From NCBI GenBank assembly GCA_973895155.1, contig OZ316892.1, forward strand, positions 2,731,223 to 2,795,222: 64,000 nt of DNA. The letters run 5' to 3'. This document shows positions 1 through 64,000 of the stretch, piece by piece. Below the pieces are notes generated by a model. The model had not been told where the DNA came from. It saw only the letters and a program-made list of their open reading frames with translations, and did not search any database. The stretch comes from Marsupella aquatica. Taxonomy: Eukaryota; Plantae; Marchantiophyta. The position numbers were made by a program, and so were the translations under genes. How positions within the stretch are numbered: the stretch's first letter is position 1; each line of letters opens with the position of its first letter.

Positions 1-1110
1 GCATCGTTCAATGCCCCTACACCACAGTTACACTCCTTATCTATTATGGAGTTGGGTTACCGTTGGAGTTTGGACTTTGCAGGACCATTACTGTTAACTA
101 GGCGGCATCATCGGTATGTGTTGATGATGGTGGAGCACTTTTCTAAGTGGATTGAGTTGGTGGCATTGCCTGACAAGGCAAGTGAGGGAACGGCGTATGC
201 ATTTCTTGATAGAGTGCTTAGTCATTTTGGTGCACCAGCGGAGGTGTTGACCGACTAGGGTACTGAGTTTCAAGGTGAGTTTCAGGTCTTGTGTGACAAG
301 GCGTTGATTGATCACTGGACCACATCTCGAGATCATCCAGAGGCGGATGGTTTGGCAGAGCGTGTTGTTCAGACGGTGAAGAGGGGATTGTGCAAGTATG
401 GCCTACAGAAGGGGCATCTTGGAGATTGGGACATTCAGTTGCCATGGTTAGCCATGGGGTATAGATTCAGTCGTCAAGCATCCTTGGCTTCCTTCTCACC
501 TTATTTTCTATTGTACGGTTGAGACCCAGACTTGCCCACAGCAATTTGTCAAGATTCTAGTGAGGTGGTGAACCTTGATGACTCGGAGGTGTGGCTGAGG
601 GTGTGTTCTCAAAGGGCACAACTCTTTTAGAGAGTTATGCCAGCAGCCTTTGAGAACCTTGCCATTGCTCAACACAGAGATACGTTGCGTTATGCAACCA
701 TCCGGGGTGGAGGTTATTGACCATCCATTCGTAGGTTCCATGTGGGGGACTGTGTCTATTTGCAGTAGACTGCACCGACAACGTTGGATGTGACGGTAGG
801 ACGCACTATCCTACGTGTGAGAGAGGTGTTGGCTTCTGGAGTTCTCATGTTGGAGGGTCGTGATGGTGTTGTTTGGAAGGACCATGTGCGTAATTGTGCG
901 CCATGTCACCTCCCAAACATGGATGGTACAGTGGACCCCAGCTTGGCAGTGATACGTGCTAGCTTGAGGTGCATGTTGTGTGGGTCTGCTAGTGAAGCAG
1001 CCCGTATGTTGGTTTGTGATAGGTGTTCTAGGGGTTGGCATATGTCATGCTTAACTCCACCTGTTGATGTTGTGCCTACTGGACGGTGGGTTTGTCCTCG
1101 GTGTACTTAG
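1..1110 (+). pseudogene. Ty3/Gypsy integrase C-terminal part with fused PHD finger, inactivated by in-frame stops
   Basis: ORFs 46-258, 289-522 and 784-1110 share one frame: WSLDFAGP...EHFSKWIE...TD*GTEF...HPEADGLAERVV...SPYFLLYG (rve core). The frame ends in C4HC3 PHD CMLC..CDRC..WHMSC..WVCPRC. Stops at 256, 520, 718 and 766. Confidence 0.9.
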
Positions 1111-1469
1111 GAGGTGGATGACTTGATCTTCACATGGTATGGATTGCAGATGGGCGATTAACGATGGGGCAACATAGCATCCGGCCTTCTGATCCGTGCA
1201 CCCACGAAGGTGTATAGCATGTAGTAGATGGATAGGGCTACCTAGGAGTTAGAGGGACCTAACCGCCAGTTAGGGGGGCGAGTTGCGGTACACTGTCTTG
1301 TATTTATGTATGCTCTTGTCCATGTTATGCATGTATGTGAGTATGGCATGACCAGCGATGTATGTTGTATGACGATGTGGATTCGCACGACATCACAAGC
1401 TATGGAGCTTGTTCACATCTGAATTGGGTTTCTCTTTGTGACGTCCAACTTGGTGGAAGGAACATGAAG

Positions 1470-2527
1470 TGTTACGGCTCAACGGTTTACTCGCGGCGAG
1501 GCGGTCATTTTGAGCCAGGGATTGGCACTTGACACGGAGTGAGTGTGACGCGGCGGAAGTTTTTACTCTGCTGGAGCTGCAGACTGTGCTGGTGCAATTC
1601 GGAAACTTTTCCCGTCGGCGGCGTTCACTTTTCTCGTGAGAAACAGCGGGCCCTAATTAGGTGAGTAATCGACATTTATCCTTTTATGGTTATTTTTTTC
1701 ACTTAAGGGGGTCTAAAGGGGAAGCCTTGTGTGTGTATTTGGGTGTGTATACACACACCCAATCTCCCCCCTCCTCCCCGACACCCCGTTACTCCTCGAT
1801 TGTGTTTTTCCCCCCCTCCCCTCCCGCGCACTCCCGTTCTTTTAGGCGCAGCGGCGCCTCACGCAGCGCCGGCCGACACTATTAGCGTGACCGGGTGCAC
1901 CCCGTCCCGCCATCGCCCTCCCACACTCAACTCGCACCTCGCACCTCACGCTGCGGCCCTTGCGACCCCCGTCGCCCTCCCTCCGACCGGCCCATACACT
2001 CAACACCCCGACCCTGTATCCGGTCAGGCCTTACGCGTACGCAACCGGGTCGGCTACCATGTATTTCCCCTCTACGGCCCGCCTCGACGCCCTGTACACC
2101 CCCCGGCCCGCCTTTGTTTTTTATACTTGTATTTAGTGATAAGGGGCTTTAGCACCCCCTTAAGGCCCTATTTTAAGCTTTTTCTTTCTCCTTTGCTTTT
2201 CCTCTTGTGCTGGGACCTGCCGCCCTCCATTTTAATCGCTCCGACAGGGGGAACGGTCCCCTGTGAGACCTATCAGACTGTGTGGGAATATTCCCGAAAA
2301 ACAGAGAGTTGTTTTTTGGTCATCCGACAAAGATTCCATCCGCCGAACGGTAACTTTTTTGGTTCTTTTTCGGTGAGGACGTTGCCACTGGAGTTAGCAA
2401 CGCGGCGCACCGATCACATCGCAATTTTGACGACGGGTTGTACTGAGTATTTTGATTATTCTCCGAGGTGGTCAAAACGGGGGAGTTTCCCAAGGTGTTA
2501 CCCACCCTGACCAAAATTAGAATAACT
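1470..2527 (+). mobile_element. Candidate 3' LTR of the Gypsy element
   Basis: Purine-rich GGTGGAAGGAACATGAAG precedes TGTTAC at 1470. The GC-rich non-coding tract ends ...AATAACT (near-TAACA) just before the Copia leader. An alternative PPT (TAGGGGGGCGAG) lies at 1271. No second LTR is in the window to confirm the boundaries. Confidence 0.4.
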
Positions 2528-2656
2528 TTTCTGTTGAATTTTGATTTTGATTTTGGCTTTCAGTATTGGACTCCTAGCTTTGTGGGCTACGCGGCAGTGT
2601 TGAGTTTTGAGTTTTATGAGAAGTTTCAAAAAAGACTTTTTTTATGATTGTTTCAT

Positions 2657-4961
2657 ATGAGTGACTCGGAGGATACTAGAAGAATTGGCATCGGTGGAGC
2701 TTCAGGATCACGACGGTTAGACGAAGAGTTTGAGGAGGAGCTGCTACCGTTTGAGGAAGAACTAGTGACACCAGTATGATCACCGGTGCGGCGTGTAGTG
2801 GAGGAAGCTATCTTACTACCAGAGCTGTCGGTAGTTGGAAAGAAGAAGGAGATGGCTAGATTTGGAGGAGTGAAGTTTGAGGTGGAGAAGTACGATGACC
2901 GTACTGATTATTTGCTCTAGGAAAAGCAAGTGAAGGGTATTCTACGTGCCATGGGCTTAACTCATCTGTTTTCTTCGCGAGAGCAGTATGATGGAGAGGA
3001 GGAGATTTCTGTGAGACAGTGGAGACAGGAGCAGGTGATTGTTGTCAATGCAATGATGCTATATCTCAAGCCGCACATCATCAAACAGCAGGATGATTAT
3101 GCGGATTGCGCGTCACTGTTCAAGGCTCTAAGAGAGAAGTACTACCGGGAAGATGCGTCAGACCGGCTGTACAAGAAGTCTCTCTTGATGAGCCTCAAGC
3201 TCAAGGAAGGGAGCAAGATGCAGGATCACCTGGATGAATTTGACAGTCTAGCGGTGGATCTGTCAAACCTGGGAAAAGGAGTTGAAGATGAGGATAAGGC
3301 CTTACTTCTGCTAAGCTCCTTACCGCCGTCATATCAGGGCTTGAAACAGGTGCTCTTGTATAGAGATCTGAAGTCCATTTCGTATAATGAGGTGGTGAGC
3401 TCATTACTGTCTGATGATGCTCAGAAGAAGCTGGATCAATCACAGACAACATCTTCTTTTGGCACTGCGTTGAACGTTAACCATGGGAGACCAGCGCAGC
3501 GCACGAATGGGCAAAACAGGTTTAGATCTACATCACGAGGAAGATCTAAATCCAGAGGGAAATCGCAAGAGAGGAAGCCTCTTGCATGTTGGAATTGTGG
3601 CAAGCCTGGCCACAAGAAAAAGGATTGTCAAGTAAAGGTCCCTACTGCATTTGCTAACGCGGCATCGAGCTCGCATGAGGTAGATTTACTCGATGATGAT
3701 GACATATTGTGATATCAAGGTTATGCTCTCAACGTAGTGTCAAATCCAGGTAGTGATGATTGGATTCTAGATAGTGCATGTACTTTTCATATTTGCTCTA
3801 GGAGAGATTTTTTCAGTTCTTACACAGTTTCCAACGGGTTAGTGTTGATGGGAAATGGAATCCCATGTCAAGTTGTTGGACTTGGATCTGTAAGATTTCA
3901 GATGTTTGATGGTGTTGTGAGAACGTTGAGGAATGTGAGACATGTTCCCAGCATGATGAAAAATCTCATTTCAGTTGGAGTTTTAGAAGCAAAGGGCCAT
4001 TAGTGGAGCTCTGCTAATGGTATCCTTCAGGTTTCAACTGGTACTAAAGTTGTATTGAAGGGAAAGAGACATAGCAATCTATACGTTTTGGACGGCAGTA
4101 TAGTCTGTGATGAAGCCAATATAATCTTATCTCATGAGGAGACGGCCCGGCTGTGGCACTTCTGTTTGGGCCACATGAGTGAAAAAGGTTTGGCTATTCT
4201 TCAGAAGAAAGGATTACTTTCTAATTTGCAATCTTGTAAGTTAGAATTTTGTGAGCATTGTGTGCTAGGGAAGCAGCACAGGAAACCATTCGGAGTTGGA
4301 ACTCACACCAGCAAGGTGGTACTTGAGTATGTACATAGTGATGCGTGGGGTCCAGCCCCTACTCCCTCACATTCTGGACGGTTATACTATGTCACGTTCA
4401 TTGACGATTACTCAAGGTATGTGTGGATATACTTTCTACACAATAAGTCTGATGTTTTTGCCACTTTTAAGGAGTGGAAAGCCCAAGTTGAGAATCAGAC
4501 CGGTATTAAGGTGAGATATCTACGATCGGATAACGGCGGTGAATATAGTTTTGGTGAATTTTGAACGTATTGTAAGGAGCAAGGGATTACCCGCCATCTC
4601 AAAACAAGTTATACTCCTCAGCAAAATGGTATTTCTCAGAAACTCAACCGAACACTATTGGACCGCTCGAGGAGTATGTTGAGTCAATCATGCTTACCAC
4701 ATGAGTTTTGGGCTGAAGCTGGTAACACTACAGCTTATTTGGTAAATTTTTCTCCATCTAGTTCTATTGGATTCAAGACGTCATTTGAAATGAGGTACGG
4801 ACGTCCAACAGATTATTCACATCTGAGGATTTTTGGATGTGATGCTTATGTGCTTACACCTTCCCAGCTTCGATCCAAGCTGGAGTCCAAGTCAAAGAAG
4901 TGCATTTTTCTTGGCTATCAGAAAGGTGTGAAGGGTTATAGGTTATGGGATCCAGTAACCT
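2657..4961 (+). pseudogene. Ty1/Copia (Tnt1-like) gag-protease-integrase, 5' part, decayed
   Basis: GVKFEVEKYD gag start, zinc knuckle CWNCGKPGHKKKDC, protease WILDSACTFH, pre-integrase LWHFCLGH/CEHCVLGK, integrase YVHSDAWGP/LRSDNGGEY, KCIFLGY..KGYRLWDPVT. Several in-frame stops. Cut at 4961 by the CACTA insertion. Confidence 0.93.
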
Positions 4962-7900
4962 CACTAGAAGAAACCAGCCCATTTTGAGACCTGGAGATGT
5001 GTGACTTGTCCAAGACCTTCATGAAATAGCGACTCCAAGGTTGTTGGTGTCATGTTAGTCACACCTTCTTGACTGATTTTTGGTGAAGTTTTGCCAAGTC
5101 ATGTTTACAACTTTTAGGTAAGTTGCAACTATAACTTAGTTAAGGCAATTAGGGTGAAGTTATACAAGTGACTCTACATTAGAGTACAACTTATGAGACC
5201 ACTACATTTGAACCCTTAAACCTTAAAGTATGGGATCCGCGACCATATACATATGATTTTGGATACACCATATGTCATTCCACATCAATTTAATAATAGT
5301 TTAGTCATACCATTCTAAACCATAATTACTCCTGACCCCATTTAGACACAATGAAGCCTCAGCCCCGTTCAAACCGAGAGCAGGCCGGCTTTGTCAAACC
5401 TTGTTATTAACCTAACTTAATGCTTTTTGTAGTCAATCTCTAATTTTCTCCATCTTTACCACTTGTCCTACCCTCTATACCAGCCATAGAACATTGGATG
5501 TCCAACTACTATATTTTTGCATGCTATATATATATATATGCATATGAAGAAGGCTTGATCTTAGATAGCATTAGTTTTCTTTTAGGCTCATCATTTGTGC
5601 TCTTAATTAATGAGCATGCAACAAGGCTATTGTAAGGTTAATCCTAGCCCTGTGCGTTCATTTAATCTTTGCTCATATTGTGTTGTGTCAAATTTGCTTT
5701 AGGGTTTACAGCTCATGTCAACGCAAAGTGGTCGAGTGTCACTGGGTTCAGTTCTCTCACTAAGTGTTAAGGTATGCATTGTGCGTTGCCTTTGGATACG
5801 AGTTTAGGGTGCGCGGGTTTTTCAACAGGAAACACACCAGTAGAGTGCAAATGGGAGTTGAAGGTGCGCGGGAACTCGGAGGTTTTTGTCAAGGAAAAAC
5901 TTGGATGTCCATTGTGCTTACCAACAACCATCGTTTAGGGCGAGGAGCTTTACGGACTTCACTCCCGCTTGTCGTGCTTGAGTGTACATCTGCCCTCTAT
6001 ACTTTTGGGAGCTTTGGACTAGAGCAGATGATCGGAAGCCTCGGACGAGAGACACAGACTCCAATATCCAGCTCGTAGATCAATCCGTGATTGATTTTGT
6101 CAGGTGTGCGACCTTCAAGCTCTTCTCCATTGTGCGCTTCCAGTTGAATGCTGCAAGGTCTGAATACTATCGGGAGCTCGCATTTGGGCCAAGGTTTAGG
6201 TATTTTGTCATTGGAGGACTGAGCTGTGGGTTTAGGCCGACTTACTATGAGCTTATGTTGTTGCAGCTGTGACCAATAACTGAGGAGCTGCGACCAGGAG
6301 CTTATTTTGTTGCAGCACTACCGTGGACAAGGGGTTGTGGAGGATCGGGGAGCTGCAACGTAGAACTGAGGAGCTGCAAAAAAGTGGGGAGTGATCTTGA
6401 AGGCCAACTATCTAGCGTGAGGTGGATCATCGTGGTTGCAACAGCGATCGGGCCCTTTTTTGCATTGGCATTGTCAGTAAGACAATCTGTGGATGCGCGA
6501 AAGAGTCACAAGGAGTTGTTCTTGTGGGCAGAGATTGGAGTTCACATTTGGTAAGTCCACCTCAATAATGACATACATTGTAGGTGGAGGCAATGTTATG
6601 GCCTCTTGTTGTCTTTAAACTCATTCTCCACTCACAAGAGAATGAGGATTGATTGTGTCCTGAGAAGCTTAACAATTTATGTTGTTGACATCGTCCACAT
6701 TGAGTGACAGTGAGCTCAAGTCAGTGAGTGACCGATCAAAGGGGACATTTGTGCTCTTCATTACATGCTCGGGCAAGAGTGATTGATGTACTAATCGCAA
6801 GCGCTCCCAAGTATCCATTTGTCGTTAAGGCTTGAAGCTTCACCGGGAGCTGCGACCGTCAATGGGGAGGAGTTGGAGGTTGTGTTGCACTCGTACACAA
6901 CCTCCAAGGTACAAGGCAGGAGTTGTGCAATTTAAGGTGAGAGTCAGTAGCTTTTGGGATTCACCATCTTTCATCGTTGTCATCGCTGCTCTCGTCTATC
7001 GCTACGGCTGATTGCTGCTCTGCGTTTTTGCCATGGGTTGCCAGTCTGCCAGATGCTGAGTGAGACAGAGGCTACAACCTGGGTGCATGGAGGTCCTCAC
7101 TAATCCCATGGTTTACAGTTTGCAAAATGTGACAGCCCCAGTGCACAGTGAGGTATAGGGTGTGTGAGGTATAGGGTGTTCTTACTCGTGCTACAGTCGC
7201 TTTGACTTGCTGAGTTCCAGCAAATTGAGTTTTAGGTGCGGTCAATGAGAGTTGAGTTGTTTGAGCTGCGGTCACTGAGAGTTTAGAGTTTGAGCTGCGG
7301 TCACTGAATGCTGGCATTGAGGTGCACGCCCTTCACATTGATCAGTGAAGGCTACGGCCAGGGTGATTATGACAGTGATTCTAATGCAAACCGTCCAGGT
7401 AAGATTTATGTGACATTGTGTACAATGAAAGTGGCCCTGCTTATTGACTGCTTAATGTTTGTGTTGCAACTGGCAGCAGATGCATGGAGTGCAGCGAAGG
7501 GAGGCGCTATTCATGTGAGCTGACAGGGGAGCTGGACTTGTGAGCCGTGGTTGCAGCTACGTCTTGGAGCTACGACCTATGAGTTGCGGCTAGAGCTACG
7601 ACTTGACCTGAAGGTGACGCATGAAGAGTAATTTTGCAATCCATGAATGTTTGTACTCAATGTTATAGATGCATAGGGTGGGTGTTGCATTTTGTTACTG
7701 TAAAATGTCCGTGATGTCGTGAGATGTTCTGTTCCTTGGATTGAGACAATTCTTAGATCTCTGCATCAGCGATTATTGTATGTCATGTCTCACCTCAGAT
7801 CATGAACGTGATTGGTTGGAGACTATATTAATTGGGGAGGAGCTCCAATCCGTTGTCATTGCTTCTCAGTGGAGTGTTGTTTTAGTAAGCTACAGGGGGC

Positions 7901-8084
7901 AACAGAGCGCAAGTTGCTGCTTGCAAGTTCACGCCTGCTACCTGCTACCTACGACTTCCGCCTGAAAGGTATGACATTCACATATGCGCATTTCTGGTCT
8001 CCAGTTGATCAATGTACTTATTCCCGCTGCCTTGAAATGGACCTCAAATTTCCATGCTCCAATACGCTACTGTGATCGAAGCCT

Positions 8085-8222
8085 ATCACGATGCAAAAAC
8101 AGAGGAGAGGCAGAATCAGAGCCCGGACACCAACGTGTACAAATATCACGAAGCTAAAATAGAGGAGAGGAAGAATCAGTGCTCGGCTCGGACACCAAAG
8201 TGTATAGACATCATGAAGCTAA
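8085..8222. repeat. Imperfect ~60-65 bp tandem duplication inside the CACTA
   Basis: ATCACGA..AGAGGAGAGG.AGAATCAG..CGGACACCAA.GTGTA occurs twice, plus a partial third start. Confidence 0.7.
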
Positions 8223-8885
8223 CTACAAGCTAGCAAATAGGTCAAATGCTCCCAAATCGAGTCAGAGGAAAGTTACTAAGACTACCTTCACAACTCTCAA
8301 GTCTGGAAAGTAAAAATCAGCCTGAGACACGTAGCAAGAACTGTTGTCTGCTAGGAACTGTTGTCTGCTTTCTTGGGGATCGTCATGTGTATGTAATTGC
8401 ATACACATTCTACCTGAGGGGAGTATGACTGTACACCTCAGGTAGAACCGAGTACTATCTATCGCATGATATAATTCCTCTACAATTTTGTATTAATGTT
8501 GCCTAAGTGCTTTGTTGTATTGTTTTGGTTGTAATGACGTCACTTGCATTTCATAGTCAGTCTTAGTTGGTTGGCTTGGTACTCATTTGCTTTTCACTCC
8601 CTCTGGCTAGTGAATTTGTCTATTGTTGCTGAGTTTTTTGCGTAAGAACTACATGTTCTTCACTTTCTTTCTCTCCCCTATGGAAGACTATTGGCTTGGG
8701 CTGCCAGCCTTCTCTCTGTTTCAATTTGTTGTCCCTATGGTCAAACACTACTTGGTTAGTGGTTTTGCTCTATTTTTGTCTGTTTTGCCTTCAAGTAGGA
8801 CATGGATGAATTGAGCTTGGAGGCAACAAAATGGCAAGGCCGAATCTGAATGGTTCCAGAAGTATGTGTGCTGCATTTTGATCTG

Positions 8886-9556
8886 GAGAACCAATTGTAG
8901 AGTTGACTCTTTTTGAATGTTGTAGTCTATTTTGCCTTGAACTGGGCCATGGATGAATTGAGCTTGGAGGCAGTTTTTTTCATTCCCATCTTCCTGAAGC
9001 CTTGTCTGCTTTCTGCCACCCCCTTGTGGTGGGGACTTTTCTTGAAAGATCCTTATTGTGAACAGAGTTTGTACTTTGATTATGAAGTTTGACTGAGTTT
9101 CTGTTTACTGAAAGAATGTGACTGTGTAAGAGTTTCGTTTGGTAGTGGATTGGTTGAAGCACTTCCTGCTAGTGTGTTGTCCACAGCTCTTCAACCAGCT
9201 TTTGTATTCCTTGTCTTTCACCACTTACGGTGACATCAATTCAGCTAAGACCATAGAAGGTTCCAAGGCATCTAACTTGTAAAATCGCATTCTGTTACAT
9301 CAAGGACTAAGGTGTTGGGTACCAAAGGAGACAGCACAGCAAACGTGCTGAAAAGACTTCAGGACTGGGTTCAACAAGGTAGTGAAGGTGCTTAGAGCCA
9401 TAGTAAGTATGCATTCTGTATCCTTTCTCTGTTGATGTGAGCTTGTGCATAGTAGGAGTTGTAGTTGGCAAGAGTTCCATAAGGCCAAATATGAATAGTT
9501 CTAGAAGTATGTGTATGAACCAAGTGTAGAGTTGACTCTTTCTAAATATTGTAGTC
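8886..9556 (-). pseudogene. Ubiquitin C-terminal fragments (two copies) captured in the CACTA
   Basis: Minus strand 8927-8886 reads DYNIQKESTLQLVL and 9556-9518 reads DYNI*KESTLHLV. Ubiquitin residues 58-71 are DYNIQKESTLHLVL. Confidence 0.75.
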
Positions 9557-10142
9557 TCTTTTGCCTTCAACTGGGCCATCGAGTACTGCTAGTGTATTCA
9601 CCCCAATGAGCAATGCTTCTCCATTCAATCAGGTGAACGTACAGTTTGGTAGGGCCAATGCCATGTGATCATGTACTTGCTCTATAAAATTCTGAAGATA
9701 TAAGCATTTTCTGTTAGACCAGGCAACTTGGGAGTTGCTAATTGTCACCTGCATCTGAGGGGCTATACCGGGGGCATAAGTGGAGGTTCACTTGCACAAC
9801 ACGACAGCCAGTGAATTTTCTCTCTGCTGCAACCTGCAAGGTGAGACTTTTGGTCCTTCTGGATGAAAAAACAGGATTTTAATATGATTGATATACATGT
9901 CCGTCGAGAACATGGGTTTATCACCAAGCTCTTTGTCTTAGGAAACTCATAAACTCAGAATCAAATATGTACTATGCACGTTTCATGCTATGTGTATACT
10001 ATGACCTGTAGTTGGAACCAAGACAGTGAGTGGGAACTGATTAGTTTAGGTTGGTTGTTGTTGGCGAGGCAAGTCGACCTCCTGCTCGCCTTGCTCATCA
10101 AAGGACGTGAATAGAGGACGTCACAATGAAAGCAACACTTAA

Positions 10143-10592
10143 ATGGTGAGGACCCGCAACGCTGAACATGTGCGGCTTGCACGCAAGGCAGAGATGTTGC
10201 GCCTTGAGTATGTCAGACTTGGGATCCTTCCAGCCCAGTCTGCATGGTACTTTGAGTACCCTGTTGTTTCCAAGAACAACTACAGCCGGCCTCTACCTGC
10301 TTCAGTACCCTTCCCGACATCCTTGGTATTTGTGTCTCTTGTACATGACCCGCCACAAATTAGGTGCCAAGGGTGTGTGCACAGTTGCCAATATGACTGT
10401 CTTGCCTGTAGGGCTTCTGGCCCAGAATTGGATGACCGTTCTCTTGGATGCCGATTTTTGCACAGAGCACAATGTATCATCTGGAACCACTCGCCATCCT
10501 GCAGTGTGCCTGGTGATGTCACTTGTCCTGCCCTCCCAGACCCCACCACTGGTGGCTTTGGTGTCTACACATGTTTGGATCACATGCTCTAG
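10143..10592 (+). CDS. CACTA cargo ORF: 149-aa Cys/His-rich, degenerate PHD-like zinc-finger protein
   Basis: ATG-started open frame with CQGC..CLAC..GCRFLH..C..YTCLDH, resembling a PHD with a terminal CxxH. Confidence 0.5.
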   Translation: MVRTRNAEHVRLARKAEMLRLEYVRLGILPAQSAWYFEYPVVSKNNYSRPLPASVPFPTSLVFVSLVHDPPQIRCQGCVHSCQYDCLACRASGPELDDRSLGCRFLHRAQCIIWNHSPSCSVPGDVTCPALPDPTTGGFGVYTCLDHML

Positions 10593-11206
10593 AGGACCAC
10601 TTGTCACACCACATGCATAGACCAGATACCATTGACCTATAGCTTAACACTCTGCCTTCAACACAGAGGATATTTACTTAAAATTTTGATGTATGAGCAA
10701 TTTTGGGTCCAGGGTTTAGGGTCAACAGTACATAACTTATCCTAGTATGCATGCACTAAGCAAAATATCCTAATTTAAGAGGCTACCAAACTCGCTTAAA
10801 AGTCTCTATTGAAAGACTACTTTAATATTGCTTTAACCTGGTGAACATTGCAATGTTGAATGAATTAATGGGCCATGTGATAATATGCAAAATGTGATTT
10901 ATGCCTCACTTATTTGTCTTAGCCACTATCATAACCTATTTAGGATGTATAAATTTCAACCCTTATGACACTGCTTCATACCAATCCTCTTCGAAGAATG
11001 CCTGTTTTACATGTCACGACTATTGTATGTGATTCAAATGCATGAAATGTTGTTGCAGATCTCCTTTGGTGAATCATAGCCACAATTAAAATTGAGGTGT
11101 TGGTGAAGAAATTGTATTAGGGGATCAGTTTTGTGTGTGGGCTCAACATACCCAAAGTATGTGTGCTCTGCATCCTTGTGTGGCCATTCCAATTCATTGC
11201 ACTAGC

Positions 11207-11350
11207 AAATGCCTTTGTACCTTAAATGCTAAATATATTTTACTTTCTGTGCAGTCTGCTAAATTGTAGAGTCTATCTAAATGCCTTTGTACCTTAAATG
11301 CTAAATATATTTTACTTTTTGTGTAGTCTGCTAAATTGTAGAGTCTATCT
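11207..11350. repeat. 72-bp tandem duplication directly upstream of the EDM2-like ORF
   Basis: AAATGCCTTTGTACCTTAAATGCTAAATAT...GAGTCTATCT at 11207-11278 and 11279-11350, nearly identical. Confidence 0.9.
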
Positions 11351-11361
11351 CATGCGCAGGC

Positions 11362-12042
11362 ATGGCACGGCCTAAAATTCAAGCCAAAAAGCGTGTGACA
11401 GAGGTGAGAAACATAGGTGTACTTGGGGCAGATGCTACTAACTTCTCTGCAAGTCAGATTTTCCAGAAGGCAGCTCATTGTTATGCCATTTGTGACGATG
11501 GTGGGGGCCTGGTCATTTGTGAGGGCCCTTGCATGAGGCATTTCCACCTCAACCCGGAGTCTGACCTTGCTGCAGAAAACAACTGTCCAGGGGTGGGCCT
11601 CCCATCAACACACCAGGGAGACTGGATGTGCACTGATTATTTGGAGAAGCAGGCTAAGTGTGCACAGTGTGGGAAGTTGGGGTCCTATGAGGGCTCTGTT
11701 GATGCTGCAGCAAATGTTAGGAAATGTCTAGACCATTTTTGTGTGAGATTTTTCTGTTTTGAGTGTTTGCCTGCTCATGCCACAACTTGCCCACTTCATA
11801 GGTGCAAGGCATGTGGTGAGCATGATGATGACTACTGGACTGACATAGTCCACTGTGCTAGGTGTCCCACTATGTGGCACTATCATTGCCTGAAAGATCA
11901 TCAAGCAGAGGGTTATGCTTGTGACAGAGAAATCTATGATCACTCTGCACATGGTGTTGATCGATGGATATTTTATTGTCATCGCCATGCCATTGATCCT
12001 ACCTCGCGCACTCCTGTGAGAGATCACATATCTTGGCTGTGA
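11362..12042 (+). CDS. CACTA cargo ORF: stand-alone EDM2-like composite PHD-finger protein (226 aa)
   Basis: AICDDGG.LVICEGPCMRHFH, CAQCGKLGS, TCPLHRCKAC, CARCPTMWHYHCL and IFYCHRHAID..RTPVRDH match, in order, the EDM2 PHD region as I recall it (CAICDNGG..CEGSCLRSFH..TCPLHKC..CRRCPKSYHRKCL..IYCQEHEID..TPVRDH). Splice-acceptor-like GCAG just before the ATG. Confidence 0.85.
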   Translation: MARPKIQAKKRVTEVRNIGVLGADATNFSASQIFQKAAHCYAICDDGGGLVICEGPCMRHFHLNPESDLAAENNCPGVGLPSTHQGDWMCTDYLEKQAKCAQCGKLGSYEGSVDAAANVRKCLDHFCVRFFCFECLPAHATTCPLHRCKACGEHDDDYWTDIVHCARCPTMWHYHCLKDHQAEGYACDREIYDHSAHGVDRWIFYCHRHAIDPTSRTPVRDHISWL

Positions 12043-12634
12043 AGCTGAACATTGTACATGCACAATGCACCTGATGTGGATGTACTATTTTTTGAGATTG
12101 CAGAGATTCCAATTTTGAAAAGGAGTTGGGTAGGCGAGTTTATATAGGCAGCACTTATCTTGTGCTCTGGCGTCAGTGGCTGGGTACATGCCTATACAAA
12201 CTTATCCTTACAAGCCTTCTTGGAAGTATTTAGGCTGAGTGGTCATTTTCATAAACACTTTCATCAGACTGCTAAATTAAAACAGGACTTCTAAGTTGTA
12301 AGCGTATAAATTATCAGGCATGCAATTAATCAAATTGCCCTATAAGTTTGTCATTGAATGTATCCTCCTTTACAACAAAATATGTATGTGCCATGACAAG
12401 TTGGTTGCACTTCATTTCACCACGGATATGGATTTTGTAGTATATATTCAAACAATGTCCTGCATCCATGCAGGTGCCTAGTACGTATTGTTCACATATC
12501 CCTTGTACCTATCAAAATCGGACCTGAGCACCAGTGGGCCAGATCAACTCAAAAAGCAGGAATTTTGTTGTCCTTGTATTGTCAGGTGAACCCATTCTTC
12601 CAAAATTCACTATCATCACGTAGGGTGTGTGTAC

Positions 12635-13507
12635 ATGGAGCCTGGGACACATAGAAAGTGTGACCACCCAGCAGTGTTTATAGGGGTCAGAGCGATTTTG
12701 GTCCATGGCCAGCATGGGTTGACCAAAGTGCATTGGCCAACTGTACAGAAACGATTCTCTGAGCTCCATGGCACTGTAGTTCAGGACATCACTCCAGAGA
12801 CTACACATGTTGTTGCAGGGACATGGCTATCAGTGATAAAGAAGTGGTCATGGTCCTACATGAATTCTGCAATTACTAAGCAAGGCCTAAAAGTAGTTGA
12901 GGCCTCTTGGATCATAGATTCCATAGCACATAAGATTGTACAGGATACTGAGCAATATGAGTTGTGGGAGGATGAAGAAGCTACTGCATCAGCTTGGGCT
13001 GAACAAGAAGTCTGGGAAGCAAAGGCACGGCTTGCTGATCTCCAATATGGACCTGTACTCAACAAAGGACAGAGCTCTACAAGGCTGAAGAGTATGTTGG
13101 CTGAGGAGACGAAGCAACCAACCCCCATTCTGAAAGGGCTGAGCATGGTATTTGTGGAGGCGGGAATTGGAGAGGTTAAGTGCAAAGTGTACAAGTCCAC
13201 AGTGCTTGACCTAGGTGGGACAGTGGAGGAGAATATAACAGAGGACACCACTCATGTCATTACTAAGTCATATCCCAAAGCCTGCCGCAAATTTGGGAAG
13301 GGAGACATTCGCTTTTATGTCATGTCCCATAATGTGTTTGTGGTTTCATATGCTTGGCTTGTGGAATCAGTAGCAGCTGGGAAGCGTCAAAACCCAATGG
13401 ACTATGATCTTTTTGAGGCCTGGCCACGGAAGGGTCAGGATCCTTACAGAGAGGACTATGAGACAACAAGTGAGGAATGGGTCATTAGCGATTCTGAATC
13501 AGAGTGA
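12635..13507 (+). CDS. CACTA cargo ORF: tandem BRCT protein, DNA polymerase lambda BRCT-like (290 aa from ATG)
   Basis: Two repeats with BRCT hallmarks: HGTVVQDITPETTHVV..SWIIDSI..Y and LGGTVEENITEDTTHVI..YAWLVESVAAGKR..Y. LKGLSMVFVEAGIG resembles the Pol lambda BRCT start. Acidic C-terminal tail. Confidence 0.85.
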   Translation: MEPGTHRKCDHPAVFIGVRAILVHGQHGLTKVHWPTVQKRFSELHGTVVQDITPETTHVVAGTWLSVIKKWSWSYMNSAITKQGLKVVEASWIIDSIAHKIVQDTEQYELWEDEEATASAWAEQEVWEAKARLADLQYGPVLNKGQSSTRLKSMLAEETKQPTPILKGLSMVFVEAGIGEVKCKVYKSTVLDLGGTVEENITEDTTHVITKSYPKACRKFGKGDIRFYVMSHNVFVVSYAWLVESVAAGKRQNPMDYDLFEAWPRKGQDPYREDYETTSEEWVISDSESE

Positions 13508-13940
13508 GGAGTAGTAGCATCAGTTTGGACACAAGTTTTTTTGTATAAATCAGATCATTGAAATAAATGTGATCTTTGAACTAATGTACCTTGTTATGGT
13601 TGGTGGCAGTTGGGCTTATTTTACTGTTGGCGGATTGTTGTTTCCTGCTGCCTGGGGGTGTCACTATAAACGTACATGTAGAGGCGGTACATTTGAGGAC
13701 GGCGGAGGAGGTGGTGACACCCTCCAACATTTAGGAATTTTGTGTCATTCACTTGACAATAGGTACACTACTTGCGAACCTGTTTTTTTCTTTTGGGGTG
13801 GTTTAGGGTTTGTGAGAATTTAGTACACGTTATGTTAACTCTTTTGGCAGATACAGTCAGGGATATATGGAACACAAATACCACCATTAGGCATCCTTGT
13901 TCACTGCTGTCCATGACTGCAGAGCTCCCAGCCTGTTACA

Positions 13941-16900
13941 ATGCACCCTGGTCACCACCCTCCCCAGACCCAGCCCAGGGCACAGGCACTGCCTTTGCAT
14001 CATCCCACAAGGATATCACGCCATGATAATAAGCTTTGGCAGCGTGAAAGGTTACGAACCAGACTTTCAGGAGCCAGTAGGATGAGATGTCCTTGTGCAA
14101 TCTGCCAAGGATCCCGTACTAGGGGTCTGAATGAGGTTTGGCGGCATATCGCGGTTCATGGAAGAGATCCACGACATCGAGTTTGGAATGATCCTGTAGA
14201 GGAAGATTCTTCCGACGAGGAGTGGAGGTTAGAATTTGATGCTGCCAATGCTGCAAGACGGGCAAGTGAGGTTCTGCCTGGTGCATTTGAAAATGTTGTA
14301 GCTGGTCTCTGTGGGTTGTCAGCTCTCCAACGGGATGGTGCTCAGGCAGCACCACGTGACAAAGGAATTCATGTGGAAGAGATGGTGAGAGACATCTTCC
14401 AAGACTTGGATGCATTTCATGATGGGCTGGACAACGAAGAGGATACGGCTGCAGATGCAAGTGTGCCCCCTGTCGAAGAGCCTCTTGATGAGTTTGAGAT
14501 AGGGCAGGAAACCCCTGGGCATGATGGGATGTTTGGCTCTCCCCTGCAAATACAGGAAGGCAGGAAGTCTTTGTACCCCGGTAGCAAATGTTCTAAACTG
14601 GGATTTGTCATCATGTTCCTGAACATTTGCGGCAACCACAATGTCCCCAACGTTTTGGTTTCTGAGTTGTTGGCATTCTTGCGAACAACTGTGCTACCAG
14701 ATGGTAATATTTTGCCCAAGAACATGTACGAGGCAAAAAGATGCATATCTAATCTTGGATTGAACTATGATTCGATCCATGCCTGTCCTGATGGGCATGT
14801 TCTTTTCAGAAAGGAGTATAAAGAATTGTTGACATGCCCTAAGTGTGGGAAGCACAGGTATCGGAACTCAGGAAAGTCTATGGTTCCCGCCAAGGTACTT
14901 CATCATTTTCCACTCATTCCCAGACTTCAGCGGATGTTCAGAAGCCGTGCCATCTCGGAGATGATGACTTGGGCAACTGACAAGAAAAGTGATGTTGGGC
15001 TACAACGACATGCTGCAGATTCAAGGCAATGGAAACTCATAGATGAGATGTATCCCGAATTTGCTGCTGAGCCAAGGAATGTCAGACTTGGGCTGTCATT
15101 GGATGGGGTAAACCCATTTGGAGACAAGAACAACAAATTTTCGTGCTGGCCTGTAACTATTTTGAATTATAACCTTCCTCCTTGGATGACTACAAAGCAA
15201 TTTTTGTTCTAATGGTCCTACTGATACCAGGGCCAGACAGTGCTGTATCTGCCAACATAGATGTGTTTCTGGCTCCCCTAGTGGAGGAATTGAGAAATCT
15301 TTGGGAGGAAGGAGTTCTCACATATGATGTCCTACAGAGGCTTGGGAGGTTAAACCCATTCATCCTTAGAGCCATTGTCATTCTGACTATAGCTGACTAC
15401 CCAGCCCATGGGATGATATCAGGCCAAACAACAAAAGGATATTGTGCTTGTACTATCTGTGGGCGTAATGTCACCAGTGAGTACTCCAAAGCCCTGCAGA
15501 AAGTGATATACATGGGCCATCGTCGTTTTCTGAAGGCAGATCACCCTTACAGAGAAAGACAGGCACTGATTGCACACTTTGGCAATGAGATTGAGCAACG
15601 TGGACCCCCGGCACGAGTGACCAAAGAGGAGATCAGGCAGTGGGGAGCACTGAGGGATGACTATATCAAACGAGGGGGCAGGGAAGATGGAGTGAGTGAT
15701 CCAATAAAGTGATATGGTGTAAAAAGACTGAGCATATTGGACTTGGAGCTCAAGTACTGGAGGGTAAGCCTCTTGGAGTTGATGCTAATTGGGATACATG
15801 TTTTGGTTCAGAGCATGTGCATTCATTTCGAAGAGAGAGACTAAACTTGAGGCATTTCCTGACGCTTTTGCATTGCAACGATGCAGGAGTTTGAGCCAAG
15901 CAAACATAACATTGATGTTATGCACATTGAAAAGAATATTTGTGAGAGTCTACTCAGATTCTTGTGTGGAGAGAAAGACACTGGTTCAGTGAGATTGGAT
16001 CTTGAACAGAGGGGAATGAAACCCCATCTTTGGTTGAGGCCACATGCCCACAGAGCTGATGTGCTCTTGAAGTACCAAGCGCCCTATGTTCTGACAGACA
16101 CAGAGTGGGAACTATTTGTGCAGAGGTTGAGTTCTTTGAAGGTTCCTTCAAACTATGGCAGTGCTTTCAAGAAGCATATCATGACTAGAAAGCTTGGTAG
16201 TATGAAAAGCCATGACTACCATATGTTGATGCAACAAGTGTTGCCTTTATGTCTGAGGGGCCTGTTGCAGAAGCCTGTTTGTACTGTGATCATGCGACTC
16301 AGTGATGTGTTTCGTCGTATTTGTGTGAAGGTTTGGGATGAAACACACTTCCCACAACTGACAGAAGATGTCGCTCAGGTGCTGTGTGACCTGGAGATTT
16401 ATTTTCCTCCCGCATTTTTTGATGTCATGACCCACCTACTTGTCCATGTTGTGGAAGAGCTACACCAATTTGGGCCTATGAGTGCTCGTTGGTTGTACCC
16501 TTTGGAACGGTACATGAAGCTACTCAAAGGTCACGTGAGAACATATTACAAACCTGAAGCAAGCATGGCTAAAGGTTACATCAAGGATGAGACTCTGGGA
16601 TTTCTGACCGAATACATAGCACAATATGAGCATGTGAAGACCAGGGTGTGGAATTCTGATGAGGAGGAAGGGGTGATAGGTGAAGTACTGGAAGGGGCTG
16701 CAACCACAAAGAACCTGACCATATCTATGAGAGACTTGGCACATGACTTTGTATTGCACAACACTGTGGTGATGGAACCCTGGATACAGTGAGTGCATAC
16801 ATGTGCTATAATCCAGTTCATGAGCTTAAATGTTGTGTTCGTGTGGTTTTCTCCTTCAGCCTGTTCATGTTTACCCAAGCTAATGCTGTGTGGTTGTTCG

Positions 16901-17671
16901 TTCAGGGAGTATGAGTCATTGAAGGCGGCCCATCCCACTGCAGGAACAACTTTTCCAGGTTTCATGGAGTGGATCAGAGTGGCAATTAGAGAGCATCACG
17001 AGACCCACCCAGACATGGATGCAGATGTTTACCTACTGTCTAATGCCCCTAGCCTGAAAGTGAAGACTTACAAACGGATGAGAGCATATGGGAATCACTT
17101 CCGAGTGAAGGATGGTGACAGTGCCTACAGGGTGACGAATGACTGCGGGCTCATCACTGTATTTGAGCAATAGAGCCACAATCACGACAGGGCCTGGATG
17201 GAGATGGGATATGTGGGAGAATTAGTTGACATATGGGCTCTGGACTATGGGGCGGTGTCCAGTCCTGTGATTCTTATGAAAGGTTCATGGGTGCGGCAGG
17301 ATTGGCTTGGTAACAGGGCTACCATGAAGAGAGACAACGACGGTTTCTTGCTGGCCAATTTTAGACGGAAATTGCCCGAATGGTCTGAGCCATTTGTGTT
17401 TCCTAGTCAGGTGGAGCAAGCTTTCTTCCTGGATGTGGAAGACTCCCCAGGTTGGCGTGTAGTGTGTCATAAACAGGCCAGGCAACGTCGGATGGAAGGA
17501 TCAAACCTTGAGTTTCATTTACACTCTCATAGTGCCTTTGATCGTCGGCGTTCAGACCAAGTGCCTGTAGTTCATGATAGCGGGGACTTCATTCCTGTGA
17601 CAAGGGTAGATGCATTTGCTGAAGGAGGCGAATTCAGAGATGCAGATGCCAACAGTGTGCCTGTGCCATGA
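13941..17671 (+). pseudogene. CACTA TnpD/Tnp2-like transposase, inactivated
   Basis: N-terminal CPCAIC..H..HG, IHACPDGH..CPKCG, RHAADSRQW, RNVRLGLSLDGVNPFG, NYNLPPW, DYPAHGMISG, HNIDVMHIEKN, MKSHDYH, FFDVMTHL, RWLYPLER, EPFVFPSQVEQAFF. Introns 15764-15886 and 16789-16905. Frameshift near 15200; stops at 15710 and 17171. Confidence 0.93.
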
Positions 17672-17827
17672 GTAATGTGAATTGTTTGCATGGACATTAG
17701 TGAGGGGAAGGATGTGTAATAAAGTAATTCTAAAGCAACACAGATGTATGGATGGATGCCTGGTGATTGTGATTGCATTGTGTTATACGGGGTGATCATA
17801 GATGACATGTTTTTGTGGTCCAATAGG

Positions 17828-20800
17828 ATGGAACAGAGTGACACAGAGATGTGTGAGTATGAAAGGAAAGCTATGGAACAACGAGCATACGTGAAAGCCA
17901 AAATCGTAGAACTGGATCTGGAAAAGGATGTGGCTGAATTGTAAGGGAACGATTCTCAACTACACCCCTCCGCTGAGTTTGTGTGACATGAATAGTTCAA
18001 TGTGGCACTGAAATTGTGACTGTATTCTCATATTGGAATGTCGCAGAGCTACAGCATTTTCAAAGAAACAAAAGGAGTACGCAAGAAGGGTGACCAGCAC
18101 TATCTCTGGGCCTATGCGTCGGAGTGACAGGTTGAGCAAGAAGGTCGTACCTACAATGGCAGAATGTGGAGATGACATTGATGCTGCACAAGTGGGTGCA
18201 GACACTAGACAAGAAGATGCAAATGATGAGTATTTTCCAGAGGAAATGGATGAGGATGGGGGTTATGAAGATGAATACATTGCAGAGCAGCCCCAAAAGA
18301 AACAGGTAAGTAGTTTTCCCAACAAGGTTTTGAGTTAAAAACTCTTGTTTAGAGGTTTCATATGTTCAGTACTACACATATGTACCTTGCTTAGTTCCTG
18401 ACATTGTAGTTGGTGATGTGATGCAGCATCCTGCCAGTTTTGTTTTGCCTTCGAAGCCTGTGCATGCACCATACCAGCAGGGGGGGCTGACCTCTGATCA
18501 AGGTTGGCGAGGTGGTAGTAGTGGTAGATCCCAGGCTGGTGCCCAATACTATGGCAGGGGGCAAGCTCTAGGTTATGCCCGTGGTAGAGGCAGAGCAGGT
18601 CCAAACCCACAATCTCGTGGGTATGGACGTCCACCTCAACCATGGGGATGTGAGTATATATCTATATGCCAGTTCTTTGTGAAGGCATGGCACTCCTGAA
18701 TTTCAGACTGCATATCAATTTTTGACATTGTTTGGGATGTATTGGATTCAGACAACATGAAATTCTGTCCACCTGCCATTGCATGCAGATTCTGCCCAAC
18801 TTGATTGGGCAAATGCTAGTAATGATCAGTTCCAATGTCCACAAGGACAGACATGGGTTGAACCAGGTTGGGAGGATGGTGGTGGGTCGTGGAATGAACA
18901 AGGTTGGGAAGGTGGTGAAGGTAATTGGCAGGGATATCAAAATTTAGTACCTACAAACGCTGGAAGAGGGGCAGGTAATGTCTGATCTTGTCAGCAATGG
19001 AAGAACTCATTATATGTGGAGTCCATTCACGTGGGGGGGACTCTGCACATGTATAATGATAGAAAATGTATGTGTGCAGGTTGGACAGTCGAACCATCGA
19101 CTCAAGTATTCACTAATGCCCCTATGCAGATGCAGCACGGAAGGGGGACAGGTATGTCGGTGAATGTTTAGTTGTTTTCCTATAGTTTGTACTTAGTTTT
19201 CAATACATATGTTTGCACACACATACCTAGAAAGTGACATCATCCGGCCCCTGTACTAGGCTGGACAGGTGGTCCAGGGTCGCATCAATTTCAGAGTGCA
19301 GTCCCTGCACAGGCATCTACAGGCAGAGCTACAGGTATGTATGTTTGAAGAATTTTTCTTGAAGTGAAGCATTGAATATTGCCGTCATCCATTCTGCTCT
19401 ATGTAGTTCTCAAGCATGAATGACATTGTATTTTCCCAGGTGGCTTCAGAACCCCAGGTAGGGTGAATGAAGGGGTGGCCAATACAACGCCCAGTACTAC
19501 CGAGAGCAGTGCACGAGGGGAGGTGACAAAGAAAGGGAACATAAAGTTGAATGAGAGACAATGGGTGGATGCTGAGTGTCCTCGCAAGAACCGATGGCAT
19601 GCTGATTTGAAAGCTAAAGTATTGCGTTGGTTAGATGTGAGTGTTATTAATTTTAAAAAACAGCATCCAAAAGATTGGAAGACTGTATGTGAAAATGTTG
19701 CTGCCAAATGGAATTATGTGGGCAGTGATGATGGCGTGGACATAGGTTGCCTAGAGAGTACAGCAGGTAAAATCATCAAGCAAGAGAGGTGGAGAATGCA
19801 TAAGGCTTGGAAGGAAGGTGGGGAGAAGCCAGATATGCCTCCACCAGCCAGTTGTGATGATAAAGTGTGGGCAAGGTTAGTAGCTTATTTTGTAACAGAT
19901 GCTTCAAAAAAGAAGAGTTCACAGATGACCAAGGCCAGGTTGAGTGTTCAGAACCCTAATCTGACAGGAAGGACCGGCACTGCACCGACAGCTAAACATT
20001 TGGTAAGAATGAATGGCCCAGCTATGTAATTTATGCTACAGTATGTACTATTTTTTAGTGTAAACCCATACATGTAAACTTTGTTTTTTAGTGTACGTTC
20101 CCTGAATATTGATCGATAACTTGTGTTTGCCATGCATGTGCAGAAAGCCCAATTGGGGCAAAGCCCTTCAAAAGAAGAGTTGAGGGCTGAAATTGTGAAC
20201 ACCCGGGCTCAAGAGGGTGCATCTGAATCCTCCAAGCATGTAAGTTATATGAGTTCTGATTGGTAATTGAATGACCTGCGTTGAATTTCAGGTGTACACT
20301 GTGTGCATATATTGCCCAACATTTCATATGGAGTGATTGAACCTATACCCCTGTGTCATGTAGGGAGGTGGATCTTCACTTACAAAGATAAGTGGTCGTT
20401 TGAAGGCTATCGAAACATGTCTTCTAGAGATCAATGAACGTTTGAATTCATTGACTGACTTGTTCCATGTGAACTTCAAGACATTAATGGAAGCTATTGT
20501 GTCGGTGAGAGATAAAATTGATTCCAATTCTGCAGGAGTTCCACCATCACCACTTGAGGTGGCAAAGTCGATGCACTCTTCTGGCATGCCAACGACATGT
20601 AGGCTTGAAGGTAAGGCCTTTACAACTGTGTGGGATATGATTATTAAATGTATAGTTTGAATTGACATTGTTTGTTGAATGTGTTATTTTCAGTAACATA
20701 TATTGTGGTTGTTGTGTCCATAGAGAATAAGACAGGTGCTACAGAGAAGAAGTATGAGAACCTGGCAAATACTCGCTGTAATTTAGAGGCAACAAAGTTG

Positions 20801-21520
20801 CAGTCTATACAAGCAACTTGTTTGACAGAGAGCAGTCAACCATGTTTGGATGAGGATGACATTGGCAAGGGAGTGGATGATATCAATGTTGGGGCAAATG
20901 AGGATATCAGCAAGCATGACAATGATACCATTGAGCCAGATTCATGCTATGTAGATCTTGACTCCATTGCAGAGATAAATGATTTGCAGAATGTATCATT
21001 CTCAATGACAGGTGTGCCTCTTGTTGAGATAAATCCAACCAAAGAGTTAGTTGGTATGACACTCCCAGGTGATGAACCTGCTACTGTGACAGTCCTAACA
21101 GAGGAACCTACTGAGCCTAGCTTCACTACTGTGAAGAGAGGAAGCATGCGCACACGAAGCAAGTCTGCTGGTGGGAGCAGAGCCACGTCAAAGGTTTCAT
21201 ACAAACCTCCAAGAACAGTGCTGGCAGAAAGATCTAAGGTGGAAGTGGGGAAAGCACCTAATGCTGAGGGACAAAGTGGCTTGTTAGCTGTTGATGAGAG
21301 TGGAACACGAGTAGGATTTGGCAGAGTGCAGGTTGGTTCCACAACGTTCCATGGCAAGAGGATTCCCCCAGGTTATTCAGTAGTGTTAGTCACATTACTA
21401 GTGAAACCTAAAGCTGTCCTTCCCATTCCAAACACAAATGATGATCCTCCTCAAAAGACACTTGGAGATGCTGCAGGTTCTTTGGTATTATGGCCAAGCA
21501 AGTTCATAGAGGATCCATAA
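17828..21520 (+). CDS. CACTA TnpA-like multi-exon gene with a GW/RG-rich region
   Basis: Exons bounded by GT-AG: EYERKAMEQR N-terminus, Gly/Trp-rich exons 18410-19334, a Ptta/En-Spm-like segment VWARLVAYF..KKSSQMTKAR..TGRTG (19440-20002) and a C-terminal TNP1-like FHGKRIPPGYSVV..LPIP..TLGDAAGSLVLWP. The junction at 18305/18410 is not phase-resolved. Confidence 0.75.
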
Positions 21521-22375
21521 CAATGTCATGCCATTATTTGTTTGTAGTGTGAGTCATGTTATGTAGATTTTAGATGTCAAGAACCAGTACAAGAATCATG
21601 TCCTCTTGGAGATTCATAGTATCATGCATGTGCTTTCAGTTATCTCATCCTACAGTCATCAATTATGAGTTCCTATTTTGTCTGAATTACATTGATCACA
21701 TTGTAAACTATTCCATTGGAATTCAAATGATCTTCATTTTTTAGCAAGATTGTGATTGTGTTTAATTCTTATGAATGTTTTATGTAGGATCTGCTGATAT
21801 GATGCTTTGTTTCATGTGGATGTCATTCATGCTATGTTCATTTCTTGTATTAAATGTGTTATATTTCTAAAGTTAGAACATCAGGTTTCTATGTATTGTA
21901 ATGTCGAGTGCTCTCTCTCCTCATGAACTGTCCCTCTGTGTTCATTAGTCATGGTTATAACTTGCATGTGAACCTTATTAGTTATAAACATGAGTATATA
22001 GAGTCCCAAATGGTTCTGTTGTGTGACGCGGGCCAGGGTCTCCATTGGTCTCTCCTGTGACACTAAATAGTCACACGCTAGTCGTTGTTGAATGCGGGTA
22101 AGTCATGTATGTGACTTACGATGTGACTCGCTGAAGTCATATTGCAGTCACGTCGAAACAAGGCTAGACTCCACAATAAAGTCACAGATCAGTCACAAAT
22201 GGGTATCAAGCAAGTTGCAAAGCCCAGTATCAATAGTGACTTCCATTTTTTGGTCTCAACTTTTGCAACTCCAAGGGTCACAGCGTGGGTCAAGTCACGT
22301 TGAGTCACAATGAAGTCACATGAGCCAAAATGAGTCACATATTGCGGTCTCAGTTCACCTCGGATTCTTCTAGTG

Positions 22376-24328
22376 CCTGTAAGCTAATTGTCAATAGAGA
22401 TGTGTCCTTTAATGAATCTAGATCATCAAAGGAGGGTGAGAGTTCTCAGGACTTCCATACTGACAAGGGGAAATCTCCCCTCCCGGACCGGGTTGAGGGG
22501 GAGATTAGTCATGATGCAGTTCATGACAGGAGAGATGGAGAAGCTCCGGGCTTGGAGCTGGTTCATATGATGGAACAAGAGGAGCAGATTATTGCTGGGG
22601 TACCTCAAATTCAACCAGCAGCAGCAGCAGATCAGCCTGAGTCATCTACTAGAAGAACTTCTAGTTGTTCTACTAGAGCTCCTACCAGGTATGGTCAATG
22701 GGCAGACTCATCTAAGCTAGATGATATTGACATTGCACCTGATGATGATGACATGGCTTTGATCTTGGAAGAAGGAGAGTCTTCTTCGTATAGTGAGGCT
22801 TGTGCTTCAGAGCAGAAGCATGAGTGGAATGCAGCAATGCAGAGGGAGTTGCAATCTTTGAGTGACAACAATACATGAGAGCTGGTGGAGCTTCCAAGAG
22901 GTCAACAAGTGGATTTACAAGTTGAAGGACAGTCCTTCAGAGGGTGGAGATAAGATCTACAAGGAAAGGCTTGTTGCCAAGGGGTTCACTCAGGAGAAAG
23001 GAGTGGACTACAATGAGGTCTTTTCACCGGTGGCTAAGTATTCCACAATACGGATCTTGTGTCAGCTTGTTGTGTTTTTTGGTCTGGTGATGAATCAGAT
23101 GGATGTTGTTATTGCTTTTCTCTATGGCAACTTGAAAGAGTTGATCTTCATAAGACAGCCACTAGGCTTTATGAAGAAGGGCCAAGAGAACTTAGTTTGC
23201 AGATTGCTCAAGTCCTTGTATGGATTGAAGCAGTCTCCCAGACAGTGGAACAAACGGTTTGATGATTTCATGCTTGCTCAAGGTTTTACAAGGATGGTGT
23301 ATGATCCTTGTGTGTATACGAAATCAGTCAAGAATGATGTATTTGGTTTCATCATTCTGGTGATCTATGTGGAGACATGCTTATTGTGGCTAAAGATCAA
23401 TCTGAGGTTGACAGTCTCAAGGCAAATTGAGTGCTGAATTCAGGATGAAGGATCTTGGTAAGGCCAAGAGGATCTTAGGGATGAAGATTTTTAGAAACTC
23501 TGATACTGGACAGTTGTGCTTGGATCAAAGCCAGTATGTGAGGAAAGTACTTGCACAATTCAACATGGAAAATTGTAAGCCAGTGAGTATTCCTTTAGCT
23601 TCACATTTCAAGTTATCATCGGTTTTCTCTCCTACGGATGCTGTGGAGAAAGGTCTGATGGCTAAGATTCCTTATGAGAAGGCAGTAGGCAGTCTGATGT
23701 ATTTGATGACTTGTACTAGGCCTGACTTAGCCCTAGCGATGGGCAAGATTAGCAGATTCATGTCAAATCCAGGAAAGGTACACTAGGGAGCTGTGAAATG
23801 GATTCTCAAGTATCTCAAGGGTACACAGGACTATGGATTATTATTTGATAATAGATCAGATAGAACGTTAGTTGGCTATGTAGATTCTGACTATGAAGGC
23901 TGTCTGGATACAAGGAGGTCTACAACTGGGTTTGTATACACTCTTGGAGGAGGATGTATCAGTTGGAAATCTACCTTGCAGAGCATATCTCAATCTACTA
24001 CAGAAGCAGAGTATGTTGCAGCAGGAGAAGCACCAAAGGAAGCAATTTGGTTGGATAAGTTGATCGCGGAGATGGGTTTAGGCATGGCAAAATGACTCTA
24101 AACTGTGATAGTCAGAGTGCTCTTCACTTGGCTGCTAACCAGGTGATGGATAGCAGGATGAAACACATTGATATCAGGTACCATTTTATCAGGCAAACAA
24201 TGTCTGATAAAACTTTTGAGCTAGTCAAGATTGATGGAAAGCTCAATCTCGCCGATGTCTTTACCAAAGTGATTCCTTTGGAGAGTTTCTCAAGACACCG
24301 TGCTACTTTGCAGGTTTTGCAGTTGTAG
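22376..24328 (+). pseudogene. Ty1/Copia 3' part (post-integrase linker, RT, RNase H), decayed
   Basis: Resumes CKLIVNRDVSFNE. KERLVAKGFTQEKGVDYNEVFSPV, QMDV..AFLYG, LLKSLYGLKQSPRQW, MKDLG, YVDSDY, STTEAEY, CDSQSA, KHIDIRYHFIR. Frameshifts and stops; no clear 3' LTR. Confidence 0.93.
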
Positions 24329-24466
24329 CACAAGTAGAGTTATTTAGCAATGTGTGACTATTTGTATATGGATTACTCATTCTTGTTTAGCTATGGCTTA
24401 GTTCTAGCTAGTTAACCCTTAGTTAACCCTTGTGGTTTTTAGGGGAGGACCTGGTTTGGTGATTGT

Positions 24467-24750
24467 CAATTTTAGAATTACAATTGGGGTCAAACAGTAC
24501 ACCTACCCTTACGGATGTGTGCACTAGATTGCCTTAACTTGTAACCTTATCAATTTCAAAGTTACAATTGGGGTCAAACAGTACACCAACCCTTGCGGAT
24601 GTGTGCACCAGAATGCCTTAACTTGTAACCTTATCAATTTTAGAATTACAATTGGGGTCAAACAGTACACCAACCCTTGTTGATGTGTTCACCAAAATGC
24701 CTTAACTTGTAACATTATCAATTTCAAAGTTACGATTGGGATCAAACAGT
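24467..24750. repeat. 84-bp tandem repeat, ~3.4 copies
   Basis: Units start at 24467, 24551, 24635 and 24719 (CAATTT..TTACAATTGGGGTCAAACAGTACACC..GCCTTAACTTGTAACC). Reverse complement of the array at ~48500-49230. Confidence 0.92.
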
Positions 24751-26260
24751 GAATCTTCAAACTAAGTTGCCCAAGATAGTATTACAGATAGTTATAACTA
24801 ATGGCTCACTCCAAGCCATCATTTTTCTTGTGGCATACTCTTGTTATTGTGGATGAGCTTTTGATGTCATTCTTATAAATAAAACTAAAACTAATTCAAA
24901 TTTACAACACTTCTCCGACTGTACTTTGGCTATATAATTTACCTGAATGAATTAAGCTGGACCCAAATACTAGTTGAATGACAATAAAGATGATGACAAA
25001 AATAAATATGCATCATCATCTTGAATCACACACAATACATTCCTCTCTAGTAACCTAGACCCCACTTGTAACTTCTCTTAGTGAATTAGTTCGTGGACCC
25101 CTTGGCTAATAAAATCAGGGGGAAGAGTCGATCTGAGCCGTCTCCATTTCTTATCTCCGGAAACCTCGTCTGTCCATCATAATGGCCAATCTATGGCTCA
25201 AAAGAAATATCTCAAATAGATCAATGGATGGGTTCTGTTCGTTTTTCAAATAGGTTAATATTTTTCAAATGAAAAATTAAACAAATCCAAGCCTTCCTAG
25301 CCGTCGATTTCGTTGATTTTGCGATCTTTGCCATCCATTTTGTAATGCTTCTAGAAATCTTATTCATCCATTTTAGAAGGTGATCTAGGGTGCAAAAGAA
25401 AGATCTCAATGAGATCTACGACTGGGTATTTTTTGTTTTGAGAATGAGTAAATAGTTTTGAGTATAAAATTCAATGAACTTTCAAGATTCCAACTATTCC
25501 TCTTCCTCGATCCTGGGTTTCTATGTGCTCTTCCCAGCATTAATGGCCGTACAATACGAGAGGTCCTTACATACCGGGAGTTGCAATTTAACAAGGAAGT
25601 TATCAAGTTAGTTATTAGTCATTACTTATTATATAAAAAATTATTTTTATAAATCTTTGAATTTAAATTTTAAAATTGGAAATGTAACTAAAACGGTTAC
25701 ATAGTGACAGTTTTAACCGTCTTGCTCTTTGCATTTCCAATGTTTTTACTTTTGTTTTTATGACATGGTGCCCCAAAATTTACATCCAAATTGATACAAA
25801 CACGAATAAAAACTATAAGTTGGACACACACAACTGACGAGTCTTGTTTATTACGGTTGTTGTTGACGTGACACGCTTTGGTGTTAGAAATTTTGGAGGT
25901 GACCTCTAGTGGGGTCCGTAATTAGTGTTAGTAGTAAGATTAATTACAGTGGACTACGGTACACCAATGTAACACCGTAACACTCTTGGTGTTGTCGTCG
26001 AGCACCGACTGGATCAGAGTATCGCGAAAGCAGTCCCACTGCAAGGTTGGATAATCACTACGAACACCGAGTGGGCAAGCCGAGCGCTGGACTGAACATC
26101 TTGCAGAATTGAACCAAGGAGGTCTCTGTGGCGTTGGCTCTCGAATTGGGGCGAAGCAGAATTTGGGGGTGCATATCTTCATTTCTTCGTCGCTCGAATT
26201 TGAGCCCAGGAAGGTATCTTTCTGTTGCTGTTGTTGTTTAGTGCTGAAGTTTCGGAAGCG

Positions 26261-29200
26261 ATGGGGAAGAAGCAGCATAGCAAGGATCGGATGTTCATAA
26301 CGAACACCGAGTGGGCGACAGAATGGGGCGGTGCTAAGAACAAAGATTTGAAGACGCCTTACAAACGCTTGCCCTTCTACTGCTGCGCGTATGCTCTTCG
26401 CTCCCTCTCTTTCTGTCTGTGGTTTGAATCTCTTTGTTCACCAGACGGTGTTTAGTCGGTTGAGGGTCTTTGTGTCCATATCGTGCTGGTTGGTGTAAAG
26501 AGAATTCGATTAGTGTCCCTATCCGTTGCAGAAACAATTATTCTGGTTCACACATAATTGAATTACGCCAATACAATCAACGGGATGGGAGGTCTAATTC
26601 TCAAAGAGCTTGCTGCCCCAAGAAGGCGTGACCAAACCACTCTTTTGTTCGTGTTTTGTTGATTCTGACCGCTGATCTTTGAAGGGATGTCAGATAAACG
26701 GGATTTTTTAATCTGTAGACAATACAAGACTGTTTTCTGTTGCACTTTCTTTCTAGGGCTTGCTCTCAAGTTCTTATACTCTGAAAGTTTGACCTTATTA
26801 TTATGACAGGCTGACCTTCACTCCCTTTGAGGAACCCATGTGCACAGCCGAGGGGCACGTGTTTGATATATTGTAAGTGTCTCTGGTTCATACTTCCATG
26901 TTTTTTTGTCAGCTTACAGAGACCGTAGCAGCAATCGTTTCGACGTTTTCCCTGAAAATTGACGAAACATACAAAATAATCCGTTCTATTCCGTTTTGAA
27001 AAAAATTCTGAGATTGAGAGAGGGACGTACTATAGCCGGCGCCTCGCAGTGGGTCATCATATGTACTCTTCACAGGTGCTTATCGATAACTGGCAACTGA
27101 CGGATGCATGGACATAATTTCCTTTCTTAGCTGATGTTGTGGTTGGCATGTACAGGCATATCGTGCCATACATCATCAAGTACGGGAAGAATCCTGTCAC
27201 GGGATTGCCTCTAGCTCTGAAAGATTTGACAAAGTTGCACTTCCACAAGAACTCGGATGGTGTGTGACACATGTAAATCATCACTCCCAAATCTTCAAAC
27301 TGCAGCTCCTTCATCTTTTGTGCAAACTCAATGCAAATGTCGAGTACAGATTGCCAATGCTTTGAACATTGTTTTGTGCAGGAGAATACCAATGCCCAGT
27401 CTTGAACAAAGTATTCACAGAATATTCGCACATTGTTGCTATCAAAACGACGGGGAATGTGTTTTCCGACGAGGTGAGTTCGCATCCATTGGGTCTCTAG
27501 TTTTTCCACTTTGGAAATGTTTGAAGATAGTCTTATATTCGGGAAATGGACTCAGCTTACGCAGACAACTGGTTCTCTGACATATGTAGTGCTATGTAAA
27601 GATAGTAGACCCAGTTGGCATTCTTTGGTTGTCTTTGTTTTAATAGCATGGAAAGTTGAATTCTATCAAAAGAAGCCTTTTGCCACCAAATTTCAGGCGA
27701 ATTGTCCTGGACTGGACAAATCATCAAAGTTGAAAACTTGCCTATGGCCAGTAACTGTCGCGGAAGTATATCAACTACCTACAGGAGTGTCTTCAAGATG
27801 TTCTTCGTTCCAACATTTATGTGCTCTTGAGAATTATCATGATGTAAATTGGAAGTGTTATGGTAGGCAATTAGGGAGCTCAATATAAAAACAAGGAACT
27901 GGAAGGAGTTGCTGACAGATGAGCCTTTCAAGAGGGAGGACATCATAACTATCCAGGTATCGAGTAACACTAACTTCCTGTCTCCGTTTATCCTCTGGTT
28001 TCTTAAGAGAGTTATTTGTTTTATGTTCGTCACCTTTTAGACTCATTTGCTCCTTAAATTTCTGACCGCCTGTCATGGCCTTTATTCACTTACTTCGTAC
28101 CATTGACACGGGAGATTCGTACCACTATGAATGTTGCAACAACTGTAATTATGTTCTGTGCAGTTGGACCCATGAGTTGTCATAATTGTTTAAGAGCATA
28201 ATCCCTCAATACATCAATTGTTGCATCCGTCACCGTGGTGACGCATCATATCATTGCTTTGCAGGATCCAAATAGGCTGGACGTGAAGGAGACAACGGAA
28301 TTCGATCACGTGAAGAAGGACATCACACTCGATGACGAAGGTATATTTATTTGTGCTTGCATCTGTCCTATCTGCTGCTTGGAGGATGGTGGTTGAATCA
28401 AAGTATCTAGAGAACCTGCTATTCGTTGTTTGCAGAAACTTTGGTGAATGCCAGCTAAAGTGACGGACCGTACTTAAGGAACAATGTGGGCCTGGACATA
28501 TGCTGGATTTCTAAATATGTCAAACCGAAACAACCTTGCTCACATTTCGCTTAATTCTGATGTGCAGAGATCAAAAAGCTAGCTGAGGATCCGACCTACA
28601 ACATTAATATGTCAGAAGATACCAAGAGAATCATGCGGGATCTCGGTACTGAGAAAGGTAGAGAAGCTGCAGTACTCGGAGGCGGAGGGGGCAAGGCACA
28701 GAAAGAACGAGCTACAGCACTTCAAACTATCGAGGCAGCCAGAAAACGTGCCGCTGCGGGTGAGGAGCCGGAGAAAAAGGTGGAAGAGAAGATTGCGCTT
28801 AGTATTGTGGATGCTGCCTCAGCCTCCGTGCATGGGAGGAGTGCCGCTGCAGCCAGAGAGTCCTCGCAAGCAAAGTCTGCAGCGCGGATAGCAGCCCATG
28901 CAGCTGGTGATCTTGTGCCAGTTCACACCAAGCTTGTAAGTTTTGAGCCTTCGTAGACACTGTGGGTATTACGGCGGATCTTAAAAAAATCTATAGTTGA
29001 CAGTGAAGGAACTTGAAATTGTTTTCCTGGTCCAGAGTCAAATTTGTAAGATCAGGGAGTTGCTGACTTCATGTTCTTGGCCTTACTTATATCGAGCTAT
29101 GAATCAGGACGTTGTTTATCAACGAAACTGATTCTGTAGGGACTATGGCTTTGGATGAGCTTTAATGTGTTAAGTGCATATGTATGTAAAGGCCGTGGTC

Positions 29201-30718
29201 TGTTGCTTACCTCCAGTTCCTTCCAACGGGTGCAATTGCCAGGTGAAAAGTCGATACACAACAGGTGCAGCATCGCGATCATTCACGTCAACAACCTATG
29301 AGCCTGTCACGAAGAACGAGTTTGAATATGTCCAAGCTGAAAAGAATCCCAAGAAGAAAGGTTATGTGCGTTTGCATACTACTCATGGAGACCTGAACAT
29401 TGAATTACATTGCGATATTACACCACGGACGTGCGAAAATTATATCACCCTGTGTGAGCGTGGTTATTACAACAACACTATTTTCCATCGGAGCATTAGG
29501 TATGTTCCCTGTTGTTGCAACTTCGAAGGCCTGGCTAAGAATATGGTTGCACTTCTGGTAGAGGAAAGCTCCATTTATTTGCTGAGTTGTGACACTCCGT
29601 TGGTGTGAGTGTTTGTCAGGAACTTCATGATTCAAGGGGGTGATCCAACTGGAACCGGCCGGGGTGGGGAATCTATTTGGGGCAAGCCATTTAAAGATGA
29701 ACTGAATTCAAAACTTCTTCATTCAGAAAGGGGAATTTTGAGTATGGCAAATAGTGGACCTCACAGCAATGGATCCCAATTTTTTATCCTCTACAAATCA
29801 GCTACACATCTAAATTACAAGCACTCCGTCTTCGGTCGAATAGTAGGGGGTATAGACAACCTTTCCCTAATGGAGAAGGTTCCAGTGGATGATGATGATC
29901 GACCTCTGGTGAGCTGCCCAGTATTTTGCTTTGGTTCCAGTTCTCCATACTCGCACGTTCTATCACTGTATTCTGGACGTCATTATTGGTATTTTCGACG
30001 CTTACTGATAGAAAATTATGATTAACGATAAAATCCAATCTTATTCATTTCTTTATCTTTTCCTACTGCAGGAAGAGATCAAGATTTTGAAGGCCTCAGT
30101 GTTTGTCAACCCTTACACTGAGCTAGATGAGGAAGAGGAGGCAAAGGCCAAAGCCGAAACAGCTGCTGCAGCTGCTGATTCGGAGGAAAATGTAAGTCTC
30201 GTACTCACTACGGACGAGCGTCTTATGCACTTGGAGAATTCCGACGTCCTTAGTGGCTGACAGGACGTACTGTTTAGAGTAGTAAGGTTTTTGTTTTTAT
30301 TTTTTGAACAAGTAGAGCATGATCAAATCTGGAGGCTTGCATGGAACTTAATATTTTCCCACGTGAGTCAATTGACACATACTTATCGATTGGCTTCCTT
30401 CAGCTCCACTCGCTCGCCCGATGGTTTTTTCAGCTGTAAGTTAATTCCGAAAGCAGACATTCCGAAATAGTTCCTGCTAACACCTTCTCTGTATGATTGT
30501 AGGCCACTGTTGGGTCTTGGTATAGCAATCCAGGCAATAGTCAAGGGCCAGATTCGGGGCTCAAAGGTGTAGGCAAATATTTGAAAAGCAATCAACCGAC
30601 ACACAGCTTGAATCTCGATAATGGAGAAGGAGATAGATCATATGGGGTTCTGGGAACCAAAAAGCAGAAGAGGCAGCCCGCAGCAGGAGTAAGCTTCCAA
30701 GATTTCTCTTCGTGGTAG
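26261..30718 (+). CDS. PPIL2: U-box/cyclophilin peptidyl-prolyl isomerase PPIL2 (plant CYP65), 11 exons
   Basis: [50 protein letters not shown], then cyclophilin [43 protein letters not shown], and C-terminal DFSSW*. Exons approximately 26261-26388, 26810-26872, 27156-27259, 27382-27473, 27867-27956, 28265-28340, 28568-28935, 29243-29499, 29620-29908, 30072-30191, 30503-30718. Confidence 0.95.
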
Positions 30719-32233
30719 AGTAGATTAGGGGATTCGCAGGTCACCTTGCTCCTAATTGTGCTCATCAGATTTGTTGCTTCCTTTCTTCTTTAAAGAAGTT
30801 GTAAATATCCCAAGGTGGAGGAAGGTACTCATCTTGTTATTCAATGTTTTTCTGGTCTCCTCCCATGAAGTGTTTCTATCACTGATGATAAATATGACCT
30901 TGTTGCGGTGGCCCTGAATTGTGGTCGATGAGGTAATTTTCTTGCAAGCAATCGTTAAATGGGATTCCTTCTGTACCTTCAGACCCATTTCTGCCTGGAA
31001 AGAAAGTTGTGCAGAAATACATAGCAACAAAGCGCATGTTCTTTTTCTCCAGAATTACATCTCAAGTAATCTTTGACGTCCAAAAAAGGTTTGAGGTTTT
31101 GTGTCCCTTTCATCCCAATATTCTCAAGATAATTTCAGTTCAGGGATTTTCTCTTATGGGGTGGCATACTCTTGGCATTTCATGGTGTGCCAGAGTAGCA
31201 AGTCCTGGCTCGAGTTCACGACAAAAACACTTTCCCTGGTCTTCCCCTAGATGACCCATTTTCATCAATGGACTTTCGGTTTCGCCCTCGGGCAACACTC
31301 ATGAAAACACCACACTGTGGGGCCCAATTTAAATCAGCAATCTGCAACGAATCTCTGCACTCATCAGATGTAAGCTCACACTACCAACAATGTAGCTTAA
31401 TTCACATCTTCGTCAAGTTCCTTGGAAGGCGGCTAAGCCAAATTACAGCAGCTCCACAAACAAAGTAAACCCAAATGTCTCCCAAATGGTAACTTGCAAC
31501 TTAGTTACAAAATGCTCATATCGCAAAACAATTCGCCCATGCACTTTAGGAGGAAAGGTTTTCTCGCTATGTTCTCCTCCATCAGATAGAGCACTCACTC
31601 CAGATTGTATGGATTTCGGTCCTTTTCCTTGCCTGGTCCCCTTCCATAGGACATAGCACTCAAATTCGCCTGTAGAGGGTTTAGGTCCTCTTTTTGGCTT
31701 TGTCTCTGGTCAATTGATGTTGGGGCTTGTTCCCCTTTCCTCCAAAAACTGAAATATAGTAGGTGAACTGGGACAGGATAGCATCCATTTTGGGAGCAAA
31801 GGATGCATTTTTTCTTTGCTTTTGGTAAAATTAAGTATATTCTTTAGTACATTTAGCTTCTTTGAGCTCTAGAAACTGGGGATTATGGCAGAAAATGTCC
31901 TTGAACCTCAAGATCTAGATAGGTATCATATTCCATAAACCCCTCTACCCACCCATAGCTTTGTCTCAAATCTTTAAGCATGAATGACCTTCAAAAACAT
32001 GATGTATAACTGTCATTGTAGCAGAGGTTCCAGTGCCTTGCCTCCCATACCTTGGACTTGCCCTTTGCGCCTCATCTAACCATCTGTACCTCACCCTCTG
32101 TGTCTCACCCTCACTTTATAGTGCTTGGAAGGTTGCAGATTATGTCCATTAACAATACATCTGCCTTCCTCAGCTCTAGAGTTAAAGGCCTAGTACATGA
32201 CAGCACTCTTCCTTGAATCTGTCCCTAGCTCGC

Positions 32234-32234
32234 T

Positions 32235-32265
<31 letters not shown>

Positions 32266-32268
32266 GGA
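32234..32268. repeat. (TG)n followed by poly-G microsatellite
   Basis: Seen directly in the sequence. Confidence 0.9.
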
Positions 32269-34682
32269 CGCGGGGGGCCGGCAAGGACTAAGTCTGGTTT
32301 TTCATTTTTGCAATTTAATAGTGCCAGTGAACTTCTGTTTCTAAAATTCATTTTTACATAACAGGATGTATCTGTGTCTTGTCCTCTCTGATCGTGCAAT
32401 GCAAGGCATTGAGCTTGTAAGGATGCAGATGTCCTCCCTTGCCTTCTGGTTGTTTGGGACTCTTGTATTTTTTGACTCTTTATAGTTTGGTTTCCCCATT
32501 TGATTGAGTTTCTTGCCTTTAGGACCTGTTTATCCAGGTATGATGCCTTTGATTCTTTGCAATATTTTATATATAGTCTCTATCTGAAGGGAGACCTAGA
32601 CACTCTCATGTTCCGACTGATGGAGTCCCATTGTATCCAAGGGTGGCTTTACAAGACATTGGTGGCAGCTGTTCACTTTCCAAGTTTTGCTTATGTGAAG
32701 CACACTTTTGTCCTAGATTTTAGACCACCTTTGTTGGAGGTCTCTTCGTCTGGCCCCTTGGTCCATTCCTATTTTAAGTCATTTGCACTAAAAGGTGACC
32801 TACAAGTCCTTCATAAAGTCTTTTCTTGTCACAGCTAGAAAGACTTTAGCGAAAGAATATCGTGACATTGAGCTGGAGTGGGTCCCCAATCTCTTTTAGC
32901 ACAGTAATCGAGCACCACTGGATGCACTTTGCTTTACCAGACCTTGCCTGGGGACTATAAAAAGATTCCAAATTTTGATATTAGCCCTCAGATACTATAT
33001 TTAAAGTGTGAATTCCAGTTTGCTTTGGTGAAAAAACCTGCCAAACTTCTTGTAAAGTCATCCTATTGTACGTTGAAAAAAGAAGGAATTGAGTACGGTG
33101 GCTTAGACTGAGGTAGAAATAAACTGTCTAATGTACTTTATTTAGACAAAATAAATGATTGAGTGGTCTACACTGGGGTAGAAATAAACTGTACTTTGTA
33201 TTTTGTCGTCCCTCCTTCTGGACAGCTCTTCTTTGGACGCATTTTGTATCTTGTCTCCGCCGTAAACAAAAACTTTTGCAGTCAGAAAATCAGAACAAAT
33301 TTCGAAGATGATTGCATCCATGACTCGATTGCATGGTAGTGGGCTCAACCTGCTAGAGAGCAGAGATACCAGACTGGACTAGAATGGCGAGATTGTTGAA
33401 TTATGAATTTGGATTCCCTGCAATCATCAGATTTTAGGTACAGTTTGCGAACTTTTATTTGTAATTTGCAATTTCAAAGGAGGACCACAGTGTCTCGAAG
33501 TTTGTGAAAATTCCCAAAGATTTTGTGCAAAACACTGATTTGCCAATGTAGCATAGTTTATATAGTTTTAAAAAACGAGATCTAGAAATTTTTTGATGAT
33601 TGGCCGTGATGATGGCAGAACAAGTATCTCACTATAAAAGTGCCAAGTGAAACGTACTCTTAAGGGCCTAGGTCTAGAGTAAAGGCTCTGGACTAGACAC
33701 TAACTCCCAATACAGACAAAACTGACAAGAAGACTCAATAAGGTCAAAAATTTTAATGAGGTTTCACAAAAGTGACATTGATTCTAAATAAGAGACAAAA
33801 TGGAATGAATATGGACAGAAAACAAAGATGAGGCATGGGGCAAAGTCTAATCAAAATCGCCAATAAAATTTATTGTGCAAGATGGTCATGGGGCTAGTGC
33901 TGCTAAATTCAGCTGGTAGCCTCATGTACCATGTCAACCCCTGCACTCCACTCAAGTAGTCAAGTCTCAACAATTTTCGGTGAAGGGTCATGAGAGACCT
34001 GGCGCTGTGGTGCATTGTCATCACATTTTGTCCCATATTCTGTCTTCCAGTCCAGAACTTTGTTTCCATGTGATCGTCCCAGAAGAAACGTCATTCGTGA
34101 CCCCTGTGGCCTGTGCTGAGTACGGAGATCGGGAGATGGGTGCTTCAAGAGCTACAGGAGTAGAGGACTCTGTCAATTTTAGTTCAAAGAAAAATCGGTG
34201 GCCAGTGGATTTCAAGCCTTAGTTGAAGGCAGAAAGAGCTTGAATTACTGTAGAGTGCACACTATAGAGACGATCCACTCTTGACATGTCGTGTCGCTGT
34301 AGATTTGCCATTGTGGTTGACAATTGGGCAGCGAGAAGAGAGCTGAAAGTGTGATTGAAGTGAGGTGGTTGTAGGAAAGAGGCACATAGATGGAGAAGTA
34401 TTGGATTGCCTCCCGTTTGGACGTTCCCCTCGGAGTTTGGGATTCATTTGTTTTTTGCATCTATGCACGCCGTTTGCATGAAGCTCTGAACTGATTAAAG
34501 AACTGCGACTGTAGTCTAGAGTGATCTTGTTATTATTGATTTTTCTACCCAGGTTTGGAATTGGAGAGGTTGAAGTCCAAAATCCAGCTAGAGAAGAAAC
34601 AGGAGACGAGCATCAGAGGAGACATAAAGAGAGGGGAAACAGTTGATTGAGTGAAGATTGATTTCAAGGCGAGGCAGGAAAG

Positions 34683-37600
34683 ATGGTGACGGACGATTTA
34701 CCGAAATGTGAGGCTAACTATGCCCCGCTGACTCCAATCACGTTCATACAGAGAGCAGCAGCGGTGTTTCCCGACCGGTTTTCTGTGATCTATGGTGACC
34801 GACGCTTCAAGTGGGCGCAGACGATAGAACGCTGTCTCCGCACTGCCTCTGCACTCACATCTTATGGAATTTGTCCAGGCGACACGGTTGTTATTCCACG
34901 GAACGCCTTTCTAGCTTTTGATTACGTTGGCTTGAGTCTTCGTTGCAACCACGAGTTTGAGTCTTTGTCTTTTGATTCTTGAAGGAAATGAAGGTCACGG
35001 CTTAACAATTGTTTTTTTGCCATTTCTGAAATGTGCCATGCGCGCCCAAATATCCTATTCTCCTGTTCTGGCGGATCGGAAAGTTTTGAAAAGTTGCGAA
35101 GACAGCTAGAACTAGAGACTGTGCAAACTCTATGATGCTCACCAAGTTAGAGTTGAGGGTCTCTTCCTTTTCTGGCGCTCTTTTCCTGAAGATTCCATTC
35201 CAGATCTGTCAATAGGAACTTTGTCAAAAGAACGCTAAGAGTTGATTGGAAGGAAACCAGGCGCTAACAATCATCGTGAGGCTCTCGTTCTCCACGGGTT
35301 GATACCGTGTATTTCACTACCCAGGCCGGGTTCTTCTAACCATGGAAATCCTCAACACACACACGAACCATAGGAAGCTGTTGTACGTGATGAGGACAAG
35401 AATGGAATTGTTTACTGCTACATTAAACTGTTGACGACACAACCTATTGTCGTGGGAAATTGGGTTGCCTTGATTTTGTAAATTTAGCATTGAGCCACAA
35501 AAGCTCTGTTTGTAAGATAGGCCGGACGAAGAAAGCTTGAGTGGACACCGCACGAACTCACTGAGATTCCTAGTGGAACTAATAGATTGAGATGACCAAG
35601 GTGGCTTCCAACACAGCATATGCCGGATGGACCGAGTCGATTAAATGAATGAATTAGTAATGACTTTGGAATTGTCCAGATTTTTGGTCCGAATGAGGTT
35701 TCTTACTAACTTATCTCGCTGCCGTGGACCTTTCTATCCGCAGGTCTCAGTGGTAGCACCGAATATTCCAGCTATGTATGAGTTGCACTTTTCGGTGCCA
35801 ATGGCGGGCGCTGTCCTCAATACCGTCAACTACCGTCTCGATGCCCGGACCATCTCTCACCTCCTGAACCACTCTGAGGCCAAACTGGTGTTCGTCGACA
35901 CGGAGTTCCTTCCGGTGGTCCATGAAGCTTTGAGAGTCCATTTCCCCAAAAATTCAACCAAGCCTTTCGTGGTACACATTGAGGACAAAGCTTATCCCCA
36001 GTATGCCGAAGTCACACGCGAGTTTGGGAACCTCCTAGATTACGAGGATTTTCTGAAAGGAGGCGATCCCAACTTCGCCATTCGTTGGCCCAAAGACGAA
36101 TGGGACGCCATATCAATAAACTACACATCTGGCACAACCGCATCTCCCAAAGGTGTGGTGTTTCATCACCGAGGGGCTTACCTCAATTCACTTGCTACCA
36201 TTTTGGACTGTAACATACCAACAGGACCCGTCTACTTGTGGACTTTGCCCATGTTTCACTGCAACGGCTGGTGCTATACTTGGGCATTAGCTGCGCAAGC
36301 AGGAACCAGTGTTTGCTTGAGAAATGTGATTCCCAAGACAGTCTTCAGTGCAATACATGAGCACCGTGTCACACACCTGGGTGGAGCTCCCACCGTCCTG
36401 ACCATGATCGCCAATTCTGCGGAACACGAGAGAAAACCCTTTCAACATAAGGTCGTAGTTGTGACCGGCGCAGGGCCCCCTGTAGCTGCAATTCTTGCCA
36501 AGGTAGAGGCTCTTGGGTTTTCTGTTACTCATGGGTATGGAATGACCGAAACCTATGGTCCTGCTGTGATGAATATTTGGAAGGAGGAGTGGGACACTCT
36601 TCCCTTAGAGGAAAGAGCCCAGATAATGGCTCGGCAGGGTGTGGGGAGCTTGACTTTTCCTGTTGTCGACATAATGGACCCTAAGACCATGATTCCCGTC
36701 CCTCGGGATGGGAAAACTATGGGAGAAGTGATGATTAAAGGACATTGTGTTATGAAAGGCTATTTAAAGAACCATGAAGCAACAGCCGAGGCTTTCGAAG
36801 GAGGGATGCTTCATACAGGTAATTATTTCCTGACTTAGAACAATTTGGAAATACTGGATCGATTTTTGCAGTTTCAGGCTTGAACGAGAAGCTTTTATTG
36901 GGAGAAGGTTTGGAGGACTTTCATAGACGGAACTTGAAGGCTTGGCTGATGAATATCATTTCCCTAGCCTATTTCGTAGTACTATAACTCTTGTACTCCT
37001 CATCTTCAAGTCCCTTCCTTCCATTCGTTCTTCCCAATGATGCGGTAGTCAAGCAAATTAGATTACTTCCTCATGAGTCTACTTGGAGATGGAAACCATA
37101 ATATATCAGTCCCTAGCTGAGCTCAAGTCGTCCGCACTGAACATTGGAGTATGGAGTACTTTCATTGATTCTATCAAGTTGGCCAGGTCTTTAGTTTGGA
37201 GACTACCTATCTAGAGCTTACTCTATTGGTCGCTCTAGATCTTTGTTCCGCAGTGAAGCATAGACTGGGGAGTTCTCACTGTTTTTGTGTTACTTGCTTC
37301 TGGACCTCATGCAGGTGATATAGGAGTGATGCACCCTGATGGCTATTTGCAGCTGAAGGACCGATCAAAGGATATCATCATTTCTGGGGGTGAAAACATC
37401 TCAAGTATTGAAGTTGAATCCATTCTCTTCACACACCCACACGTTCTAGAAGCAGCTGTTGTGGCTCGTCCTGATGAGTTCTGGGGAGAAAGTCCATGTG
37501 CGTTTATCTCTCTGAAAAATTCCGCACCTTCCGACGTATCCGAGAAATCAATAATTGAGTGGTGCAGGAAAACAATGACGCATTACATGACCCCGCGGTC

Positions 37601-37718
37601 TGTTATATTCGGAGAGTTGCCAAAAACGTCCACTGGAAAGATGCAGAAGAACGTCCTCCGAGAGCGAGCTAAGAAGCTGGGGTCTCTCTCAGCTTCAAAA
37701 GGCAGAAGCAAGTTATAA
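34683..37718 (+). CDS. Peroxisomal acyl-activating enzyme (AAE-type short-chain acyl-CoA ligase), 3 coding exons
   Basis: [14 protein letters not shown]-binding [60 protein letters not shown], and C-terminal PTS1 SKL. Exons ~34683-34887, 35744-36818, 37315-37718. Confidence 0.95.
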
Positions 37719-38627
37719 ATTCCTTAGTAGCTTGAAAGTGGCAAACTCGCTACCTCGCAGTAGTGAATCTACCTAAAAAACGAGTTAATTCTAGTAGAAC
37801 TGTAGCAAATCCATGTACAGATATAGGCAAACCGAGGTTTTAACGCCTCGATTTGGTCAGGGGTTGCGGCTGAGAGATTTCAACTATTTTCCATCAGAGA
37901 GATGTTTGCCCTGACAAAGCCATCACATGTCTGTCCAAGGTATTATTTTTTCCAGACAAAGGGTGCCCAAAGCCAAATTGTTCTACCTGGGGTAGTTGGG
38001 TCCACTGATGAGTCTGGATTCTTTGATCTCTGGAGACCGGGTCATCGTCAGTGCCGTTAGTAAGAGCTGGACAGACACGTCTAAAACAGTACATTACATA
38101 CCGGGCGATACTCACATCATCTTCTACTGTACATAAGAGGCTTGACAGCCCCCTCAGGTGTCGTGGTCACATATGTTATGTTCCTCTTGGGACCCAATGG
38201 AGAGATTTTCATCTGAGTTGCAACATGGGGCTCGCCATCCTGGGATATGCAATATTGAACAGCTTTTGAATTTGAGAAATAAGTCCTTTCCATGCGACCA
38301 CAGCAAAGGTAGATCAGTCATCAAGTTGATTTTCTGTTAGTGATTTGGAATTTTGTGTAGTGGACAAGAAGCCCCCAAAATAACTTTAGACTTGGAATGA
38401 GAAGGCCTCAAAAGAATGAACCAATATCACGGCCAAGAAGTCAAATAGAACCTCGCAAGGTTGAGAGTTAAGTAAAGGCGAATTCCATCACACCGCTGAA
38501 GTCTGACTTGAGCAAAAGAGGGCGAACATCGCAAAGAGACAGATACAGACAAAGGGACGCGACACACTCGTTGAAGTAACTGTGACAATCGTCCAAAGAT
38601 ATTTTGTCAGATCAGTTTCCTGTCAAG

Positions 38628-38940
38628 GTTTGGGATTGGGAAAAGACGAAGTCTTAAACAGGGCTTCAGTTGAAGAAGAAGAAGACAGGAGAGACAACGA
38701 CAAGCAGGTGATTTGGGGAGCTGGTAGGGAAGGCCGAAAAGACACTGCCAAAGTGTGAACTATGCCCCAGTGAGTCCAATCAAGTTTCCAATCACTTTCA
38801 CACACACAGAAGCTAAAGTGTTCCCAACAAGTTGTCTATGATTTATGGCGGCAGACGCTTCACGTGGGCTCAGACTCTGGAACGCTGTCTTTGCATAGCC
38901 TCCGCTCTTCCTTCCATGCAATTTCTCCTGACCATCCCGG
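38628..38940 (+). pseudogene. Degraded paralogous copy of the AAE 5'UTR and first coding segment
   Basis: AACTATGCCCC..CCAATCA, GTGTT.CC and ATTTATGGCGGCAGACGCTTCACGTGGGCTCAGACTCTGGAACGCTGTCT (IYGGRRFTWAQTLERCL) parallel 34716-34850. GTTTGGGATTGG..GAAGTC parallels the UTR at 34553. ATG lost; frameshifted. Confidence 0.8.
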
Positions 38941-40069
38941 GATCCGCTCTCCAACTGGTTTTTATGTAATTGAGTGTTGATTTCGGGTCTGCGGTTGTCT
39001 TTGCATCCTCGTGGTAGTAATAACAGATGGTGCTTATTCTGACCTGCCTTTCAGTACCTCGTATGGGCAGGAGTTTGGTAGAAGCTTGAGTGCTCGTGTA
39101 TATTTAACCGCCAACTTTTGATTCTTGTGAGGAAGAGTGAAGTGGAATCGAAAGTGGATGAACTTCAGTAGGAGATCGTCCCAGTTATGATGTCCCAAGG
39201 GACATTGAGGGACAAGAAGTGAGTGAGAAAATTGTATCGGGAGGTGACTCAGAGAGTAAGTGTATCTGCAACTCTGTTTCCACCCATCCACAGTACAGTC
39301 ATCGTGGACCCCACTAGAGGACCGCTGGCTCAGTTGAAGCATATAAACATACTGTTCTCGCTCGAAGAATACTGTTTATCGCAGTCTTTGGAAGTTTGGT
39401 AAAGTTTTTTCACAAACTACTTCGCCTGCAAAGGATGGCATCGTTTCGCTGCCCCACTCATCGACTTTGCACATTATTCGAAATTCACTAAGGTCATTCA
39501 CAACCCAAACCCTCTTCTTGACCTCTACAGTATCCTGTGATATTTTCCATCTTTCAGTAGCTCTAGGGACGATCGGCAATCGCATAAAGCTGGTTTCGCG
39601 AGGTCGGGGCGGGAGCGGGGTACGCGCTTGCACTCTCTACCTTGCTTTTTGTTTTGTCGACAAGGTAGAACTCCTCCCAATACCTTTCTGGAAAGTTTTA
39701 AAGCTTTGAGAGAAGAGAAATCATAACCTTCCATTGTAGTATGATATTCCCGTTCACCATGAGTGTAGTTCGGCGAGACACACCTCCAGACCTCTCTTTC
39801 TGTCGAAAGTCAGTTACTTTGCGGCTCACCATAGCCTGTCATGCAAAGACGTCACAAGTCTAGCAAATTTTGTTGTTTCCGCTGCGGACAAATGGAGAAG
39901 ACGATGGGATTCTCGATAGTCACTGATAGATTTTAGTTTGCAGATCGGCGTCTAGTGCAAGGTTGTGCCACACGGTCGAGTGGAGGCCTCTCGGCGCCAT
40001 TGCCACTCACTTCATCGTGCCATACATGCCCATTGTCCCTCAAAGAATTGAAAATACCACAGAAGGACA

Positions 40070-43000
40070 ATGTTGAGTTTAATGCCCGGGCGGTCTGAGG
40101 TTGCGAGCTCCTCTCCCAAATCTCCACTGGGTGCAGGGTCAACTCTAGTCGAAGTAAACATCCCTCGGGTAATTCATTGCCCATCTTTCATGTCGGCAGC
40201 ATCTTTCATATAAGTGGCATTACAACGTAACTTGAAATTTGCCATAATGCAAAAGGCGAATCAAAAGCTTATTAAGGAAGTCATTCTCACGTACTTTAGT
40301 TTGACTAATAACTGTCAGCTTTCTCATCTACATTGGTAGAGTAGTTACTCGGCCAAGTTTCCAGTCTAGACTGTGTTGGCGATGGGACCAATAACCCATG
40401 ATTGTGCATTTTGCCCTTGGTTGTTGTTATTCCAGGTGAATGACTCTCTCTATCAATTTCACACACCTCCTGGCAATCCCACCCTGGAGATTATCTTTTT
40501 TCATGGAATTTACGCTGGAGATCTCTTGGATGCGCACGTTGCGACTTGGGAAAGTGGGGACGGATCATGTATATGGCCACAAGCCTGGCTAGCTGAGGAG
40601 TTTCCCACCGCCCGTATATGGTCAGTGTCCTACTGTGGAAGTGTAAGAAAGACACGCACAAACTCGAGTGAGAACCTTGACATTTATCTTATAGTGGAGA
40701 ATTTGGTATCTGACATGATGGATGCAAATGTTGGACAAACCCCCAAGTGCCCAATTGTATTGGTGGGTTATTGCTTTGGAGGCATGGTGATCAAAGAATT
40801 ATGCCATCAAGTAAGCATGCGGAAGAACTCTGTTACGCACGAGAGGGAAAGGGCGAAGCTTGTTAATTTTTTTGACAATGTGAAAGCCATATTTTACTAT
40901 GGCACGCCTCACAATGGCTGCCCATTCCTCGATAGATTGAAAAATTCGATGGAGAGCCCTTTGTTGGATTATTTCAGTGCACTTGACAAAGACAGAAGCA
41001 GACTGAACTATCATTTTGAGTTGCTAAGAACCGCTCACAGGTGGCGGATTGATGGCCTTGGTGAAAGTCGCCCTGCAACATCGGTAGGGACACTCTCAAG
41101 CACCTCTAAATTTCCTGTATACCATTTTTGTTTTACCTAGTCGAGACATGGCTAGCTCCCTTCGTAGCCCATATCTTCAATGACTAATGTGATGGAGAGT
41201 TTAAACAATAGCCACTTGTGGGTGCCTGACTTGCAACCTTTGTCGATCTAACTAGTAAGTACATATGAATTTATTTTGCTCACTTCCATTGTTATAAGTC
41301 CAACAGTGTTACTTCTGTACAGGTAACAGACATCGCATTTCCATATCCTTTCACTTTTCATGAGTTGTGTCGGAAAAGTGTTGGAAGAAAATTTGAGTTT
41401 TGCCTGAAGTGAGTATTAATATTTTTGATCGAAAGAATGGTTCTGTTCACTTTGACTGTCGCAGGGCGTGCTGCAAGGTGTTCTGGTCGCTCCGGAGTCA
41501 TCTTCGAGGCAAGGAGACTTTTTCAATGTGTTGCCTGCAGATCATGTATCAATCTGCAAGCCAACAAGTAAACCTGACAGGAGGTTTTATGCTCTCACGA
41601 GCCTACTTACGAGCATTGCTTACACGCAACAGGTGATATAGCATTCTCATTGTATTGTAAGAAGTTATTCATATTCATTTGGTCACTTTTAGAAGGGCTA
41701 TTCGAACTGTGTGCAATCCGAAATGCCTACGACACCAAAAAGCTGCTGGACTTAGGGTGACAAACATTGCGCTCAACAGTCATTTTCCTGCTCAGTTGGG
41801 ACCTGCTTTGTCGGTCGCCCAGGATATTGCTCAATACATTCGTGTCTTTGGTGTCGTATCCTCAATGTGGCTTCCACATGATTGGATACGTTTGCTTAGA
41901 GTTTTCCTGAGCCCTATAAGAGATTTTGAGACTTTTTTTTGTGCTTAAAGCTTTTGGAAAGGAAGATCTCCGTACATACTAGAGTTCGACACGTTTCTGT
42001 GAGATTGAAATATAACATATTCTAGTGTTTGAATTTAAATATTTCCAGTCTACGTTTTTTCAGAGTTCTGGAAGTGTCAAATGAATTGACTTGAAAAATG
42101 TTTTCAGGAGGTGCACCAATGCCAAGGACTCCCACTCTATTCTGTTGGCTTGGACGAGCGTGCGCTAGAAGTACGAGAGCAGTTGAAGAACAATGGTGCC
42201 GAAGTTCTTGGAATTGTAGGCATGGGGGGAATAGGCAAGACCACCCTCGCCAAGCAAGTGTTTAACTCCATTTCTGAAGAGTTTGAATACACCTGCTTTG
42301 TGGATTGTGTGAAGGGCATTTCTATCCAGGAGTTGGAAAGCTTTGTGCTCGACAAGTTTTATCAAAGTGGGAAAAGAATTTTCACCCGCAAGATCTCTTG
42401 GCGAGACTTGGAGATGAAGAAAACATTGATTGTGATGGACGGCGTGGACTCCGATATTCAACTCAGAGTACTGCCTCGACTAAAGGACTTTGGATTCGGT
42501 AGTCGTTTGATCATCACAACTCAGTACGAGGATATTTTCACTTCTTTGGAACGTTACCACCTTTACAGGGTCGATTTCCTTCGAGATGACCAGGCAGAGA
42601 AGCTGTTTTGCCAATATGCTGGCTTGGAGGAAATTCTTGACGGCTCTCCTGGGAAAGACCAGTTGAAAAAGAATGTCGAGGTCCTGGTGGAAAAATGTGG
42701 AGGTTTACCTTTAACATTGGAAGTGCTGGGCTGCTATGTTCGGGGCCATGTAGACGATACTAACTATTGGGAGCAGACCATTGACAAGCTTGGGAAAGGA
42801 GAACCCATTAGTGGCAGTCGAAATGACAAAGTTTGGAATACATTGAGGGTGAGCTACGATGGCCTTGCTCGAAAAGAACAAAAGATGTTCATTGAGGCTG
42901 CCATATGTTTCTTCGGAGAGCCATTGGACCGAGCCCTTGCTTGTTGGAATGGTGCCTACAAAAACGCCGATACAAGCTGGGAAAATTTGATTAACAGGTC

Positions 43001-45641
43001 CATGGTGAAAGTTTTGAGTGTTGAAGACTATGCAGGTTTTGAACTCAAGACTGTGTGGGTGCACGAGCACCTACGTGATCTGGCAGCAAGTCTGGAGCAG
43101 GGTTACATGGTGACAATCAGTGAATTTCGAGCTCAAATATTGGATATTCTAAATGAAGTCGAGGTGAGCAAACCTGTCCTGTTTACGATGAGGTATTATA
43201 TAATCTGAGAAACTATGGCTATCACCGTCTTCGGCTCCTTTTGACTTTATACTGTGCAGGTCAGGTCGTGTTTTCAGAGTGTAGTCGAATATCGAACTGT
43301 TATTTTCAAGAATACTATGCTCTTTGTCAATGGTAGTGAAAAACATCTTGCAGAGTAGCGCGTGGCGCACTTTAGTGCAACCTACCGTCGCCTCCTAGCT
43401 AAAGCTTTTGGTGCTGTCCTTCGTTAACCACTTAGCGCTGCCATTCTAATTGAGATTGTTGTTCTGCAGGTCGATGATAATACAAAAATTGTACGTGTCA
43501 TCAATTGGGGGATGTACTGGCAGAGACCAATCAAATTGGACTTCCTTGTGACGTTGAAAAAATTAAAATACTTGGAGGTTTCTGGGGCTAAGCCTGGACT
43601 TTCGTTCAAAACTTTCCCAAAGAAGCTCTCCTTACTTCGTTGGGAATTGCCACATGGGAGCACATCCGTATTCTGGCAGATTCCGCACAGCGAATTAACC
43701 AATTTAGCTGTCTTGGAACTGATAAGATGGAAGATCCCCAAAGAGTTCCCTGAAGCGCTGGGGAACCTTACCAACCTTCGCATTTTGTCCCTCTGCCAGT
43801 TGAGCGGGCTGAACCACCTGCCAGAGATGTTCGGGAGTCTTTCCCAATTAAAAACGCTGACGCTGGTGGATTTGGAACTCAAGATGCTGCCTGCGAGTTT
43901 TGGATGTCTGCTGGCATTGGAAGAATTGTGTTTGAGGCTTTATCGATTAGAGTGCTTGCCTGACAGTATCGGTCGACTGGGGGCTCTTAAGAAGTTAGAA
44001 ATTGACTCTAGTCATTTGCAAACGCTACCCGACAGTCTTGGACAGCTTGCTCGGCTGGAGTATTTCAGACTGAATGCTCCTGGGGTTGCTCTCCCTGAGA
44101 CAATGGGACAGTTGACTTTGCTGCGTTACCTTTACTTCGCTTCAGCTGTTGCCTTTCTTCCTGAAAATGTTGGGCAGTTATCCTCACTACGAACTTTTCA
44201 ATTTTGGGGCCCTAATCTGAAGAAGCTGCCCGACAGTTTTGCAAATCTCTGTGCGTTGGAGGAACTGCACATTGACTCGGATAGTTTCAACACGTTCCCC
44301 GACAAATTCGGAGAACTCTCTCGCCTCAGAGAATTGAACATTCGGTCGGAAAGTTTGGAGAGCTTTCCAGAAATTTATGGCGATATACCGGAGATTCCGG
44401 ATAATCTATCGTCACTAGAAAGATTGACACTCCAGGCGAGGAGGTTGGTCAGAATCCCAGAAAGTTTTGGACGACTCCGTTCTCTCACACATTTGAGTAT
44501 CGAGTCGGAAGACTTGAGCAATCTTCCGGCCAGTTTCGGACGATTATCGGCATTGCAAACCTTGGATTTGACATGTGATAATTCTTCGTTTATACTGCCG
44601 GAAAGTTTCGGAGATCTTTCTTCACTTATCAGACTAAAACTCAAGGGTTTGGTGAGCATCCCAGAAAGTTTTGGACGACTCCGTTCTCTCACACATTTGA
44701 GTATTGAGTCGGAAAACTTGAGTAATCTTCCGGCCAGTTTTGGACGATTATCGGCATTGCAAACCTTGGATTTGACATGTGATAATTCTTCGTTTATACT
44801 GCCGGAAAGTTTCGGAGATCTTTCTTCACTCACTAGACTAAGACTCCAGGCGTCAAATTTGGTGAGCATCCCGGACAGTACAGGACGACTCGATTCACTA
44901 GAGCATTTGACTATGAAGTCGGAACTCTTGACGAACTTACCGACCAGTTTTGGGCAATTATCTGCATTGCGAACTCTAGGAATAACATGCCGTAATCTGG
45001 AGACGCTCCCGGATAGTTTCGGAAATCTCTCGTCACTGGAACAGTTCACTTTGATGGCAAAGAGCTTGGTGAGAATCCCTGAGAGTGTGGCACTACTCTC
45101 TTCACTTAAGAATTTGACCATTCATTCGGAAAGCTTGAGAAACCTACCGTCCCGTTTTGGAGAATTGTCTGCATTGACAAGGTTAGAAATACATTGCGAT
45201 TCTCTAGAAACTCTGCCAGAAAACATGGGAGAGTTATCTGCACTCGTAACCTTGATTCTTGTTGTGCCTAACATGAGGAGGCTACCAAGCAGCGTGGGAC
45301 AATTGTCTGCATTGTTTGTGTTACGTATACTTTGCGATTATTTGGAGAATCTGCCCGATATTGTGGAGGATGCGTCTTCATTGCTTGTATTGCAAATCCA
45401 CGAGAGGAGCTTGGACAGGTTCCAGGAGCAGCGTTTGGCTTTGTTGGGTTGGGTGCCCTGCGAATCGCAACCTCGGGGCCTGTGGAAATTGTTTCTCAAC
45501 TGCGTACCTTGTGCTCGACTTTCGCGCGACAATGTGTCGTCATACGTGAGGGCTCACGACGGACATATCCGAGCTGTAGAAGCAGAGAGTAGTAGAGTAG
45601 TAGACGGACATATCCGAGCTGTAGAAGCAAGCAGAGAGTAG
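40070..45641 (+). CDS. Alpha/beta-hydrolase-NB-ARC-LRR immune receptor (Hyd-NLR)
   Basis: Hydrolase IIFFHG, WPQAWL, VLVGYCFGG, YGTPHNG, DHVSICKP. NB-ARC GMGGIGKTT, GSRLIITT, CGGLPLTL, LRVSYDGL, VHEHLRD. Long LxxLPxxFGxLxxL array. Exons ~40070-40153 (least certain), 40436-41083, 41465-41632, 42108-43163, 43470-45641. Confidence 0.92.
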
Positions 45642-45779
45642 TAGAGGTATTCTATGTTGCGAGCAAACAGGGGATGATTTTGATAGGAGTAAATGTTATT
45701 AGGGAGACACTAATGTTTTCAAATTTCATTTGCTTTTTGGTGCCATTTCTATTTTTCTATTTTTTTGTGTCTTTTAAGG

Positions 45780-46575
45780 ACTCCAGATGGCTAGCAAGCT
45801 CCCTAGCAAAAAGGGGAGTCCCTAAAAGGAATGTTACCAACCAGGTAGTTGATAGGGAGGCAATTGGATGTAGAAAAATAGGGGTCATGCAAGAATTTTT
45901 TTGCTCATGCAAGGAATTTTTTTATGTTTTCTGAGTAATTGTAAGGTGCAAGCAAACAATTTGGAAGCCAGATTGAGTAGGTCACGGCTTTCACTATTCT
46001 AGGCAGGGGGCCAGGCATTCCCTTTTAGGGACTTGGTTTTAGGGTCTCTAGACAGATTCCCCTCCCTAGTTTTAGGGACTCTCCCTGATTTTAGGGACTC
46101 TAGACAGATTTTCTCTAGACAGATTCCACTCCGGCACCCTCTTATGCTATTTATTCCATAGCTCTACCAGGCTTTGACCCCCTCTTATGCAATTTATTCC
46201 AGAGCTCTACTAGGCTTTGACCCTCTTATGCAATGTATTCCAGAGCTCTATGAGGCTTTTCAGATTCAACTACAGATTCCCCCAATAGTGAGAAGATTCT
46301 CCCCAAAAGGAAAATAGTTTGTGTCTATGGCTCTTCAGCAGACCCAGGCTTTCACCCTCCTTTGTAGGGCTGAGGCCGTTGGTTTTAGGGCTTCCCGGCA
46401 GGTTCCGCTTCATGACCCTCCTATGCGGTTTACTCCGGAGCTCTACCAGGCTTTTCAGTTCTCCGCTCAGTAGGGTGTTAGCCTTCACGGCTTCGTTGTT
46501 GGTTCCCTTTTTTGGCCCTTGCTCTTTTTGGCCCTTGCCCTTTTTTGGCCCTTGCCCTTTTTGGTCCCCTTAGCT
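45780..46575. repeat. Mosaic of short tandem and inverted repeats, probably a TE remnant
   Basis: GTCCCTAAAAGG/CCTTTTAGGGAC inverted pair, TTTAGGGACTCT repeats, a ~42-bp unit x3 (46138-46260) and TTTTTGGCCCTTGC x3 (46507-46560). Confidence 0.65.
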
Positions 46576-46899
46576 CGTTTTTCTTGGGGCCCTTCCCCCT
46601 CTTCTCCTTCCCATATATGTTTGTATTGTAATGTCTCCATTTGAAAAGAATTATTAATATTAATATTCCTTTTTAGAGTTTGGATGTATTTTTTAGTAAC
46701 CTCTTTAAAGCAAGAATAAGTTTGCTTTGGGGGACTCTGTACTTGTGCCTCAATGCTATTTCCTTTACAAAGTTCTCCTCACTGCTTATTCCTTTACAAA
46801 GACCCCATTTCTAGCTGCACATGCCATTTTTGTAATAAACAACTAGTATGTGGGTCCAACTCAATTTTTTTAACACATTGGTAATATTGTATTTTTTGT

Positions 46900-49800
46900 T
46901 TTACTAATTCTCTTTTCTGGTCTTTCCTGGTTATCAAGTCTGCCAAAACTCTATGATGTGTCCAAATACAGTGCCAAGAATTTGGAAGGAGCTTTTAGCG
47001 TGCTACTTAATGTTGTCATCCTTTGTTTGTCTCCACCTCTCTCATGTTCTTTTCACCTCTCTATGTAATTCACATTGCAACTCCTCACTGTAGCAATCAC
47101 CTGGCTTGTTCGAGTGACAAATTATTCATCACAAGGGTGAGCAACAAACTATCTTGGAGGCAAGGAGCTAGGCAATCACCTGCACTTCATTGTCTTGCAA
47201 TGTTTTGGTGCAATGGATAATTATGCATTGGACTTGTCTATAAAATTATGAGATGTTTTTAAAAGTATTTGAAGTTTGCATAATAAAAGTTGACATCACT
47301 AACAAACAAATTCATAAACTCAAAAACTATTTATAGCATTAGTTTTTTAATTGTTTTGTGGGGAGACAAGTATACTTTTTGTTTGGAAAGTGTAATTTAT
47401 TCATCATGATTTGTCTAGTAATGACAAAAACAAAATTCTCATCAATTTTAATGGCAAATGGAAACAAAGAAAAAACCCATAAGTGTAGAATCATAATGAT
47501 CATGTTGGGAAGAGAGTAACTTTATATACAGGCACCTTCATGAGAGAAGAAACATACTAATTTCATTTCTGTATTTTAAATGTATGTTTTACTAATCAAT
47601 AGAAAGTCATAGCCTTATTTTTGAAGAGATTTTATAATAATAGAATAGTTTAATTTTTTGAGAATAGTTGATTAGTCTTGAATGTGCAAGTGAGTTTTGA
47701 CATTATAGTTATGATTTTTTTGGTGTGTATTCAAGGAATATGTTTGAATAAGGCCTAGGAGAGCTACACTCAAGTGGCATACAAGATATTTTTTTAAGAT
47801 TTCTCATGGTGACGACCATCAAGGTAAATGTTTATATCAGTGCATGTTTTTTATGACTAGAATTTGTGTTTATTTGTTATTTGTGAAGTGACTTGATATT
47901 TTGTCCATTCAATTGACATGAGCAATTTTGTGTGAGTTTGTAGACAAATTTTGGCATCACTAAGAAACAAACCCAAGCTATCATCTAAGCTTGAAATAGA
48001 GGGTTGTTTCTCTCTTTGTTCCTCGTTGAATAAATGTGATTGCTAAAGTTGTTAACTCATAAAGCTAAATCAAGCATGGAATCTATCTATACTTTAAAAT
48101 CTAATTTTTGCTTATGTAATATTTATCATAATAGTGTTTATTTTCAAATAAATTATCAGATTAGCTAAAAATTTGTAGCATTATCATATATGGATGTGCA
48201 AATATTAGTATATTAATTATTTGCCATAACACTTAGAGCTTTTATTTGAATCAACACAATAGATTTATGCAATCTTAACAAAACTATAAGTAATTGTAAT
48301 TTGCAATTTATTTGTAGAAAGCAATGCTCTTGGTAGGTAGATGAGTCTTTTGTAATCTTGTTTCATATTGTTATGGTTATCTTATCAGAGCATTACATAT
48401 TAAGAAAGTGAAATTTACCCTTTGTTGGATTTCAAAAATGGAGAAGTTAGCTCTTTGTACCTAAAATTATTCACTTAGGTTTATTATCAATCGGGTACTA
48501 TAATTATAAGGTCCATATCATATTATTCAAGTTAAGGCAATAAACTATAGTACACACATATCCAAAGGTTGGTGTAATGTTCTACACTAATTGTAACTTC
48601 AAAATCAATATAAGGTTACAAGTTAAGGCATTCTGGTACACACGTCCGCAAGGGTCGGTATATTGTTTGACCCCAGTTGTAACTTCAAAATCAATATAAA
48701 GTTACAAGTTAAGGCATCATGGTACACATATCTGCAAGGGTCGGTGTACTGTTTGACCCCAACTATAACTTATAAAATCAATATAAGGTTACAAGTTAAG
48801 GCATTCTAATACACACATCCGCAAGGGTCGGTGTATTGTTTGACCCCATTTGTAACTTCAAAATCAATATAAAGTTACAAGTTAAGGCATCCTGGTACAC
48901 ACATCTACAAGGGTCGGTGTACTGTTTGACCCCAGTTGTAACTTATAAAATGAATATAAGGTAACTACAAGTTAAGACATTATGGTACACACATCTACAA
49001 GGGTTAGTGTACTGCTTGACCCTAGTTGTAACTTCAAAATCAAAATTAGGTTATCCGGGAAGGTGACAAGTCAAGGCATTTTGGTACACACATCTACAAG
49101 GGTCTTTATAATGTTTGATCCCATTTGTAACTTCAAAATCAATAAGGTCATAAGTTAAAGCAATTGGTACACATATATTCAACGGTTTGAGTATTGTTTG
49201 TCAATTGAAGTTGTAACTTAAAAAAAAGGTTATAATACTCTAGAGTTACATTCCAAAAATCTAACATTCAATACCACTTCAAAACAATATTTTCATAGCT
49301 AGACCCTTCCACATGTTAACATTGTAATAATCCTTGCATTAAACTTCAATGTAAGTTTCCCATGACCAAACCCTCACTTATTCACCCCACCTTCCTCATG
49401 ATTTTTCACCCCTATTTATATTTCTAATATTCTTTCCCATTTTACTTGTATGGCGTCAAGAGGTTGAGAGAATGCTTTATATGTTTCTTACAAAGCTTTA
49501 TTTAGTTTATTTTATTGCAATTAAATTGCCTTTTAAAATATACCTAATACCCAAGCTGGAGATTTCTCAAATATTGATTTTTTTCAAAGCCGACCTACTC
49601 CCCAAGTTCTTCTTATTCCTTAGGCACCATAAACGTCATAATCTAGTTATGTCAACATCCAAGCATGGATAGGTTTAGTTTAATAGAGTTGTTTGTGTCG
49701 AGAAGTGACATTACTCTTCACACGAGGTTTCACACACAAAAGCAACATAGATCATTGGATTCAAAACATCTAATGGTGTAAAAGTTCTTTTTGAGCTAAG

Positions 49801-50034
49801 AGACCACACGAGTATTCACACACAAAATGAATCTGGATGGTTGGATTCATAACATCTAATGGTAGGAAAGCTCATTTTCAGTTGAGAGGCCACACGAGCC
49901 TTCACACGAGTCTTCACACACAAAATGGATGTAGATGGTTGGATTCAAATCATCTAATGGCTGGATATTTACAGGGTGATGTGGAATTTTGACAGAATTT
50001 TCAGATTTACAGAAGTCTCTAACTGGACCCGTAA
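46900..50034 (+). mobile_element. Highly decayed AT-rich DNA transposon, possibly PIF/Harbinger-like
   Basis: Relic peptides QCFGAMD (~47200) and LWGD (~47355) weakly recall CxGAIDG and LGD. Subterminal-type repeats TTCACACACAAA/GGATTCA..CATCTAATGG at 49715-49960. Ends CTGGACCCG-TAA. Matching left TIR not found. Confidence 0.3.
48500..49230. repeat. ~86-87-bp tandem repeat, ~8 copies
   Basis: GTTACAAGTTAAGGCAT..GGTACACAC..CAAGGGTCGGT.TA.TGTTTGACCCC..TTGTAACTT recurs at 48615, 48701, 48788, 48874 and onward. Confidence 0.92.
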
Positions 50035-51055
50035 TAATTGCTTAGCTTCTGAGCTATTGTCAATCCCTTTAAAAATATGGTGGGTCTCTGATGTGTTTCT
50101 CATAATGACTTAGGTAAACAACATGTAAGTTAGTCAAAATCATAAACCAATGAAACAGAACTTTGAGCTCTAGTTAAGGACAGAGGGGGCGAAATGCTTG
50201 TTTCTCACAACTCTTGGATTCCATCACACCCTTAAGAATAGATAGTTCAGGGACTAGGTATCTATAATGTATATATCAATGCAACATAACTTGAATATAA
50301 AGATAAAACAACATATTCTAACGGAGGATGGACAAGATTGGAAAATAAATATAGACCTAAAGGGGGGATTTCAAACAAGAAAATTAAAAACATTAAGAGG
50401 GGGTAAAAATAATTGCAAAGACTAAAAATACAGAGGATACACCTTGCTGAAAGAAAATTGAAAGTAAAATACATATAAAAAATCTCAATAAGACAAAATA
50501 ACTTGAGTAGGTTCCCAAACAAGGTAACACCACAGTAGCTTCTTGCAGTAGCTTCCAATGCAACAGAATTGCTACCCTCTAGCTCTATAGGTTGATAGAA
50601 TTAGAGAGTGACAATCTCATTTGAAAAGCCATCTCAAGGATCACTGAAACCTGACCTCTCTTGTATACAGCGCCAGTATGCCCTCACTATGCCGGCGAAT
50701 ATAAGAAAGTTCATTTTAAGGGCAAAGTGTTGTGAAAAGGTATCAAAGACTGTAGAGATGTTGAGTTAACCTAGCAGATGGTGTTGTCAGCATAACCATT
50801 ATATCTTTTATAGGGAACATGATGGGATGAATCAGATTGTTCATATTAGTAGTGAGGATTCAATAGAGCAAAGGTGGAGGAAGAGCTGCATCCATAGGTG
50901 GAGACCTTGAGTGAATGGCAAATATCCATTTACATGAAGATTGGCTTTGTTTTGATGATGGAGGATCAAAAACCAGTCAATGAAGTTAGCCCCATATTTA
51001 AATATTTGCAACTATTTGTTAATGTAGGACCAGGTAATAACGTTATACAAGTGCC

Positions 51056-51262
51056 TTTTAATTACTTTGCCGCTAAAGATGTTCAAATTGATAATGTTGT
51101 CATGGTTATCTTTGTATTTACAAATATGTCACAGTTTGTATAAAGACTATAAGTTAGTAATTGAGGTGGGAATATTTGAAAACAGTGGCATATTTGTAAA
51201 TACAACAAAAAACAATGGTGGTATTGTAAATTAGAACATCTTTGGTGGCAATATAATTAAAA
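51056..51262. repeat. Long imperfect inverted repeat (MITE-like hairpin)
   Basis: Arms of ~80 bp (51056-51137 and 51180-51262), including AAAGATGTTC/GAACATCTTT and TTGTATTTACAAATATG/CATATTTGTAAATACAA. Confidence 0.8.
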
Positions 51263-51915
51263 TCTGTAACATTTTAACCCTTTTCAATGACTATAGGGAG
51301 TGCATAGCCTTTCGTTTGTTCCAATTTTACTTTTTCTGAAATTAGTGATACTGGTGCCAATGTAGCCATTGTAGACAAACCTCATTTTCTCTTGATGTCT
51401 AGAGGCAACAAATTTGGGTACATTTGGGTAAAAGCTTGGCTTTGTGAACCAGCAAACAAACCAGGAGTTGGTGCAAAGGAGAGATAGTATGGGCTAGTTT
51501 TTAAGTGAGGGTTCATGATCATTTTGTTGTTTCTATCATATTTATTGGAAAATGGGTGGTTGTCGGATGGACACTGGACAAGTGGTCCTTCAAGTGGCAT
51601 TTAGTCACAGAACTCAACTACCTTAACACTTACCTCCGGCGTCGCTGACTCCGATGCCGAGATCCCTTATGGTCCACGCTCAGAATGGCTATCCGGGGAG
51701 GACTTAGCATGGGGAGACTGGTGGGCAATGGGGCGTGGCACTGGCGAAGGCAAGGCGCTAAGCTAATGACACACACTAAGGACTTAGACTAGTTGAGAGC
51801 TAATCGGGTCAAGGGGAAAGGGCCGGACTCAAGGTCGACCGTCTGGACCCCTGGACGGACTTTAAGTTCTGAGGGCTTGAGTGAGAGCTCCTCTTGGGCC
51901 CAAGGCAAAGGGAGT

Positions 51916-52545
51916 TTACTCCATGGGCAACCGACGTTTGCGGCACGCATTACGGCCCAATTCGGGTTTGGCCGATCGGGGGCCCCGGGCGACGATGGGA
52001 TCTAAGGGCCTAGGCATGAGCACTGGGTCGGCCCGATCATAACGGGCTAAGGCACTCCACTTATGGAAGTCTAAGTAGAAATTTATGGGCATAGCCAGTT
52101 GGTGGCGCGCCCAAACATGCGGGTTGGGGTCCAAGTGGGGGTGCCATGGATTCTCGGGGTGTGTGGGGGGCTAGCTCGCCCGCTTACCAAATCCTGTCGA
52201 AACAGTAGCCAAGTCGCATTCAGTCTCCCAAGGAAGCTTACGTTGAGGAGGCAAGGCCAAGTAGGCATGGAGGATGAGTTCCAAGTGCACTTGGCCCCTA
52301 GGCTACCAGTGGGTGAGAACCGGGAGTTGGTTGCTAGAGTCGAGACCTTTTTGGTCCCGGTGTGTTGGGATAAGCTTTGGGACAAGCTACGCTACTTGGG
52401 CCATGAGCATGTCCTGGGGGCAGGGTCGTCAGTCGGTGATGGTTAGGTACGAGGGGGAACCCGGGCTGCACCCAAGGAAGGAGCTGTTCTGGATGAACAG
52501 CGGGTGTCGGTTCTGGTTCCGGCTTATGGCATCGGGAGGACCTAT
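51916..52545 (-). pseudogene. Decayed GC-rich reading frame of unknown, probably TE, origin
   Basis: About 200 codons of mostly one minus-strand frame, broken by a few TAG codons, in a GC-rich island within AT-rich DNA. No recognisable domain. Confidence 0.3.
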
Positions 52546-53404
52546 TGCTAACCTACTTACCAATGTCTATTGAGCTTGAGTTAGGATGCTAGACTTGGGA
52601 GATCTAGATCCTAAGGTGTTACTTACTGGAGTGTTTGGATGCTCGTGCAGACAGTGAGGACCGTTGAGCAACGGTCATACTAGAGAGCGAGCGCGGCTTC
52701 GTATGGGAGGGGTCGCGGGTGGTGTTGAGGGTACCAAGTTGCTTGCTCGAGGAGTTCCGTGGAGGCGTCCACACACCAAGGGCACTTAGGCGTGGGTGCT
52801 GGGATTGGTGAGGGTGTTGGGTGGCAAGGTTCACCACTCATTTAATGCAGTTATGGCATTCAAAGTGTCTGCTGTCCATCCACCCCAAAACACATTTCCA
52901 GGGATTTGCCTAGCTGAATTTTCTTTGGGTGGGGAAAGGGATACTTCAATGAAATGAAAGACCACTTGTCTCCTCCTCAACAACCCTGAATTGATTTCTG
53001 ATTTGGTGACTTGAATGTAGTGGTCCTTTCAGGATGAAATTCTCATCCTAGGCTTTGATGTTCAGACTTTCTGTCAAATTAGAGCACCCTCACCTGTTGG
53101 GGAATGCACAGTTGAGGACTACTTAGCATTCAGCCTTTGTTACTATCATTTCTTTTATCCCCAATGGCCTGTACCAAATGTAAACCCTGGCTCCCAGCCC
53201 ATCATAAGTTATCTCCCATATGCCGGAACTGGTGCATTTGGGAGTGCCATAGTGTTGAAGCCATCTCTTGCCAAACACTTTGGACAACAGCAATAGTCCA
53301 ATCTTGAGACACCCTGGACAGCCATGGCGACAGATAAACTGCCAGAATGTACCTAAAGGGAGTTTTCATTGGGTCTCGGTAACTACACATGAAAATATGA
53401 CATA

Positions 53405-53750
53405 TACAGCGTACTACATACTTCCATATAGTGTACTACATCCTTCCATACCATGATAAACCTCCTTATTTTGTTTACGGCATACTACTGTACATATTTC
53501 CATATAGTGTACTACATACTTCCATACCATGATAAACCTCCTTATTTTGTTTAAAAATAAACGAGTGCCTTCCATACCATGATAAATCTCTTTATTTTTA
53601 AAAAAATCAATGAGTGCAACTGTATATTATCACATTTTGATGTATGATTGCCAACAGGGGTATTGATTTTCCTTATTTTTAAAAAAATCAATGAGTGCAA
53701 CTGTATATTATCACATTTTGATGTATGATTGCCAACAGGGGTATTGATTT
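53405..53750. repeat. Nested tandem duplications including an 81-bp near-perfect pair
   Basis: CTTCCATACCATGATAAA occurs three times. TGAGTGCAACTGTATATTATCACATTTTGATGTATGATTGCCAACAGGGGTATTGATTT at 53611 and 53692. Confidence 0.85.
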
Positions 53751-54593
53751 GGGTGGGGCAGTGAGAACACTTTCTGCCAAGGACAAGTGGGGCGTGACAC
53801 ATGGAGATGCTCTTAGTCACTACCGGGTCGTCATGCCCCTCCACTATATTTATGGTTTTATCTAGCTTCTCACATTTGTCATGGCAATTGACTATTGCTC
53901 TTTTAGTGATTCCTTGGGCCCATTGCTTCGAGTCTGTATGGCACTTGGTCCACACCACACACCAACACACCTCGTGGGACTGTGGGAGAGGGGGTGTTTG
54001 ACTCTTTATTGCTCAGAGACAAAGAAATGAAGGAGCATCCGAGTTTGGTGGAATTTGGGAGGTTGGTAAACGTTGGGGGTTGTTGTACTGTTATTACAAC
54101 TTTGAAGATCCGCAGCTTGGGCTCTCCCTTGTGCAAATCAGTTTTCTTTAGTTGATTCCCAGTGTCCACCATTTCTCACACTTGAGATCGCCGAGTCCTC
54201 TCCAGGACGACCAATATAGCGACGTACATGATTCTTCCATCTGGCCGTTTTCCAAGTCTCGATCAATACCGTTGTCACTGGACATTGGCACTGAAATGCC
54301 CCTGGATCGATTGGGAAACAAGCTGGATCCTCTCTTCAAACGTTGAGAGATCTAGCATCGATTTGAGAGCAGAGAGCTCTACGACTGTGGGAGCCTTTCA
54401 ATCTCACAGACACTCTCAAAGAACTTTAGGAGATCTGGCATTGATTTGCTCTACGACTGTGGGAGCCTTTCACTCTTAGTGGCACTCTCAAAGGGTGATC
54501 TTTGGAGAGAACACCGCAGCAGCACCCAGCAGCAAAGTTGATCGGAGCAGAGAAGATCAGAGGAGAGAAGAGGAGACGTGAGGAGGGACGAAG

Positions 54594-55331
54594 ATGGCAA
54601 CGCACATAGCTGGAAACCCACCAGTGGAGAAGGACAGTGTGAGCGCAACAGCGAACGGCCAGAAGGTGGTACCTTCTACTTCTGACCCATCCAAAAAATT
54701 ACGGATCTTGTGCATTCACGGATTCAGGACCAGCGGCAAAATCTTAGCCCAGCAGATTCAGTTGGCCAACTGGGGTGGGCTCATCGACGACATTGCGGAA
54801 TTGGATTTCTTGGATGGTCCATGGCCTGCAGCTGGGAAATCTGCGGTAGAGAAGATATTTGACGGTCCATACCATGAATGGTATCAATCCAGTGATGACT
54901 TCATAGAGGTCACTGGTGTGGAAGAAGCAACTTCGCATTTCATGGATTACCTGTCGTTGAATGGGCCCTTCGATGGTCTTCTGGGATTTTCCCAGGGAGG
55001 AGTATTGGCAGCTGTTTGGATTGGACTTTCTGAAAAGGGTTTGGGGCCGAAGCTGCCAAACATCAGATTTGTGATTGAGGTTGGCGGGGGTCGAGGCAGG
55101 GGTAAACCTTTCCAACCTGCTTATGATGGCACCATCCAATGTCCTTCGATACACTTTTTGGGTGACAAAGACTTCTTCAAATCGTTTGGTGAAGAGTTAA
55201 TCCCCTTATTTAAGGACCCAGTCGTTATCAACCATACATTTGGCCATGTTGTTCCGAAACTAAGGGCCAGTCAGGCACAGATCTTCAGGGACTTCTTGCT
55301 GAAACAACTGAAGGAAAAAACTGCTTCTTGA
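54594..55331 (+). CDS. FSH1/OVCA2-family serine hydrolase, single coding exon
   Basis: LRILCIHGFRTSG, GPFDGLLGFSQGG (Ser), SIHFLGDKD (Asp), GHVVP (His). Confidence 0.92.
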   Translation: MATHIAGNPPVEKDSVSATANGQKVVPSTSDPSKKLRILCIHGFRTSGKILAQQIQLANWGGLIDDIAELDFLDGPWPAAGKSAVEKIFDGPYHEWYQSSDDFIEVTGVEEATSHFMDYLSLNGPFDGLLGFSQGGVLAAVWIGLSEKGLGPKLPNIRFVIEVGGGRGRGKPFQPAYDGTIQCPSIHFLGDKDFFKSFGEELIPLFKDPVVINHTFGHVVPKLRASQAQIFRDFLLKQLKEKTAS

Positions 55332-56384
55332 GAGGCAAAGGATGTTTAGTAGGGCAACATTGTCCGAGAATCCCTCCTAATCCTGTCTTTACTTGGCACG
55401 GATTGTGGGCCTTAATTGGGATTTATACTGCCCAGTATTTCAATTGCAAACAATTTGTGTCTGGACAAGAGTAAAAATTGATATAAGTTTCCAGGCGAGC
55501 AAAGGTAGTTAGTAAGGGATGGCCGAGCCGTGAGTGCTGTCCTGAATCTGAAAGGGCAGATGATAGTATCATCTTGCAATACCTTGATTTGGAACAGAGT
55601 CTTGGCATTGTGAAATGTACATAGAAATTAAATCAACTCACGCATTCTTTGTCTTCTATGCATTCTTGAAGTCATTCCTGAACTCGTTGTAGTTTATCTG
55701 TCATGTCCGCCCAGGGCTGTCTTTAGTAGGGCAAGCTCCTCGCGACATTTTTTCATATCTAGATCCATTTTGTGCTAGGCTCATATCCTAAAGCATTTGA
55801 GAATACCTTCTATGCTGGACCTCGATGCAAGAATGACATTTCAGGCTCAAGGCAGTTGACTGGCAAGAATCTCAATTTTATTTGAGATTATGCACTCTAA
55901 AATGGATTTGGATTTTCTTCATAGGACATGTAGGAATCTCCTGCAAATGTTCAATGTGTTTATAGGATTGAATTTGTTGACTATTATCTGTTTAAACTGG
56001 ACTAAGTTGGTGCTGATCAATTTATGAGAACTTCACCATTCAAATTATAAGATTGATTTAGCCGGCATAATAAGAATGTTGTTAAGAACATGTAAACAAG
56101 CTTCTTCGTTGCTCTGCATTGTCACTTCTTACTACACGCCTCATAGCTGAAAAGATGCTTTTTGCATTAGCTAGTTTACGACACTAATTAATATTGCTAG
56201 CTTGTCGCAACCTGTACTGTAGTTTGACGAAGTTTGAGATGAGGGTGCTCTTGCAGTCACCACACAATACCCAGGTTGCCAACAGAACTAAAGCCGCAAC
56301 AATTGTCGATTGGAAATGCAATAAAACGTAGTAACAGTCAGACTTAGATTAGTTCCATGCAAAAGATTTCCCACCAAGAACACA

Positions 56385-56610
56385 GCAGACAAATGCTACA
56401 TTCGAGCAGAAGTCAATACTCAGGAGAGTAGTTAAGGCTGAATATATAATTATAGACTGAGTTGAAAATGAGTAAATAGGAGAACTGAACTGGCCGACTT
56501 ATAAGGTTTCACACCAAGTATACAACAGACAAATCCTGCATTCGAGCAGAAGTCAATACTCAGGAGAGGAGTTAAAGGTAGAATATATAATTACAGACTG
56601 AGCAGTAGAA
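56385..56610. repeat. Direct duplication offset by ~140 bp
   Basis: CAGACAAAT..CATTCGAGCAGAAGTCAATACTCAGGAGAG..GAATATATAATTA occurs twice. Confidence 0.8.
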
Positions 56611-57295
56611 TTGAACTGGCCAACTTGACCTCTCAAATCGGTGCAGTGCCACTAACCCTTACAACCAACATTTACTGGAAATCACGGGGCTACATGCAGG
56701 TTGCAAAATGCTTCAAAGGCGCTCTGGATCCGAACGTGTGATTGTGTCCCTGAAGAGCACCCTAAGCGAATCACTAGCTGCTTTTAAGAATTGAGCTTCA
56801 TAATGCAGAATTGGGGACTATCTGTTTCAACACGAAAGCAAGACTCTTTTAGCAGTTCACTCCGCAGTACTTAAGCCCTGGTTTATGGTCCCTGGTTTTG
56901 ACATGCTGTAATTCTGCTTTGGCCCAAGGCATTCAACTCCTCTTCCAAGTCTCTGACGAAAAGTAATAGAGAACACTTGTCACAAACACTCCCAAGCCAG
57001 TCAAGATCTTGCATATGGCCGGACCTGCAGGTAATTACCAATCAACATTGAATGAGTTGTCGCACACATGTTAACGATTTCTCAAGCCAAACTTGACAAA
57101 CAGAAGCCCATACACCCAACAACATCTCGTGCCTTTATTTTCAAGTTGCTGTCGAAGACCGACTTCATTATGAAGCCTTTCCCTTGGTACAAAGCCATTG
57201 CAAACTGCAGACGAGGAAGTCCACCGAGTTACATTCCAAATTGACAGGTAAGTAGTAGGTCTCGTACCCAGCACACAGAGGAATGTCTTCTTTCT

Positions 57296-60200
57296 TCAAT
57301 CTCTTATCCCTTCAAACCTTTCCAGATTCCGCCACTTGTCTTTAAGATCAACCTGTGCAATTGAACAGACGAGGGGAGTAATGAATACAGAAAATCTCTA
57401 ACAAGGCATGCAGTGTAGCCTTTCCAAATTTTGAGGATGCTGGTAGTACAAACGACCCATGAGATCCAGATATAATCTGCTTTATCTCAGCAAAGAGATG
57501 TGAGTTATTCTAACGACACTGCTCTAAGCCCCTCTTCCGCATCGAGCTCTTTCTCTATATTCCCCTACAGATTGCAGGAAGATCTCCCACTTTTCCCCCC
57601 TGCAAAGCGATGATGTCAACTTCATAAACATGCAACAGCTACCTCCGTACGTCCGTGAAAAGTTTCCACGTTCTTCTGCAGAATCAACTTCCAGCGCCCC
57701 TTTCCGTGCCTGCAAGTACCAAAGTTACAGTATCAATGAGAAACTAATACAGAGCATCAATTACTGGCATCACCACGAGCCAAATAATCGAGTGAAGAAT
57801 GCCAGAGTATAGTTTAATGAGAAACTAATTTAGCAGGCCTTTCAAGTGGATAATAATGGGCCCAACTGCCGTAAAGAACGTGAGGATCACGGTATTGACA
57901 TTACTATGCATTCAACTTTGAGAACTTGGTTTAAAATACCATTTGAAATGGAGAAAGCAATTCTTCACATGGTAAGGATACTCACTTGCTCACTTCCCTT
58001 TTAAGGCTCTCGACTTCTTTCTCGGACCATCTCCGGGGTTTTCTGCGGGCATGTTTCGTATTTATGGTCCCACTTGTCGTTGAACCAACTAACGGTGAGA
58101 TCTTTCTTTCTGCAGTAGGATGGGGCAATCGTACACGTCTGGATGCTGAAGGAGAACTAGATGGACTGTCTTCTATGTCGTCGTCGTCTTCCCACTGCAA
58201 AGACATGAAAAACTGTCACCGGAGAGTAATGTGCACTATATGCATTGCATTTGAACAGACTAATGTTAAATGACACGTAGCAATTCTTATACGTGAGCGA
58301 AAATTAACCTGAACAAGCCTCAAAAATTGCACACGAGAGCAAGAGTGGAGGAAACGCATTGTCCATCCACCTCTACAGTGCGAGCTGTAGGATTACGCTC
58401 CAGTAGACTGCCTTTGGATCGAGACGTGGTTAATATCTTAGGAAGAGGGTCCTTGACAACTGCATCAAGTACTCGTTGTTTACTCCTCAAGTTTCGTTGG
58501 GTTGACACAGTTTCGGGGCTTTGATTGCTACGAGTTGTTGGAGCCGGAGCCGCAGCTTCAGCACTCCTGCATTCTTCGTTACGAGTGGCAGCGTCTGCCT
58601 CTTCTTGGATTGACCCGTGCCTTCTCTTTCTTCTCATGCTCGGGGCGACGACCCCCTCTGCGCCAGGAACTGCTGGCGATCCTTCTACTGCCACCAAGCC
58701 TCAGCAGTTTAGAGACAAACTAGTAAATTGCTGCAACGACCAGCAAAGAACGTAACAGCTATTTGAGAGATGATCGAGTCCGAAAAGAAGTGGTTTTGAG
58801 TTAAGGATGTTCCAGCATATACCCCATGGAGGTAGGCTGAAGCAGACAGTCGGGTTTGAATCCGTAACTTTCGGAGACGATTGAGGCACAATATTTTCTT
58901 TGTTGACCAACTCGTGGGGACTTCCTGGTTCAGCATCCCGCAAATCCGTTTTCTCTGGACTGCCGGCTTCCTTCGTCCTTTTCTCGTCATCAGTAGTTGA
59001 TATTTCTTTTTCTTCAGAAAGGTCAATCAGAGTGGAATCTCCTGCGGCCTTGGCCTTTATCATTTTCTCATCGTCAGCAGTTGACATTTCTTTGTCTACG
59101 GAAGGTTCAATCACATTAGAGTCCCCTGGGGCTTTAGCCCGGTCTGGTACACAGAGTATGGGACTTTCTCCGGTAACGTTCACATCACGCCCTCCGCCAT
59201 TAACAGTCTCAGTATCTTTTGGCTGGTGCAATAGATGTTCCGCTTCAGTAGCCTCTATATCTGCTCTCACATCGTCTTCTTTTTCTTGACATGGCTGCTG
59301 TGCACCCTCAACTTCTCGACAATTGGGGTATTCAAATTCTAAGACACGAGCTACACTCCGATCAAATCTTAGAGACTTGCCATTGATCTCAAGCCCTCCC
59401 TCAGTTGAAAGGGAAGGCCTTACTTCGCCACCCTCCAAAGTCTTATTTTTCAGATTGACCCCATCTTCATCTCCACGATCTCGATCTCGATCGGGTTCGC
59501 TAGCTCCTCCTCCTGCTTCCTCTGCCCGTTTTTCCTCGCCATCCCCAGCCCTATGATCGTTGGGCAGTTTTGCAGTGGCTCCGCCTGTTACGTCACCATC
59601 GTCCAGATCCCAAATTGCAAAGCTTTTCTGTAACTTTTCACGGCTCCGTGAGTATCGACCCCGTGAGGCTCTTATCCAGGGTTTTTCGCTTGTAACCTTA
59701 CTTTGCTGTCCTGCATCTCCATCCACCGATGGACTTTCTACCTTCTTAGACCGTTGGCCGTTACAATTCACCGGTTTATACTTCCCATTTATCACGTCTG
59801 CGCTTACTCTTTCTAAAAACGTTTGGCCGGTGGCGGCCCACGCTTTCTCCAAATAAAACTTAAGCAAATTCTCTACTCTCGCCTTTGTGTATTTCTGTGC
59901 GACACCGTCCAGTAGCTCAGGATTTCTCCGAACCATCCCCAGCTCAATTTTGATTTGGTCCCTCACTCTCGCCATTTCTGGAATACTAGCCCCATGCCAA
60001 CCTTCCGAGTTGTCTGAAGAATCCCCCCAATACTTAGCTACTGCGGATTCAAACGATTTCCTATCAGGAGATTTCCCTCTCAAATGCTTGACAGCCAACT
60101 CCAACATTACTGCCAACTCGAGATCGCAGTGCTTTCGAGATTGGTCGGGACTGAAAAAATGGTTCCCTGGAAGATTCCCGGTAACATCCGGAGTTCCAGC

Positions 60201-60794
60201 ACTATCAGCATCTCCCATTTCCGTGGTTCCTTTGCTCAGGTTTTCCAGAACTGGGTCTCCTCCGCCCAAACTCCTCGGAAGTGCCCTCCCTTTCATCCAG
60301 TCTCTAATTCCAACAACCGTCTGTGCCGACATTGGCCTCCCATTTGTCAAGTCTCTAATTTCAACAGCCGCCTCTGCAGGGACAGCGTCCTTACTGATTT
60401 CCATACGTTGCGAGTTCCGGGGTGTCACACTCCCGTCCTTCATTTGAGGGGTGAAAGAGTTGGTTGCTTCGTTATCATTGCTTCCGTACTCCGAAACCTT
60501 TCGCCTCTTCGACACGTCCTGACAGCTAGAATCCCCTGCAAGTCTTTCACTTCTTGTCACTGCCGAAACCCTTCCGAGGTACCCGAGCCCCCTCAGTATG
60601 TCTAGCGTGAGTTCATCGATCATCCCTGCTGAAACTTGCAACGAAAGTGACCTCAACAAGAGCATTCTTTTGAGGTCCAAGTTCTCGTCGGGGAACGGGA
60701 AGGCGTTCATCAACTCCTGAATCATTCGTGCATCGCTGCAATTCTTTAGGAAAAACTCCCAAACCCATTCTATCTGTTTCACGTCCACAGACAT
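57296..60794 (-). CDS. TRF-like protein with C-terminal telobox Myb domain, 5 exons
   Basis: ATG at 60794 (MSVDVKQIEWVWEFFL..LKRMLLLRSL), LLERNPTARTVEW, and spliced Myb RRWSEKEVESLKREVSKHGKGRWKLIL..FHGRTEVDLKDKWRNL, stop at 57296-57298. Boundaries of the first intron (~58822-58700) are uncertain. Confidence 0.9.
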
Positions 60795-61198
60795 CCTCCT
60801 CCTCCTCCTCCTCCTCCTCCTCCTCTTTGCTTTCTGTCTCGCTAATTTCCCCCTGCTACCAGAGAACATGAGATATTCAACAGCGAACAAACAATGAGCA
60901 CAGAAGGAAAAACATCAACTCCCTCTCTCTCCGGCTATTATGAGGACCAGACCTTCGTGCATTGTTTTTGAGGAGTCTCTCCCTCTCTCTCTCCGGCTAA
61001 TGAGGACCAGAGCTTCCTGCATTGATTTCCCCCTGCTACCAGAGAGAACATGAGACATTCAACAGCGAACAACCAAAGAGCACAGAAGGAAAAACATCAA
61101 CTCCATCTCTCTCCGGCTATGATGAGGACCAGACCTTGGTGCATTGTTTTTGAGGAGTCTCTCCCTCTCTCTCTCCGGCTAATGAGGACCAGAGCTCC
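60795..61198. repeat. (CCT)n tract plus a 180-bp tandem duplication upstream of the TRF-like ATG
   Basis: CCT repeat 60795-60824. ATTTCCCCCTGCTACCAGAG.. at 60845 and 61025. Confidence 0.9.
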
Positions 61199-61395
61199 GA
61201 GCATTGGTTCGGAGGAGTGTGATCGACGAGATGGAGGCAGAGGACACTTGTAATTCTCGAAGCTTTCACTCGTTGTAGAGCTCTTTGCTCTGGACCTCGG
61301 ACGGTTCACTCCTCCTGTCATTGTGATGTGCTCTCTGTCCCGCGCCTCCTCTTTGTGTGTCACCGGAGTTCGTAAACCCTTCTTGAATTTTTTCC

Positions 61396-61735
61396 TGTGT
61401 ACAAGGTTATGAGGCATTGCCCCGGGTCAAGCCAAAGGTTATGAGAGAGATTAACCCCGGGTGTGTACAAGGTTATGAGGCATTTTGCCCCCAGGTCAAG
61501 CCAAAGGTTATGAGGCATTAACCCCGGGTGTGTACAAGGTTATGAGGCCATTACCCCGGGTGAAGCCACAAGATTATGAGGCATTGCTCCCGGGTCAAGC
61601 CAAAGGTTGTGAGGCATTAACCCTGGGTGTGTACGGGGTTATGAGGCATTGTCCTTGAGTCAAGCCAAAGGTTATGAGGCATTAACCTGGGTGAAGCCAC
61701 AAGGTTATGAGACATGACCCCAGGTGAAGCCACAG
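61396..61735. repeat. ~30-33-bp minisatellite, ~11 copies
   Basis: Recurrent CCCCGGGT(CAAGCCAA/GTGTACA)AGGTTATGAGGCATT. Confidence 0.9.
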
Positions 61736-62804
61736 AACCCCTGGACCAGCCTGGCCTGGAGGTTATGAAATTTGAATGAGAAATAGAATAAAGTGCAAAT
61801 GTAAAGTGCAAATGGCAGACACTGAGTGATCAGATTTTTCCTATGCAAAACTGAACTGAAGGATGTGTAAAAATTCACGCAGGTTGTATGCTCGGTAATT
61901 CATCCCCACTTGGGGATAATGGCTGTAACACCCTCGGGCTCAGCGCCCTCAGGGATTACAGCCCATTACCCCCTCTTGGGGATGGGTTGCCCTACACTAC
62001 ATTTCACTATGAGCTGAGAGAGTTTTGAGTGGGAGGCAGCGTTTTTTGTAGAGGCAAAAATTGGCCAACTTCATCTCCCCAAAAGCTTAGCCACTTTTTG
62101 CTAAAATTCGCTAGTGTTTTACTGTCTCAGTAGCCAGTGTCCCACCTAGTCACAGGCCCCATTAGCCAGAATCTAATGGTCACCGTTAACTCTAGGGAGA
62201 TCTGACACTAGGGAAATAACCAGATAAGGAAGATTTTGAGCATCTTCTCCTTCACACACAGAATATTTACTCACTGGCAAAAAAGCAAAAAACCTAAAAC
62301 ATAAGCTGGTGGCGGGGGCAGGGGGGGAGGGCAGTGCGGTATTGGGTTGGTGTTAGGTGTTGGTGATCTTGGGGAGCTGCGCTGTTTTGGATTGGGGGTG
62401 GTGTTTCATATAGTCTGAGATTCTTCGCTTAAGCTCCTCTCCTTGTTGTGTTTTCTCTATTCTGTTGTTTAGTTTTTTATTTTTGTCATTTCTTTGTCTT
62501 GGCCTTGCTTCCCAGATAGGTATTTTGGCTTCCTCTCCTTGTTGCGTTCTCTCTACTTTTTCTGTTGTTTAGTTTTTTATTTTCATCATTTCTTTGTCTT
62601 CGCCTTGCTTCCAGAGATGGAGTCTTCTCGTTTGTGTCTTTATTAGAGTGGTTTTTTTGCTTGTTTTTTGTAATTAATGACCCCCAATAGCTTGTTAGGG
62701 GAAGACGATAGAACTCGATTGGAAAAAACTGGACTCCCTTGCAGATCATGCTCGATTTTTCACTCCATCGTTTCTCTTATGAATCTCTTCAGGAACATAA
62801 AGTA

Positions 62805-62909
62805 ACGCCTCCCTGAGCTATATATGCAGAGTTTTCGCCACCCTGAGCTATAGATGCAGAGTTTTCGCCTCCCTGAGCTATAGTTCCTCCATCGGCAGTC
62901 TCATTCTCT

Positions 62910-62941
<32 letters not shown>
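62805..62941. repeat. 30-bp repeat (~3 copies) and (CT)n microsatellite
   Basis: CGCC.CCCTGAGCTATA three times, then a TC run at ~62900-62941. Confidence 0.85.
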
Positions 62942-63365
62942 GAGCAGCTGATCAAATCCGCTGATGAGGATGGTCGATGAGATTCGGTTCTGCAATTGAG
63001 CCCTGTGGGTTGCAAAACAATACTGCCAGCAATTCTGTAGCAAGTAGGGCGGCAGTGTGTAGGCACACTATGGTGTGGTGGTTTGGTAATAGATGACGTT
63101 TTAGTCCATGACAACATGCTTCCAAGAGAATACGAACTCAACAGCCGTTTGGTCATCAGAGGAGTAGATGCCACTCAATATCCCTCTCTTTGGTCTCTGA
63201 ACTCTTCTTCCCGTACTGGAATCGGCACGTAGGAGGGTTTGATAATCAGATGTAGGGTTTAGGCAGAATTTGGGAAGCGTAGGGACATCTTTGCGAAGGA
63301 CTAGTCTGGTCGATGTGGGGCAAAATCGTTTCGAGCAGGACTCCGTGAGGAGTGACAATTCTGCA

Positions 63366-63962
63366 ATGGTTTCAATTGATGTGGGAGAGGATGCCATTTA
63401 TGCCCTGTCAGCCATCGACACCTCGGCTGATGATAGCCATTTGGAAGCACTCGGAATGGCAGCCCTGGCGGTCATATTAGGGTTGGAGAGGGAAGACACT
63501 GCTCTCGTGGGGCCTAAATTTGAAGAAATGGATGTGGATTTCATCAAGAGTATCTATTCCGCCCTGGTATGTGTGTTCCTCGAGGCATCCAAAAATGATG
63601 TTTCTCAAACAGAGATTCTCTCGTTTCTGAGAAGTGAGTGTGGGTTCACGGAGGCCAAAGGGGAGATCATTTCTCGGCAATTTGCAGAGAGAAAGGATGA
63701 GCTTCGAGGTCTTCTGGCCCAAACTGGGAATCACAGCTACCTTCCCCAGCTGGAGAGTGTTGACTGGAAGCTGGAGTATTGTATGCCTTCACCTGATAAT
63801 GGGAGCGTGAGGGAGCTTTTGTATCGTGTAGGGTTGAAGCTCATCGATAGGGAGAAAGGCCAGGAAGACAGGATTGAGTTCATTGCAAGCGTGGAGGAAT
63901 TGCAGGAGCTTGTGTCTGGGTTGAAGGATGCTTGCAAGTCAGTGGAAAGAGCCCTTAGATGA
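63366..63962 (+). CDS. COMMD3: COMM domain-containing protein 3
   Basis: ATG at 63366. FLEASK, LPQLESVDWKLEY, YRVGLKL and IEFIASVEELQELVSGLKDACKSVER match recalled COMMD3 (LPHITDVSWRLEY..LQDLVGKLKDASKSLER). Confidence 0.85.
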   Translation: MVSIDVGEDAIYALSAIDTSADDSHLEALGMAALAVILGLEREDTALVGPKFEEMDVDFIKSIYSALVCVFLEASKNDVSQTEILSFLRSECGFTEAKGEIISRQFAERKDELRGLLAQTGNHSYLPQLESVDWKLEYCMPSPDNGSVRELLYRVGLKLIDREKGQEDRIEFIASVEELQELVSGLKDACKSVERALR

Positions 63963-64000
63963 GCGATTTTTTACGCTCACTTGCCGAAAATCACTCACCA

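Follow-up and report, generated by a model that had tools for sequence, protein, structure and literature searches.

The window, a stretch of 64,000 nucleotides from the liverwort Marsupella aquatica (Marchantiophyta), harbors a full-length CACTA (En/Spm) element of 17,414 bp on the plus strand (4962..22375), delimited by terminal inverted repeats (TIRs), a target-site duplication (TSD) and an empty-site joint. The left TIR (4962..4975, plus strand) and the right TIR (22362..22375, minus strand) both start with CACTA and agree in 13 of 14 bases, and the TSD, CCT, is found at 4959..4961 and again at 22376..22378. The target is a degenerate Copia element on the same strand, whose 5' gag-integrase part (2921..4961) reads on past the insertion into the integrase end and RT (22376..23786). 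When the flanks are joined across the CACTA element they form a single Copia integrase frame, and the corresponding empty-site joint (4958>22376) was found in all four sequencing runs. The first-pass annotation of a CACTA transposon with intact TIRs and TSD is thus confirmed; short TIRs with a CACTA start, a 3-bp TSD, a Transposase_21-type TnpD and subterminal repeats place it in the CACTA/En-Spm superfamily.

The tnpD transposase gene (13941..17671, plus strand; predicted introns 15764-15886 and 16789-16905) contains a Transposase_21 core (Pfam E values of 3e-26 and 6.5e-38) together with DUF4218 and DUF4216 regions. Its four conserved acidic motifs, for which we assume the usual labels, are all present, though in this copy the frame is broken by stops at 15710 and 17171 and, close to 15201, by a frameshift in a T-run. 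With these lesions and the loss of two PHD zinc ligands (see below), the CACTA copy 4962-22375 is decaying. Among the coding differences listed between this copy and sequencing-run contigs, 11 of 14 are non-synonymous, which indicates neutral decay of the copy rather than selection. A search of viral contigs with tnpD yielded no loci.

Downstream of tnpD, a tnpA-like gene (17828..21520, plus strand) is predicted to comprise ten exons coding for 876 aa; the model has nine GT-AG introns and no internal stop. Its match to Transposase_24 (E value of 1.4e-4, 22.4 bits) lies under the curated cut-off of 28.7 bits. A part rich in Gly, Trp and RG (18427..19334, plus strand, four predicted exons) contains 37 Gly and 10 Trp residues in 185 aa. 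It had been described as a GW-rich region, and its richness in the two residues stands, but its six GW/WG pairs do not significantly exceed what composition predicts (4.0 in shuffles, P=0.19). Neither PDB nor Pfam gave support for a supposed resemblance between the first helix of TnpA and the helix by which plant CDCA7 binds DDM1.

GTCAC/GTGAC motifs number 15 in the bin 22001-23000, whereas the remaining 63 bins contain 0-5 apiece; their tandem rows at 22022..22340 form a right subterminal cluster of putative TnpA-binding sites. The left-end bin of the element has just four of these motifs. A variable 5' segment (5300..8900) showed no match to a protein or RNA family, the Rfam search giving no match, and contains eight copies of the motif GAGCT(A/G)C(A/G) at 6285-7600. 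Near-identical contigs were about 12-18 times shallower over this segment than over the element body (runs X1 and X2), a ratio which is a hint only, as contig depth does not equal copy number.

Three intronless genes upstream of tnpD

Between the 5' segment and tnpD lie three ORFs, ORF1 (10143..10592), ORF2 (11362..12042) and ORF3 (12635..13507), all intronless, on the plus strand like tnpD, and separated by spacers of 769 bp (ORF1-ORF2), 592 bp (ORF2-ORF3) and 433 bp (ORF3-tnpD). The arrangement is as first described, namely three compact, co-oriented ORFs in series before tnpD with spacers of about 0.4-0.8 kb. Telo-box-like motifs at 10712 and 13804 are a weak hint of separate promoters.

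ORF2 codes for a protein of 226 aa that matches three NSD-type PHD models of Pfam, all under their cut-offs (best E value of 7e-5). In a profile search without length limit, its closest named relatives were EDM2-type proteins (among the best 150 of 322 matches), and its identification as an EDM2-type PHD cassette is borne out by Pfam, profile search and trees alike. With its own stop codon, it is devoid of the N-terminal RFD and the long C-terminal region of EDM2; the RFD is present in the named EDM2 proteins and has no match in ORF2. Homologues of equal size share 80%, 73% and 52% identity with ORF2, and in the alignment of three PHD homologues the invariant columns make up 20 of the 22 with Cys and 90 of the 195 others. 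The copy in the window has Tyr at zinc-ligand positions 41 and 93, where sequencing-run contigs and homologues have Cys.

In an unrooted tree of 29 rows, comprising 20 host rows and the nine less fragmentary of 16 stand-alone PHD proteins (the other seven being left out), a branch with an SH-aLRT support of 100 separates the stand-alone proteins from the host rows; all 16 grouped at a support of 82 in an unrooted tree made by a quick method from 66 of 154 rows. The PHD ORF thus belongs to a clade of stand-alone proteins set apart from host EDM2. Identity between this clade and the EDM2-type proteins of hosts is about 31-35%, and none of the 20 host rows offers a donor above 35%, suggesting that capture of the cassette is old. 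An acidic residue ahead of the first Cys occurs in 15 of 15 host relatives and in none of the nine stand-alone proteins, and position 132 is Cys in 9/9 stand-alone proteins and His in 14/15 hosts, with one gap. Several stand-alone relatives are truncated or frameshifted. A metagenome scan with the PHD alignment was positive for one of 257 candidate stretches (L001, 25% identity); run X7 contained deep PHD-like contigs, again a hint only, depth not being copy number.

The 290-aa product of ORF3 is a twin BRCT protein with an acidic tail. Two stretches pass the Pfam BRCT cut-off (E value of 1.7e-13), and the two halves are 25% identical to each other (E value of 2e-12). Searching among proteins of near length identified homologues of equal size with 60% and 55% identity. 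PDB sequence matches, all weak (best E value of 0.001), are headed by Rtt107, BRCA1 and ligase 4, while Pol lambda, represented by the human rather than a plant protein, came last of 36 (E value of 1.4). Atlas matches were all below 0.9 and of generic BRCT type. The ORF3 fold model had a pLDDT of 32. None of 128 candidates in viral contigs scanned for an ORF3-type BRCT was positive.

ORF1 codes for a Cys/His-rich protein of 149 aa without known family or fold. It had no usable match in Pfam or the atlas and no match in PDB by sequence, and its predicted model, with a pLDDT of 57.6 and built from three sequences, retrieved nothing from PDB and BFVD at E<=0.001 with Foldseek; the best Z was 4.1. 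These searches do not establish a new fold. Two homologues of like size, 58% and 55% identical in the alignment, were detected among near-length proteins; ORF1 represents a small protein family without known match. The homologue searches with all three ORFs covered near lengths only, the profile search with ORF2 being free of this limit.

Conservation of the cargo genes

Homologues of all three ORFs share start, stop and length at identities of 52-80%. When the ORFs were subjected to neutral point mutation down to the identities of their homologues, the frames stayed open in 2 (PHD), 0 (BRCT) and 11 (ORF1) of 400 runs; the test is biased, because protein databases contain open frames only. None of the 15 indel places listed falls inside an ORF, although ORFs cover 51% of the stretch concerned (P 0.006 with 7 clusters), with the qualification that the indel listings comprise 12 of 148 and 12 of 21 and that aligners break more readily outside ORFs. 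Among contig pieces, gaps were found in 1 of 18 from coding regions (three letters) as compared to 7 of 12 from spacers (P 0.0025).

Near-identical contigs across cargo, spacers and tnpD were of alike depth within each run (in X1, 1641, 1554, 1782 and 1775), and contig pieces bridge from spacer to gene in several runs, none of them spanning the whole CACTA element. Long pieces run across the predicted introns, without clean GT-AG joints among the joints listed, indicating that the runs behave as DNA. The left arm is plastic, other copies having lost pieces of the 5' region and of the spacers.

Pack elements carry recent host fragments and are devoid of transposase. Like Pack-CACTAs, the element described here has host-derived sequence between CACTA ends, but its capture appears to be old, its cargo frames are conserved, and it has tnpD and the tnpA-like gene. 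Same-size homologues, avoidance of indels and the stand-alone PHD clade together argue for conserved accessory genes, bearing out the earlier view of the ORFs as whole units rather than random Pack-type fragments. The homologues, at identities of 39-80%, presumably reside in CACTA elements as well.

Comparison with known elements and proteins

Maize Spm/En and Arabidopsis Spm resemble the element in their CACTA TIRs, 3-bp TSD, subterminal cluster and the position of tnpD before a multi-exon gene, here the predicted tnpA-like one. What sets the present element apart is the region ahead of tnpD, with its three additional intronless genes and about 5 kb of sequence that is non-coding. TnpA is a demonstrated sequence-specific anti-silencer of Spm, and TnpA-like proteins have been called apparently restricted to flowering plants (bioRxiv 10.64898/2026.08.24.746577); the element here is from a liverwort. 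The main text of that study does not mention PHD or BRCT domains, which could be included in its 962 RepBase Spm proteins. Rice miR820 CACTAs likewise carry silencing-linked cargo, but this is an RNA aimed at DRM2 (PMC6719617), and an Rfam match is lacking in the present element.

Arabidopsis EDM2 and the EDM2-like proteins of liverworts (Marchantia MARPO_0028s0116 and MARPO_0005s0286; Riccia; Calypogeia) share the PHD cassette through to the C-terminal end motif, at the 31-35% identity given above. In contrast to EDM2 (about 1,300 aa), which binds H3K9me2 chromatin (PMC7529245) and controls the choice of poly(A) sites together with AIPP1/ASI1, the ORF2 type is a stand-alone protein of about 225 aa in a clade of its own, distinguished by the His-to-Cys exchange at position 132 and the missing acidic residue before the first Cys. 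VANDAL elements with VANC and Kaonashi (ULP1-carrying) MULEs are likewise plant DNA transposons that retain, in an accessory gene of its own, a chromatin or enzyme domain taken from the host (PMC13547354, PMC13317346), but belong to another superfamily and use other domains; moreover, VANC function has been established experimentally, whereas the present cargo is known from sequence. TE-borne readers, proposed to act in targeting or remodelling, are also reported for PHD-carrying elements (CR1, Rehavkus, Chlamydomonas elements), chromoviruses and CopiaMBD (PMC8557442, PMC6673714, PMC6446971); in the elements described there they are mostly part of the transposase or polyprotein, whereas here a multi-finger EDM2-type cassette occupies its own gene beside a twin BRCT.

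Literature searches, which covered neither RepBase nor most subscription journals, revealed no paper on a CACTA element with PHD finger and BRCT, and none joining CACTA, PHD, liverwort and transposase. Among the matches listed for CACTA/EDM2/transposon-encoded and for EnSpm/PHD/accessory (titles and abstract openings), none dealt with such cargo, and no transposon-encoded BRCT was found in the matching papers. Since CACTA anti-silencing is in print for TnpA and miR820, the novelty supposed in the first-pass annotation holds for the combination of cargo and not for the idea.

Possible roles of the cargo

We tentatively favor, with rather less than full conviction, a role of the PHD cassette and the twin BRCT as chromatin-docking and break-repair adaptors for TnpD/TnpA rather than as silencing suppressors themselves. 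TnpA would bind the subterminal GTCAC clusters and provide sequence specificity as well as any anti-silencing, as in Arabidopsis Spm. The PHD cassette might tether the complex to nucleosomes and bias targeting, whereby the mark read need not be that of EDM2, and the BRCT pair could recruit or hold host proteins of end joining or of the checkpoint where excision and insertion leave breaks, with ORF1 as a possible small zinc-binding helper. In this copy, tnpD would have been lost after insertion, so that movement would need trans-activation. Chromodomains, MBD and PHD fingers that TEs have captured are for the most part interpreted as integration aids or chromatin aids (PMC6673714, PMC8557442). 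Against adaptors counts that ORF2 and ORF3 are separate from the transposase, most of the cited targeting domains being fused.

An anti-silencing toolkit, in which the PHD protein acts as decoy or competitor on H3K9-methylated chromatin and the TnpA GW stretch binds Argonaute, so that silencing of the family is lifted, appears unlikely. EDM2, the closest named relative type of ORF2 (best 150 of 322), binds H3K9me2 on TEs (PMC7529245), VANC is probably derived from a captured host chromatin protein (PMC13547354), and the tnpA region is indeed rich in Gly and Trp; TnpA-activated Spm elements were reported to keep H3K9 methylation, leaving room for a helper (bioRxiv 10.64898/2026.08.24.746577). 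However, GW/WG adjacency is not significantly above composition, the acidic residue kept by all 15 host proteins is gone from all nine stand-alone ones, and none of the three cargo ORFs matches a VANC/PMD-type Pfam family; a histone reader, besides, lends no family specificity, while known TE anti-silencers are narrow (PMC6719617). A further reading, likewise doubtful, takes the captured cassette for a mimic or decoy of EDM2, which lets genes be read through heterochromatin: a five-gene transcript would be made while the element is still H3K9-methylated, and the cargo, joined by the twin BRCT as repair adaptor and the new Cys-rich protein, would form a module working inside heterochromatin, not erasing it. 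Still less probable is an aid to the element's own RNA processing, with a far 5' promoter, five genes in series, and an EDM2-like PHD protein helping read-through of proximal poly(A) sites in heterochromatin towards tnpD and tnpA messages. EDM2 represses proximal polyadenylation in H3K9me2 chromatin (PMC7529245), plant Spm genes are described as alternatively spliced or separate (bioRxiv 10.64898/2026.08.24.746577), and AGs resembling splice acceptors end just ahead of two start codons, 2 bases before that of ORF2 and 1 base before that of tnpA; but an AG close to a start codon is frequent by chance, ORF2 is a PHD cassette only, without RFD or the roughly 850 following residues of EDM2, and the telo-box-like motifs weakly suggest separate promoters.

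The genes may also be real and selected for unrelated ends, such as copy-number self-control or cell-cycle/checkpoint interference, or form an exchangeable cassette with distant homologues in other elements. The failure of ORF1 to match anything in family, structure and sequence searches, the checkpoint scaffolds Rtt107 and BRCA1 as top BRCT structure matches, and the plastic left arm of other copies are in line with this idea, which we nevertheless consider improbable in view of the alike contig depth over cargo and tnpD, the spacer-to-gene bridging pieces in several runs, and the good fit of both PHD and BRCT to a cut-and-paste life cycle. That the ORFs are host gene fragments captured neutrally, in the manner of Pack elements, and without function for the element is extremely unlikely and already largely refuted: this copy's differences look neutral and some relatives are broken, but the ORFs are intronless full-domain frames with conserved ends at 52-80% identity, indels avoid them, and the 20 aligned host rows contain no donor above 35%.

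Descriptions of plant CACTAs speak of two genes accompanied by passive cargo. Long-kept PHD and twin-BRCT genes would mean that elements moving by cut-and-paste can sustain their own adaptors for chromatin and repair, and the ORF1-3 proteins, being small and single-exon, are easy to test. Such work could tell how Spm-type elements are expressed under the H3K9 methylation reported for them (bioRxiv 10.64898/2026.08.24.746577), by what means DNA transposons select targets in heterochromatin, and in what way they direct the repair of excision breaks. The copy in the window is itself lodged in the coding sequence of another TE, a single case that carries little weight for targeting.

Element structure and conservation of the cargo genes

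The CACTA transposon at 4962–22375 (17,414 bp, + strand) starts with CACTA at both ends, the terminal inverted repeats (TIRs) being identical in 13 of 14 bases. CCT is duplicated at either side, and the flanks form a single Copia integrase reading frame, which bears out the location proposed in the first-pass annotation. Since contigs join 4958 to 22376 in four of four public runs examined, an empty insertion site exists. At the right end, one 1-kb bin contains 15 GTCAC/GTGAC motifs, as compared to 0–5 in the remaining 63 bins.

Three intronless ORFs, namely ORF1 (10143–10592, Cys/His-rich), ORF2 (11362–12042, PHD cassette), and ORF3 (12635–13507, twin BRCT), are located upstream of the transposase gene tnpD (13941–17671); spacers of 769, 592, and 433 bp confirm the arrangement described previously, with intervals of about 0.4–0.8 kb. 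In sequence assemblies, homologues were found for ORF1 (two, 58 and 55% in alignment), ORF2 (three, at 80, 73, and 52% identity), and ORF3 (two, at 60 and 55% identity). These mostly keep start, stop, and length, and among the ORF2 homologues 20 of 22 Cys columns are invariant, as compared to 90 of 195 other columns. When frames were mutated neutrally to the homologue identities, 2, 0, and 11 out of 400 trials left them open, as did 44 out of 400 at 80%; the test is biased in that databases contain open frames only. The ORFs account for 51% of the sequence concerned, and none of the 15 listed indel places lies in them (P 0.006 over 7 clusters; indels listed: 12 out of 148 in one table, 12 out of 21 in the other). 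Gaps affected 1 of 18 coding but 7 of 12 spacer contig pieces (P 0.0025, two mixed pieces excluded). Near-identical contigs across spacer, cargo, and tnpD showed similar depth within a run; ORF1, ORF2, and ORF3 were all touched in runs coded organisms A to F, with patchy coverage in X8 and X9.

The architecture of a CACTA element with accessory ORFs is well supported, and we consider it very probable. No contig spans the element, and the distant homologues presumably reside in CACTAs. Of 14 coding differences listed for the present copy, 11 are non-synonymous, among them two that put Tyr in place of a Cys ligand of the PHD cassette. This counts against selection acting in this copy; the element is a decaying member of a family that is itself conserved.

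In runs X1 and X2, depth over the 5' segment (5300–8900) was about 12–18-fold below that of the element body, and runs X5 and X7 contained almost none of this segment. GAGCT(A/G)C(A/G) occurs in eight copies at 6285–7600, on the + strand only. Possible explanations are that this arm is specific to a subfamily or was captured, or that the motifs cluster there as sites for a binding protein. Telo-box-like motifs at 5700, 6228, 10712, and 13804, all on one strand, with two preceding ORF2 and tnpD (four in the element vs. five in the remaining 46.6 kb), are a weak hint at separate promoters.

Transposase genes

The tnpD gene matches Pfam Transposase_21, DUF4218, and DUF4216. The present copy shows a frameshift near 15201, located in a T-run and possibly an assembly error, and stops at 15710 and 17171. 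The tnpA-like gene (17828–21520) is predicted to comprise ten exons with 876 open codons and nine GT-AG introns. Its G/W-rich region (18427–19334), noted earlier, is present, but composition alone would predict 4.0 GW/WG pairs, close to the six observed (P 0.19), and an Argonaute hook is no more than a possibility. The gene occurs in an apparently non-flowering plant, its Pfam match falling under the cut-off; a 2026 preprint describes TnpA-like proteins as apparently confined to flowering plants (bioRxiv 10.64898/2026.08.24.746577). The first predicted exon (17828–17940) encodes a charged helix. It may resemble the N-terminal helix by which plant CDCA7 binds DDM1, a likeness for which PDB and Pfam gave no sequence support; if true, TnpA could recruit or sequester DDM1. 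The CDCA7 helix is described in PMC12718391 and PMC12711577.

Relatives of the cargo proteins

Profile search with ORF2 yielded 322 proteins at E ≤0.001. Among the best 150 of these, short stand-alone proteins from Logan, JGI, and ENA assemblies rank top; next come long host proteins, annotated as EDM2 or PHD protein, from Arabidopsis, mango, orchid, fern, and liverworts. In quick unrooted trees, a single branch sets the stand-alone proteins apart from all other rows, both with 16 such proteins among 66 rows (SH-aLRT 82) and with the nine less fragmentary ones among 29 rows (SH-aLRT 100). Their identity to host cassettes of 27–35% suggests that capture is old, with no donor prominent. Several members are truncated or frameshifted, as expected for TE copies. 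In the stand-alone clade a His ligand is replaced by Cys, and the acidic residue three places ahead of the first Cys is missing (0 of 9, vs. 15 of 15 hosts). Because recognition of the H3 tail by PHD fingers is aided by acidic residues near the first Cys, the mark preference of EDM2 is not transferable to ORF2; EDM2, unlike ORF2, also has an RFD. EDM2 is reported to bind H3K9me2 and to suppress proximal polyadenylation (PMC7529245), and Marchantia TEs to be divided between H3K9me1/H3K27me1 and H3K27me3 states, H3K9me2 being outside that profiling (10.1101/827881). A second liverwort EDM2-like family (P0015, P0018, P0025; 692–768 aa; Calypogeia, Riccia, Marchantia) carries its PHD cassette near the C-terminus.

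The two BRCT domains of ORF3 share 25% identity. PDB sequence matches were all weak: Rtt107 (E 0.001), BRCA1, and ligase 4, human Pol lambda coming at the bottom of the 36 (E 1.4); the second domain may resemble plant Pol lambda. For ORF1, searches by family, atlas, sequence, and fold produced no match.

Possible roles of the cargo, and other features of the window

PHD fingers are common TE accessories, CACTA anti-silencing is already known from TnpA and miR820, and captured domains retained as separate genes include VANC and Kaonashi (PMC13547354, PMC13317346). In the literature searched, mainly the main text of open-access articles and with RepBase aside, no CACTA was described that carries an EDM2-type cassette as a gene of its own or a BRCT gene.

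We favor, tentatively and as somewhat short of probable, a role of ORF2 and ORF3 as adaptors for transposition: specificity at subterminal motifs would come from TnpA, attachment of the transposition complex to nucleosomes from the PHD cassette, and contact with host break-repair proteins from the BRCT pair. This is preferred because TE-captured chromatin readers are mostly interpreted as targeting aids (PMC6673714, PMC8557442), because TnpA already supplies Spm anti-silencing (bioRxiv 10.64898/2026.08.24.746577), because known TE anti-silencers act on a narrow range of targets (PMC6719617), a restriction that a histone reader could not achieve by itself, and because the present copy is inserted in another TE (one site only).

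The genuine anti-silencing kit proposed initially is unlikely. An EDM2 mimic enabling the element to work inside heterochromatin is likewise doubtful, and a mode of action in which the element, in the manner of EDM2, has its own poly(A) sites read through is more doubtful still. Unrelated or exchangeable functions of ORF1–3 appear about as unlikely as the anti-silencing kit. Neutral capture, which the non-synonymous differences of the present copy would favor and the conserved frames of its homologues speak against, is highly improbable.

Elsewhere in the window, a hydrolase-like ORF, an NB-ARC ORF, and LRR ORFs with a 204-bp internal LRR repeat lie in series at 40370–45641, likely representing a hydrolase-NLR immune receptor. 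This arrangement is reminiscent of an NLR class of liverworts, and would fit a host that is probably a bryophyte. Two arrays of an 84–86-bp repeat (24463–24750 and 48515–49200), in opposite orientation, 24 kb apart, and 80–89% complementary, are probably the ends of another mobile element family. A 737-codon ORF without Pfam match (58701–60914, minus strand) has an array of ~33-bp repeats downstream (61396–61732). Ordinary host genes code for an AMP-binding enzyme (35645–37718), an FSH1 serine hydrolase (54582–55331), and a COMM-domain protein (63246–63962).

Follow-up and report, generated by a model that had tools for sequence, protein, structure and literature searches.

A stand-alone EDM2-related PHD protein with an H3-tail-like leader motif carried by a CACTA transposon of Marsupella aquatica

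The escape of plant transposons from H3K9me2/CHG silencing is understood mainly through VANC. Accessory genes with a shown or proposed action on chromatin, such as VANC and PAG2 of Plavaka elements, are an already known kind of transposon cargo. VANC/KIU of VANDAL elements and PAG1-3 of Plavaka (EnSpm) elements are such genes of DNA transposons, and the accessible portions of their descriptions present them as factors for sequence-specific hypomethylation or as putative enzymes (SET, DNA methylase, oxygenase); in the same portions, the term PHD does not occur and a histone-tail look-alike is not described (PMC13317346, bioRxiv 10.1101/2025.02.11.637652). In Arabidopsis, EDM2 binds H3K9me2 and affects transposons according to the available text of two reports (PMC7529245, PMC9910501), and an arginine of the N-terminal SUVH6 motif serves as the binding site for ASI1 of the AAE complex, as stated in the available part of PMC9910501. 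Finally, H3 mimics are described for viruses in the accessible part of PMC13165374, i.e. the H3K4-like motif of influenza NS1 and the ARKS motif of SARS-CoV-2 ORF8.

Here, we compare with these systems a protein of 226 residues encoded in a 64,000-nucleotide stretch of Marsupella aquatica DNA, the whole of which is referred to as the window. Its reading frame runs without interruption from an ATG at 11362 to a TGA at 12042 on the + strand. As the original prediction, made from the letters of the window, had it, the frame is open and ends in the TPVRDH region: on translation, the protein begins with MARPKIQAKKR and finishes with TPVRDHISWL. The stop directly follows W-L or W-I in 12 of the 23 aligned relatives, in agreement with the proposal that the module stands alone. 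The protein was also said to lack a methyltransferase-like domain, and its Pfam matches are three NSD-type PHD models alone, each below its curated cut-off. An acceptor-like CAG (11359) lies 3 bases ahead of the ATG, so that a putative upstream exon may be joined to the ORF by splicing at this site; none of 360 candidates passed in a search for longer forms of the ORF, which is weak evidence. The region, or part of it, is covered in nine sequencing runs of seven studies, none of which is recorded as RNA. Just 5' of the ORF lies a 72-bp tandem duplication (11207-11350, 97% alike), so that the acceptor-like sites ahead of the start codon are present twice.

The ORF lies, as predicted, on a transposon, i.e. 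inside a complete CACTA (En/Spm) element of 17.4 kb (4962-22375, + strand) that is itself inserted in a Copia retrotransposon. The element starts with CACTAGAAGAA at 4962, and the reverse complement of this sequence finishes at 22375. The terminal inverted repeats, of which the left one (4962-4975, + strand) pairs with the right one (22362-22375, - strand), are perfect over 11 bp and match at 13 of 14 positions, and a subterminal cluster of GTGACT/AGTCAC hexamers lies just before the right end (11 in 22069-22338 versus 29 in the whole 64 kb). A 3-bp target duplication, CCT, is present at 4959-4961 and 22376-22378, and the Copia integrase-SH3 frame is broken off at the left end of the element and taken up again at its right end. 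Because the Copia frame is split by the element and CCT is duplicated, the PHD ORF moved with the element. We conclude that the ORF is cargo of a mobilised CACTA element and that the transposon context is established for this copy.

The assignment to the CACTA class rests on ends starting with CACTA, the 3-bp duplication, and TnpD and TnpA-like genes, which are broken in this copy. The TnpD-type transposase is spread over several frames (13917-17671, + strand; Transpos_assoc, Transposase_21, DUF4218 and DUF4216), with the Transposase_21 and DUF4218 matches exceeding the Pfam cut-offs, and has a frameshift near 15200, behind which the contigs of three of four runs contain one extra T. The TnpA-like multi-exon region has approximate bounds of 18050-21520 (+ strand) and includes a Transposase_24 match under the cut-off (E 1e-4, in 19424-20029). 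The cargo precedes these genes in the order of a Cys-rich ORF of 149 residues that begins with M-V-R-T-R and has no Pfam family at E 0.01 (10143-10592, + strand), the PHD ORF, and an ORF with two BRCT domains (12590-13507, + strand; 305 codons from stop to stop; Pfam BRCT E 2e-13, in two stretches), followed by TnpD and the TnpA-like region. The two-BRCT protein weakly matches the BRCT domains of BRCA1, Rtt107, Rad4 and ligase 4, and generic BRCT clusters in the ESM Atlas. In the 5' part of the element (5000-9500) there is no recognisable ORF, contig cover is much thinner and several contigs skip portions, as would be seen if this region had been captured or belonged to one subfamily.

The PHD and BRCT genes stand in tandem immediately ahead of TnpD, this CACTA copy was inserted within a Copia element, and the window also contains a Gypsy integrase that terminates in a PHD finger (769-1110). 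This arrangement would suit a targeting and repair tether, in which the PHD and tandem-BRCT proteins guide the transposase to nucleosomes of a chosen H3 state and recruit break repair while the N-terminal tail of the PHD protein gates the reader in cis. We regard this reading as rather unlikely because it draws on a single insertion site and because the PHD protein, whose 226 residues are nearly all tail and PHD module, has no evident transposase-binding part.

At two positions where zinc-ligand cysteines are expected, the protein of this copy has tyrosine, Y41 (TAT at 11482) and Y93 (TAT at 11638). The original prediction attributed both to single TGT>TAT changes in a decaying copy and proposed a family consensus as a check. 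Both columns hold Cys in at least 90% of 23 aligned relatives, so that the consensus restores the two ligands. Moreover, contigs from seven of eight sequencing runs (X1-X7; X8 does not) span both Tyr codons, and all seven carry G at 11483 and 11639 in full depth, giving TGT; the two changes are thus private to this copy. Of the 82 variable places, 40 are listed, and at six of these X1, X4 and X6 show a fixed or almost fixed difference from the window. All six changes, private to this copy, are non-silent, and each is a C>T or G>A step on the side of the window. Since private changes that are all non-silent and all C>T or G>A are the pattern of unselected methylated DNA, the PHD ORF in this element copy is decayed. 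In X1, the 5' end of the ORF is covered by two types of sequence at comparable depth, in keeping with a family of several copies, although contig depth gives no copy number.

The same private changes, together with the truncation of many database members, would be in line with a neutral passenger, i.e. a captured host fragment that is copied along with the element and has no function. For the family, however, this reading is largely refuted, and we consider it highly improbable. Down to about 40% identity, the aligned relatives retain the open frame, the zinc ligands, the motif at the start and the position of the stop; there are neither introns nor a close donor in the host, and no indel reached a 25% share in four runs. 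Moreover, silent changes are in excess, with 14 of the 34 listed family variants being silent against a neutral 21-27% (P 0.006-0.05), and none of the listed variants alters a conserved zinc ligand. The silent variants make up four of five in tail codons 2-11 versus one of eight in linker codons 12-37 (P 0.03, for a split made post hoc). These variant counts rest on 40 of the 82 variable places.

In a search of 1.84 billion protein representatives with the PHD ORF, 200 matches passed E 0.001. Among the best 150 of these 200, the first eight places go to short proteins (131-245 residues), and EDM2-type proteins, with about 34-40% identity to the ORF, rank after the short members. A profile search with the family yielded 27 short members; altogether, the family consists of proteins of about 220 residues that are 29-80% identical. 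In a tree of the PHD region with 152 rows (16 of 168 rows were dropped, 15 as too short in the region and one for a duplicated region), the short proteins (23 rows) are set apart from the rest by a long branch with an SH support of 99, and in a tree of 52 chosen rows this branch, leading to 19 short proteins, has a length of 1.26 and support of 100/100. The family attaches beside five proteins of 620-770 residues in which the methyltransferase-like motif is absent (split 96/91); four of them are CAM6087769.1 and CAM6107985.1 of Calypogeia fissa, KAL3685775.1 of Riccia sorocarpa and KAG6543325.1 of Marchantia paleacea. Because both trees are unrooted and without an outgroup, the short family may branch from within the EDM2 orthologues or beside them, and we claim neither a donor nor a direction of descent. 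In total, these unrooted trees place the short PHD proteins in an old family of their own, apart from the sampled EDM2 proteins. A recent capture from a host EDM2 was rejected on the 34-40% identity, the long branch and the lack of introns.

The adjoining liverwort paralogues are the nearest cellular neighbours in the tree. They resemble the cargo protein in having the PHD cassette at or near the C-terminus, and the paralogue P0012 has an F-S-x-x-E helix before PHD1 in common with the cargo family (E 8e-36); they differ from it in their length, their long N-terminal part, and a His ligand and an insert that they retain. The PHD cassette aligned with EDM2-type proteins in hhalign with a probability of 99.8-99.9 over 187-192 columns, reaching E 2e-30 with the Marchantia EDM2-type protein; the match to NSD2 was much weaker. 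All matches of the PHD ORF in the ESM Atlas are NSD/EDM2-type PHD clusters. Thus, the best hits are not unrelated PHDs, and the label of an EDM2-like module holds in so far as no named relatives are closer than the PHD cassettes of EDM2 type; it does not hold in that the family, in the unrooted trees, stands apart from the EDM2 proteins sampled, shows a distinct ligand pattern in PHD2 and has lost the acidic stretch before PHD1. Scans for the family in other sources gave one locus among 257 pattern matches in metagenomes, which is an unrelated multi-PHD protein, none among 27 in viral contigs, and one borderline match (E 1e-3) among 19 in prokaryote genomes.

Arabidopsis EDM2, of the EDM2/ELP family and the AAE complex (PMC7529245, PMC3632883, PMC9910501), shares with the cargo protein atypical PHD fingers, 2.5-3 in number, that are homologous over the whole length up to T-P-x-R-D-H. 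This homology, including the closing motif, and the binding of H3K9me2 and effect on transposons of EDM2 itself (PMC7529245, PMC9910501, in the parts available) would by analogy fit a small-scale EDM2 that recognises H3K9me2, enters the ASI1-AIPP1 complex or titrates it, and secures full-length transcripts of the element. Several differences make such a role very unlikely. Whereas EDM2 has 1,000-1,600 residues with RFD, acidic and methyltransferase-like domains, the cargo protein has about 220, and the N6-adenine methyltransferase-like (ELP) domain, the RFD-like domain and the acidic regions are absent, as is every other EDM2 domain; ahead of the PHD cassette there is a leader of 40 residues. 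Moreover, the cargo family forms a separate long branch and is, in this copy, carried by a transposon. Its PHD2 has Cys at the position where 121 of 131 EDM2-side proteins carry His and is shorter by an insert of about 20-25 residues. Finally, the eight positions before PHD1 contain on average 0.03 acidic residues versus 2.84 in EDM2-side proteins.

Because this acidic stretch is lost, reading of H3K9me2 is not to be assumed for the family. An acidic pair behind the second cysteine is retained in most members. In AIRE-type fingers, an acidic stretch contacts unmodified H3K4. With the pair kept but the stretch gone, the histone mark read by the family PHD module may differ from that of EDM2.

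AlphaFold2 modelling with 60 sequences gave a mean pLDDT of 85 and a pTM of 0.78, with residues 11-23 under 50, and the 226-residue protein is predicted to fold as a compact PHD-type module; with four sequences, the pLDDT was 30. Fold searches with the model found the PZP assemblies of JADE1 and BRPF1 (E about 1e-4) and the PHD-C5HCH part of NSD2 (Z 5.3, rmsd 2.6 over 75 residues). The PHD cassettes of NSD1/2/3 are the best solved relatives (NSD2 profile E 2e-13), but they are far more distant than EDM2, and the cargo protein is without a SET or PWWP domain. A sequence search of the PDB for an EDM2 entry returned none. The PHD-type homology, the matches to PHD folds and the separate branch argue that the protein would act like an EDM2/NSD PHD cassette and yet is no EDM2. 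It would represent a naturally occurring, minimal form of the PHD cassette of EDM2.

The N-terminus ahead of the cassette is short and basic, as originally described, but it also contains a family-wide motif spaced like the H3 tail that had gone unnoticed. In this copy, leader alignment and profile scoring place the motif, A-R-x-K-x-x-A-K-K, at residues 2-10 (11365-11391, + strand). With the string of H3 residues 1-9 as the reference, the pattern [AST]-R-x-K-x-x-[AS]-basic reproduces the spacing of these residues. It is present in 25 of 33 family leaders, with eight lacking it, and in none of 131 EDM2-side proteins, neither in their first 40 residues nor in the 50 before PHD1; in 5,000 rounds of shuffling of the leaders, the mean was 0.12 and the maximum three. 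Among 35 short proteins, R-x-K is found in the leader of 26 and absent from seven, and the start of PHD1 is missing in two. Aligned on this anchor, the 26 leaders have A, S or T at position 1 in 25 cases, A or S at position 7 also in 25, and a basic residue at position 8 in 18 and at position 9 in 20. The combined non-anchor pattern occurs in 24 of the 26 leaders versus one of 139 basic R-x-K words of EDM2-side proteins.

On a profile built from members only, on which the members score 13.4-26.2 bits, H3 residues 1-9 reach 22.0 bits, and on the family profile they beat all 113,732 control 9-mers from the 131 EDM2-side proteins, a background that is not a plant proteome. Among the 1,260 ways to permute the letters outside the anchor, the true order of H3 scores best. 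When the five subgroups were scored separately, 0-11 of the 113,732 control words ranked above H3, while hundreds to tens of thousands ranked above controls from H4, H2A and the H3K27 region. R-T-K is found in three members from two subgroups, and one member equals H3 at 7 of 10 positions. Because the motif was defined post hoc with H3 in mind, i.e. by the R-x-K anchor, and the members are kin, the P values for the tail are descriptive. In total, as far as sequence comparison goes, the leader motif resembles H3 1-9 in both sequence and spacing and is kept beyond chance.

Position 3 of the tail, which is Thr in H3, is Pro in 13 of 26 leaders, as in basic DNA-binding arms and nuclear signals. 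The motif directly follows the predicted start Met in 11 of 26 members (12 if the inner Met of P0006 is the start); in the others, i.e. about half, it is non-terminal, so that these would lack an H3-like free amino end. Together with the basic character of the tail, these features would accord with a mere nuclear signal or DNA minor-groove arm on a plain chromatin reader without mimicry. We consider this quite unlikely, as positions 1 and 7 are held by small residues at the spacing of H3 while the linker between tail and PHD1 (29-48 residues, unalignable) varies freely, and as the order test (1 in 1,260) and the R-T-K members, together with the match of one member to H3 at 7 of 10 positions, point to more than a basic signal.

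The tail was modelled with low confidence (pLDDT 52 over residues 1-10), and a complex prediction that paired residues 2-31 of P0156 (tail) with residues 32-225 (PHD part) scored 0.02, with the alignment unused and a method unvalidated on peptides, and weighs on neither side. Histone H3 was not among the PDB matches of the family profile at E 10, as expected for nine columns. The M-A-R start alone was rejected as evidence for mimicry, since it begins 12 of 131 EDM2-side proteins, none of which has the full motif. This start is found in deep-branching long EDM2-type proteins (P0012, P0013, P0015, P0019, P0025, P0035, P0039 and P0053 among others; the named ones are from liverworts) and, in other parts of the tree, in the shorter proteins P0030, P0050 and P0114. 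The A-R start may predate the transposon family.

The reading that we prefer, and to which we give about even credence, is that the PHD protein is a CACTA accessory protein in which a PHD reader is combined with an H3-tail decoy and which would dock on the chromatin of the element and ease its silencing. Active copies of the element would express the PHD gene. At Met-Ala starts the Met is removed, and its removal would expose Ala at the N-terminus of the tail, as in H3. The PHD cassette would dock on nucleosomes of the element's own chromatin, the tail would compete with H3 for host H3K4/H3K9 writers and readers near the element, and host silencing of the element would be eased as the outcome. 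Alternatively, the tail could fold back into its own PHD1 and form a gate that is opened by real or modified H3. The original prediction had considered the PHD module as a reader or decoy; with the basic N-terminus being a family-wide H3-spaced motif, the likely decoy function shifts from the PHD module to the tail.

The whole ORF of the cargo protein is explained by the tail and the PHD homology. As with the viral H3 mimics (PMC13165374), there is a short H3-like motif in a protein of a selfish element, but here the element is a resident transposon, the nine residues span the positions of both K4 and K9, and the motif is fused to a histone-reader fold, with mimicry proposed from sequence alone. 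In the accessible main text of PMC13547354, PHD, histone and BRCT are not mentioned. A search of the mostly open literature, Repbase and supplements aside, returned nothing relevant on a CACTA-borne PHD finger or an EDM2-type gene in Marchantia transposons, and among the matches listed in mostly open literature none was, by title or beginning of the abstract, a transposon-encoded histone mimic. What appears to be new here is the H3-tail-like motif across a family of short EDM2-related PHD proteins. If the preferred reading is true, histone mimicry, known from viruses, would be used by a resident transposon, and a reader fold with an H3-like tail within 220 residues would be a strategy other than that of VANC. 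The mimicry hypothesis is simple to test, as it concerns nine residues and two lysines and Marchantia is a model with the host enzymes. More tentatively, and with somewhat less than even confidence, we suggest that bryophyte DNA transposons may long have kept a two-part counter-silencing protein, i.e. a chromatin-anchoring reader and an H3 tail that sequesters the writers and readers of H3K9/H3K4 or diverts them, as a form of histone mimicry by a resident transposon that was possibly traded between superfamilies.

Elsewhere in the window, the decayed Gypsy-type integrase ends in a canonical PHD finger (769-1110, + strand; Pfam PHD E 1e-11), which is the second transposon-borne PHD of the window and of another type than the cargo PHD. 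A 737-codon open frame on the - strand (58701-60914) has no Pfam family at E 0.01. Frames for a cutinase-like hydrolase (a weak match), NB-ARC and LRR follow one another at 40370-45641 (+ strand), as in an immune gene of the hydrolase-NLR type, a class that is typical of liverworts; this gene and the nearest named relatives point to a bryophyte host, probably a liverwort. Finally, a related repeat of 84-90 bp forms two arrays, which lie in opposite orientation 24 kb apart (24463-24750 and 48515-49200).
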